From NCBI GenBank assembly GCA_048213135.1, contig PS015054.1, forward strand, positions 381,812 through 445,811: DNA of 64,000 nt, written 5' to 3'. The stretch's first letter is position 1. Each line of letters starts with the position of its first letter. The translations under genes were made by a program, and so were the position numbers. The DNA comes from Reclinomonas americana ATCC 50394. Its lineage: Eukaryota. This document shows, in pieces, positions 1-64,000 of this stretch. A model generated the notes under the pieces. The model had not been told where the DNA came from. It was given only the letters and a program-made list of their open reading frames with translations, and searched no databases.

Positions 1-846
1 ACCGTGAGCTGATCGCCGTTCCTTCAGCTGACAACAGGCGATGCGCTCGCACTCACCACCCGAGATTGCCAATGGCCGTGGTGACGGCGCTCAGCAGCAG
101 AGGCGCCGTGCGCTTGTCAAACGATCCAGAGTTGGGCGACACCACCATGAAGCGCTCCACTCCAAACCATCGGTGCAGGCGATGGGCGCTCTCCGGAAAG
201 TCCCTTCGCGGATCCAGCAGCGCGCCAAACACATCCACTGATCCGCACAGAGACAAGTGTCACAAAATAAAGACGACAACAATCAACAAACATGAGTGCA
301 CAAACCCTCTTCCGTTTCACGCGAGAAGAAGTAGAACAGCTTGTACGACTCGGCATCAAAGAGCAGCACACTGGAGAGACACAACTCGCCGACCGCCGTG
401 GAAGCGCGCGAATTCGCCTGCTGCCGACACACAATCAACATCACAAACTGAACATTCTCTTGGTCCGCCCCTGCCCACGCACCTCTTGTTCCTCCTCTCG
501 CTCCACAAGCCACTGTCGCAACAAGTCCTCAATCTCTGCCACAAACCTGCTCACTCGTCAGATCACAATCTGATCATCACATCATCTGCCGCTGCTGAAA
601 GTCACGCAACTTTTCATACGGCGACACACACGAGTAGTCCTCGATCTCAAAGTACTCCTCCTCCTTCTCAGCTGGCTCCTCGCTGTCATCCTCCGCCTCC
701 TCTGCCTCCTCCTCTCCTTGATCTTGTTCTTCATCGTCGTCGCCCCACGTGTCATCATCATCATCAGCGTCGCCACCAGCAGCACCCGGCTTGGGTCGTC
801 TGGGTCGACCAAAGGCGTCCAGTGATCCCTCTGCCGCAGCCGACAT
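1..846 (-). CDS. RAB3GAP1: Rab3 GTPase-activating protein catalytic subunit, 5' part (continues past the window start)
   Basis: Spliced translation EYFEIEDYSCVSPYEK|FVAEIEDLLRQW and AHRLHRWFGVERFMVVSP...LLLSAVTTAIGNLG resemble the RAB3GAP1 N-terminal blocks (FEITDFTTASEWERFISKVEEVLNDW; HCLVRWYGLREFVVIAP). Confidence 0.8.
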
Positions 847-986
847 TGCCTCGTCACTGGAAGGGTTGGTGGGAAGAGCGACTGACTTGTCCTTCACGGA
901 CACTTTTTGCTCTTTCAAGTACGTATGCCACCATGACGCAGGCACCGTTGATGCGCTCGCCACTCTGGTGGCGCACTTCGGCAGCG

Positions 987-3673
987 ATGGAGCCGGTTGT
1001 CACTGTGGTGCTTCCATCGTCGCCATCGCCTTCTGGGCAGACATCACCGACGCCGTTGTCGCTGCCGTCGGAGGTGGCGACTGCTGGGTGGCGTGAGGCC
1101 ATGCAGCTGGTGGAGCAAGCGGAGCAGAGGCGGAGGGAGGAGGCAGAGCTGCGTGAGCAGGCGATACAGCGATTGCAGGGTAATGGTGAGGCGTGTCTCG
1201 CCTAACGATGTTGCGATTCATGCTCATTCATCGCTGCGTGTGTAGCGCTGTGGCAAGTGGCAGTGCGTCGTCCTCGTGGTGTGTATGGAGTCGCAGGAGA
1301 GTCGGTGTCGCTTGCAGAGTGTCGACAACGCATGGGGCAAGCGAGCGCGGCGATCGTGCATCGAAAATCGTTGGTGTCTGCGGTGCCGCTGCTGTGGTGC
1401 ATGGTGGACCTGGTGCAGGCGAACGGGGAGCGCGAAGAGCTGCGTGGCTTGTGGGACGATGTGCTGTGCGTGGTGAGCTTGGCTGTTGTGTTGTGCGTGG
1501 CAGCTGCATGCATGAGTTCATCGGTCTTCCAACATGAAGCTGCAACACGACCAAGGGCAAGCGGCGAAAGCTCTGGCGGTGATGGACGCGGTGCTTGGCA
1601 TGTCGGCGCAGGAGTATCACTGGTGCGTCCGTGGGGTGGCGACTTGCGTGCATGTGTACGTCGGTGTGGTGACAGCAAATGTGCAGCGTGGTGTGGCAGC
1701 TGGTGCAGCTGCACGATGCACTCTTCCACGCCGCGCGACATCTCGGCTCGCCCCACGATGACTTGGCATGGATGCGTATGTGGCACCAGTTGACGTACCT
1801 GCAGCTGTGGTGTGGTGCACTGCCGGCATTGTGCCCGCCGTGGACCATGTCTCTGCAGGAGTTGCATGAGGCCGCTGGCGTCGGTGACAGAGCGCCGCAT
1901 CCATCCCTTCTTCGAGGTTCGTCGCACAGGTCGTGAATCCTGTCTGCATCACGCGCTCAGCCTCTTATTGCAGCCGTTTGTCGGGCACTATACTCTGGAT
2001 CGTCTCCGGTTGCGCCAGCGACTTTCACCGTGGGCCGATTGATCTCCGCTGCACGCGCATGTTTCGGTGACGAGGTCGTGGCTGTGGCTATCGCTTCGGA
2101 AGAGGAGGCACTGCATGGAACACCTGTCGTGGCGTGGGAGTCGTGGCGTCGCGCCATGCATGCACGTCGACAGCGTCTGGCGCTGCTTTGTGGTGGTGAC
2201 TCGCTCGGTACTGCGCCACCCATCGTCGGTGATACGGAGCACCTCTGGTGGCAGCATTGGTGGCCCGCCACTGACAGACGCGTGGCGTCTGTGGTGGACT
2301 GGGTAGAGTCGGTGCTTGTGCCGCAAGCGCAGCGTGTCTACGCCTCGGTGCATGTGCGTATTGCGCAGATGTTGTCCGCTGGTTCCGTTTCGCCGACTCG
2401 TGCTTCACAGGTCTCGTGGGAGTCGTCGGCCCTGCGCTGTTGGTGGCGTGTGTGGCGCGCGAGGAGAGCAATCAAGGAGCAATTCGACGAGACGCTGGCA
2501 GAACTGCAGTCCCTGGCGGCATTGCTGACCATGCATGCCGACACGGAATACGATCCACGGTGCGTTGCTTCCGCCGCGACTTATATGTGTGGCTGCAGTG
2601 TTTATTTATGAGTGTCGTTTTGCAGACCGCCGGCATCTCTCCCTCGTGAGATCCTCCACGAAGTGCGTCAGGTGGACAATGGTGACTGGCGTCGCTTCAT
2701 GTCACGGTACGCGGGCGCGCAATTATGTCATCTCGCACGCAGCCTTTGGTGCTCATCAACTTGCATTTCGTAGGGCGCATGATCGAATGTTCGCACTGGA
2801 GACGCAAGCGGCGCGATTGGAGACGCTCGTGTGGCACTTTGACCGCATGCTGCGACAGCCGCTGGCGTGGCAGCGACTGGAGAGCATGTTGCAGGAGCGT
2901 AGCCTGGTGTCGTTTGCGAACGAGCAGCATCGAGTGGTGCTCTCGGAGCTGTCAGATGTGCTGTCGACGCTTAACGATGAGGATAACGACTCGGACGTAC
3001 ACCAGAGTATCGCGGTCTTGACATTCGAGCTGTTTCGAGTGCACGCCCGACAGGCACGCTTGGATCGTATCGCTGAAGAGCGCCAGAGCCGTATACGAAC
3101 CCTCGCCGCGTTGCCGGCAGACGCGGTGCGCGAAAGCAAGGTGCTGGCCGTGCTGGCGGCGCATGTGGACACCATGGCTGCGCCGCCGTCTTTGTCAGCA
3201 TCGTCCGCGCCGTTGTTGCCCCGTGTGCGCTACGCCGACCTCCTACAGCAAGCTCTCGATGCAGACTGGGGAGAGAGGTGCGTCACTGCGACCGACCGTC
3301 AGCAAGCTAGCATCGCTCTCACATTTCTCAAATATTTGACAGGCAACGAGCTGCGCAGTCAGGGTCGATGCCTGGACGGCAAGAGGTTGACGAAGGAGGA
3401 GGAGGAAGTGGTGGAAGGCTGGCGGTCGGCGACCAAGTGCGCTTGGTGCGCTGGCTTCGCAGTGAGCGACGTCGAATCGGCGTGCAACTGCTGCGCGCTC
3501 TCACTCGCCGGGTGATTGCCAAGGGTCTGTGGCCGCACGCTCCGCAGCACGCCCATCCTTCTGTTGGCACGCCGGCGGCCGCATTCGACATACTGAGCAC
3601 GCTGCTCACACGTGTCATGTTTCGCCGTCGCAAGTCGTCGTCGGTGGATTCGCGCGGTCGCGCAGCAAGATGA
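987..3673 (+). CDS. Multi-exon hypothetical protein, helical and Trp/Leu-rich
   Basis: Chain of long coding-like ORFs (1257-1793, 1679-1936, 2030-2611, 2535-3515, 3368-3673) separated by short GT-AG introns. No family recognised. Confidence 0.5.
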
Positions 3674-3734
3674 ATGGACGACCACTTGTGTCATGTCTCA
3701 CCTCTTCTTCACAACTACTCGCAATCTGCACAAA

Positions 3735-6700
3735 CTAATCAACACGCCAGTCGCGGTAGAGCGCACGATTCGTGACGCGGTCTGAATCGGTCCACCCGCC
3801 GGCGTAATCGTGAACGCACATGTGCTCATATCTGTGAAGAAAGGGGAATGCATGAGACGAGTGCAGGCACGGGAGGAATGATGGTGTCGAGAAGCAACGC
3901 ACTCGCGGTGGGGGCCGTGCGCGACACCAAGCACCTGGAAAAAAACAAGGTGGTGTGAGCAGAGGCCACATGTGACTCTCAAAAAAACACACGCAGGCAA
4001 CACAACTCGATGCTTCTCGTTGAAGATGTTCTTGCGGTGGCTGCGTGACGGCACAGCGTCGTCGATGATGAGCGCACAGATCATTTGCTTCGCCGTTGCG
4101 CTGCCGTAATCGACGTTCTCGCCGAGCTCTCCGTGGAACTTGCCAAAGAGCGCCGCGCGATCCGCCAGACTGTCGCCGGCCGAGTGATGCCCAATGCTCC
4201 CTGCAAGTGCAGCAAGGTCAGCATCGCGGTGCGCCGACGACACAAGCAGTCGAAAACAAATAAACCTTCAAGGCCCTGCGCAATCGCATGGCGGCGAGCA
4301 ACCAGCGTCAGTCCGCGGCTGATGCCAGTCAACGGCGGCTGTGCATGGAAAGTGAGAAGGGTGCCCTCTCACACGCACACATCGTATGAAAACAAACCAC
4401 TGGCGGTTGCACTCGCAGGGCTTCAATGGCTTCCGTGATGACTGGAGTACCCTCCTGCACGACGCCAACGTGAGGGAGGTGAAAGAGCTGAGAACACAAC
4501 CATGGCGCCACACCGTGAGGAGCGTCGGCTGGCCGTTGTTGTACACGGGGTGCTCGACAATGTTGCCGTCGCGGATCGAGCTCCGAATGCTCTCCAGCAC
4601 CGGAATCAATGACTGTGGATTCGTGCGCACCTTGTTGAGTTCGATGAACGCATCGCGCTCCACGTCAGACAGAAAATCTGCCTCCTCCACCGCTGCACAC
4701 ACATCACCACAGCTGTCAGTCACACCAGCACATATCACGTACGATCTCGCACTTTACGAAACGAGTCGGCGGTGTCTCCTGATCCGCGGACGACGGCAAG
4801 GTGAAAGAAAATGTCTTGGACGACTCCCGGCCAATCTGGGGCGGTGACCGTGGCGACAGGGCATTCGACGCGCCGGGAACATCAACTAGGTGCGACAGGG
4901 GGCATTGTGTCAAGGCGAACAGGACTCGCAAACGAGCCGCACGAGACCACCAGTGGATCAGAAGCAAAGGATATCACAAGGTGGAGTGAATTGCCGGCGA
5001 GGAGACCGGCGTAGCCGACCCATGGGCACAGGGGACCGGACTCGCTGAACAGGTGCAACTCGAATTCGTCGTTTGGCAAGCCCCACGCCTCGCGAATCAT
5101 CTTGCGAACCGTCCTGCGTCAACACGCACACACACACATCGTGTCAGAGTACGCTGGTTTGCCACACAGCGCGTGCATGCCCACTTTGTCGCAACTTGAT
5201 CTCCGTGTTGGTCAGCACGTCCAATGTGAGTACGGCGCGCCGATTCGGCAGCTGGTGCGACACCTCCAAGAGTGCCTGCTGCGGTGGCTGGTCCGGCAGC
5301 GGTGGCAATGTGACAGCGTACAGCGAGTCGGTGGTCAAATTATCGACACGCCCGGCGCGTGACAAGACGGGGCCTGTGGCACGCCAATGTGAGTGAACGC
5401 ATACACATCAAAACAAAGGCTTACTCTCTCGTTGCACACCATCCTCTGCATCGGCGCGCAAATCAAACTCGGCGTCGTCGAGACGCCACGTCTTGGCGAC
5501 CGTCGAGCGCAGCTTGCGCAACGACATGACAAGCGGCGCCTCAATGGCCAGCTTGCCAACGCGCTCTTGCATGACACGGCGCACCGTCAGCAGCGTCTTG
5601 CGATCAGAGTACTCGCGGTCGGCGCGTGACACCTCGTCGTCGATGAACAGCAGACGCGCAGTCAGCTGCGCCACGGGACCGGAGCGCGGCAGCACAGGTC
5701 CTGTGCAGAGAGGGGAAAGTGCACAAGTGAGCAACGTGATGACAGCAGCAGCAGCAGCTCGTCGTTCGCGCGTGCGCACACCATCTTCACTGTCAGCGCG
5801 CCTGTGGTGACCGTCATGAGAGCAGAGTGAGAACGCGGGACAAGGACGGGAGATTGTCAACACAGACGCAACAGCTCAAACTCTGGCGGCAGATCCTGCA
5901 CCGTCGACTCCACCATGCGACGGATATCGGCCATGTCCAGCTTTGGCGGCACGTCGACAGAGAGCGACGACACGCGGTCGCCGAATACACGCTTGATCGT
6001 AATGGGGATTGGTTCCTCGGGTCGATCCGTCTTGCCAGTGGCGACGGCGGCAGGAGTGAATTGCGGGCGGTTGGAGACGACTTGCGGACTGTCGACCGAC
6101 TGCCGACGGTCCGGCCGATTGACGCGCAAATGCAGCACCGATGTGCCACGCAACTGCGCCACAGAGCCCTCTCGCGGAACCGGAACGCCTGCCATTCAGA
6201 AAATGCAGCACGTGTTGTCAAGACCAAATGGCGTGATCACGTGCCTCACGCAATCGATCACGCACCGTCCTCCGTCTCCATCAGCAGGTCAAAGTCGTCG
6301 ACCAGACTCCACGTCTTGGCCACGGTCTCGCGCAGCTCCGGCAGCCGCATATGTGCTGGTGCGTCCACTCGCATCGTGATGATCTTGTCCGGCATGGTGC
6401 GACGAATCGCCAGCGGGACTGTGTTGGCGGCGGCGGCTGCGGCCGGTGCTGCTGCCGCTCCGTTGGCATTGCTCTTCGGAGCAGGGGCCACTGGCGGCGG
6501 TGCCGCCGCCGACGCTGCAGTGGCAGCAGTAGCCGCAACAGGGGCTGGTGCTGGAACCGGTGCTCGTGACTGTGTGGCACCGAGATCCTCTTGCTGGTCC
6601 GTGTGCTGCACAAAGAGAATGCGCTCCGCCAGCTGCGACACCTTGCTGGTCAGCCGAACGGGCACCCCTGCACATGGAAGAAACACATCATTGAGCAGGC

Positions 6701-7761
6701 TGCACTGCATCGCAGCAGCAGTACTAGCAGCAGCAGCATACCGTTCTCGCCACCCGTGCAGCTGTGCATGCAAGGATTCGAGGAGGTGAGCACGACGACG
6801 ACAAGACGACAACGGAAGAAAGGAGAGTGCACGCAACAACTGAAAGTTCTGCAGCGACCACTGCTTGGCCACGACGTCGCGCACGCGGGTGAGCTCCATG
6901 CTCAGCGGCACGGCCAGCTTGAGTGTGACAATGCGATCGGCGAGCAAGCGCTTGACAAAAATCTCCACAGGAGCCGACGGCGACGCAGGTGGCGCGGCAG
7001 CGGCCGCCGGCACCTCCACCAGAAACACACTCCGATCGGAGAGATTGGCCAGATCGCCATCACGAGTCAGCACTTTTCCTGCACACATGCACCGATTCAG
7101 GTGGAGCGGTGGTGGAGACAGAAATCATACACAAACAAACCGGTTTCGCTGCCGATGCGCAGCTCAAAAGACAGCGCGTCGAGCTGCCACGCGCGCGCCA
7201 CCGCCTTGGTGAGGTCGGCCAGCGTCATGCCAGCCGCCGACGGCGCCTGCACCTGCAACAGCAACCATGCATCAGCAACCCCATATGCGGAAGTGTCCGC
7301 AGACCGCAACTCACGCAACATTGATGGCCTCCAGCAGCCCACCACGCATGCGCTTGACCAGCAACGCCGCAGGCTGCTGCTGTTGCTGCTGTGCCTCGCT
7401 GCCCGATGACGACGACACCGAATCCGTTGTCGGCGACGTGCGCGGGCGCGGAACACCGGGCATCGTGGCCAGCGGGGGCGGTGACAGCGGCGCAGCGGCC
7501 GAGGCTGCCGCCGCCTTGGGTTCCACCGCGCCCACAGTCGTCGCAGCGGCGGCCACTGCAGTTCGCCGCGGTTTGGCCTCCATGGGCAGCGGCCGAGCGG
7601 TCTCCGAGGTGGCGCGAGAGGCCGACGAGCGCGGTGTCGTGCTGGCGCCCCCAGCTGTCACAGTTGTCCGTCCGCATGTGTGAGAGCGGGCGTGGGAGAG
7701 AGAGCGAGAGCTGTGCAATACAAGACTCACCGGATGTCGCCTTTCGTGAAGGAGCACTCAT
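3735..7761 (-). CDS. Protein with six tandem ~85-aa ubiquitin-like (predicted beta-grasp) repeats and a C-terminal CAP/SCP domain
   Basis: Repeats such as LAIRRTMPDKIITMRVDAPAHMRLPELRETVAKTWSLVDDFDLLMETEDG. CAP motifs ELNKVRTNP, GENVDYG, LIIDDAVPSRSHRKNIFN, LGVAHGPH, MCVHDYAGG. Confidence 0.75.
4890..4974 (-). other. U12-type (minor spliceosome) AT-AC intron, 85 nt
   Basis: 5' site ATATCCTTT (4974-4966), branch CCTTGAC (4915-4909), terminal AC (4891-4890). Removal joins HLV|LVDVPG in frame. Confidence 0.8.
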
Positions 7762-7953
7762 GATGACGTGCGCGTGTGTCAATCACAGTCTGCACACGCA
7801 CAGAGTGAGAGAGAGCGTGTCATCAAAGGCAACGCCACGAATCCGTACACACGCACACATGCACGCATGCAAGAAAAGACACGCATGCGACACACACACA
7901 CACACACGTTTGAAGTGACACTCGTGCAGTTTGCACGCACAGAGAGAGGAAGA

Positions 7954-10900
7954 ATGGCAAAGGGAATAGAGAAGTAATGCATTCACGCGCGCACACTCAC
8001 CTGTCTCTGCGTCCGTGTGTGTGTGCGTGTGTGTGAAAAGAGAGTCGCCAAGAGAGAGCACTATGTAGTGTGCGTGTGTGTGCGCGCTCTCACAGGAGAC
8101 ACAAAAACAGAGAGGCAAGAGAAGTGCTGTTTTCTGCACGCGGACGCGCGCTTTTCATGCTGTCCCACCTCCCGGTTTCTCGCTCTCCAATGAGTGACTG
8201 TGACAGTGTTGCGTCTCTCCTCTCTCCCTCTCCCCACCCCCCTTCCTCTCTCTCTCTCTCTCACTGCACATGCTCAGCCTCCGCGCAAACGACGACGTGT
8301 ATGCGAGGCGCACAGTGAAGAGATCAGTGAATGGCCTCCGCCTTCCACCACAGATGCTGCTGCAAAGAGCAGTGATGACGATGACAGCAGTGCGGGCAAT
8401 GGAGGTGACAGTCGCGAGGATGCCCAAAACACACTGCCTGCGTCATCGGAAGAATCGCATGTGGTCATTGATGATGATGAGCAAGAGGAGGAGTCCTTGA
8501 GCGCAGACATGGCGTTGGCACGATGGTACCGTGCGCAAGTGCGGGAGAATGGCGATGCACAGTGGTCGGGGCGACGAGGGAATACACGCACGCTGTTGCG
8601 CTGGTTGGTGCGGGAAGGCGGGCCGGCCATTCGTCGTTTCCTGCGTGCGCAGTGGCAGCGGTGCAGCGAGGCGGTGCGACGGCGACCGCGCAGTGCGGCG
8701 TTGTGGGCCACGCTGGCGTCGTATCAGGAGAGGTGATGGGGCTCCATGCGGAAAGAGAAACGGTATTGGTTCCTTATGCTCGAGTGTGCAGGCTTGGTGA
8801 TGTGGATGGAGCGGTGGCTTCGCTGCAAAAGAGTCTTTCGCTGCGACCGCATAGCGGGCGTGTGCAGCAGGAGTTGGCGCGCTGTCAGTTGCGAAAGCGC
8901 ATCGCCGAGGTCTGTCTGTCTGTCTGTCTCTTCATCGCAGTGCATTGCAGGGAGTGCTGACGACTGTGTGCTTGCAGACTGTCCGAGAGGTGTGTGCGCA
9001 GCAGTCTCGTGTGCCACGGGAGCTGTCGGCCACGGTGCCGGTGGATCGGCGGCGCGATTTGTCGTATATGGTGCGGTGGGTGCGGGGAGCAAGCGAACGA
9101 GCACCCTTCCGCAACTCACCACTTTAAGGTTCTGTCGATATCGCGCCACCATTCTTTCGGCAGACGTTCATTGTGGAGTACGCCAATAGGTAATTGATTG
9201 TGGCTGATGTGTGTAAACGTGGTCCGCTCAGTTGCTGAAGCCGTCGGGCGGTGGTGTGCGTGCAGGGGTCGTCCTGTGATTCTCGAGGGCTGCCACCTGG
9301 TGCCACAAATGTGGACCGTGCAGCACATTCGCGAGGTGTGCGACTCGATTCCCCCGAACACCCACACGCTGCTGATGATATTGTGCTGACATGTTGATGA
9401 TTTGTCGATTCGCAGGTGGCGGGCGACAAGATGGTGGCGGTGCGTATGCAATGACCTATCCGCTCCTGCGACCATGCGTTTCACTATTCTTCTGCGCCCG
9501 GCAGCCGCGCTACTTGGTGCGTGGGAGTGCCGACTGGGCGCAGTTGGAAGACGGACCGCCGCTGCCAGTGCGCGATCTCTTGGCTAGGTTGGCAAGCGTT
9601 TGATATCTCTCTGACTTCTATATATGCTGATCCCGTTTCTCGTCTCGTTGACAGGCTCGAGCATCATCCGCCGGAGGGAGTGGAAGACCCAGCTGCCTCA
9701 CTTCCGTACCTCTTTGACTGGAATCTGCCGTCGGGATGCCCAGAACTCCTGCAGGAGGTGACGGTGCCGCGGTACTTTGCCGGTGAGTGTGCTGCTGAGG
9801 AACTGGTGCATGCATGCATGCATGTCGTTGACATTTGCCGCAGGAGACTTTCTGCAGCGCACCGCTGTCGGATCATTGTACCGGTCTGTCGACATTGCTG
9901 TGTCTTGTCGCTGCTGTGTGCACTGACTGGTGGAGGGTGCGCAGCGAATCGTGGCCGAGTCTCTTTGTTGGCGCCGCTGGCACCATGAGCGAAATGCGTG
10001 CGTCTCGTCTTCCCGCTTGTGTCGTTTCTGCTGCCCCTTTGACACTCACCCTGACGGCACAGATGTCGATGGTACTGCGGTGTGGCAACAAACAACTCGT
10101 GCTATGTTTTGTTTCTACTCACTGCGCTCGACTCAGCATTTGGCTCCAACTTTTACATGGCGCTCTTCCAGGTTCGTACGGCTCCATGCTCCTCCTCCCA
10201 CGCGGCGTACTCACCTCTGTCTTTCTCGTCGATGCAGGGTCGCAAACAGTTGCATTTGTGTGTGCCTTTTTGCTGTGTGCCTTCATGCAAGCCCCCCTCA
10301 CCACCTCGGCCAGCTGGGTGTTCTTCCCACGCGAAGACGTGCCACTCCTCTCGCCCAACTTCGACACCTCATTCGACGCCACGTTTGAGGTGGATCTCGA
10401 CCACCCCGATCTCGAGGCGCATCCAGCATTCGCACTGACACACGCACCCTGGGAGTGTGTTCTGCAGCCTGGCGAGTTGCGTCTCGTGCGTTTTTGCGTG
10501 TGTCTGCACCTGCACATGCACCGACCGAAGTAAGTGCAGCCTCCTGTTTGTGCCCGCCGGCTGTCCCCATCGCGTCAAGGTACAGTCGATGCCAGTGTGC
10601 GCGCGCACGTATCAACTTACTCACCCGTGGTGCGCAGAATCTCGACCTGACGGTCGCCGTCTCGGCCAACTATGTCGACACCAGCAACTTTGATTTGGTC
10701 GTGGAACAACTGACGCTGGCCGCCTTGACGTGTCCCCGCTCCAGGGACCTCCTTGACCAACTGCGACATCCGTCGTTCCCGCGCAGTCTCAATCCCCACC
10801 AGCAGGACGTGCCGTGGTCCGAGTTCAAGCGCGAACGCACTGCGCGGACTGCCGAGCTGTGCACATGGGACGGTATGCGCTGTACCATTGCGTTGCGCCA

Positions 10901-10981
10901 CACACACGCACACACGCACAGCAAGTCTCACGCCGTCTGTGCCTCTCGTTCCCAGGTCGATCACCACCAACCCCAGTGTAG
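7954..10981 (+). CDS. TPR-like + JmjC (JMJD4/JMJD6-like cupin) 2-oxoglutarate/Fe(II) oxygenase
   Basis: Spliced GRPVILEG, YLFDW, VPRYFAGDFLQ, WPSLFVGAAGTMSEMHVDAFGSNFYMALFQGRKHWVFFP, VLQPGDLLFVPAGCPHRVKNLD, VAVSANY. TPR-like segment LGDVDGAVASLQKSLSLRP. Start codon tentative. Confidence 0.85.
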
Positions 10982-10999
10982 TTCATTACGGAAACCACC

Positions 11000-12825
11000 G
11001 AAAAAAGAGAGGAAACAATGGCACGCGGGCATACACAAATCGCGCGCGGCCTGCTTACACCGCGCTCACTGTACGGGTATGAAGATGCTCGCCAGCCGCC
11101 TGTAGGCGTCCACGAGTTCGGGGGGCGTCGGATCTGCGGGATCGACAAAGTAGTCGCTCTCGCTCATGGGTATGCACACCAGGACCACACCTTTTGACAT
11201 TCATGCAGGAGTGAGTCCACAAGAATAAACACTGCGCGAACCTCGTGATTACGCACCATCCAACATTGCGTATCGATTGCTCTCCATGATTCTGTTGTAC
11301 ACATCGACGGTCGCCGCTCCGAAACACACATACAGTTGCCGATCGGTTGCCCGCTGCCCCTGGTCCCGACTGCAGGCGTAGTACGTGTCGGAAAAGTACT
11401 TTCGCATGGCTGCCCGATCACGCATCACTTCGGTGAGCTCGGAGAACGGGTCTCGTTCCGGTCTCGCATTCAGTATCAGAGACTACCGTGTGCGCGAGTG
11501 AGAAAGCGATGCACTGAGAAATGGGGGTGGGCGGGCCTGCGAAACTCTGTGCTTTGCCCAGTCCTCGGCGTAGCGCTGGCAGCGTGCGGCTCCGAATGTG
11601 TTGTTCCACGCCGCACATGGCTCCAGATCTGCCGCGCAGCGGTAATGTCAGGCACTGGGTCGAGTTCAGCAGTAGACACGAAAAACGCACCTGGTATACA
11701 CTGCCACTCGTTGATGGTGGCCGACGACAGGAACTTGGTGTCTGGCGGGTCGTAGGCCATGCGGCCGTGCGGTAGTGAAATGTTCAGCGATCGCTACGTG
11801 CATGGGAACAGTGAGAGTCTCACGTCACGAGAATCAGCAAGACAACAACAACAACCACACGCACCTCCACATTGACACCGAGTGCTCGCTTCACGCCATA
11901 CAACACAAAGAACAAGAGTTGCGCCAGCAGTGACCCGGACCTGGCGTCAATGACACGCAGGTTATCCGTCGGTCGCACACCATACACGAAGCCAATCTCC
12001 TCCGCGGTGCTCGGCACAATGATCATCAAACCACCGGAACCTGCCGACACACCAACATCTCTTTCAGATGACCACGACGCGCGCTGATCGAGACATAGCA
12101 CAGCCCACGAAACGTTCAAACTGACTCAGTGTGGGAAAGCGATACGAAAACATGGTCTCCACATCTTGCATGGTGATGCCATCCTGAATGATATTCGTCG
12201 ACTGCTCCACCGCACGCGCATTGCCCACCGGCTGAATGAAGCGCTCCTCCAGCGCCAATAACCGCTTCTCCAGCGGCAGTTCCGAGAGCCGAGCAACGGC
12301 GCTGATCACTTGCGGAACCGGTGCCTTCTCAACCGGCACCGGCTGCGCCGCCGCGGCCACAGCAGGCGCCGGCTGCGACGAACGAGAAGGAGGAGGAGGC
12401 GCTGCTGGCAACTGCTGCTGCTGCTGCTGTGAAGGTTGTGCATGAGCTGCAGGTGGTGGCGACACGGCGCCCACAGCTGGCGACACGCGATTTCCTTGCG
12501 GTGATGTGGCTGCCATCCATTGAATGAGCAATGAGCGAGGAATGATGAGAAAATGCGTGCTCTCTTGCTCACCATCCACAGGCGGTGCGCGCAGCTTGTC
12601 CACTCTCTGCTGCAGCGCAACCACTGTGCTGGAGATCTCATGCACGAGGTTCTGTGTGCGCTGCATATCCTCATCCAACGATTGCACACGACTGCGAGCG
12701 CGCCTCTCTGACATTAGAAAAAGAAAAATCACACACGCCACTCGTCTGCGCATCACGCACCCAGCAATGCACATGAGGAACTCGCGCACGGTCTCTGCTG
12801 CCGCCTGCCCTTGCGCCTCCGCCAT
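11000..12825 (-). CDS. Hypothetical protein: N-terminal hydrophobic segment, coiled coil, Pro/Gln linker, globular C-terminal domain (possible type II membrane protein)
   Basis: ORF 12064-12840 plus downstream exons (GGLMIIVPSTAEEIGFVYG; MAYDPPDTKFLSS; DLEPCAAWNNTFG; YFSDTYYACS) joined by GT-AG introns. 3' end uncertain. Confidence 0.5.
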
Positions 12826-12885
12826 TCCTTGTTCAATCACATGAAATTTCCTCTCTCATCTTAACGTTGCGCTCAATCAAAGCAA

Positions 12886-15800
12886 ATGGGCGCAGGCAGG
12901 TCGTCGCCGACCTCTCTCGTGCCTTCTCCTCCTCCTCCGTCGTCGCCACCACCACCACCGCCACTATTAGCACAGCGGCAGTCACTGGACTCGTCCTCCT
13001 CCGCCACTGCATCATCGTCGCCGCCGCTCGGTCGCAGCTCTTCGTTTCGTCGGCGACGGCGACGACAGCGGCCGCCTCCACTGGTGACAAGCACTGCTGG
13101 AGCAGTGGTGGGAGGAGGAGGAGGTGGGGGAGCAGCAGCAGTTGAGCAGTCAAGTGGGCGATCACCAAGCGCGTCGCGTTGGTCTGTGTCTCGCTCGCCG
13201 ATTGTGCCGCCGCCACCACCACCGCCTCCGTTGTTCGCCACTGCCGCGGCACCACCACCGCCACCACCAGTGGTGACGATGCGCGTGGAAGTGATTGATA
13301 GTGACTGCGATGATGTCGACGATGATGGTGATGAGGATTGCGGCGGATTTCAGGAGGTGAATGGTGTGCGATGCGCTGGTCGGCGATTGGCGATGTGGGC
13401 GGTGCGAGCGATGCAGACGATGCGGCAGCGGCCGGTGTCGAGGCGGCGGAGGTCGTCGTTGCGGCGGGAGGAGACGCCGACACGGGCGGTGGCGCGGTCG
13501 CCGGCCACGTTGGCAACGCCGGCGGTGGTTTCGACGACTACGACGACCACGACGACAACCACGACTACGGCTGCAGGGCCGCGCTTGGCGACGTTGTTGG
13601 CGACATCGCCGGCTGCTCGATCGCGGAACGTGCGGCAGCCGAGTGTGCGAGCGGCGACGCTGGCGCGGCGGCGGTTTGACATGCAACTGCGCACGCAGCA
13701 GCACGATGCTGAGCCGCCGGGTGTGTCGCACACGGCCAGTGGTGATCTGTTGGATGACGAAGATGTGCGGGGGTTGGACGACACTGGCGACATGGATGCA
13801 GAGCAGGATCAGGGCGGAGCGGCCATGATGGTGGCGGTGTTTCCGCACTTTCATCCACATCGGCATGTGCCGGTTCGTGCCTTCCCCACGCCACCCGTCT
13901 CGCCGAGCTCGTCGCCCGTCCACGCGACTCCGCCACAACTCCAGCAGCAGCAACCGGACCAGCAGCAATCGCCATCGCCCCAGCATCCACCACGACCACC
14001 GTCACCAACAACACTCGGCTCACCGGTTCGTGGATTCTATCTCTCGCTCTCTCCGCCATCACCTTCTATCCACTCTCTCATGTTTCGTGTTATTTTTTGT
14101 GTGGCGTAGGATGCACGACCGACGTGGCGCCGTCGCGTGTCGGTGCCATCGACTCCAGGAATGGTGCACGGCGGTGGCGGGGCGGGTAATGGTGGTGCTG
14201 GTGGTGGTGGCAGTGGTGGCGTCGGTGATGCGCTGCACCGAAGCGCGCTGTCAGAGAGCACGCCACGCTCCTCCGATGGCGGCATCGGTGTCGGCAGTGT
14301 GTTGCGCAGTCCCGACGAGGACAGCGTGCTACAGCCGCACCGGCAGGTTGGACACGACGGAATCCACTTGGATCTGAGCGAGACCACTGGCTCGGTGAAT
14401 TGTGTGTCGCAGCCGGCGTCGCCGCGTGTCGCCGCAGCCGCCCCGATGGTGGTCGTCGGCAATGTGGTGCTGCCGCCTCTGCCTCTCGGACCCATCCCCA
14501 CCACGTCGTCGACGGCCATGGCTACCCTTCACAGTGCCCGTCGGCAGATGCTGGCCAGCGGTGCTCCACCTCCACCACCTCCACCGATGGAGCAGTCGAG
14601 GTATGGTGGCGTCATCCGTTTTTTCTCTGTCGCATCAACTCCACATGGCTCACTTGTTTTCCACAGTGGCTACACACCCAACCAGCGACCACCACCACTT
14701 CCACCGCTGCCAGCCGCAGATTCAGTGGCTCCGATGCTGCGTCCGTTTGCCGGCCGCCGTCCGTCGCTGCCCACCCTCCAGAACAGTTTCATGGACGTGG
14801 GACCGGCCGACGAGTCGCTTCCGCTTGCATTCGACCAGGATAGTGACGTGCCGTATACACCTCACGGCGCCACCATGTCACCGCCGGCCACGCTGGCCGT
14901 TGCCGGCGGCACCACCATTTCACCGCCGTCGACTCCAGTGACGCCGCGCGCGGCCGCCATGATCATGCCAGACTCGTTCCACACTCCCAACATCGGTACC
15001 ATGCCGCCTCCGTTGCCTCCACTTCCGCTGGCGCTACTGCGCACTGCCGAGGACAGCTTGAAGTCGTTGCAGTCGGCGAAGAAGCCTCCCGGCTTGCATA
15101 TCCAGGACCTGGAGGGCGATCATCGCGGTGGTGTGCCACCGCCGTTGCCACCACCGCCCTCCAGCGCTGCACTGGAGATGGTCGCCGGTATCGACATGGC
15201 AGTGGCCGGTACACCAATCACGGTGCGCTCGGCGCGATCGGCACACGCGCTGCTGCCAACCACACCCGGAGGCGAACCGAGTTATTTGGCCGCCAGCACC
15301 GAACTGGACACGGCTCAGTTCTTCAATGCCAGCGCCACGATGAGCAGTTTTGCCGCATCGCAGCAGACATCGGCGCGCTCTCCCGGTCACACCACCACCA
15401 CCACCACCGCCATGTCACTGTCGTCGCCGATGCCACCGCAGTTGCCTCTGTCCATGTCGACGGACACACTGCAGCAGCAACAGCAGTATGCGTCGCCCGC
15501 ACCCGCTCGCGTTCGGCAGGTGCGACTGCAGCCAGTGGCTCCGTCACCCACCGAATCACCACCTGTGGCGCGCTATTCTCGCCAACGTCGTGTGCCGTCG
15601 ACCACGCAACCACAGTACCGACCATCTCCGACTCGGCGGGCGCACTCGTCCGCTTCGTCCACACGTCGCTCGCGCCCGAGCAGCGCAGCTTCCAACTCGC
15701 GCGACTCCACACCTCGCAGTGGCTCTCGCCACCGCCGTGACTCATCTACCGGCTCGCAGTCACACGCATCTCCCAAGCGCACCGACAGTGCCGCCGCGGC

Positions 15801-16725
15801 CACGGAGAACGCCGTCCCCAGCCCTGCAATCACCGGTGTGTTGCGTCGCACCGCCTCGTCCTCTTCGTCGCCGATGCAACGGCGTCCCGGTGCCGTCGTT
15901 GCCGGTGCCAGCAAGGTGGACTCGCCACAGCGCGTATCGCGCAGGTCACCGGTGGCTGCGGCGGGAAGTTCTCCCGACCGAGGAAGCCCTGCGCGGCCGC
16001 CCTCTCGTAGCAAGCGCGGTACAAGTGGCAGTCCGCCTGGTCGGACGGGGTCGCCGTCGGTGTCACAAGTGGAGGCTCCACGCAAGCCGGACCCGGCGCT
16101 CTCGGTGTCGACCAGTTGAGTGCGCTTTCCTCCTTACTTACGCACTTTTGAAGCACGTACTCATTCCCCTGTGAATCGTACAGAGGACGGACAGCGCTTC
16201 ATCCGGGGTCTGCTGGTCACCGACAGCCTACTGCAATCGCTGCGCAACATTCGCCACCTGCCCAACCGGCAGTTGGTATTCGAGTGGGTGCGCCTCGGCG
16301 GCGACATGTACAATTCCGAGTATCTCGATTTTGGGGCTGGTGTGTATGTGTACATATGTGTGTGTGCGTACGAGGCATGCGCTCACACACATGACGAATG
16401 CAGGTCCTGGAGGGAGCGCTCGAAAGGCAGGGATGGACACCGACGAGTTTTATGATCAAGATCAAGACATGGATGAGTGTGCACGTTGAGTCGTCGTCGC
16501 GTGGCAGACTATGTGTGTATGTGTGTGCGTGTGACCTCGCGCGATGCTGACCCTCGGCATGCAGGGCCGCTCACGGAAGAGGAGGCCATTGAGTGGACGA
16601 GTGCGTGGGACTCGGTGTCGGTCCGCATTCGTGAAGCAATTCGGCGGCAGCGTGCAGAGGCCGCTGCCGCCGCAACCGCTGCTCAGCAACAAGCTGTTGC
16701 TGTTGGAGCAGGAGTGGTAGTCTAG
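12886..16725 (+). CDS. Large Pro/Ser-rich disordered protein with a short ordered C-terminal domain
   Basis: ORFs 12886-14109 and 14137-16119, then exons GQRFIRGLLVTDSLL...LVFEWVRLGG and RPLTEEEAIEWTSAW...GAGVVV*. Confidence 0.6.
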
Positions 16726-18333
16726 TCGACTACCGCACCGGCTTCGTAGTCAGCGTGTCGCTGCTGTTTGCTCAGCGTCAATTCGTGGCGCACCACGAGG
16801 TGCGTCACAATGTATTGCAGGTGAAGGAACACTGTGCCGGGGGATGGTCGCCACGGCGTCGTCGACTTGTCGATCTGCAGCTCTTGCCACCACTGCTGCA
16901 TTTTCTGTGTGTGCATGCGCTGGCGGGTGTCAGCTGCTGCCTCTTCTCCACGCATGATACGTCTCCCAGCGCACACACCTTTTCGCGCTCGACTTGCGTG
17001 GCACTGCGCGTGGACCACAGTGCTTCGTGCACAAGACGAACCATTGACTCCCACGGCTGCCAGTCCTTGTTGATGTGCCACGACACAATCGGACTGGGGC
17101 GCGTAGGGAAGCTTATTCTGTCGTCGTTAGCAACTGCGCACCCACCTCAACCTTGGTGCACTCGCTCACCTCCGTGGATTCGGCACAAACACGGGGCCGC
17201 ACAAGCGCAGCGCTTCGTCGTTGGTGAGGAGTGCGCTCCACGCATCCTTGTAGGCGCCCTTGACTAGCGTGAACCGTGTATCGTCACGATCGAGAGCGAC
17301 GCACGGGTTGTGTGGCTCGATGCCTGCAGCACGCCCAGCAGTGTCAGCAGACGTCCAAGCACATATAGTGGAGGAACGATGACGCAGACCAAGAACAGCC
17401 GTCATGCAGTGAGCCAGTGTAGTGTCGGTTCCCTGCACGTATAATAGCACTGCGTCAGCAAGGGCCAGGTAAGGCAACGCGAATTCGCCCACTCACCTCG
17501 CCGTAGCCTGCACAAACGCCCGAGGTAAAGGCCTCGCCCGCGCGCAACAGCTGCACGGACGCGACAATGAGCAAAGCAAAGACCACTGAAAGAGGAAGAC
17601 AGGCGTCTGCATAACTGCTGGTCGACTGAGGAGGGCGCCGGCGCCACCATTGACGTACGTCACGTGCCCATTGTTGGAGGTGGCTCCCACATACCACGCC
17701 TGCGTGCTGTCCAGCTGCTCCGTCAATGCCAACAAGTTCGGCAGCACCACATACGCATCGTCGTCGACGATGAAGAACCACTGGCGCGCGAGAGAGGCAG
17801 CACCGTCGTCGACAGCGTGGCGTGCAAACAGCGCACGAATCAATGCCACCATGCGACGACAGTGGCCCGAGCCGGGTCGCGTGCAATCACCGGCTTGAGC
17901 GTCCTCCGCAGCCGGTGCGGGAACGATGGTCATGTTCGCCGTGGCGACGGTGGTGGAGGCAGCCGGTATCCACACTTCATCGGCGTAGAACTCCAGCTGT
18001 GCGCCAAACAGGCGCTGGCCCCACGTGGAGAACATGACCTCCGAGCTGAATGCGCATGGTGATGATCGGAACATCATCCTCGTCGGCAGGTGTGATCGCC
18101 ACTCACCGACGACGCAGACGCGCGGTGGCGTGCACTGCAATCACCAGCTGCGAACCCAGTGCATGCAGAACTCGGCGCTCGTTGTCGCCACCGACGGCGG
18201 TGCCTTGCGCATCATCGCTCGATATCGACGTCGCAGTCGACCACCACCACACGGCACAAGCAGCCACTGCCACCACTGCCACTGTCACCACGCACAGTCG
18301 CCACAGAATCCGTTGCCTGTGCGTTGTGCTCAT
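16722..18333 (-). CDS. GT31 Fringe-like / beta-1,3-glycosyltransferase, type II membrane
   Basis: N-terminal TM (LWRLCVVTVAVVAVAACAVWWW), FSTWG, WFFIVDDDAYV (DDD motif), YVNGGAGALLSRPA, PIVSWH. Confidence 0.85.
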
Positions 18334-18466
18334 GCATTCCACTCACGGTGTGGTAGGACAACTCACTACCCTTCGTTTCCTTCTTCACAAGACCACTCTC
18401 CTTTATTAGCCATGGACCCGCAGCGGTTTAAATAATCAACTCCTCTTGAATATCGCACTGTGGTTG

Positions 18467-19892
18467 TCACAAAACGATGAAGCGATCAGGGGCCGGTTGG
18501 CAGGGAGAGAGAAAAGAGAGCACAGAATTCGGAAACGAAACTGTCGGTGCCAGGAGGCGCATGGTGCCCTCGTAGCCGAGGAAGCAAAACGCAGCATACG
18601 GACCGATGACCAACACGCGAGGCCACAGACCGCGCCATAATGACCAGGCACCTTCTTCGCGCACGATCGACCGCAGCATGCCGATGACGGTGACGCCGGC
18701 ACGCTCGTCGGCAGGCAGTCCGGTGATGCGAGTTTTCAGCACATCGAATGGTGTGGTCAGTGCCGCCGCAATGACGCCAGCCACAAGACCTGCACGCATC
18801 ATAAGACACAGTGAGATGGGTGCGACACAGCAACAGAGTCCGTACCGCAAGTAAAGTCCCATACGGGAGTTCGCCACGGCGCAATCAGTCGGATCTCCTC
18901 GTAGACTAAACACGCAAAGGCGGCTGGGTCAGGGCGCCCTTTTTGCACGACGAAGCGCGAAGGGGATGAGGACATTGACGCAACTGACAAACTTCACACA
19001 CGAAAACGGCACATCGCGCGCCAGCGTGACGCCGAGGCCGGCGTACAAGCCACGAATTCCCTGTGTTCTCCATCGTTCAGTACGCACATGCACGCACGGC
19101 CAACAGCAACAAGGGCACGTGCCTCATATCTCCAGATGTGCTGCAGCGCTCGCAACACGTTTCTGCAGCCCTACGGTCAGCGACGGCGATTGGGGAGAAT
19201 CTCAGACGAAAAAAACGCAACACTTTTTGTGGCCTGACCACAGCCACGCCGGCGCCGTTAATCACACTCAGTGCGCCTCCGCCACCACCAATGAACCCAC
19301 TGCCCGAAAGCTGCACTCGGCGCACGTCAGTGGCGCGATCCGCATCGGCGACGACGGAAAAGAACAAACCTGCAGCTGCATGCGGATCTTCACAGACTCA
19401 GCCGGCAGCGACACCATCGTGTACGCCAGTTGCCCAGCAGCTGCGATTGCATTCGGTCCATGTGAGAGACACGTATACACAGGCACGGCGACACACCGTT
19501 GCAGTACAAACCACCTGCAAAAACGATCAAAGGATGAGTTGATAGGCGAGAAAACTGTGAGAAAATGCTGCAGCTCACCAGAAGCCAAGTGCACCAGCGG
19601 CATCATCGAGTACTTGGGTGCGAACGTACGCTGCAGTGTCTCCTTGCAGTTGGTGTACGTCAGAAAGTAGCCCGCGGTCGCCGGCACTGCCAACACATGC
19701 ACACACAGCTGGTCAACATGCATGCACCGTTCAGCGATAGAGTGCATGCTGCTGCTCACCGTAACCCGCCAGCGCTGGCGTGAAGCCCTTGTACAGTCCA
19801 TGTGCCACCCCGTGTTTCCGAAAGATCTCGCCAGCCATTTGCGTCAGACTCGCAGTGGATCGCGACTGGCACAAGAATGAGAGTGTGCGTGC

Positions 19893-19947
<55 letters not shown>

Positions 19948-20128
19948 GACGTACGTACGTCGTTCGTCGTACGTAGTAGTCGTACGTTACGGTTACGGTA
20001 CGGTACGGTACGGTACGGGTACGGACGACCGACCGGACCGGCCGTACCGCGNNNNNNNNNNNNNNNNNNNNNNNNNNNNNNNNNNNNNNNNNNNNNNNNN
20101 NNNNNNNNNNNNNNNNNNNNNNNNNNNN

Positions 20129-20176
<48 letters not shown>

Positions 20177-20429
20177 GAGACTGACCATGTTCTGCATGTG
20201 CACTTTGAGGGTCTCGACAGGGTGCACCACGGCCTCGGCCAGTGCACCGCCAACTGCGCCGGCGAGCAAGTGACCTGAAAAACGATCGAGTGCAGCAGTC
20301 GGTGAGTGAGTGATCGCTTGTGGTGAAGGCTCTCTCGTGTCATTTCGTGCACTGGAGAGAGATGCCATGTGCGTATGCGTGTAGAGAACTCGTACCTCCC
20401 ACACCACAACACTCAGGATGATCGCTCAT
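18467..20429 (-). CDS. Mitochondrial carrier (SLC25; SAM-carrier/SLC25A26-like)
   Basis: Three Px[DE]xx[KR] signatures (HPVETLKVHMQ, LPAESVKIRMQ, TPFDVLKTRI), plus GLYAGLGVTLARDVPFS and LWRGLWPRV. Confidence 0.88.
19895..20172. repeat. (AG)n microsatellite flanking an assembly gap (N 20052-20128) inside a carrier intron
   Basis: Pure AG runs at about 19895-19945 and 20129-20172. Confidence 0.9.
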
Positions 20430-20481
20430 CGCAGCGCGCACAAGAAAAGCAATTTTCAATCAAAAAACGCTGATCGCAAGA

Positions 20482-23218
20482 TCAAATATTGGGGATCTCT
20501 TGCCTGCCCGCGATAGAGCATGCCTGATTGAAGGAGCCACATCTGTGCAAGCGAGGGTCGGTAAGCAAAGAGGACGACTAAAGAAGAGCTTGAGAGGCTC
20601 GACGCAACGGCCATACACCGCCGACAGGTTTGACCTTGAGACACCTGAAACAATACTCAGTCTGACACTGCAGGAGGCGATGGTTGGTTAGTAGCATGCG
20701 CAGCGACGATGCTTTGTCTCTCGAGACGCAACATTGATGCATTTGACATGTTTACAGGCCTCGGCATGTTCTACGAGGTGAGCAGTAGTGAGCACGTCGA
20801 TGGACAACAACGAGACATGGCGGAGTGCAGGCACCCACCCAGAATGGTGAAGCAGCGTGGACAAGCGCGCACACATGGTACGTTGCCGGAGAGGCCACCG
20901 ATTTGCTTGGTGCTGCACGTCTTCAGCAGGTGGTTGATGTGCGAATTGCCCGACATGCAGTCCTTGTTGCCGCACGCCATTGCATTCGCCTTTCCACGCC
21001 ACGGCCGACCGCACTGGGCGCAGAAACTGTGCGACCGCAAGTGAGGAAGGAGCACATATTGTGGCGGCTCAGCAGGAGGAGCAGTACGCAACTGGGTGTT
21101 GCAGAGGGCGCATGTGACGCGTCGCATGTTGGGATCCTCTGGCAAAATGTGAGCTTGGCACTGTGAATGTGACGTGCGAGATGAGTGCGGTGAGCATCGA
21201 CGACGTGGACTGTGGCATGGATGCAACGCACTCTTGAGTTGGGGCACACCAGTGCGCGCAGCTCCGACGCCACGTAGCTGGAGAAAGAGAGAGAATTGTG
21301 AATCAAACTGCTGCGCCGCCGATGTTGTTTGATGACACGTACCCTCGGCTGAGCAGCTCAAAGTACTGCGACGCCACCTGTTGCGCTGCCGCACCGCGCT
21401 CCCGAGCCGACGCCTCGACGACTTCTTGTGGAATGGCTGCAGCGAGACGCGTAAGGCAGTGAAGGGCCAGCAGCACGTGACAGGCATTCATACCAGTGCG
21501 ACAGCCGGTGTGGAAGCACGCAATTGGCGTCGTGGACGCTTGTTGCACCTATGCAGTTGGCGCCGTGAGTGGGGCGCGAGAGGCAACAAGGGAAGAAGGA
21601 GGAGCAACGCACATGCGAGCCGAGCGAGTCGACCAGACACTCGGCGTGGACACCGTGCGAGCACGGCAACACATACACCGTGTCCTCGCTGCTCATGCAC
21701 AAGCTGCAGAGGCAGGTGCGGTTGTTGACGGTGCGCACTTCGTAGCGCGGCGCTGGCGGGGCCACTGTCCGCGCCACCGGAGCGACGGGTGGAGGTGGTG
21801 GAGTAGGGCCAGAGAACAATGACGGCACGGCGGTTGTGTTGACAGCGCCGTAGTGTGCCACCGGAGTGTTCACCACGGGCAAGAATCCGTCGTAATCGTA
21901 GCGAATCGGTCGCCAACAGCCACGCGGGATGACCATCCAGAGGAGCACCACAATGGCCGTCAGCGGGCCGAGACCGAATATCTATGTCGCGATGAACGTA
22001 AGCGGCGCTGCGATGGACATGTCGACAGACGTGGCACTCACCATCGTGTATTTGACGTAGAGGTTCCACGTGATGCCGTTGGTCACCAAAAAGTAGTTGG
22101 AATAACAGTTGGCCAGGGCTAACGCCACAAAGGCGAGTGCTGTGCATAAGCGGTGAGCCACACACGCACACTCAACAAGTGAATCGAGTGTGCATTTTTC
22201 TCACCAAAGAGGCGCACCAAGGCTGGCGTCTCGTCAAAGTCAGCACGCCGACCGCGGTGTGAGTGCCTTCCGTACAGCAAGAAACTCCTGGAACGGATGC
22301 ATGAGCTTGCAAGACCACTTTCCGACTGAAGGAGGAGGATCGCGACGCAACATCGCCACCATGCCAATGACCCAGCCACCGGCAAACACCGAGAACGCCA
22401 TCCTGCACGCACAGAATGCAGTGAGGCTACACGTGCACGGACGTGTGGACGCAGTGAGGCTGGACTCACCACGACACCCAGTCGCACGCGACTGCAGAAA
22501 GGCACATGCATTAAAGTATGAGCGACATGTGTTGTGCGCGAGACTGACAATGACGATGCAAACCAGCAGTCTTCTTGTACGTGTAAATGTTGACGTCGAT
22601 TCCGTAGCAGTAGTTGAAGGAGTACCAGTAACAATTGTCGGCAGCGGTACACTATACGTAGACGAGGGGCAGGGGGTCAGCTTGCAATACAAAGACCCGG
22701 CACTACAAGACACGCAGCGCAACAGTGGTCGTGTTGTACATGTTGGTGTAGTACTGATTCGTGGTCAACAGGTAGCACCTGCTAGACGACAGATCGCAGT
22801 CCGCATAACACGTTGTGTTGGTGGCCACCTGCACCCACGTGCACGACGATTGATTAATGAACACACAACGAGAAATGCGAACACACACGACAAAACCCAC
22901 CATTGACCCGCACAGAGGATACGCCGGTGGTGCACCGCTATAGTCTGCACAGGAGTATGTGAGAGGCAAGATGCACGAGAAGTGTCTCTCTCTTCTTCAC
23001 CACTCACTCACCTGTGCACGATGTGCACATGTACGTTCCCGGCAACGCGGTGATGAACACCAGCACTGCACACATTGCCGCAATGGCACACCACAACAGG
23101 AACGTGGCTGCGCGAGTGCGAGAAGATCATTGAGTCGAAGAGAGACATGCGTGTGTTCGGAGTGACACAGACACAGACACAGACCAACAAGCGGATAGCA
23201 TCGGAACATGTGCGCCAT
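20482..23218 (-). CDS. Membrane protein with a Cys-rich loop, several TM segments and a C-terminal RING-IBR-RING (RBR) E3 ligase
   Basis: RING1 CSLC...LPCSHGVHAECL...CFHTGC; IBR CALC...FCAQCGRPW; RING2 RACPRCFTILEHAEACKHVKCINCQTEYCFRCL. N-terminus MAHMFRCYPLVATFLLWCAIAAMCAVLVFITALPG. Confidence 0.7.
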
Positions 23219-23351
23219 GGTTTGTGCTTGTCTTTCTATACGCACACACACACTGCCTGCTCTTCTCAAGGCCTTAAAACACGCGGGACGACAGTGCGAC
23301 ACCGACAAATAAAAGTACGACAATCAAAATTTCACTCTGACTGCTGCATGC

Positions 23352-25272
23352 ATGAAAGACGAGGAGGCCGCGTGTTGTTGTGTGTGGCGAAAGACCAAGG
23401 AGGAGACGATGGAGTGGAGAAGGAGGAGAAGAGCGGGAAGCAAGTGGCTCACGTTGACGCTGTTTGCAGTGGTGTTTGCCTTGTGGACCTTTGATCCATC
23501 ATCGCCGTTCCTGGTGGAGTTTCTGATCGCGGAGAAGGGCGTGCCAGAGAAGGAGGTATGCTTGAAAGAGGAGCAGTAGTGTGTGCGTGCATGAGCGATG
23601 CCCTGATGCTGTGTGTTGAAGGTGTATGGCACTGTGTTCCCCACGTGGACGTATGCGTATGGAGTGGCGCTGTGTCTGTTGGCGCTGCTGACGGATGTCG
23701 TGGGTCACAAGACGGTGGTGGTCGTGGGCTCGTTGTGCAGACTCGGCATGGATGTGATGGTGTTGCTGTGCGACTCGATTCCCTGTTTCTTGGTGCGATC
23801 GCCTCTCTCTTTTCTCTCCTTCAGCTGTTGCTGCAACTCACACGCAGTGTGTGCGTGCAGGTGTCGGAGGTGTTGGGTGGCATTGGGTTTGCGGCGCAGG
23901 CGGCGTTCTTTGGCCTGCTGTTCTTGGTTGTCGAGCCCGAGTCGTTTCAAAAGGCGGTTCGTTGCTTTGCTGCTGTCGTCGACAATCTTTGCACATGCTC
24001 ACACACTCTGGGCGCACAGACATCGGTCACGCGCAGCGTGGGCCTGGCGGCCACCGTGGTCTCCAGCGTTGTGGGTCAGCTCATGTACCACGCCGGTGTG
24101 CGACTGTCGGTGCTCGTGTGGATCGCCACTGGTGCGTTGGGTGCATCAGTGGTGGTGTCGTTGGTGGGTCTGCCGCGAGGCGACAGAAATAAGGCCACTG
24201 TCGGTAGCGACAGCGAGCTTGTGCCGGAGTATGCACGGAGTGAGAAGCCACCGGCATCCGTCCGGCAGAGCATGCGATTGTTCTGGGCCGATCTGGCGCA
24301 GGCGTACTCCACGCCGACTGGCATCTGGTGGAGTGTGTTTGCGGCCATGATGCTCGCCGTGCATCAACTAGTCATTATCTACTGGCAGTCGCTGGTGCAG
24401 GAGGCCTTTGAGGGCGACAAGTTGCGGCGCTCTCTCCATCTCCTCTCAACTCCGTTACTCACACGCCGGGCTCGAGCAGATCAAAAGGTCAGCTGATGAA
24501 TGGCCTCTTTGTGGCCATTGCCTACTCGCTGGCTGCATGTGCAGCGCTGCTGCCCGTACGTCTGCGTGACCGACTCGATGTTGCGTCGTCGCCTCTGTCA
24601 GCCGTGCGCCCTCCCCCCACTCACCATGTTCCGTGCAGGGCGCCATTGGCCACATTGTGGCGATGCTGACACTGGCTGCAGCCGCTGCGCTGCTGGCCGT
24701 GGCCGCCCTCGTTCACAGCCTCCCCGTCATCTACGTATGCATTGGCGGATTCCATTCTCTTTTCGAGTTCATATATGCTGTGGCGACGGTGCAGATTGCC
24801 CGGCGGTGCGTCTCTTCTCTCCCCCTCTCTGTTCTCTCTGCGCGCTCACTCACTCACTTGCCCGCCCGCCTGCAGCATTGGGTCGACGCGCTACGCCGCC
24901 GTATTCTCCATAAATATGTTCGTGGCGCTGTTGGCGCAGACCGGCATCCAGTTGATGGTGTCGTCGGCGGTACTCAACTTGCACATCCGAACCCAGTTTC
25001 TGGTGTTCAGTGGTGTTGCCTCGGTGACGGTCGCGGCCTGTCTATTAGGTTATATGTGGCGGTGTCGCTTCGTTACCAAGGAGGATATGCAGGCGCTGGC
25101 CGCCGACGCGGCGATGCAGCGACAGGCCGTCAGTATTAATGCCGCCGACGGAGAGGCCATACAATATGTGAGCCAGGCAGAACATGTGTCGCTGCTGGCG
25201 GCCAGTAGTGAGCGCCCAGTGCCGATCGTGGCAGCGACTGTGGCACACTACGGCTCCACACCGACGCCATGA
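23352..25272 (+). CDS. SLC19-family reduced folate/thiamine transporter
   Basis: FDPSSPFLVEFLIAEKG...VYGTVFPTWTYAY...LLTDVVGHKTV matches the SLC19 N-terminal pattern; many TM helices follow. Confidence 0.85.
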
Positions 25273-25355
25273 TAATTTAAGCGCTAAAGTGTAAATCGAA
25301 TGTTTAGATGATGTTTGCCAACGAGTTTCGCGTTCACACTTCTTTGTTGCATCGG

Positions 25356-27770
25356 TCAAGATCTGTCATCGCGCAGTACGGCAATAAGGGCGTTGCGAAT
25401 GTCGGACGTCGACACGCGCAGCAACTGGCTGTACGACAGAAGCACCGGTCCTGCACGTAGTTTCACATGAATATGGGGCATGGAACAGATCACGTGACGC
25501 CACCCTCCCTGCCACATACCGAATACCCGAATGAGTTCGCGCAGTCCGACGCGCGTCTCAGGTCTGCGACACAAGCTCAGCACAACACTCAACGCATGCA
25601 GTAGGCAGAGCGAGCGAGAGAACTCACGGGTGTGATGTGCCGTACTGCTCCGTGATCGAATCATCCGCAATGGTAAACATTGAACTGCGAATGTACCACG
25701 AGCACTTGTTCCACGGTGTACCGGGGCCTGTGCGCATCCAAGTGTGTGTCAGCACGCAGTATTGTTGTCGAGGAAAGTCGCAACGACGCGTACCAGCACT
25801 GTGCTGTGCCTGCAGTGCGTACACAAGAGCACCCTCGTCGTCGGCAATGCACACCGCATCTGCAGTCTGACTGCTCTCAAACTTTTTCCGCTCCACTGCC
25901 GCCGCCGACAAGACCGCTGCGTTGGTTATCGGTGGTCGTACAGCAAAGCGCTTCCGGAACTCGGCGCCAAGAGCATCGTTCGACATGCGCTCATAAGATA
26001 TTGCTAACGGTAAGCGAAACATATATATGGTCAGCAATCAACACATGCCTGGTTGACGAAGAACAGTGCGTTTTTTCGGCAGCGCACCTGGTCCGCGCTG
26101 TGGTCGCTGTTGTTGTTGTTGCTGTTGCTGTGGTGGCGGTGGTTGCTGCTGCTGCTGCTTCGCAGGCACCGCTGCTGGCGGAGGTACGGATGCGGCGTGT
26201 TGGTTCTCTTCCTCTGCGAGCATTCGAGCCAGAGCCGCATCAGCCTCCTCCTGCTCTCGTCGACTGTGCCTCTCGAACAAGTGAGAATAGGACGAAGGGA
26301 CGCACTGAGATAAACCGCACACACACACCTTACAAGCTGCTGGATCGGTTCGATATCCGCAACCAGGCTGGCGGGGGGCGCTGATTCGAATGTGTGATCG
26401 GCACCATTGGCCTCTGTCGGGTCACCAGACCGCGGCGCCACGAAGCCCTGTGCATCACGATTGTGAGTTTGAGAGATGAGAGATGCAGCGCGCACACACA
26501 CACACCAGCGTATTCCGAAAGAGTGCGTCCAACAGTCGATCCTGCACCGCCTGCACTGCGGCTTTTCGTCGCATGTCCAGCGTTTCTTGCAACGATGCCG
26601 GAGGTCCGCTCTTGCCACCGGCATTCGGGCCACGCTTGCCCGCCCCCTGCAGCGCAGGGAACTGCATGTCTGTGGGGTGCATGCAGAATGTCACAAGAAG
26701 GACTTTAGCGACTGCACGGACACACACAAACCATCTCGAACGCCCCGTGCCAACTCGCGGTCTTCCATTTCCTGAGCTGCGAGCACGATCTGTTGAAAGG
26801 CAGGCTCTTGAGGCCATGGGGCACTGTGCGCGGTGCGTACCTTCCTGTGCCTGTTTCCACGCTTCGTATTCGCCGTTGAAAAACACCTTGCCGGCGTCGG
26901 GTGGTGGTGGGATGCCCAACGACGACTCCAAAACGCCAAACAAGATGTCTGTGCAGCAACAGACGAATGAGAACGCTTGGCACAACAACCTTGCAACAGA
27001 ACGAGCGCGGTGCACCTTGACACTCGACGGCATCCTCCATGATGCGCGTGGGGTACACGACGTCGTAGTGATTGCCGTGCATGTAGCACAGATGAATGGT
27101 GTGCGGACCCTGTCCGTACGTGCTCTTGATGCCGCACTGGTCAAACACCACAATGTGCAGCTTGAAACGATCGGCCAGCGCTACGAGCTCCGGCTCGCCG
27201 CCCCACGTATCATCCTGTCGCATGTTGGCACAGTAGGCCACAAAATCCTCCTCCATGAAGTGTCGGTACAGGTCGGACTCGCGCTGAATGGTGTCGACCA
27301 CTCGATCGCGCACATACGAATTCCACGAGTATTGCACGTGGAACAGCTGCAACGCACGCAGGTGAGCGAGTAGGCGACGACAACGACGTACGATGCACAG
27401 AGCCGAGAGCAGCACACCTTGTCGGCCACGCATCGAAACTGCACAACGCACGTGTAAGGGCACACGAGAGAGAGAGGGAGAGGGAGAAAGAGAGAGAGAT
27501 CGCGCACACACCAGACACGAGCCATCCTTGGCGATGCGCTTGCGTGTGTAGCCCACACCCTGCAGGAAGCTGTCGAGAATGCGCACTTCGCGTCGATGCT
27601 GCGCTCGCAACTCGGCCTCACTGCTCACTCGCTCGTTCAGCAGATGCCTGTGAAGAGAGAGAGGGATGCAGGTGCACACGCAACTCGACTTGCGCTGCTT
27701 GCTGGGACGACTGCGATGCGCCACGATTGCCGCCGCGCTTCCCACCCGCCCCTTTCCGCTTGCCGCTCAT
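25356..27770 (-). CDS. OTU-family deubiquitinase with a C-terminal extension
   Basis: IAKDGSCL|FRCVADK (catalytic Cys loop), WGGEPELVALA, LCYMHGNHYDVV (catalytic His). Confidence 0.88.
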
Positions 27771-27929
27771 GTCCACTCGCTCGCGCACTCACGCACGCAC
27801 ACACGCCCACAGAGGCAGGGAGTTGTTCTAAACAAATCTCACGTCTTTATAGTAAACCAGGCGGTCCTCCTTCCCCCTCTCTCTCCCTCTCTCTCTCTCT
27901 GAATCCACAATTGGCCCCTTCGTTGTCCC

Positions 27930-34231
<6,302 letters not shown>

Positions 34232-34589
34232 GGATGATGTGTTGATATGGAAGTGATCGACGGATTTGGCGAGTGCGTTTCCCCCGTTTGGAAAACAGTG
34301 CACATTTTTTGTTCAATGTGGTGGGAGTGCAGCAGTGTGAGGGGTCCTGTGATCTACCTTGGTGAGGGCGTTCTGGAAGCTGAGAAGATGGGCACTGTCT
34401 AGGTGAAAGTGCCAATATCACATGCACATGGGCGACTTCACGCATGCATTGATCGACCTGCATGTGCAGCTGCCTGCTTTGCAATGAAGCGCAAACCAGT
34501 GAGTGGGTAACAGCATCAAGCAGATCCACCTCCTTGATGTTATTCTTCCAGTGTCAGCGAACATCGAACAAGCTGCAGATCGGTCGAAT

Positions 34590-34619
34590 ACAACAACAAC
34601 AACAACAACAACAACAACA
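34590..34619. repeat. (CAA)n microsatellite in intergenic/UTR sequence
   Basis: About 10 tandem CAA/ACA units. Confidence 0.85.
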
Positions 34620-35209
34620 TTTACTAATCCAAACAGCAACACAGCTGCATGGTGATCACCATCTTAAGTGAGCACCAGAAACTCAGACATCACGAAAAAA
34701 ACAAGCGAGAAAAAAGTCGAGATGGCGTCAGTGGATCCGTGCTTGCAACAAGAACGAGTGCAGGCACTGGGTTCACGATGACTAACGATTTGAGCGCAGT
34801 CCAGAAACGTCGCAAAACAGCTTGCAGTCTTGCACGTGTTCGTTCTCGGAGATCCCGAACAACAACTCGCTGTGAGTGTACATGTGATCGAAAATTGCGT
34901 TACCGCAAAGCGTTGCCGAACTGGATTTGACACACGTCCGTGCATGCACTTTAGGCACGTCAACACCGGCACCGGACCCGTGCCCAGCTGCATTGCCGAT
35001 CGACTTGTGCGATCGCGAATTCCAAGTCGGGAATCGCGATCGAAATCGATCCTGACCTCGATCCTAATACACAAGCAGTCGTTCCTGGTATGAGTGCTGC
35101 AGTGTGCTAATCATTCAGAACAGAGGCGTCCCTTCAGCTGTGGGAGTGGATTCGACGATCCATTGGTCGGCCGATCTTGATACCGTCGTGTTTTTGTTTT
35201 CCGTCGGGT

Positions 35210-36331
35210 ATGGCTCAAGCGCACGAGAAGGAACACGTGCAGCAACAGCAGCACGAGTTGCAGGCACACGCCGCCGAGTGGCGTGCAGCACACTGGCCCA
35301 ATGTGCGCATTGTCGCCTCCTCGGTCAGCGATGCTGCTGCCGCTGCGGAGGCAGCCGCCGGCGACGCGGCCGTCATCAAGAAGCGCGTGCATTTCATTCG
35401 TCGTTGCGTACCTCTCCTGCCCACGAAGCAATGGACGCGTCACTGACTCTCCCCCTCCTCCACAGACGGACAAGGCGTGCACAATCAAGTCGCCATCGAC
35501 TGGGCGGCGGAGAAACGACCTGGCAATCCGTACGTGCAGCCGGAGCTGCTGGACGCCTTGCTGACGGATCTCGGAGTGCAACAGGCCTCGGCGTTGCAGG
35601 TACGTGCGTGTCCACTGTGATGCGTGCGCGTGCTGTCATGTTCACTGCTCGTCGACGAGCAGGATCGCGCGGAACAACTCAGCAACGTGTCGCTGGTGGT
35701 CACGTCGCCGTTGCGGCGCAGCTGCCAGACGGCCACCATTGCCTTCTCCAACCTGGCCATGTGCCATCTGGCGGCACGTGAGGCGTCGGCCTCCAACAAG
35801 GACTGCGTTCCGTTCCTGGCACACCCGTGGTGCCGCGAGCGCGCCGGTGTCAACACGTGCGACAAGCGGCAACCCGTCAGCCTGTCGGCGCGTGAGTTCC
35901 ACATGGTGGACTTTGGCCTGGCCCTTGAGATCGAGGGCGAGGAGGTGTGACCAACCCGCTCCACCACCTGCACAGACTGTCGACTCACCACTCTCTTGCG
36001 CAGGATTCGTACTGGGAGTCCATTGGAGCCGATGTGCGTGAGCCGCAGGAGGTTTTGGCACGCAGGGCTTTCAACTTTATGCGCTGGCTCATGTGCGAGC
36101 GCCCCGACGCTGAGATTGTCGTGGCCACGCACAGTGGCTGGCTCCTGTTGCGTGGACTGCCCTGCCCGCTTCTCCGTCTCTCTTGCTCTCTCTCTCTCTC
36201 TCTCATCTGTCTATTGCCGTTTCAGGACGCTCTTCAACGCGGTCATGGAGGTACAAGATGAGGCCGCGAAGGAGTGGTTTGGCACGGGCGAGATGCGTTC
36301 CGTGGATGTGACGTGGATCAGCGAGGCGTGA
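35210..36331 (+). CDS. Histidine phosphatase / phosphoglycerate mutase-like protein
   Basis: Spliced VHFIRHGQGVHN (RHG motif split by an intron), DALLTDLGVQQA, VTSPLRRSCQT, IVVATHSGWL. Confidence 0.88.
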
Positions 36332-36467
36332 TTATCATCGCGTACACCACACAATGCACAGCGTTTGAGACAGCCTCTCAAGTAATCACACGTATCGTCT
36401 TCATTGCGCGGCTGCATCACGAGCGGAAAAAGCACCACACGCCGAACACTGCGCTCCGTCAAGCGGC

Positions 36468-39400
36468 TTAGAGTGGAATGTTGCCGTGTTTCTGCATGAG
36501 GGCACACCGAGTCAGCACGCACACCCACACATGCACAACAAGAGACAAGAGGTCACACCTTGGACGGGTTTGACTGCGCACGCGGGAGGATCGGGTGAGA
36601 AACCATCCTGACACGCACAGTGTGGCGACACAAATGAACCATCACTCACCAACTCCTTGTCCTTGAGCATGGCCAGGCTCTCGATGATCAGCTGGCGAGA
36701 AGACGACGGCTTGATCACGTCCTGAATGAATCCTGCGCGCACACATACAAGCGTCAGACACAACACATTTGGCGAGTGACTCGTGACAGTCCACTCACCT
36801 CGGCGGGCGGCCTGCATCGGGTTCGCAAACGTGCGAGTGTACGTCTCAGCCTCCTTGTCTTGCTTGTCGGCGTCCTTGCCGCGGAAGATGATTTCGACAG
36901 CACCCTACAACACACAGACAGTGAGCGATCTGATGCGCAAATGCTGCAACAGCAACAAGTATATCGGCGGCACCTTGGCACCCATGACGGCAATCTCAGC
37001 TTGCGGCCACGCCACATTCACGTCACCACGCAGGTGAATGGAGGACATCACATCGTAGGCACCACCGTACGCCTGACAACTTGTCAGTGATTTCGCTTCC
37101 ACACACATAATCGATGAGCAAATAATATCGTACCTTGCGCGTAATGACAGTGACCTTGGGCACAGTGGCCTCAGCGTACGCGTAGAGCAGCTTGGCGCCG
37201 TGGCGAATGATACCACCGTGCTCCTGCTGCACACCGGGCAGGAAGCCTGCGTGCGATCATTTTTTGAGCAAAGCGTCTCCAGCCTCACATGCATGACAAA
37301 CGGAGTGACGCACCGGGCACATCGACAAAGGTCAGAATCGGAATGTTGAAGGCATCAGCAAAGCGGACAACACGAGCCGCCTTGATGCTGGAGTTGATGT
37401 CGAGGCAGCCAGCATTCTCCGACGGCTGTTCTCCCCGACAATGGTGAGCAAACAGAGCGGGAGAGGCGACGACGACAAACACAACAACAGTGACGTGCCT
37501 GGTTGGCGATAATGGCCACAGTGCGTCCGTCCATGCGCGCGAAACCGCACACAATGTTCTTCGCCCAGTCCTTCATGATCTCGAAAAAGTCGCCATTGTC
37601 GACAATCTTCAGAATCACATTGTGCATGTCGTACGGCGACTGCGCGTGCAAAGCAAAAGACACGGAATGAGTGACCACGCATGGGGTGATGCGCACGTCA
37701 CTTATCGACACGCACATTGGGGTCGTTCGGCACCACAGTGTCCAGCGACGACTCGGCACGGTCACTGGTGTGGCACTCGGGCGTGAGTAGCAGACAATGC
37801 ACGCAAAACACACGTCTCTCCCCACTTGCTGTCGCATTCAGCAGAAAGATCACACACACACACCCACACGCACACACACCCACACACGCACACGTACACA
37901 CACACACACACTCTCTCACACCCACCAAACCCACACCAAGCACACACCCACACACTCTCTCTTACACACACAAGAGGAGTCGCTTCTGTTCTTGATGCCA
38001 CATGATCTCATCCCACTCCCTTTCCCTCTTCCTTTCCCCTTCCTCTGCCCCACCACTCACATGGGGTCATAGTTCACTCGCTGCGGCGGCTCCTCGCGGT
38101 TCGACAGCGGCAAGAAGTCGAAGAACTCGCGAGTCTTGCGCAGCGCGTCAATGTCATCGTCGAATGCAGCATGAGCGACACCACCTGCACCAAAAAAAAT
38201 CACAGTCAGCGGGGCAATCATTATTCCTCCCCATTTCTGCACACTGCCGCAACTCTTCTTCGTGTGGGTCGCGGCACCACCAAGATCCTCCTGGGAAATG
38301 TCCTCCCGAGTCACAGCCTTGACGACATCGGGGCCCGTAATGAACATGTTGGAGGTGCCCTTGACCATGAAGATGAAATCGGTGAGTGCCGGCGAGTACA
38401 CCGCACCGCCTGCGTCCACTCAAGCGGTGAGGAAAACACTGTCGGAGAACACCCTCCCGACACTCACAACCGCGCCGCACCAGCACACGGTCCCATGATG
38501 AGCGAGAGTTGAGGAATCACACCAGAAGCCATGACGTTGCGTTGGAACACCTGCACACACACGCAAGATTTTCGACGTGCGTCAGACGCTGCAACACTGT
38601 GCGTACTGCACAGCCGAGATCCACTGCACCTCAGCGTATCCAGCCAGACTGTCGACTCCCTCCTGAATGCGTGCACCACCCGAATCATTCAGACCAATGA
38701 CGGGCGCTCCCACCAGCATGGCTTTGTCCTGACACAAGTCGCACAAGACGCACGTGAGTACAGATGACCCACTATACTGTAGATCCTCCCTTCTTCCCCG
38801 CCACCCACCATAATCTGCGCAGAAACAATGGTGTTTAAGTACGTGGATTCCACCACACAGCATCGCTGCAGAAACCAAGCAAAAACCTTGCAGATCTTGG
38901 AGGCATTGGTCTCCGAGAGAGAGCCACCAAACACCGTAAAGTCCTGGCTGAACACAAACACCAGACGGCCATTGATCATGCCGTGACCAGTGACCACACC
39001 ATCGCCCTTGTACTGCACACGCAATCACCAATCAGCTCCTCCTCCTCCTCCTCCTCCTTCATTCCTTGCCACACGCGTACCGTTTGGTCGGCCATGCCAA
39101 AGTCAGTGCAGCGGTGCTCCACAAACACATCGTACTCGCGGAACGAGCCCTTGTCCAGCAGCAACAGCACACGCTCACGCGCCGTCAGCTTGCCACGCGC
39201 ATGCTGCGAGTCAATGCGCTTCTGTCCACCACCGAGCATCGCCTGCTCTCGGATATCCACCAACTCCTCTTGGAAATCCTGTGACGATAGAAATTGATGC
39301 ATCACTTGGTGTGACAACCACAGAGTGACGGAGGAAAAAAAGATGCGAAAGTGTGATGCATCAGCCCCACCTTCTTGATTTGCTTGGCGGACCACGACGA

Positions 39401-39603
39401 GGTCACCGGTGCGGCGTCGCTCTTGCAGCGCACTGCAGACACGCGAGACGCGCAGTTCGCCAGCTGTGCACACACACAAGGGGGAGGGAGGTGGTCAGAG
39501 CGAAATCAGCCATGTCACACGCACTATGCCACTGTGTCTTCTTCGCGTGTGTCGTGCGTGTGCGGTCGCTCGCACTCACCGAGATCAGCCGACGAGTGAG
39601 CAT
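36468..39603 (-). CDS. PCCB: Propionyl-CoA carboxylase beta subunit, mitochondrial
   Basis: [81 protein letters not shown]; ends KHGNIPL*. Confidence 0.96.
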
Positions 39604-39658
39604 GGCGTACACGCTGAGGCGGAGATCCGAGTGTGGGACACCTTGCGACGTCAATCAC

Positions 39659-40703
39659 ATGCAACGAGCACTTACAGTGTGTAGCCGACTGGCCCGCTCC
39701 GTGTGGACCTCAACCACCTCACTGTTCGTCCACTCATCACCACCACCACCAAAGCCGCTTCTGTGGGCTCCATCGTTGTCATACGCCATCGAATCTGCGT
39801 CGTCATTGCATGTCGCCAATGACAACAACAACAGCATCAGCAGTCTCAACAGTGGGTATCTGTGGGTGCGCGAGACTCCGCGTGGACCCGGTCGTCCGCA
39901 CGCTGTCTGTTGCGTGTTCCCGTCGTGTGCATTACGATCCTTCCATTGCGTCGCTCATCTCACTGCGTACAGTGAATCCACGAGCTGGTGGTGGCGGAGG
40001 TGGTGGACGAGGCCCGAACGCGGAAGGCGATGAGCCGGTCGGGTTCCCGGACAATGAGCAGAGTCGTCGACGATTGCTGACCACGCTGTTGTTGCTGTCG
40101 CCGGTGATTATGGCGGCAGTGTACCAGTGGTGCGTGGGCGCTGATCGAGTTGTCCTTTTGCTGTTGTGGTTTCTCCTCATCTCTTGTCTGTCTGTTTGTG
40201 GAGGCAGGTACACGCTGGAGCACAAGCCGAAAGTGCGTGCGATGGGCCTTTTCCGATTCGTGCCTCGTGAGCTCACGTCTGTCTCTCCGCTGCGCGCAGC
40301 AACTTGGACCGCCGCCGCCAGAGATCAACTACTTGCAGTTCCGTGACGAGTTGTTGGCGCACGGCAAGGTCGCCGCCATTGTGGTGCGCGGCAACGAGGA
40401 GGCCTGGATCTACCTCAACGATGGCTACAGCAATCCGTTCACCACCCCAGAGCACGCTGCCATGGTCTGTGCTCGGCGCGTACTGTGCTGTTCGTTCTTC
40501 TCGCGCTTACAGCGTCGGTGTGGGTTCGTGTGCAGTTGGTGGAGCGCCAGATGCCTCAGTGCCGGATCCGCATCCGAAGCGCACAGGACTTTGCGAACTC
40601 GCTGGAAGCCATCTACCGCGACCTGCAACTAGACGAGGGCATGTTCTCGCCCGTCGAGTACTACAGTTCCGACGGCCGACCACTGGACGTAACGCGCGTG
40701 TGA
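39659..40703 (+). CDS. Small mitochondrial-type membrane protein: presequence, one TM and an m-AAA protease (AFG3L2/paraplegin-like) intermembrane-space domain only
   Basis: MQRALTVCSRLARS presequence-like start; TM LLTTLLLLSPVIMAAVY; EINYLQFRDELLAHGKVAAIVV...IRSAQDFANSLEAIYRDLQL...PVEYY*. Confidence 0.65.
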
Positions 40704-40767
40704 TCTCCTCTCACCTCTGCTACCGCCACATACTCATTCACCAATTGTACACTCGGTGATTGGAAGA

Positions 40768-43700
40768 TTAGTCCTCGTCGTCGGCCGTGTGCAAGTCCTC
40801 GTCCTCATCATCGATCTCTGCCTCAATCACTCTTCTCACCGCACTCCGGTGCACGTCGAACTCCACCATTGGGCTCTCCACCGACGGAGTATCGTCGTTG
40901 GCCAGCTCCGCGTCCCACACTTGCTCCAGTCGCTTGCGACTCGGGGCAGGTGACCTCGGACTGGCGGCATTGGCCGACGGATTGTGTGACTGGAACGAGT
41001 GATGCAGCACGTGCATGGAGCGGTCCATGATGAACTGGTCCTCGTGCGTCGGTGGGCTGGGGGCGGTGAGCTCAAACGCCGACAGGAACATGGACAGGGG
41101 CAGGAAACGCTCCGGCGCCGATGCACCCTGCGGTCGATCGTCAGCGCATGACTTGCAAACACACCACAACCCGGCACCCACGCAACAGTCTCCTCGTGCC
41201 ACGCTTCGCGACGCGCCTGCAGTGCCATCGCCAGGTCCGTGAATGCCTCGCCTGGCCGTGGGTGCGGATTTCGCATGGTGGCGTGATAGAACTCGAGAAG
41301 CGGACTGTAATAAGGAGAGTCCCGAATGAGTCATGCGCACGTGCATGATTCGTGTGAGGGGGAACGCAACGTGGTGAAATCTGGGTCGTCTTCCATCAGC
41401 TCCGTACCAATCTCCTGCGTGAAGAAGCCGCGAGAGTGAGTGACACATGGAGACTCAGAATAAGAGGAGCATGTGACTGACCGCCGGCAAACACGCCAAC
41501 AAATCAAACTTGAAGGCCGGCGAGAAAGACGCCTCCGGATGGTTAATGTGCTCGCTGACAAACACATCCGAGATGCGGAAGACTCCCGCTCGCACATACT
41601 GCAAGAACATCTGCTCCGACAGGCAGTGCAAGCCGAGTGCCACGAATTCCTCCTGGAACTCCTCCGAAACCGGGAAGCCGAGGTCCTCGCACGCGCAGTG
41701 CAGTGCCTGTAGGATGTGGAAATAGTTGTGCAGCTGCGTCTGCAGGTTGGACGAGTCCGTCAGATCCGGCGTGGCCTCACGACTGATACCGCGGCTAATG
41801 TCGCCACCACCCAGCAAAATCGACGAGTCTGCGGAGGGATTGATGATGATGATGCAGACAGAAAACAAGCAGGGAAAGTAAGCAGACGCACCAGCAGCGG
41901 CACTGGCTGCGGCCACCGGGCTCGACAGCGCCGACGAAGACAAGTCGCCCTCCAGCGAAACACGAATCTGCGACACCGTGAGCACAACGCACGCCTCTCT
42001 CGTGCGCCACGCAGAAGAGCAACGCACTCGAACTGGTGTCGATGAAGTTGACTCCGCAGGCCCTGCTCGCAGTGGTTCCACTCCATGCAACAACTCCACC
42101 GGCAGTGCCACCGGTGTTGGTGCGATGCGGTGACCTGGCGCTGGCTCCAGCAGCAGTGCCCGCGCATCGGCAAACACTTCGCGAATGAGACGGAACAGCG
42201 CCGACGACTCTTCTGACTGCTCGCGTGCCGGTGAGATGGATGGATATGTGGTGTGTAGGGGAAAGACATGCACGCGACACGAACCAAAATGGCACCCATG
42301 TGTAGCGTCAGTGAAGCCACGCGCGGCTTGAGCTCCCGACTTGACGCCACCTTTTCCATGTGATACCTGCAATGCCGATAAAGGGGATATGCGGTGAGAT
42401 GACTGACAAAAATAGATGCACTGAGAGCAGGCGTGACGCACCGCAAGGCGTGCGCGAACACGCAGTTGCTGCGGAACGAGGCCGGCTCAAACACCACTTG
42501 CGAGCGATCTGGCATCCCAGAAGCGGCGGAACTCGCACTCGTGTCGGCAAAGCTCGCTCCAGTGGACGCGGCCAGCAACGATGCGTCCGACGCATAGAAC
42601 GACGAGTCGGCAACCGAGCGTGACAATGGCGACACTGCACATGTACAAACAAGTGAGACGGCTTCCAGCGACGAGCCGGCCAGTCCCACCCACCGTGAGG
42701 ATTCGCTCGACCCGCGGCACGTGTACGAGAGCTGTTTGTTCGTGACGGTGGTGATCTTTGCAAGAAGGTGAGACCGGGGCGGGGGGATGGAAGGCAGGCA
42801 GGTAATGCAAAACGAAACTGTCCCACATCGCTGTTGAGCGACACGTTGGATTGCACTCCGGGTGAACCCATTGTCGAGCTCGCCGAGGAGGTGTTTTGCA
42901 GACTCGACGACGACAACAGTCGGGTCATTGACTCATTCTGTGCATGCGAGCCGAGATACGAGATGCGCGGTTTCGGGTCGGGATTGCGGAGCGAGAATTC
43001 ACGAATGTCGTCCAGTGTCACTCGCCAGCGGTCGGAAGCAGGAGGCACGCGCTACACGCAGTAGGTGAGGTCTCTCTCAGCATGCATGTGAGTGTGTGCT
43101 TAGATGTGGATGGATACACACCGATTCGTCCAACAGCATGTAGTGCACATTGTTCGTCCGGTGATACCGATTGCCACACAGGCTCTTGCGACGCTGCGAG
43201 ACACAACACGAAAGATAAGAGGCGAGCGACGGACCATTCTCGACTCTGGAGAATGTACGAAACGTCGCGCTGAGACACGGACGCGATCACGGTGGTCATG
43301 GGCAAAAAGTTGAGGATCACCGGATCCACTTCCTCTTGCGCCGACATGTACGACGAGCCTGCAGGACGCGTGAGAGCTGGCTCGCAGCGATGAGACAAGC
43401 AAAGCTAATGTCCGCACCAAGCAGATACTCGGCCAACACGTCTTTTGAGAGGAGATGCGGAAACTCGATGCACAGTTTTCGGATAATCTGTGCGCGTGTC
43501 AACATACCGGCGTCGCGAGTGTTCCCTCACACACACACACACCTGCTGTGCCAGCTCGTACTCGCGGAGATGCACGAGGCAGCAGTGAATTGTCGGTGCG
43601 TAGCTCTTGGTGATCTTTAGCGAGAACCACTCCAGCAGTTCGGCCTTGTCGAGATAGTATTCGTACAACACACCACTGTGCGTATCGACAAGATATTCAC

Positions 43701-45999
43701 CTGCGCAGGTCGGGCGGGAGAATGAGCGCAACAGTCGATCGCAAAGCATCGCTTGCGACAACACACCAATGGTACACGAGAAGAACGGATCGACACGTCG
43801 CTGGTCGGGCGGCAAGGAAATGGCCACCGGAACCGGACTGCGAACACCTGCAGCAGGACACCAGTCAAACACATGCGGCACGGAGAGGGAGGCGAAGACC
43901 ACGCATGTACCTCCCGGTGGCGGAGCGGGGAAGCGCGGTGGACCACCACCGACAAGGCCCGTGGACATGGAGGCCACGTACGTCTCATTGGCTTCGTTCT
44001 CGTCAAAAGGCAGTCGAGGAACCAGCTCGTGGCCTGCACACGCGCGCGGACACACAGTTGGTCCACATTGTGTGTCAGCGCAACGCTCACTCCCGCCCAC
44101 CCCCCTCACCCATCACAATCAGCCAGTCGCACGGCACATGCTTCACACCACAGTCCATCAGCTGCAGGTAGTGACCGGGGATCCACAGCACCAGCAGATC
44201 GTGGATGGCGCCAAAGATAACCCGGCACCGCCGGAACTCCTCCTCGTCGATATCGTGGGGCTGACGAGGAGCAAGTGAGTGTGCCACACAAAAAGGCACA
44301 GAGAATCTCCGCTGCACTTCACCATGATGGTCGCCTCGAGACGTGTCTTTTGGTGAATCATGTAAATGTGCACGAGGATCTGTCGCTGGAAACCCGACGC
44401 CGGGTTCTCCTGAATGACTTGCTGGCACAGACACAAACCGAGCTGCCGCGCAACGATGCGTCAGCAGCAGCAACCTCACTCCACCAATCGAGGATGTGTG
44501 GGTACGCACCTCACGCAAGTGTACGACATGCATGTGGAGACCGCGGTCGGGACCGGCGTTGCCACATTGCCACACAGGCAGACTCATCGAGGCTGGCGAT
44601 GTCGACGGCGATTCCGACAGAGCATACTCGGGGAGCGGGAGCTACAAGAGGGGAAAGGCATTGTCATTCCATTGACTACACATCGCACACGAGATGCAGG
44701 GTTAGCTACACACCGGCAACTGTGCATCGAGCACAATCTCCGGTCGTCGCGGATCGGCCAGTGAACAGCAGCGGAAACATGTCTCCTTTTGCTGTATGTA
44801 CCTCGGTTAATCGATCTGCGTTCACACACATGCACGCGCGATACTGCACGCAACTCCACCCTGCTGCCGCAGCGCGACAATATACAGTGCACGTCTTTCA
44901 CAGTCCCACTCGTACCACACGTGCCGTTTGACCAGTTGCACAATGAGTTCCGGCTGCGATGTGATGCGCTTGCAACGCTGCGCCACACACACGCACAGAA
45001 GTGAGCACGGAGGACCGCAAGCAGGGCGCGCCCAGCAGCACACACCGTATTCGACGAGGAAATGTTTTCGAGAGGCAACTTGTACAACTCGATGCGCTCC
45101 TTCTCTACAAAGAACAGGAACCAGGCATTGTTGTCGAGCGTCGCCAGGAACTGAATAGCAGACGGAAGTGAGCGAGGAGGGGCGGTGGTGATACCACGGG
45201 AGAGCACGCCACTTGCCTGGATGCGCTGATACTTGCGCGAACGCAGGTAGCACGAGAAGCGACCACGCTGCGGCCGAATCTCCACCAGGTACGTATCGAA
45301 AGCACCTGTGGATCACCGATGAGCACGAGACACGTAGCAGCAGCAGGTAGAAGTAGCAACGCAACTCTCCACCGTGCGACGCCCATCCTCGCCCAGCTTC
45401 TGATGCGAGTTGATGGTGGTGAAGGCTGCGAAACCAAAATGAATTCGCCCGACAACCAACCCTCATCTCCCTCCTTCGCTCACCGAGAATCGTATGATCA
45501 TGATTGACCGAGGCCGACACACAGTTGAGAATGTGCTCATGCACATAAATCGTCTCCGCCGTGCCCGTCATGGGATGCACCAAGTCAATGCAACTCCCCA
45601 TTCCATTCTACACACACACACACACAGCTGAGAACAACCAAGCCACAAGAGAGACAGACAAACACACACGCGCACCAGTGGCAACGGTACACCCTCCTCC
45701 TCCAGCGGCGTATCCCACGACACCAGCAGGTAACCCTGCGAGTCTTGCCCGACCACTCGCGAGCCGGGTTTTCTCACACGCACCGGCGGCATTGGCGGCA
45801 CCGCTGAAGCCTCCTCTGTGGCCACTGGCACACCTCCATCACCACCAACATTAGAAGCAGCAGCCGTGTTTGTGGAGTCTGCTGCCACAGCTGCTGTGTT
45901 GAGAGGCTTGCGCACTCGATTCTCCACGCGTACGCCGCCTGTCAGCTCCCCACTGCCCGCCAGCGAGAACAGGTCGCACACAGGCGTCACGCGCAACAT
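40768..45999 (-). CDS. GSAP: Gamma-secretase-activating protein / pigeon homolog
   Basis: SASVNHDHTILAF, TYLVEIRP, YQRIQFL, WYEWD, LWIPGHYLQL, LVDTHSGVLY, EYLLGSSY and C-terminal LGFPVSEEFQEEFVALGLHCL...FLQYVRAGVF parallel remembered GSAP blocks. Confidence 0.75.
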
Positions 46000-46077
46000 T
46001 CGCTGTCTGTGTGTGAGTGTGAGCGTGACAAAGCGCCCTGCGTGACTCATTCATTGACTTGTGACTCTCTTGTAAGA

Positions 46078-49000
46078 ATGGGCGTCCCCGCGTTCTTCCG
46101 GTTGCGTGCCACTGCCCCTCGCGCGCTCTCTCTCTCACACACACACGTGCTCTCTCTCTTTTTGGTGCTCACGTGCATTGCGCGCGCAGATGGTTGAGCA
46201 CCAAGTACCCACTGGTGATGCGCAACGCGGTGGAGGTGCGTCCAGAGGATCAGGCGGGTGTGCCGGTGGATATCACCGAGGCGAACCCGAATGGCGAGGA
46301 GTTTGACAACTTGTACCTCGATATGAATGGTGTGTGTGTGTGTATAAAGGAGAGTGCATGCATGCATGAAAGTGTGCTGACTTTTTTTGCGTTGTGAAGG
46401 CATCATTCACCCGTGCACGCATCCGCCTGATGGGGTGAGTGTGTGTGTGTGTGCGTGCTCTCTCGTTCTCTCTTTGTGTGTGTGAGGGGGAGAAGAAAGG
46501 GTCTTGTTTGAGTTGGTCATGACTTTGCGTGGGGGGACATGTGCAGGCGCCGCCTCCAACGGAGGAGCACATGATGGTGGCCATCATGGAGTACATTGAC
46601 CGCATCTTTGCGATTGTGCGCCCGCGCAAGTTGCTCTTCATGGCGATTGGTAAGAGAGAGAGAGAGAGATGAAGGCAATGCAGCATTTTGACACTTTGTC
46701 TGTGCAGATGGAGTGGCTCCGCGTGCCAAGATGAACCAGCAGCGGTCGCGTCGTTTTCGTGCGGTGAAGGAGGCCGATGAGCGTGCAGCAGCGCGTGAGG
46801 AGCTGGCCAAGGAGCTCCGTGCGCAGGGCCACAAGATCCCGCCACTGGAGCACGGATCGGTGTGTCACTGCTGCTTGCTGCTTGCTGTTACGTTGCATGC
46901 TGACTGGTCTCGGCAGCACTTTGATCGCAATGTCATCACACCCGGCACTCCGTTCATGGCCAAGGTGGCCGAGTGTGTGCGCTACTATGCGCTGAGTCGC
47001 ATGAACACGGAGCCGGCGTGGAAGAACGTTGAGCTCTCTCTCTCTCTCCTTGCCTCCTGTGCGCGTGTCTCTCACACGGTCTGTGTGTGCTGGTGTGCTG
47101 CAGATCAAGGTGATCTTCTCCGACGCCAATGCTCCCGGTGAAGGCGAGCACAAGATTGTCGAGTTCATTCGTGAGACGCGTGTCCGCGAGGGCTACGATC
47201 CCGACACCAAGCACGTGTTGTACGGCTTGGTACGTTTGCCGTAGTTTCCAATCCCCCCGGCGCGCTGGCTCACACTTGTCGTTGTGCTCGTGCAGGATGC
47301 CGATCTCATCATGTTGGCTCTGGCTACACATGAGGCGCACTTCACCATTCTGCGTGAGCAGGTGTTTGTGCCGCGCGATGAAATGATGCAAGATCGTGAA
47401 CGAAAGCAGCTGCTGGAGCGCATTGAAGAACTGCGTGGTACGCTTGACGCTCGCGCGCGTGGTGGCGAGAGCCCTCGTGCTCTTGCTGCTGCTCTTTTCC
47501 CCCCGCCTTTGCAGCCTGTGGACCAAAGCTCTGTTTCCCTGTTTGTGTGTGCGTGCGTGTGTGTGTGTGTGTCTGTGTATTGCGTGTAGCGTACGGCAAG
47601 CCGGTTGAGACAGAGGAGGAAGCGCGCTTGAACGAACTCGAGGCGGCGCGCGCAAAGGGACCAAAACCATTCCAGCTGCTCAGCATTCCAGTCTTGCGAG
47701 AGTATCTAGAGGCCGAGGTCTTTTTTTCGAGAGTGTGTGCAAACTTGCAGCTCCACGCCCAGTGTTGCTCATGCGCAAATGTGTCCCCTCCTCCTTCCCT
47801 CCCCCGCCCTTTCAGTTCCAAGTTCCGCAAGGCACACTGCCGTTCCCGTACGATTTTGAGCGCATCATCGACGACATTATCTTTATTCTGTTCTTCTGCG
47901 GCAATGATTTCCTGCCGCACTTGCCGGCGCTCGACATTCGCGAGGGAGCCGTCGACACCCTGTTCAACATCTACCGACGCATGCTGCCGCAGCTGGGCGG
48001 GTACGTCACCGATCGAGGCAGGATCAGTGTTCCCCGAGTAGAGCGTCTGCTGGCCGAAGTTGGTCAGTGCTCCCTCTCTTTGCACCGTAGTCGTGCAATC
48101 TACGCGGCCAACAATTATTTCTCCACTCGATGCAGGCACGTTGGAGGAGAAGTTTTTCATTCAGCGCACTCAACGCGAGGCACAGCGTGCTCGCCAGATG
48201 GCCAACCGCCGGTCAGTGCCCCTCTCCGCTTCGGCGGTCATGTTGTCTCGATTCTCACTCTCGTGGTCAGTGATGGCCATGGCCACGGCCACGGTCACGG
48301 TCACGGTGGATCGCGGGGCGGCGGGACTCCACAGACGCCCATGACGCCTCTGTCACCGTCGACACCGTTTTCGACCGTTCCCGGGTTTGCGGTGCCGTAT
48401 CAGGTTGTGGGCACAGCGGCCGAGATGCCCAAAATCGACGTGGTTCGCCGTGGTGTCTCCTGTCGGTGTGACATTAACATTGTGCCTGACACGCTTGTTT
48501 TTTATGTCTTGCACAGGCGGCCCTGGCGGAGGCAACTCGCCAGAATCAGTCGGTCAGTGCCGAGCTGCGCACTCGCGACAGCGGTGCTGCCAACAAACAG
48601 GCAGCGCGCGAGCTGAAGAACCAGCTCCTTGGCAAGCGCAAGCGGCCAAAGGATGAAACCGCGGCCGCTGGAGACGACACGGCTGCCACAGAGGCCAGCG
48701 CTGCCGCAGATGCTGCTGGCGAGGCTGTGGCAGAGGAGAGCATGGAACCGGTGACGGTGCTGCCGGCGGACGCACCTGATGCGGAGCTCGATGCGGCCAT
48801 GGCGGAAATGGCGGATGACATCCCCGCGCCAGAGTCTGACACTCCGGCAGGGGATGTGGAGGAACCACCCGTCAAGGCACGCAAGCTCGACGATGGCAGT
48901 TTCGTACCTCCTCCTGTGCCCCCCCCCCTCTCTGCCATATGGAGCACGAGCATAATCAATGTTGCTGCAGCTCCCATGGCCACGGCTGCCGCGCCAGAGG

Positions 49001-52000
49001 CAGAGGGACTGACTGCAGCACCTTCACTCGGGCCGCTGGAGATGGCCGCCGACGACGAAGAGGACGAGGCAACTGCGGCAGTGGTGGAGGAGCTGGAGGC
49101 AGTGAAGGCGGCTGCGGATAAGGATGCCGAGCAATCGCTTCACTTGTTCACCTACATGTTCAAGAAGAAGACGCAGGAGCTGACCCAGGTCGCTGATGCC
49201 GCCGACAATTTGCGGTGCGTGTGGATGGTGGTGACTCAGTGTTTGACGAATTTTTTCTGATTTCGTTTGCGCAGTCTCGGTGAGGCGGGTTGGCGCGAGC
49301 GGTACTATCAGTCCAAGTTCCATGTCGCGTACGGCACGCCCGAATTCGAACAGTTCAAGCGCGAGATCCAGCGCAGCTACATGGAGGGCCTGCAGTGGGT
49401 GTACTCGTACTATTATGTGCGTCCATAGTTCCTCATCTTGAATTCTTCGTATCCAGAAACTCATTTTCTGCTGTTGGGCACAGGGTTCGTCGCCGCTGTC
49501 GAGCGCCTGCAACTTTACTGCTTCACTGCTTGTATTGCGATGCTGACTTTGTTTCCGCCACTTGTGTGTGTTTCTCAATGCGCGACAGATGGATGCCCGT
49601 CATGTTGCGTCTTTTCGTTGTGGACTATCGAATCCTCTCTCGCTGAACCTTGCAATCTCCTTTTCTCTTTCTCTTGTTCGACCTGCAGGGTCGTGGTATT
49701 TCCCGTACCACTATGCACCCATGTGCTTCGAGCTGGTCGGCCTGGCTGAGTTGTACCCGGAGCAGGGTCCGACATTTGAGCTCGGCAAGCCGTTTGCTCC
49801 GTTCGAGCAGCTCATGGCGGTGCGTTCCCTCCTCGTGTCGCTGACTCTACACGACAAGGCTCGTGACTCATTGCGTTCACGTGCAGGTGCTGCCGGCGGG
49901 TTCATGCGCGGCTCTGCCCAGTGGCTACCACTGGTTGATGAAGGAGCCGTCGTCACCGATTATTGACTTTTATCCGGAGGATTTCGTCATTGATCTGGAG
50001 GGCTGCAAGGCGACATGGATGGGCGTCGCGCTGCTGCCATTCATCGACGAGCAGCGCTTGCTGACGGCGCTGGAACCAGTCAAGACGACGCTGACTCGGG
50101 ACGAGATTGCTCGCAACTCGCTTGGGTGCGTGCAATACGCAAGTGGTGCTTTTGTTGAAAACACCATTCACTCACAATGTTCGCCGCAGTGAGACGCTCT
50201 TGTTCCTCCACCGAGAGCATCCCTTTGGCGGTGCTGTTCTGCCTCTTGGTATGTCAGCGTAACGTACATGTGCGCTCACGAGGTTGGGAATCTCATCGTT
50301 GCCTGCGTGTCTCAGTGGCCGGCGACGAAGCAGAGGAGGTGGAAATGGATCCGTTGCTCACTCCCAGCATCACCGGTCGCTGCAAGCGCACCGACAAGGC
50401 GGTGAAGGTCGACGGCGTTGTGCGTTCACCGCTCCCCAAGTGAGTGCGCTTCCCGGACCTGTTGTCGTCGTCGTGGGAGAAAATGGTGTTGACAAGGTCT
50501 CGCAGGTCAATGGGAACCGATGTGCCGCACAATCAAGCTCTGGTGTGCGTGTACAAGCTGCCCGAGCACCTTCCGCACATTACGCACTTGCTGCCGAACG
50601 TCAAGTTGCCTCCGCGCTGTTGCGTTGACACTGCCTTGTGTGTGTGTGTGTGTACCGCACACTGTGCTCATCACGCAAGCCCTCCCCTTCATGCAGTGAT
50701 TCCAACGGACTGGGCGCCGCGCCGTCAGAGCTTCGGCGGCGGCGGTGGTGGTGGTGATCGCGGCAATGGTGGTGGTTACCGTGGCGAAGGCGGCTACGGT
50801 GGCGGCCGTGGTGGCGGTGGCGGTGGCGGTGGCGGCCGTGGTGGTTATCAAGGCAATCGCTTCAGCCACTCGCAGCAGGTGTGTACGCACTCGCATGCGT
50901 CTGTGTGCGTGTTTGTGAGCAAGTGATCTGATAAGCGCGCGCGTGTCATCAGATGATGATGGACGCAGAGGCTGCCAAGCGCATCATTGAGGCGCACCAG
51001 GGTCGCGGTGGTGGTGGTGGTGGTGGTGGTGGTGGTGGTGGTGGCCGTGATCAGTCGTACTCGTCGCAATCGTCGCAGCACGGGTATCACCAGCATCAGC
51101 AGCAGCAGCACGGACATCATCGCCAGCACGACTCATATGGTGGCGGTGGTGATCGTGGAGGCGGTCGTGGAGGCGATCGAGGCGGTGACCGAGGTGGTGA
51201 CCGAGGTGGAGACCGCGGTGGTGGCCGTGGTGGTGGTGGTGGTGGTGGCGGCCGTGGTGGTGGTGGCTATCCTGACCGACGGTTCGTGGACCCCTCGTCA
51301 CCATTCATTGTCACTGTGTTCTCATTTTATCTGTCTTGTGATGATGGTACAGGGATTCGGGATACAACCGCAGTGGCAGTGGTGGACGACAGCGCAGTCC
51401 GCCTCGTTCACACGGTGGCGGCGGTGGCGGCGGAGACCGGTGAGTGTGCCTGCCTGCGAGTCCATTGGTGTGTTTCTGCGCTGGTTCGCTTACAATTAGC
51501 CTCGTCTGTCAGGTACTCTGGTGGCCGCCGTTCGCCTCCTCGTCACGGTACGTGTGTTTGCTCATTCCGTGCCATTGTCGCACCTGTCTCATTGTGTTCA
51601 CGCGTGCGTGCGATGCAGAGCGTGAATCGTATTCTGGTCGACACGGCAGTGAGCGTGACCGCGTGGTGCAGCACTACGGTGGCCCGTACATTCCCAAGCT
51701 GCCCGATCGGCAGTACCAGTCCAACTCTCCCGAGCGGCACTACGGTCGCGACGACGACAGGAGGTGAGTGTGTGCCCCTGTGCATGAGTGCCATGCGCTG
51801 TTATCGGCTAAGCTGTTGTGCATGCAGGCCGCGATCTGGATACCCGTACGAGCCTGCTCCCGAATATGGTGCTCCCCGGCATCACGGTGGGGCGGCCGCT
51901 GCTGCTGCAGCTGCTGCCGCCGCTGCCGCGCCGATGATGCACCCCGGCTATGCTCGTTGCGTATTCTGTGTCTGAGTTTCGTCTCCTTTTGCGCAAGCAT

Positions 52001-52593
52001 TGCGTGCTCACTCTTCTTCGCCGCAGCTCCGATGGCCTACGGATCGCAGCCGCAAGCCTCGGCACCCGCGGTGGGCGCCTACATGCCTGCCGCAGCCATG
52101 CCAACTGCCGCCGTGGCTCCTGCACCCTACATGGCGGCGCAAGTGCCGCAGCCGCGTGCTGGTGGATACGCACCGGTTACCGGCGGCTACGGCATGTACG
52201 GTGGCGGTCCGTCGCCGTACGTTGCCGCCGCGGCCCCTGCCCCCGTGGCTCCTGGCTACGACGCAGCGTATGCTCCCGTGCAGTACAGCACGCCCTCGTA
52301 CGCGCAGCAACAGACGCCGCAACAACTGAGTGGCCAGGTATTGTGTGCTGCGCCCGCACTTTGTGAAGTGTCTCTCTGCATGCCAACCACCTCCACAGTT
52401 GCAGAACGCCTTCTCCGCGCTTTCACAGCAAGTGTACGCGGCCGCTGGCCTGTACCCACCGCCAGCGGTTGCGGCAGCGGCTCCTGCCGTGCCACCGCCG
52501 CCGCCGCCTCCGCCGCCACGCCAAGCGGGCTACGGTTATCCACCACAACAGCAGCCGCCGCCGCCTTCGGGCTCCGGAGGCTACTATTACTAA
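46078..52593 (+). CDS. XRN2: 5'-3' exoribonuclease 2 (Rat1/Xrn2) with an RGG- and Tyr/Pro-rich tail
   Basis: [99 protein letters not shown]. Confidence 0.95.
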
Positions 52594-52775
52594 AGTGGAT
52601 CACTGCCGTCGAGTGCAGTCGTGCATCTTCCTTCCCCAATAACCCATTATTACAAGAACCCCCAATCGTCAAACGTGCACTAGACGCAGCACAGAGGGCA
52701 CGTCCTGCAATTCTCCTCATTGTTTCGTCGTGCGTCGGTGAGAGAAGGCAAAGGAGTGTGTGTGTGAGAGAGAAC

Positions 52776-55700
52776 ATGGACGAATCCCAACGACGCAAGC
52801 GACGCAAGCTCAACTCGGGCGGCAAGGCAGGCGGAACCTTTGCCTCTCCCGCCTTCACTCGCCCCTCGCCTGTGATCGCCCCAACTGCCTCTGCCGTCGC
52901 GGCCTCGCCTCAGCACCCACCCTCTGCACCCTCCGACCACGGCGACGAGCCGATGCTCCCCGCGGCCGCCTCCTCTGCCTCGTCTGCAGCATCCGCATCT
53001 CCGGCGTTGCTGTCGTCGTCGGGTTGGTCGGGTTTCCGCAACCAGCCTGCGAGTGCTGCAGTGCCGACGAGTCCGCAGGCCACTCGCACTTCCACTACGA
53101 CGACTACTGCGACCACAACAGCAGCAGCAGCAGGTGGAAGCAGCAGCAGTTCGTGGAAAGCAGTCCCCGGTGCATGCGGGTCGCGAGATGATGACGAGGA
53201 CGAGGAGGAGGAGGGCGATGAGGGCGCCGCCTCTGCTGCTGCCGAGACTGCAGTTGTGTTCGTTGTCACTGTTGGCGTGTACCTCATCGGTGTGCTGATT
53301 GACGGTCGTGCAGCAGCGGGCGCGCAAGTCGCGCTTGACGGCCAATGGCATGCTGGCGGCGGGCGATGGGGACATGAAGTACGTGGTGGTGACTGGCGGT
53401 GTCCTGAGTGGCATTGGCAAGGGTGTCACTGCGTCGTCGCTGGGGGTGAGTGCGTTGTTGTCGTGTGTATGTGTTCCGTTCCTGCGTGCTTACTGAATCG
53501 GTGTGCAGGCTCTGTTCAAGGCCCACGGCTATCGCGTCACAGTTGCGCCCCCTTGTTTCTCCTCTTCTTGAGCTTGTTCGCCAGGGACTCATGCAGCGGG
53601 CGCGCACAGGCCATCAAGATCGACCCGTACCTCAACATTGGTTTGTTCGCACTTCTTCCTCTCGGCCTCGTGCGTGCATGTTTGCCGACGCGCGCAATGC
53701 AGATGCCGGTACCATGTCGCCGTTCGAGCACGGAGAGGTGTTTGTGCTGGACGACGGTGGTGAGGTGGACCTCGATCTCGGCAACTATGAGCGCATGATG
53801 GACATTACGCTGTCGCGCGACAACAACATCACCACCGGCAAGGTCTTCGACTCGGTGATCCGCAAGGAGCGTCACGGCGACTACCTCGGCAAGACCGTGC
53901 AGGTGATTCCGCACGTCACCGACGAGATCATCAACTGGATCATTCGCGTGTCGCACATGCCGACTGACGGCTCTGGCCAGTCGCCGCAAGTCTGCGTGAT
54001 TGAGATGGGTGGCACAGGTTCGTGAGCTTGAGCATGTACGCTCCTGTGCACTATCCTCTTTCTCAAACACGCGTATTTGTACATTTACAGTGGGCGACAT
54101 TGAGAGCATGCACTTTGCCGAGGCACTGCGCCAGCTGCAGATCCGTGTCGGTTCGCGTAACTTTGCCGTACTGCACGTCAGTCTCGTTCCGTGGGTCGGC
54201 GGTGCACCAAAGACCAAGCCGACACAGCATGGGTATGCAAAGGTTGCCCTTGTTCCTCCCCTTGCACACCAACACTCACCCCACGTTCTCATTGGCAGTG
54301 TCCGCGATCTGCGTGCTCTCGGTCTTCCGCCCGACATTATCATTTGCCGTGCGGAGCAGCCGGTGCCTGACGATGCACGTGAAAAGATCGCGCTGCATTG
54401 CCACGTCCCGTTGCAGCACACCATCTCCGTGCACAACGTCTCCAATCTCTATCACGTGCCGCTGCTGATGGCCAATCAGGGCGTCATTGACATTCTCGGT
54501 GACAAGTTCGGCTTGTCGGTACGTGGCCACGGTGTGCTGCCGCCCTATCGATGCTTGTCTTGACAACGTTGCTGTCGGTGACCAGGGTGCGATTCCACGA
54601 TCGCTGCGACTGCCGTCCACCCGAGGTCTCTCCCCACTCCTCGCCAAGATTCCGTCTGCTTCCACTCCCACCTCAGCGGCGGCCGGCAGCTCGTCAGGCG
54701 CCTCGTCTCCGAGGCACACGCAGCTGTTCTCGCCTCGCGTTGCGTAATGTTCTGCGTTGTCTACTCTACTGGGACCCTATCACCAACTCCCTTGCAGTCG
54801 GTGTCATTCGGCGACCGCTCGGCGCCTGCCGTCAGGACCGCTGTGCGCACTCTTTGCGAGCTGCTTCGTGACAACTATGCGCGGTTCTGCCATGCAACAG
54901 GTGCGTTGTTCCTGGCGAGTCTCTCACACAGCTTTGGCTGACGATGGCGAGTGATTAGATGATGCACGCGATCGCGACATGGGTGAGGGTCACGGCGACG
55001 CTCTGCATCTGTGGCGTTCGCTTGCCGAGCGCGCCGACCAGGACATGCCGCTGGTGCGCATTGCGGTGGTCGGCAAGTACACTTCCATTGAGGATTCGTA
55101 CTTGTCGGTCATCAAGTCGCTGCAGCACGCTGCCATGGCCGGTGAGTAGAGCACCACTGCTGGAGAGTGAGAGACTGTGCAGACTCTCACAGTGGCGTTG
55201 TGTACAGTGGAGCGACACTTGGAGATTTTGTGGATCGAGGCGTCGGATCTGGAGGGCGGCATTTTCCACTCTGCCGTCTCGCTCTCTGCTCGTTGCGCTG
55301 GTGTCTTGCTCGGCTTTCATTCATGTGCACGATGACCAATCGTGCGTGTCACAGGAGGCGTGGTGTCGGAAGACGTGCACAAGGTGGCATGGGACAAGCT
55401 GCGCGTGGCGGATGGCGTTGCGTGCAAGTCATGTGCAAGAGTGTGCATGAGAGTGCATGTACTGATGATGATGTTTGCAGATTTTGGTGCCTGGTGGCTT
55501 TGGCGATCGCGGTATCGAAGGCAAGATCGCAGCGGCGCAGTGGGCGCGTCGAACCAACACGCCATTCCTGGGCGTGTGCTTGGGCATGCAGGTAAATGTC
55601 GGACTGTGCTTGTCGTCACAGTGGTGTGGACAGGATGTTTCTCACACTGCTTTGTCGCCTTTTTCGCAGTGTGCTGTCATTGAGTTCTACCGGGACGTGT

Positions 55701-56355
55701 GTGGCAAGGCGGATGCCAACTCGGCCGAGTTCGACCCCAACACTCCGCACCCAGCACTGATCCACATGCCTGACATTGATCAGGAGAACATGGGCGGTGC
55801 GTGCACAAGAGGAGAAAAAAGTGCAACGATGGGGGTCTGACCCTCTCGCTCCTTCTCTCCCTCCCTCCCTCTAGGTACCATGCGCCTCGGACTGCAAAAG
55901 ACCATCTTTGAGGAGCGGCCATCGTTGGTGCGAACTCTCTACGGCGGGCAGCCGGTGGTGTGTGAGCGCCACCGTCACCGCTACGAGGTCAACCCCAGCA
56001 TTGTTGCCGAGTGCGAGGCCAAGGTGCGGTGGTGTTGATGGTGGTGACTGGTCACTCTGAGACTGACTTTTCTCACTCTCTGTACCTCCGAATAGGGATG
56101 CCTGTTTGTCGGTCGCGATCAAGCCGGCACGAGAATGGGTGTGCTGGAGCTCGCCGGCCACCGCTTCTTCATCGGCACCCAGTACCACCCCGAGTACAAG
56201 TCGCGCCCGCACGCTCCCTCGCCTCCTTTCCTCGGTGCGTTGCGCTGTCACCATACACATACTACCTGTGACTGACCACGCAATCCACAGGCCTGCTGCT
56301 GGCGGCATCCGGCCAGATGCCACCGCGCGACGTCATGCTGGGAGCCATGGACTAA
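52776..56355 (+). CDS. CTPS: CTP synthase with an N-terminal low-complexity extension
   Basis: [102 protein letters not shown]. Upstream start tentative. Confidence 0.95.
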
Positions 56356-56497
56356 TGCCCCACCCAAGCATGCACACACACCCACACGTACACCCAAGAG
56401 AATACATATATCAATCACCTGAGCTCTACGACGAGTCACACCGCCCCTCCATTCGCTGGCCACACGAATCTCTTCCTCTCTCTCTCTCCCCACGGTG

Positions 56498-56956
56498 TCA
56501 TGTGGACGGAGTTGCACTCGGCTGATGTGTCGCCGCGTATCGCTCCTGCAACAAACGCTCCTTGTTCTCCAAGTACACATCCCGCAGTTTCCGGAACTCA
56601 TCGTCCGTGGTCCTAACGCGACCAAAGAAGAGTGTCAGCGAGTGAGTGAGCGGAGAATGACTGAATGATTATGTGGCGCAACTGGCGCTTGAGGCACTCG
56701 TTAAAGGCATTGACTTGATCGCGGCAGTGGTAGACCACAGAGACAGTGCGTCCGCGAGTGCATTCACCAATCAAACGTGCGTAGTCCTCGCAGGCGGAGC
56801 GTGCATTCTTCTTGAGGAGATTGTACAGAGATGCCTTCTCGCGACTGGAGAGTGCATGCGAGTGAGTGATGAAGTGCGTATGTGCGTGGAGAGAGGAGAG
56901 GGTGCGCACCCATTGAGGCGCTGGTCGTTCATGGAGGGGAAGTCTGCGGCCGACAT
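56498..56956 (-). CDS. CMC1: COX assembly mitochondrial protein (twin CX9C)
   Basis: ARSACEDYARLIGECTRGRTVSVVYHCRDQVNAFNECL contains two CX9C motifs in a CMC1-like context. Confidence 0.8.
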
Positions 56957-57164
56957 TGTGTTGCGTGTTTCGAATCTTGGGAATGAGGACAAGTGCACGA
57001 CGTCTTGCTCTCCCTTTGTCTGATGAGAGCTCTGCGAGTAGTTGTCACATGCAGATGCAGCGTACATTCGTACCCTCGCTCCTTAATGATACCATTCTTT
57101 GGTGGCAACATGCATCATAGAGCAAGGAGAAACACCTTGTCCTGTCTGCGATCAACAACAACGA

Positions 57165-59027
57165 ATGGGAGACGCGGTGGAGGGGGATCCACCAGCAGCA
57201 GGCTCCACCTTTGTGGAGAGTCTGTGCCAGGCTGCACGAACGACCTTTGACGCTGGCCAGTTGCAAGCGTGTCACGATGTCGCGTTTTGTCATCGTCGTC
57301 GTCTCTCACGAGAAAGAGCGATCATCACTCATGAGGAAGCAAACGATCACAGCTATGCACCGCTGGCCTCCATCGCATTCAACGCAGCCGGCGATCACTG
57401 GCCGCGGAGATCGTTGCCGCCGAGATGCTCACCATGCGTGCTCGTTGCGTCAGTCTCGTGATCGCCGTCCTCGCGATCGCGTTATGCTCATTGTGTGCAC
57501 TCAGGCGTCAATCATCTCACGGGAAGCAGCAGTGGTGAAGGCGAGGAGGCAAAGGCGACAGAGCACTACCAGGCGGCGCTGATGGATGCGGCCAATGCGT
57601 GCGCCATTCTCAGTCAGGCCGCGGTGGCGGAGATTGCTCGATCGCCGATGATTGCCGCAGCGCACTTTGCCGGTGGATTGGCGCTGGAGGCGGTCGGGCA
57701 GCTGGAGGAGGCACTGGCGCAATTCACCAATGCTCTGTGGCATGATCCGATGCTGGCGCCGGCGTACCTGCGTCGTGGTTCGATCTTGTTGGAGCAAGCG
57801 GTGGCGGCGGGCGGCGGCGATGTCGACGAGGAGTTGCTCGAGCGTGTGGTGCTCGACATGCGGCAGGCGGTGGCGTACTTTGCGAATTCGCGCTTTGAGA
57901 AGCAGGCGCGAGTCGGGGTGTTGCTGGCGCGTGAGGCCTTGGTCAGTGTGCATCGGCAACGTGGAGCACTGACGGCAGCGGTTGCGGAGCTCGGGGAGAT
58001 TGTGCAACTGTGGCCCGAGCGAGTCGACTGCTGGCTACTGCGCGGACAGGTGCTCATGCAGGCTCGGCATCACGAGCAGGCACTGGAGGACTTTTATCAC
58101 GTGCTGTCGATGAGACCGACGCAGCCGGAGCAGGTGCACTTTTTACTGGCGCGCTGTCATCATGCCCTCGGTCGTGAGGACGATGCCCTTGAGCATCTCG
58201 AGTTTTGCCTCCGTCTGGACCCGCATCACACGCAAGCGGTTCGCTGGAATGCAGAGGCACGAGAGCCTTGATTTGTGGTGCCTGACTTGTCTGCGCGTCG
58301 CACAGTTGTATTTCCGCGCCAGAATATGGGAGGAGCAGGTCAGTGCGTCGTGTGCGTGCCTCGTTTTTCTGCATGGACCGCATAATGACACGCAGTGCAG
58401 TGTTCCGCACCCGAGCGCGCCGACCGCGATCTGTGGCGAGCGCAGTTGTCCATGTCGCTGGCTGCGGGCGACGAGACGCAGTCTGTTCGGCGAATGAGCG
58501 CTGCCGACGGTGTGCACGTGCCTGCGGAGGAAGCAGCACTGGCCGCCGATATTTCTGCGCGGCGAGCTCGACTGCACGAGCAAGGTTCAAGATGCCAGGA
58601 AGCGCGTACAGAACTCTGTGCTTTTGTTCTCACGTGCACACACGACTTTGTCGTAGGTGGCCGCAAGAAAGAGGCGCTGGTCGAATACGAACGAGCACTG
58701 GAGATCACCGAAGACGCCGTGCCGAACGCTGACCCGTTGTTCTCGTCGTGGATGGAGTTTCGCATTGGCCAGACACTCGGTACGTTCCTCATTCGACATC
58801 AGTGTTGATCACTGCAGCCTCACGCTGCGACGTGTGCAGAGGAGCTGGAAATGGTAGATTTGGCGCGTCTGGCCTACCTCCGTGTGCTGCGCATTCCCCA
58901 CACGGCCGAGGTGGATCAGAGTGCCATCGACGGACTGTTTCGACTGAGCGATCGTGCCGCAGCAGCGGCAGCGGCGGCTCGTCGACGGCGCAAGACCACC
59001 AAGAGCAACACGTGTCAAGTGCTATGA
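57165..59027 (+). CDS. TPR-repeat protein ending in a polybasic region + CaaX (CQVL*)
   Basis: Several TPR units (e.g. AHFAGGLALEAVGQLEEALAQFTNALWHDP; VHFLLARCHHALGREDDALEHLEFCLRLDP). Last exon reads ...ARRRRKTTKSNTCQVL*. Confidence 0.8.
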
Positions 59028-59150
59028 GTTGCGTTGATTGTTTTCTACGACTCTCAACCCACACTCTCCATTATCCATGTCACAAAACAAATCTAGAAAA
59101 ATCACAAACCACACACCCACACCGCCATCACAAGCAACAGCTTCCGTTGC

Positions 59151-62328
<3,178 letters not shown>

Positions 62329-62573
62329 TCAACGGCACATGATCGCCGCTCTTCCTCTTCTTCTCTCGTGTGCAGAGAACCGCCAAGTGTGTCATCCTTC
62401 AGTTGTCAATCGTCGACTTCTCTCGACGTCATTATTTCGACTTCAAACTGTACACTCGTCACCCCCTCTTCTCCTTCCTCAATGTACAAGCTATGTACAG
62501 CAGTATGTGTTGGGATATTTTCCGGGAGGAGAGGGGAGGAGACTCACTGACAACCGTGTGCCAGGCGCCCGCA

Positions 62574-64000
62574 TCACAAGCAGTCAAAGTAAGGTGCAGG
62601 TCGGCATGTGGTTCCCGGCGTGCACGTCACTTGCACCGCCCAGCCGCCGTATGTGCACACCGACAAGTTGTTGTCGACGCAGTCCCACGCGCCGCGGTTG
62701 ACATTGGGATCGCAGACTGGTTGCCCTGAGCCAGAGCGAGTGACTGCAAGATGGATGGATACATGAGACAACTGCCAGCCGAATTCGAAGAAAGACATGC
62801 AGGCTGCGTGCTTATAGTTACCTCCCGCAATCGTAAACAGCTTCTCCGTTTGGAGACCAACTGCATTCGTCGAACGAATGCGTACAGTGAGAGTGGTACG
62901 ACTCTCGCCGGCGTTCGCAATGCGCAAACTGTTGCCACTGATGTTGAATGCATCGCCGTTCGTCGATGCGTCGCTGACAATCGTGTAGGTGAACGACGAC
63001 GTGACGGAGGCAGTGGTCGACAGTTGGCCGACCACTGTGTTTGCAGAGGCCGTCGGAGCGGAGAAACTCGTTGCCGACAGCGAAATATTTGTGGGTCCAC
63101 CTGCACGTCATTGGTCAGATATCTCTCTCCCGCCTCTCCGCAGCATCGCTCCAAGAGACACAAACACACCTTGTGCGGTTGAACAAGGGTCGAAGCTGAG
63201 CGCCACCATCTTCCACTGCAGTTGCAAGTAAAGTTGATTTTGCAGCGTGTATGCGCACTGCAGCAAGGTGGTGCCGTTGCACTGCAGAGTGCACGACGTG
63301 GAGCAGCTGTCTCCCGGATTGGGGGCGGACGGTGTGGGGGTCGGTGTGGGCGTAGGAGTCGGCGTCGGTGTGGAGTTCACTGTGCCGATTGCGAAGACAA
63401 CATGAGCTCCATCATCATCCAAGCAGAGTGATGAACACAGCTCACCTCCAGCAATAGTAAACGTCTTCTCAAAGTACTTGCCACCGTTGGCGGCGGCGTC
63501 AGTGCTGCGCACGCGCACCGACAACGACGCCGACGACAGACCGGCCGTGGCGATTTGCAATGTATTGCCGCTCGCGCCGGCAATCTCAAACACATCGCCG
63601 TTCGTGCCACTCGCCGCCACAATGGTGTACGTGAAGGGACCGACGGTATCGGAGGTGGTAGACAGAGAGCCGATCACTTGGTGCGCGGTCGACGGCATCG
63701 AATACTGCCCGTTGCCGGAGAGCATCAGGTCGCTGGGACCGGCGGGTGGGTTGGGAGTCGCGCTGCCGGTGAGGCGATCAGCGACGCCAGCCAGCAGGGC
63801 GACACCATTTGACACTGCGGAGGAGAGGGTGAGCGAGCGGGTGGCAAGCACGGATCTCATTGGCTCTCCAACGACGCAACACTCCCAAATCATTATGCCT
63901 CCGTAGCCATTGGCCTTGACGTAGTCGGCCTTGAGACCCAACGACTGGTCGTCGTCGTACGAGATGAAGATTTGTGCCGACGCACTGTACAAGTATGGCA
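62574..64000 (-). CDS. GH18 chitinase, 3' part, followed by cadherin-like and CBM19-like modules (starts beyond the window end)
   Basis: PYLY...FISYDDDQSLGLKADYVKANGYGGIMIWE (GH18 C-terminal strands); two ~95-aa cadherin-like repeats; PT linker; Cys-rich modules ending GAWDCVDNNLSVCTYGGWAVQVTCTPGTTC. Confidence 0.85.

What the first reader, a model, noticed from the sequence alone, without database searches (positions are those of the whole stretch)
3735..7761. Unusual architecture: six tandem ubiquitin-like repeats fused to a signal-peptide-less CAP domain
Seen: six ~85-aa repeats with the pattern [LI]x[VI][KR]R...[LV]x[LV]...LxxLRxxVAxxW.L...F[ED]L...[ED]G.....G.V..L....L, at about 7370-7010, 6970-6600, 6420-6110, 6010-5630, 5600-5300 and 5270-4975, separated by Ala/Pro linkers. 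Five repeats have a phase-1 intron at the same Gly (SETG|, GENG|, TEDG|, SEDG|, AEDG|), which indicates intragenic duplication of a domain-plus-intron unit. Inference: the beta-beta-alpha-beta pattern suggests a beta-grasp (Ubl/PB1/RA-like) fold. I do not recognise a Ubl-array + CAP protein; it could be a cytosolic scaffold carrying a lipid/sterol-binding CAP domain.
Basis: partly seen in the sequence, partly recalled or inferred. Interest (0 to 1): 0.7.

Follow-up and report, generated by a model that had tools for sequence, protein, structure and literature searches.

The report
Six-repeat array fused to CAP domain
An intron-rich eukaryotic gene most likely encodes one protein with six diverged ubiquitin/PB1-like modules followed by a bacterial-type CAP domain and no secretion signal, a domain combination with no close relative found, though the fold of the modules and the single transcript are not yet proven.

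Summary
On the minus strand, 7761-3735, an 18-exon model gives one open frame of 942-955 aa. It has six 73-80-aa repeats at the stated places, 22-37% identical. Each is recognised by a profile of the other five at 25-76 bits, against at most 10.5 for 1000 shuffles. Five repeats carry a phase-1 intron at the same Gly. The C-terminal domain is a CAP domain. The spliced model scores 157.9 bits against a profile of 18 Nostocales proteins, best of 1000 shuffles 2.9, and two of those 18 proteins pass Pfam CAP.

The beta-grasp reading is supported only indirectly. AlphaFold2 gives strand-strand-helix-strand at pLDDT 81-91 for the first 50 residues of a repeat. The one credible relative among 1.84 billion representatives passes a Pfam ubiquitin-like model. 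No whole repeat could be folded, and fold searches were inconclusive.

The fusion rests on gene structure. The CAP exons have no start codon of their own, but the joining exon is unresolved and no RNA run was listed.

Verdict: a real, orphan architecture and a new variant of known kinds, of moderate interest.

The parts
3735..7761 (-). Whole coding region of the proposed single gene, ATG at 7761 to TAG at 3737-3735. It has 18 exons: 7761-7731, 7654-7320, 7252-7141, 7078-6838, 6761-6742, 6667-6266, 6188-5873, 5801-5782, 5700-5440, 5373-5196, 5113-4926 (or -4887, or -4978), 4835-4743 (or -4763), 4692-4514, 4454-4398, 4338-4266, 4200-4007 (or -4004), 3934-3903, 3831-3735.
   Evidence: Spliced by coordinates. 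The frame is open for 942-955 aa and all introns are GT..AG, 50-90 nt.
7320..7761 (-). Exons 1-2 with intron 1. They encode about 105 aa of low-complexity N-terminal region rich in Ser, Thr, Ala, Pro and Arg, and the first strand region of R1. There is no hydrophobic signal.
   Evidence: The upstream in-frame stop is at 7785-7783.
7005..7370 (-). Repeat R1 (aa 106-185). Introns lie at 7319-7253 and 7140-7079, the second being the phase-1 intron at Gly.
   Evidence: Leave-one-out score 45.0 bits.
6600..6971 (-). Repeat R2 (aa 196-268), with a 20-nt micro-exon at 6761-6742 between introns 6837-6762 and 6741-6668.
   Evidence: Leave-one-out score 50.1 bits. AlphaFold2 on the in-frame read-through of this stretch gave strand 2-10, strand 13-21, helix 27-38 and strand 44-47 at pLDDT 81-91.
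6115..6422 (-). Repeat R3 (aa 329-405), with the phase-1 intron at Gly at 6265-6189.
   Evidence: Leave-one-out score 71.8 bits.
5633..6012 (-). Repeat R4 (aa 441-515), with a 20-nt micro-exon at 5801-5782 between introns 5872-5802 and 5781-5701.
   Evidence: Leave-one-out score 64.2 bits.
5303..5599 (-). Repeat R5 (aa 527-603), with the phase-1 intron at Gly at 5439-5374.
   Evidence: Leave-one-out score 76.5 bits. AlphaFold2 on exon 9 gave strand, strand, helix for its first part at pLDDT about 70.
4972..5281 (-). Repeat R6 (aa 611-686), the most diverged. It has one intron at 5195-5114 and none at the Gly.
   Evidence: Leave-one-out score 25.3 bits against a best shuffle of 6.0.
4693..4971 (-). 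Unresolved joining region between R6 and the CAP domain. At least three in-frame splice paths exist. An in-frame TGA at 4884-4882 would end the array if the region is not spliced.
   Evidence: Read. Two paths were built. Coding score per codon is -0.10 to 0.23, against 0.13-0.59 for 11 of 13 confident exons.
3786..4687 (-). CAP domain (aa 735-926 of model A2), in six exons with five introns.
   Evidence: 157.9 bits against a profile of 18 Nostocales CAP proteins, covering profile positions 46-233 of 234; best of 1000 shuffles 2.9 bits. The exons tile colinearly on the Nostocales proteins. Two of the 18 homologues, the only two scanned, pass Pfam PF00188.

Best explanation
WHAT IT IS. One gene encodes a non-secreted protein of about 945 aa, arranged like beads on a string:
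- a disordered N-terminal stretch
- six diverged small alpha/beta modules, most likely of the beta-grasp (ubiquitin/PB1-like) kind, joined by flexible linkers
- a C-terminal CAP domain of the bacterial YkwD type

WHAT IS SHOWN. The repeats, their shared intron position, the CAP identity, the absence of a signal peptide or membrane segment, and the absence of a Gly-Gly end after any repeat (so the array is not a processable polyubiquitin).

WHAT IS INFERRED.
- The modules are protein-protein interaction units. All six keep an acidic Glu-x-Gly turn after the third strand. Five of six keep a basic pair (Lys/Arg-Arg) at the end of the first strand. From recall, these are the two surfaces that PB1 domains use to bind head to tail.
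- The array therefore tethers, spaces or clusters the CAP domain inside the cell.
- The CAP domain supplies a ligand pocket for a small hydrophobic molecule or a metal, as known for other CAP proteins.
For: - Open 18-exon frame.
- Repeats validated by leave-one-out profiles at 25-76 bits, against at most 10.5 for shuffles.
- AlphaFold2 gives strand, strand, helix, strand with pLDDT 81-91 for R2 residues 1-47, and strand, strand, helix with pLDDT about 70 for R5.
- A profile of five repeat-bearing exons found 3 proteins at E <= 0.001 among 1.84 billion representatives. Two of them are not credible: P0001 is a run of near-identical repeats, and P0003 has no matched stretch. The third, P0002 (E 3.5e-4), passes Pfam Rad60-SLD (28.6 bits, cut-off 23.8). 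P0002 also touches ubiquitin, UCH_UBL1, Ubiquitin_4, RA and RAWUL below their cut-offs.
- The six-unit profile scores P0002 at 40.2 bits, against 7.1 for the best of 2000 shuffles.
- CAP: 157.9 bits against the Nostocales profile. BLASTP identity is 37-43% in 121 rows, about 192-195 aa in the 15 rows printed. Two of the 18 homologues pass PF00188 at E 1.5e-12 and 4.2e-11.
- Fusion: read, the CAP-frame exon 13 has no in-frame ATG, and the only ATG that can reach the CAP frame (at 4903) lies upstream of the array's own would-be stop at 4884-4882.
- No signal peptide, no membrane segment, no Gly-Gly after any repeat, and only 2 Cys in the 210-aa CAP region.
Against: - No Pfam family matched any contiguous repeat piece, even at E <= 10.
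- The last third of a repeat was never modelled as strands. It came out as a low-confidence helix and as coil.
- Foldseek found nothing at E <= 0.001.
- hhalign of the exon profile against P0002 gave only 40% probability.
- The joining region has weak coding potential in every frame, and its splice path is not determined.
- A separate upstream exon carrying a signal peptide cannot be excluded in the GT-repeat-rich 5' region.
- The function is entirely inferred.
Confidence: 0.5

Rival explanations
1. Two genes. The repeat array ends at the in-frame TGA at 4884-4882, and the CAP domain belongs to a separate, overlapping or alternatively started transcript.
For: - The stop at 4884-4882 is in frame if no intron is removed after R6.
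- The joining region scores like non-coding sequence, -0.10 to 0.23 per codon.
- One proposed donor (GTCCTG at 4925) is unlike the other 16 donors.
- Intergenic spaces here are short: about 220 nt to the convergent open frame that ends at 3515.
- No RNA data.
Against: - Read, the CAP frame has no ATG in exon 13 or in the 60 bases before it.
- The only ATG that can be spliced into the CAP frame (4903) sits inside the array's own reading frame, before its stop. A separate CAP gene would need a promoter inside the array gene.
- That start gives no signal peptide either.
- Several in-frame splice paths join the two parts (and reading).
Confidence: 0.25
2. The repeats are a small alpha/beta module of some other fold that merely begins strand-strand-helix-strand. 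They are not beta-grasp domains, and the link to ubiquitin-like families is spurious.
For: - No Pfam hit.
- No hit to solved-structure sequences.
- The protein-atlas searches gave nothing usable.
Against: - P0002 was picked from 1.84 billion proteins at a library-wide E of 3.5e-4, and it is ubiquitin-like by six Pfam models.
- The unit length (73-80 aa) and the order of predicted elements fit a beta-grasp (recalled).
Confidence: 0.2
3. A secreted or organelle-targeted protein whose true N-terminus was missed. Either an upstream exon carries a signal peptide, or the Ser/Thr/Ala/Arg-rich first 34 aa followed by Arg-Arg and an Ala/Val/Thr stretch (aa 40-54) is a targeting peptide.
For: - From abstract starts in the listing (PMC11599453), CAP proteins are mostly secreted.
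- The 18 Nostocales homologues start with hydrophobic, mostly lipobox-like N-termini.
- A hydrophobic open frame starts at 7981 in the upstream region.
- Composition of aa 1-34 and the 1.8 hydropathy peak at aa 44-54.
Against: - The frame at 7981 lies inside what looks like a 5'UTR intron (GTGAGT at 8001, CAG at 7791), and it runs into a GT microsatellite.
- An in-frame stop at 7785-7783 precedes the ATG at 7761.
- The CAP region has only 2 Cys.
- No targeting predictor was available.
Confidence: 0.1

Closest known systems
YkwD-type CAP-domain proteins of cyanobacteria (annotated 'CAP domain-containing protein', 'uncharacterized protein YkwD' or 'serine protease' in Nostoc, Scytonema, Brasilonema and Desmonostoc)
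   Same: - The whole CAP domain is colinear with them. Identity is 37-43% in 121 BLASTP rows, about 192-195 aa in the rows printed.
- It scores 157.9 bits against a profile of 18 of them.
- Exon 16 alone matches 41 of 301 sampled cyanobacterial genomes, at up to 52% identity.
- All 120 listed relatives carry PF00188.
   Different: - The bacterial proteins are 227-273 aa, with one 424-aa double-CAP exception. The 18 I read start with a hydrophobic, mostly lipobox-like N-terminus.
- This domain is split by five spliceosomal introns, has no signal, and sits behind about 730 aa of other sequence.
GAPR-1 / GLIPR2, the signal-less intracellular CAP protein of animals (recalled, not fetched)
   Same: A CAP domain without a signal peptide, hence presumably facing the cytosol.
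   Different: From recall, GAPR-1 is a single CAP domain, myristoylated and bound to the Golgi. It has no repeat array and belongs to another CAP subfamily. Nothing about it was tested here.
Tandem ubiquitin-like arrays: polyubiquitin, ISG15/FAT10, Rad60/NIP45 SUMO-like domains, the five-Ubl tail of USP7 (recalled)
   Same: Several small modules in a row. The only library relative of the repeats, P0002, passes the Pfam Rad60-SLD model.
   Different: - The repeats are only 22-37% identical.
- They are separated by linkers of 7-60 aa.
- None ends in Gly-Gly, so they cannot be cleaved and conjugated like ubiquitin.
- No such array is known to me with a CAP domain.
PB1 domains (p62, aPKC, Par6, NBR1, plant ARF/Aux-IAA; recalled)
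   Same: - About 80 aa.
- A conserved basic residue at the end of the first strand in 5 of 6 repeats.
- An invariant acidic Glu-x-Gly turn after the third strand in 6 of 6 repeats. These are the positions of the PB1 basic and acidic (OPCA) surfaces.
- Two PB1 structures appear among the weak Foldseek rows: 6tgs at E 8.1 and 4ic7_E at E 9.2.
   Different: - Pfam PB1 did not match any piece, nor P0002.
- The acidic motif is shorter than the classical one.
- PB1 domains usually occur once per protein, not six times.

Membership tests
CAP / SCP / PR-1 superfamily (Pfam PF00188) | Significant sequence match to the family profile | tested here: met
   DIRECT: Pfam scans of contiguous exon pieces found nothing. 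NCBIfam YkwD (TIGR02909) gave only E 0.045, 13.7 bits.
TRANSITIVE: the spliced domain scores 157.9 bits over positions 46-233 of a 234-position profile of 18 Nostocales proteins, against 2.9 for the best of 1000 shuffles. The two of those 18 proteins that I scanned pass PF00188 at 48.8 and 44.1 bits, cut-off 21.1. All 120 listed relatives carry PF00188.
CAP / SCP / PR-1 superfamily (Pfam PF00188) | Alpha-beta-alpha sandwich fold with the central cavity and its His/Glu residues | not tested
   The domain is split over six exons, and spliced sequence could not be handed to the folding tool. Conserved His and Glu positions are visible in the alignment, but they were not mapped onto a structure.
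CAP / SCP / PR-1 superfamily (Pfam PF00188) | Secretion signal (typical of the family, not obligatory) | tested here: not met
   There is no hydrophobic N-terminus under the model that starts at 7761. The caveat about the 5' end is.
Ubiquitin-like beta-grasp superfamily (Pfam clan of ubiquitin, Rad60-SLD, PB1, RA) | Significant sequence match of a repeat to a family profile | tested here: inconclusive
   Contiguous pieces of 47-133 aa gave no ubiquitin-like, PB1 or RA family, even at E <= 10. Each repeat is cut by one to three introns, so no whole repeat could be scanned. Indirectly, P0002 (E 3.5e-4 library-wide) passes Rad60-SLD. hhalign probability is 40%.
Ubiquitin-like beta-grasp superfamily (Pfam clan of ubiquitin, Rad60-SLD, PB1, RA) | Fold: a mixed sheet of four to five strands gripping one helix, in the order strand-strand-helix-strand-strand-(short helix)-strand | tested here: inconclusive
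Ubiquitin / polyubiquitin proper | C-terminal Gly-Gly at the end of each unit, for cleavage and conjugation | tested here: not met
   Gly-Gly occurs at aa 12, 115, 243 and 922 only. None of these follows a repeat's last strand.
PB1 domain (Pfam PF00564) | Basic residue on the first strand and/or an acidic OPCA motif in the strand 3 - strand 4 turn, plus a profile match | tested here: inconclusive
   A basic pair is present in R1-R5 and lost in R6. Glu-x-Gly is invariant in all six repeats. There was no PF00564 match in any piece. The motif definitions are recalled, not taken from a call.

The most novel reading that the evidence does not exclude
- The six modules form a new, fast-evolving branch of PB1-like beta-grasp domains. 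Each keeps both a basic face and an acidic face.
- The array therefore zips head to tail, within one chain or between chains. It builds filaments or condensates that concentrate a CAP domain inside the cell.
- The CAP domain itself was captured from bacteria. Its closest relatives found here are cyanobacterial lipoprotein-like proteins. After capture it was invaded by five introns.
- Together this would be a new family of intracellular, polymerising CAP proteins built from a horizontally acquired domain.
Probability: 0.12. Interest if true: 0.7.

Novelty: new variant of a known kind. Interest (0 to 1): 0.45.

Why it matters
From abstract starts in the listings (PMC11599453, PMC4921858), CAP proteins are mostly secreted, occur in all kingdoms and include sterol binders, yet their mode of action is still called elusive. 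An intracellular CAP domain tied to six interaction modules would be a natural experiment. It would show what a CAP domain does when anchored inside a cell.

The gene is also a clean case of domain and intron evolution. A domain-plus-intron unit was duplicated six times, with two added 20-nt micro-exons. It is joined to a domain whose nearest relatives found here are bacterial.

The value is limited for four reasons:
- the organism is unknown
- no orthologue was found
- there is no expression evidence
- there is no functional handle

Tried and rejected
- WHOLE GENOME: none is held for this window.
- RNA: no RNA holder was listed for 3600-7900.
- PROTEIN DATABASE, longer proteins: exon 9 and exon 16 gave no hit at E <= 0.01. 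The exon 16 search also missed the 233-252-aa Nostocales proteins found later, so this blank is weak.
- REPRESENTATIVE LIBRARY: 3 hits at E <= 0.001. P0001 is a run of near-identical repeats that matches the linker part of the profile. P0003 has no matched stretch. Both were rejected as spurious.
- PFAM on 16 contiguous window pieces: one weak, irrelevant row (DUF7134, E 0.035), otherwise nothing.
- SOLVED-STRUCTURE SEQUENCES: exon 16, the exon profile A1, the R6 piece and P0002 gave nothing meaningful. A Nostocales protein gave only rows at E 0.075 or weaker.
- PROTEIN ATLAS: no usable hit for R5. Best score for exon 9 was 0.77, to unnamed clusters.
- TBLASTN of exon 16 against plasmids: no match.
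- ALIGNMENT A2, of repeat fragments to the R2 read-through: it misplaced the C-terminal fragments and was not used. A4, without them, was used instead.
- FOLD SEARCHES on the two partial models: no significant match.
- PF00240 was sought in a Nostoc genome and the control genomes, to obtain reference ubiquitin sequences. Nothing rang.
- INTRONER IDEA: the four introns with a GTTGCG donor share nothing beyond the splice sites, and the five Gly-position introns are not alike. Rejected.
- CODING-POTENTIAL SCORING could not choose among the joining paths.
- EARLIER NOTES of this scan: none for this genome.
- PAPERS: three full-text searches, read as listings and abstract starts only, showed no description of a CAP domain joined to ubiquitin-like or PB1 repeats.
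- Complex prediction was not used, because the report claims no specific binding pair.
Full report
WHAT IS THERE

The stretch is eukaryotic, about 60% G+C. Its open frames are broken into short pieces on the minus strand. I read the minus strand and fixed exon ends by coordinates. This gave an 18-exon model from the ATG at 7761 to the TAG at 3737-3735.
- All 17 introns are GT..AG and 50-90 nt long.
- The spliced frame is open for 943 aa. It is 942 aa if exon 16 ends at 4007, and 955 aa if exon 11 ends at 4887.
- These ends coincide with the finding's coordinates.

THE REPEATS ARE REAL

Six units of 73-80 aa lie at 7370-7005, 6971-6600, 6422-6115, 6012-5633, 5599-5303 and 5281-4972.
- They are 21.6-37.3% identical pairwise.
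- A profile built from any five recognises the sixth at 25.3 bits (R6) to 76.5 bits (R5). The best of 1000 shuffles of that unit scores 6.0-10.5 bits.
- In a six-frame scan of the whole window (1386 open pieces), only pieces of this gene match.
- R1-R5 each have a phase-1 intron after the first base of the same Gly codon. R6 has none there.
- R2 and R4 have a second intron seven codons upstream, which leaves 20-nt micro-exons at 6761-6742 and 5801-5782. I chose those exon ends partly because they restore the repeat pattern, so they are not independent evidence.
- The introns at the shared position are not alike in sequence. This fits an old duplication of a domain-plus-intron unit.

WHAT THE REPEATS ARE

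Sequence searches say almost nothing.
- Pfam found no ubiquitin-like, PB1 or RA family in any contiguous piece.
- Solved-structure sequences gave nothing, and neither did the protein atlas.
- A profile of five repeat-bearing exons, run against 1.84 billion representative proteins, returned three hits at E <= 0.001 and none at 1e-10. Two of the three are artefacts.
- The third, P0002 (169 aa, E 3.5e-4 for the whole library), has two units that align with the first 50 positions of the repeat. It scores 40.2 bits with my six-unit profile, against 7.1 for the best of 2000 shuffles. hhalign probability is 40%.
- P0002 passes Pfam Rad60-SLD (E 1.2e-6, 28.6 bits, cut-off 23.8). Below their cut-offs it also touches ubiquitin, UCH_UBL1, Ubiquitin_4, RA and RAWUL, which are all beta-grasp families.

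Structure prediction was limited to window-contiguous translations, and every repeat is cut by introns.
- Exon 9 holds the end of R4, a linker and the start of R5. It gave strand 34-42, strand 47-55 and helix 60-77 at pLDDT about 70.
- In R2 the two introns and the micro-exon happen to be readable in frame. This gives the true first 45 and last 22 residues around 58 meaningless ones.
- With that piece AlphaFold2 gave strand 2-10, strand 13-21, helix 27-38 and strand 44-47 at pLDDT 81-91. It did not resolve the last third.
- Fold searches with these partial models were inconclusive. Foldseek had no row at E <= 0.001. The weak rows include an N-terminal ubiquitin fragment (1gjz, E 8.6, rmsd 2.4 over 49 columns) and two PB1 domains.

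The beta-grasp reading is therefore the best available, but it is not shown. I put it near 65%.

Two details point, from recall, to the PB1 flavour:
- a basic pair at the end of the first strand in R1-R5
- an invariant Glu-x-Gly turn after the third strand in all six repeats

None of the repeats ends in Gly-Gly, so this is not a polyubiquitin precursor.

THE C-TERMINAL DOMAIN IS A CAP DOMAIN

Exon pieces alone failed against Pfam. They gave only E 0.045 to the NCBIfam YkwD model.
- A pattern scan of prokaryotic genomes with exon 16 found 18 Nostocales loci at 44-47% identity over all 65 residues.
- Their open frames are proteins of 232-252 aa with hydrophobic, mostly lipobox-like N-termini.
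- The two of them that I scanned pass Pfam CAP at E 1.5e-12 and 4.2e-11.
- Five of the six CAP exons (exon 17, 10 aa, was left out) tile along these proteins in order.
- The spliced model scores 157.9 bits over positions 46-233 of a 234-position profile of the 18 proteins. The best of 1000 shuffles scores 2.9. The score favours 4007 over 4004 as the end of exon 16 (157.9 against 153.5 bits).
- A database search with the combined alignment found 2345 relatives at E <= 1e-5 among the 8000 candidates scored. All 120 listed carry PF00188. Those that bear a name are called CAP domain-containing protein, YkwD or serine protease, mostly from Nostoc.
- The spliced domain is 37-43% identical to them.
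- Exon 16 matches 41 of 301 sampled cyanobacterial genomes.
- Whether eukaryotic relatives exist could not be seen, because the list is dominated by the query's own clade and gives no taxonomy. Bacterial origin is therefore a lead, not a result.

ONE GENE OR TWO

After R6 the frame runs into a TGA at 4884-4882 unless an intron is removed. What follows in this section is read, unless a call is named.
- Exon 13, the first CAP exon, starts in phase 1 and has no in-frame ATG.
- The only ATG that can be spliced into the CAP frame is at 4903. That is inside the array's frame and before its stop.
- At least three in-frame paths join the parts:
  - donor at 4925 or 4886 to the acceptor before 4835, then the strong GTACGT donor at 4742 (both built)
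  - donor at 4977 to the same acceptor in another frame, then a donor at 4762
- Coding-potential scores for the joining pieces (-0.10 to 0.23 per codon) fall between those of introns and those of confident exons. They do not decide.
- No RNA run was listed.

I judge a single gene about 70% likely.

THE N-TERMINUS

- An in-frame stop precedes the ATG at 7761.
- Upstream there is a likely 5'UTR intron, with GTGAGT at 8001 and CAG at 7791, and a GT microsatellite.
- The first 105 aa are low-complexity, with no signal-like hydrophobic stretch. No membrane segment is present anywhere.

HOW IT MOST LIKELY WORKS

This part is inferred.
- It is a flexible intracellular chain. Six interaction modules hold, space or cluster a CAP domain.
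- From abstract starts in the listings (PMC11599453, PMC4921858), CAP domains include sterol binders, and their mechanism is still called elusive.
- No ligand, partner or location was tested here.

NOVELTY

Both domain kinds are known. Three things are new:
- the combination of the two
- the number of modules
- the orphan status of the repeat family: one weak relative among 1.84 billion representatives, and no full-length relative in the searches I could run

Three paper searches, read as listings only, showed no such architecture.

Noticed in passing
window 7319, 6837, 5872, 5195 (also 4006 and 4886), minus strand: Four introns of this gene start with the same unusual donor hexamer, GTTGCG. 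Two further candidate donors start with GTTG. The introns share nothing else.
   Followed up: partly
window 6761-6742 and 5801-5782, minus strand: Two 20-nt micro-exons sit at the same place in repeats R2 and R4. Each lies between a phase-2 and a phase-1 intron.
   Followed up: partly
window 7791-8001 and 8092-8157, minus strand: There is a likely 5'UTR intron (GTGAGT ... CAG) containing a GT microsatellite. Upstream of it is a 22-codon upstream open frame starting at 8157. A divergent open frame on the plus strand begins near 8194.
   Followed up: no
window 23495-24496 (+), 26705-27766 (-), 28103-28999 (-), 41455-42486 (-), 47609-48616 (+), 57462-58271 (+), 63108-63998 (-): Neighbouring open frames match, in coordinate order, reduced folate carrier, OTU protease, squalene epoxidase (E 3.9e-86), gamma-secretase-activating protein C-terminus, Xrn1 helical domain, TPR repeats and GH18 chitinase. 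This is an ordinary eukaryotic gene set, with nothing plastid-related among them.
   Followed up: partly
L008 578-1279 and 1629-2198; G001, G033, G060, G099, G243, G285: The cyanobacterial CAP genes often lie in tandem pairs or triplets one to two kb apart.
   Followed up: no
P0005: A 424-aa protein from an unnamed assembly has a eukaryote-style or Sec-type signal peptide and two tandem CAP domains of the same subfamily. It is a different way of multiplying this domain.
   Followed up: no
window 7761-7560, minus strand (aa 1-54 of the model): The first 34 aa are rich in Ser, Ala, Thr, Pro and Arg. One acidic residue (Glu) is visible in the printed sequence. They are followed by Arg-Arg and an Ala/Val/Thr stretch. 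This looks like a targeting peptide, but no predictor was available.
   Followed up: no

Follow-up and report, generated by a model that had tools for sequence, protein, structure and literature searches.

The question raised by this locus is how a gene for a 5'-3' exoribonuclease keeps its reading frame across a short stretch in which the recognisable exons, once joined, leave the coding sequence one base short of a conserved protein motif. A sequence-only reading had proposed that the base is supplied by an exon reduced to a single G at position 49484, which would split an apparent 172-nt intron in two. The coordinates and sequences that it gave for the region 49417-49689 all match the DNA, and the present analysis supports its interpretation, as one base is indeed lacking and the AG/G/GT inside the gap (slashes mark proposed splice boundaries) is far above chance. 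It is thus considered probable, with a confidence of about 0.8, that G 49484 is a constitutive one-nucleotide exon between two ordinary U2-type GT-AG introns, which would be spliced sequentially. All positions refer to the window, i.e. the whole stretch of DNA analysed (64,000 nucleotides), and the features of the locus are collected in the following table.

Table. Features of the exoribonuclease gene and of the region around the putative one-nucleotide exon (positions in the window).
Feature	Position	Strand	Basis and remarks
XRN2/Rat1-type 5'-3' exoribonuclease gene, homology-supported part	46078..50639	+	Pfam, solved-structure and homologue matches
Upstream exon	49275..49416	+	ends in phase 0 with the YYY codons (TAC TAT TAT); XRN_M profile positions 169-213; XRN2 chains end at YYY
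Intron A (predicted), 67 nt	49417..49483	+	donor GTGCGT, acceptor CACAG, branch-like CTCAT at 49460-49464
Proposed one-nucleotide exon, G, first base of a GAT (Asp) codon	49484..49484	+	frame, spacing and flanking splice signals
Intron B (predicted), 104 nt	49485..49588	+	donor GTTCGT, weak acceptor GACAG, branch-like CTGAC at 49543-49547
15-nt microexon	49589..49603	+	last two bases of Asp, Gly-Cys-Pro-Ser, first base of Trp
Intron C, 85 nt	49604..49688	+	donor of the GTTGCG(T) class, acceptor CTGCAG
Downstream exon	49689..49819	+	GG completes Trp, then S-W-Y-F-P...; XRN_M profile positions 220/221-258

The window has a G+C content of about 59% and belongs to a scaffold with a 77-N gap (20052-20128), and hence to a draft assembly. 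Scans with Rfam models and for tRNAs detected a 5S rRNA gene only and found no spliceosomal RNA. The gene under study is intron-dense, is carried by the + strand and starts at 46078; the 3' end of its model is uncertain past about 50640. Translations of six of its exons match the Pfam domains XRN_N (PF03159) and XRN_M (PF17846) above the curated cut-offs. The top solved-structure matches of the upstream exon are chains of 5'-3' exoribonuclease 2 (XRN2), and the alignment stops exactly at their YYY; for the downstream exon, XRN1 chains score slightly better than XRN2 chains. In alignments with full-length homologues, identity to the spliced model is 50-52% for residues 1-434 and falls to 35-41% between about residues 600 and 969. 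On the basis of the two domains and of this similarity, the gene is assigned to the XRN2/Rat1 5'-3' exoribonucleases.

Neither a close relative nor the protein of the window itself was found in the protein collections searched, and a protein word search with the 47-residue exon as query returned no scored match. The best named matches, with an identity of about 60%, are spread over animals, plants and fungi. The nearest protein match (73% identity) is a 144-residue fragment that reads straight across two intron positions of this gene. A metagenome scan gave 22 loci of 33-60% identity; in 20 of them the motif is continuous, its spacing is unchanged and no intron is present there.

The deficit of one base follows from the spacing of the protein. 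In seven different solved XRN1 or XRN2 chains, the residue that corresponds to the end of the upstream exon and the one that corresponds to the start of the downstream exon are separated by six residues (flanking pairs 643/650, 632/639, 582/589, 547/554, 529/536, 429/436 and 617/624), and positions 213 and 220 of the Pfam XRN_M profile bracket the gap in the same way. Six residues need 18 bases; the 15-nt microexon and the GG that opens the downstream exon provide 17, so that exactly one base is missing. The homologues agree. A search of 1.84 billion representatives gave 150 of them, in which the region is present in 95 and absent in 55. A single residue separates YY[YFM..] from the following Gly in 80 of the 81 homologues that fit a strict pattern and in all 14 others listed (94/95); the only one that deviates probably does so because of the way the search pattern was written. 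This residue is Asp, as proposed here, in two homologues. The 15-nt microexon itself fits the conserved G-C-x-S-W block at the correct spacing. The shortfall of the flanking exons relative to the conserved protein is therefore real. Scripted joining of the exons gave the same picture as the one drawn from the letters: with the G, a single open frame encodes the peptide that had been claimed, and when it is omitted every frame breaks at the junction. The coding sequence would be interrupted by three introns within 18 bases (1 + 15 + 2).

The 172-nt gap holds CACAG/G/GTTCGT. The quality of these sites was judged against introns predicted in the same window by a gene finder that combines dynamic programming, codon log-odds, introns restricted to GT..AG and self-trained splice matrices. 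An earlier self-training run diverged (548 introns, merged genes) and was discarded; under a stricter intron prior the procedure converged, yielding 17 genes and 258 introns (median length 67 nt). The splice matrices were then retrained on 256 predicted introns, from which those in question were excluded; they rest on ab initio gene models, in which homology backs no more than about 13 introns. Within the exoribonuclease gene, the model is gap-free relative to full-length homologues over 12 intron positions, and these validated introns measure 57-112 nt. The model itself chose the sites at 49483 and 49485, a choice that is not independent evidence because the frame forces it. It skipped the 15-nt microexon and joined the G straight to 49689, and this omission shows as a five-residue gap exactly there in the comparison with a homologue. 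Four other modelled exons of 2-3 nt, which have weak sites and long flanking introns, are probably artefacts. An analysis of hexamer enrichment for donor motifs was uninformative.

Relative to the 256 predicted introns, the inner sites score like ordinary splice sites. The values are 8.6 bits for the acceptor at 49483 (70th percentile), 7.26 bits for the donor at 49485 (57th percentile) and 8.0 bits for the outer donor at 49417 (65th percentile). CACAG is the third commonest acceptor pentamer (35/256) and GTTCGT is found as a donor in 7/256. Such a pair is not expected by chance. Both strands of the window (128 kb) contain 434 AGNGT pentamers: four exceed the lower quartile of the predicted sites in acceptor as well as donor score, and only one, which is this site itself, reaches both scores observed here. 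Among 20,000 shuffles of the gap that preserve its dinucleotides, an eligible AGNGT arose in 2,864, both scores exceeded the lower quartile in 34 and none matched the observed pair. Decoys reach these scores at 0.78% of AG and 2.8% of GT dinucleotides, and if the two scores are taken as independent, the chance estimate is about 6e-5 per gap of equal size. The quality of the inner AG/G/GT is non-random, and chance is excluded as its source.

The inner sites also divide the gap into halves of normal size, as 67 and 104 nt both fall within the range of the validated introns. Among the predicted introns, 228 are at most 100 nt long, one is about 110 nt, none measures 115-174 nt and 27 are at least 175 nt (median 67 nt), and homology confirms none of these 27. 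Intron A has the median length. One intron of 172 nt would fall outside the 57-112 nt of the validated introns and would be longer than any of them. The sizes thus suit two introns better than one.

The branch-like motif of this genome reads CTSAY, and the forms CTCAC and CTGAC show strong enrichment close to the 3' ends of introns. In intron A, the A of CTCAT lies 20 nt from the 3' end (median 19) and the AG of the acceptor is the first after the motif. Intron B is less typical. The acceptor at 49588 reaches only 1.7 bits (4th percentile), the A of its CTGAC is separated from the 3' end by 42 nt that contain no AG, a distance beyond the 95th percentile of 39.75, and its length of 104 nt puts it in a sparse tail (1/256 predicted introns between 100 and 170 nt). 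These weaknesses apply equally to a single long intron and do not discriminate between the readings. The acceptor of intron C scores 9.8 bits (87th percentile), and GTTGCG donors are found in 17/256 predicted introns, one of them, at 46101, being confirmed by homology.

Three other explanations of the missing base have to be weighed against the one-nucleotide exon. The gap could be one ordinary 172-nt intron if a base of an exon edge (49416/49417 or 49588/49589) had been lost by an error of sequencing or assembly. The sequence is that of a draft scaffold with a run of 77 N, and both candidate positions would be GG runs collapsed to a single G. Such an error would nonetheless leave the strong inner AG/G/GT as a pure coincidence, although no shuffle out of 20,000 reproduced it and it stands alone among 434; it would require an intron longer than all 12 validated introns of the gene; and no other break of the frame is seen across the homology-supported part of the gene. 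An error of this kind is therefore judged unlikely. Alternatively, the inner sites may be unused and a single non-canonical intron of 171 nt, either TG..AG (49418-49588) or GT..CA (49417-49587), may be removed. As a G also stands at 49417 and at 49588, the resulting mRNA would be identical to that of the one-nucleotide exon, and this genome does tolerate an odd class of donors (GTTGCGT). All 256 predicted introns and all validated ones are nevertheless GT..AG, a weak argument as the model allowed nothing else, and well-annotated genomes contain far fewer TG-AG or GT-CA introns than one-nucleotide exons. With the dinucleotide left out, the donor context has +3.95 bits in the canonical register and -3.95 bits when shifted to 49418, and the inner site would again be a coincidence. 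Such an intron appears very unlikely, more so than an error in the sequence.

The gene could also be broken or recoded, i.e. be a pseudogene, be read by a frameshifting ribosome, contain a longer hidden microexon or be expressed as an isoform that skips the 15-nt exon. This family of explanations draws on the in-frame ab initio path from the G to 49689 without the 15-nt exon and on the presence in the gap of other pieces of 13-28 nt bounded by AG and GT (or GC). The rest of the gene is however intact and aligns with homologues, skipping of the 15-nt exon removes the conserved G-C-x-S-W block and leaves a gap of five residues, and inspection of the junction revealed no slippery heptamer. The alternative microexons would add four to nine residues where the spacing is invariant. 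The individual candidates in the gap, including the microexons of 13-28 nt and a C at 49504 followed by a GC donor, were rejected as they break the invariant spacing or have poor sites. A broken or recoded gene is the least likely of the three. Taken as a whole, both an error and a non-canonical intron require a coincidence of the order of 1e-4 or less together with an unusual intron length. The prior for a one-nucleotide exon is roughly 1e-4 per intron, according to our own estimate from the count in Coprinopsis (PMC12230235); an indel at one of the three relevant positions has a similar or lower probability. The coincidence factor therefore strongly favours the one-nucleotide exon.

If the G is indeed an exon, its splicing can be viewed as follows. 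The introns are very short and tightly sized, which suggests intron definition: introns A and B would each be recognised as a unit of their own and the size of the exon between them would then be irrelevant. The span needed to recognise the donor of intron B (positions -3 to +6, AGG/GTTCGT) overlaps the AG/G of the acceptor of intron A, so that both could not be engaged at once and removal would be sequential, as we infer from this geometry and from general knowledge of the spliceosome. Intron A is predicted to leave first because it emerges earlier during transcription, has two strong sites, whereas intron B has a weak acceptor, and on removal improves the donor of intron B, the context of which rises from 7.26 to 8.77 bits. 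If intron B were removed first, the acceptor of intron A would be unchanged, and either order leaves a canonical partner. The spliced product (...TAT TAT/G/AT GGA...) would provide the Asp codon of the conserved motif. The use of the inner sites, like the order of removal, is what we infer, whereas the deficit, the quality of the sites and the typical sizes are read directly from the DNA and its comparisons.

Ultra-short exons are real in this genome. Besides the 15-nt microexon of the exoribonuclease gene, a 6-nt exon (Ile-Met) is found on the minus strand of the same window in a propionyl-CoA carboxylase beta gene, and it is confirmed by a spacing of two residues in solved structures (143/146, 110/113, 111/114 and 131/134). 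A bolder proposal, which is doubtful at present, is that the locus, in an essential housekeeping gene, provides the first documented one-nucleotide exon beyond plants and fungi, that the lineage habitually divides conserved motifs into exons of 1, 6 and 15 nt, and that splicing is strictly ordered here, the loss of the upstream 67-nt intron giving the downstream one a better donor, as a natural short-range form of recursive splicing with a one-base footprint.

No report of a one-nucleotide exon in XRN2 or in a protist was found in the literature searched. The short list of examples from plants and fungi would be extended to a eukaryotic lineage that is poorly sampled. As one-nucleotide exons are already known in these two groups, the exoribonuclease gene would be a further case, and it leaves the existing knowledge of splicing unchanged. 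The locus would be a compact natural substrate for studying how the spliceosome copes with the physical overlap of acceptor and donor. Since gene predictors and aligners do not place one-nucleotide exons, any public model of this XRN2 gene is probably frameshifted or truncated at the conserved motif.

Several known arrangements resemble this locus without accounting for it. Recursive (ratchet-point) splicing uses juxtaposed AG/GT sites in long animal introns, over many kilobases, and leaves no base in the mRNA. The likeness lies in an acceptor and a donor that abut and would be used in turn, the first step leaving a usable donor; here, in contrast, one base would be kept and the whole stretch measures 172 nt. 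A classical recursive site, i.e. an exon of zero length, was rejected since one base separates AG and GT and this base is needed for the frame. A stwintron was likewise set aside, since in the DNA as it stands introns A and B each possess a full set of GT...AG signals. Introner-type mobile introns were rejected as well: the comparison of the three introns with the 256 predicted ones and with the 64-kb window revealed no intron similarity, the matches being at most 19 nt long, none of them to an intron beyond 14 nt and many in a GT microsatellite.

The closest parallels are found among one-nucleotide exons described in plants and fungi. The long-read annotation of the mushroom Coprinopsis cinerea includes 13 one-nucleotide exons, besides 57 that are 2 nt and 27 that are 3 nt long (PMC12230235), which corresponds to about one 1-nt exon per thousand genes in a short-intron genome like this one. 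The earlier statement that such exons are very rare was right, and its emphasis on novelty was overstated in view of the 13 annotated in a single mushroom genome (PMC12230235). Coprinopsis and the organism of the window have short-intron genomes in common. They differ in that the Coprinopsis data are a genome-wide transcript catalogue that does not concern XRN2 (PMC12230235), and in that the present organism is not close to any annotated fungus.

In plants, one-nucleotide exons are reported in APC11 (PMC4674806) and in VPS55, the latter with RNA-seq and RT-PCR support (PMC8831610). According to these two papers, the evidence includes RT-PCR, reporter constructs and RNA-seq, the exons are conserved across land plants, and annotation pipelines had missed them. 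Like the base proposed here, they are constitutive, are needed for the frame and lie between GT-AG introns (PMC4674806, PMC8831610). The plant introns are longer than those of the exoribonuclease gene.

The nearest likeness in the clues themselves is provided by the CYP621A P450 genes of Fusarium, the one-nucleotide exon of which is conserved in 20-24 orthologues and supported by RNA reads (PMC12940212). That exon was betrayed by the same signs, namely a one-base phase mismatch, a fixed spacing of the motif and what looked like one intron of over double the normal length (PMC12940212). The exoribonuclease case differs in being a single locus, known from DNA alone, in another gene family and lineage, and in that a 15-nt microexon follows immediately. 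Both share the AGGGT pentamer and place a G exon inside a conserved motif (PMC12940212).

The 256 introns predicted by our ab initio gene finder across the whole window show a very narrow length distribution, with a median of 67 nt and 228 of them not exceeding 100 nt, and their branch-like motif, CTSAY, is located about 19 nt from the intron 3' end. The window is also very dense in introns, the conserved part of the XRN2 gene alone containing about 20. GTTGCG, found at the donor site of 17 of the 256 predicted introns and followed by a T in 13 of these 17, constitutes a second donor class, which resembles the main consensus GTGCGT with one additional T after the GT. A bulged or shifted pairing with U1 may account for this class. 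Two of its members are listed in the table below together with the 6-nt microexon and the predicted exons of 2-3 nt; the class comprises 16 other predicted donors.

GTTGCG donors, a 6-nt microexon with its flanking exons, and predicted exons of 2-3 nt in the window
Feature	Position	Strand	Basis
GTTGCG donor	46101		Confirmed by homology
GTTGCG donor	49604		Confirmed by conserved motif
6-nt microexon ATTATG (Ile-Met), propionyl-CoA carboxylase beta gene	38809-38814	minus	
Exons flanking this 6-nt microexon	38887-39012 and 38612-38728	minus	
Gene-finder exons of 2-3 nt	47515-47517; 1974-1975; 7787-7789; 20541-20542		Prediction

The closest relative retrieved by the protein search, P0001 (144 residues, 73% identity), is continuous over two intron positions of the XRN2 gene, and therefore derives either from a transcript or from an intron-poor relative. 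On the 3' side of the conserved XRN part, a long low-complexity sequence rich in Gly and Arg-Gly-Gly extends in frame on the plus strand (50700-51300). Beyond about 50640, our gene model may combine two adjacent genes, XRN and a neighbour. Further downstream, an open frame that starts at about 53300 on the plus strand (MKYVVVTGG...GKG) resembles the CTP synthase family and may encode such an enzyme. Elsewhere in the window, the genes surrounding a 5S rRNA gene (28935-29054, minus strand; Rfam RF00001, 103 bits) are protein-coding, and a run of 77 N (20052-20128) indicates that the window belongs to a scaffold with a gap.

The exons of 2-3 nt proposed by the gene finder are probably artefacts, as they are located in unconserved regions or adjoin long introns with weak scores. 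The 6-nt microexon of the propionyl-CoA carboxylase beta gene is flanked by introns of 72 and 80 nt, and comparison with solved structures of this protein shows that the spacing between the segments corresponding to the two flanking exons is exactly two residues.
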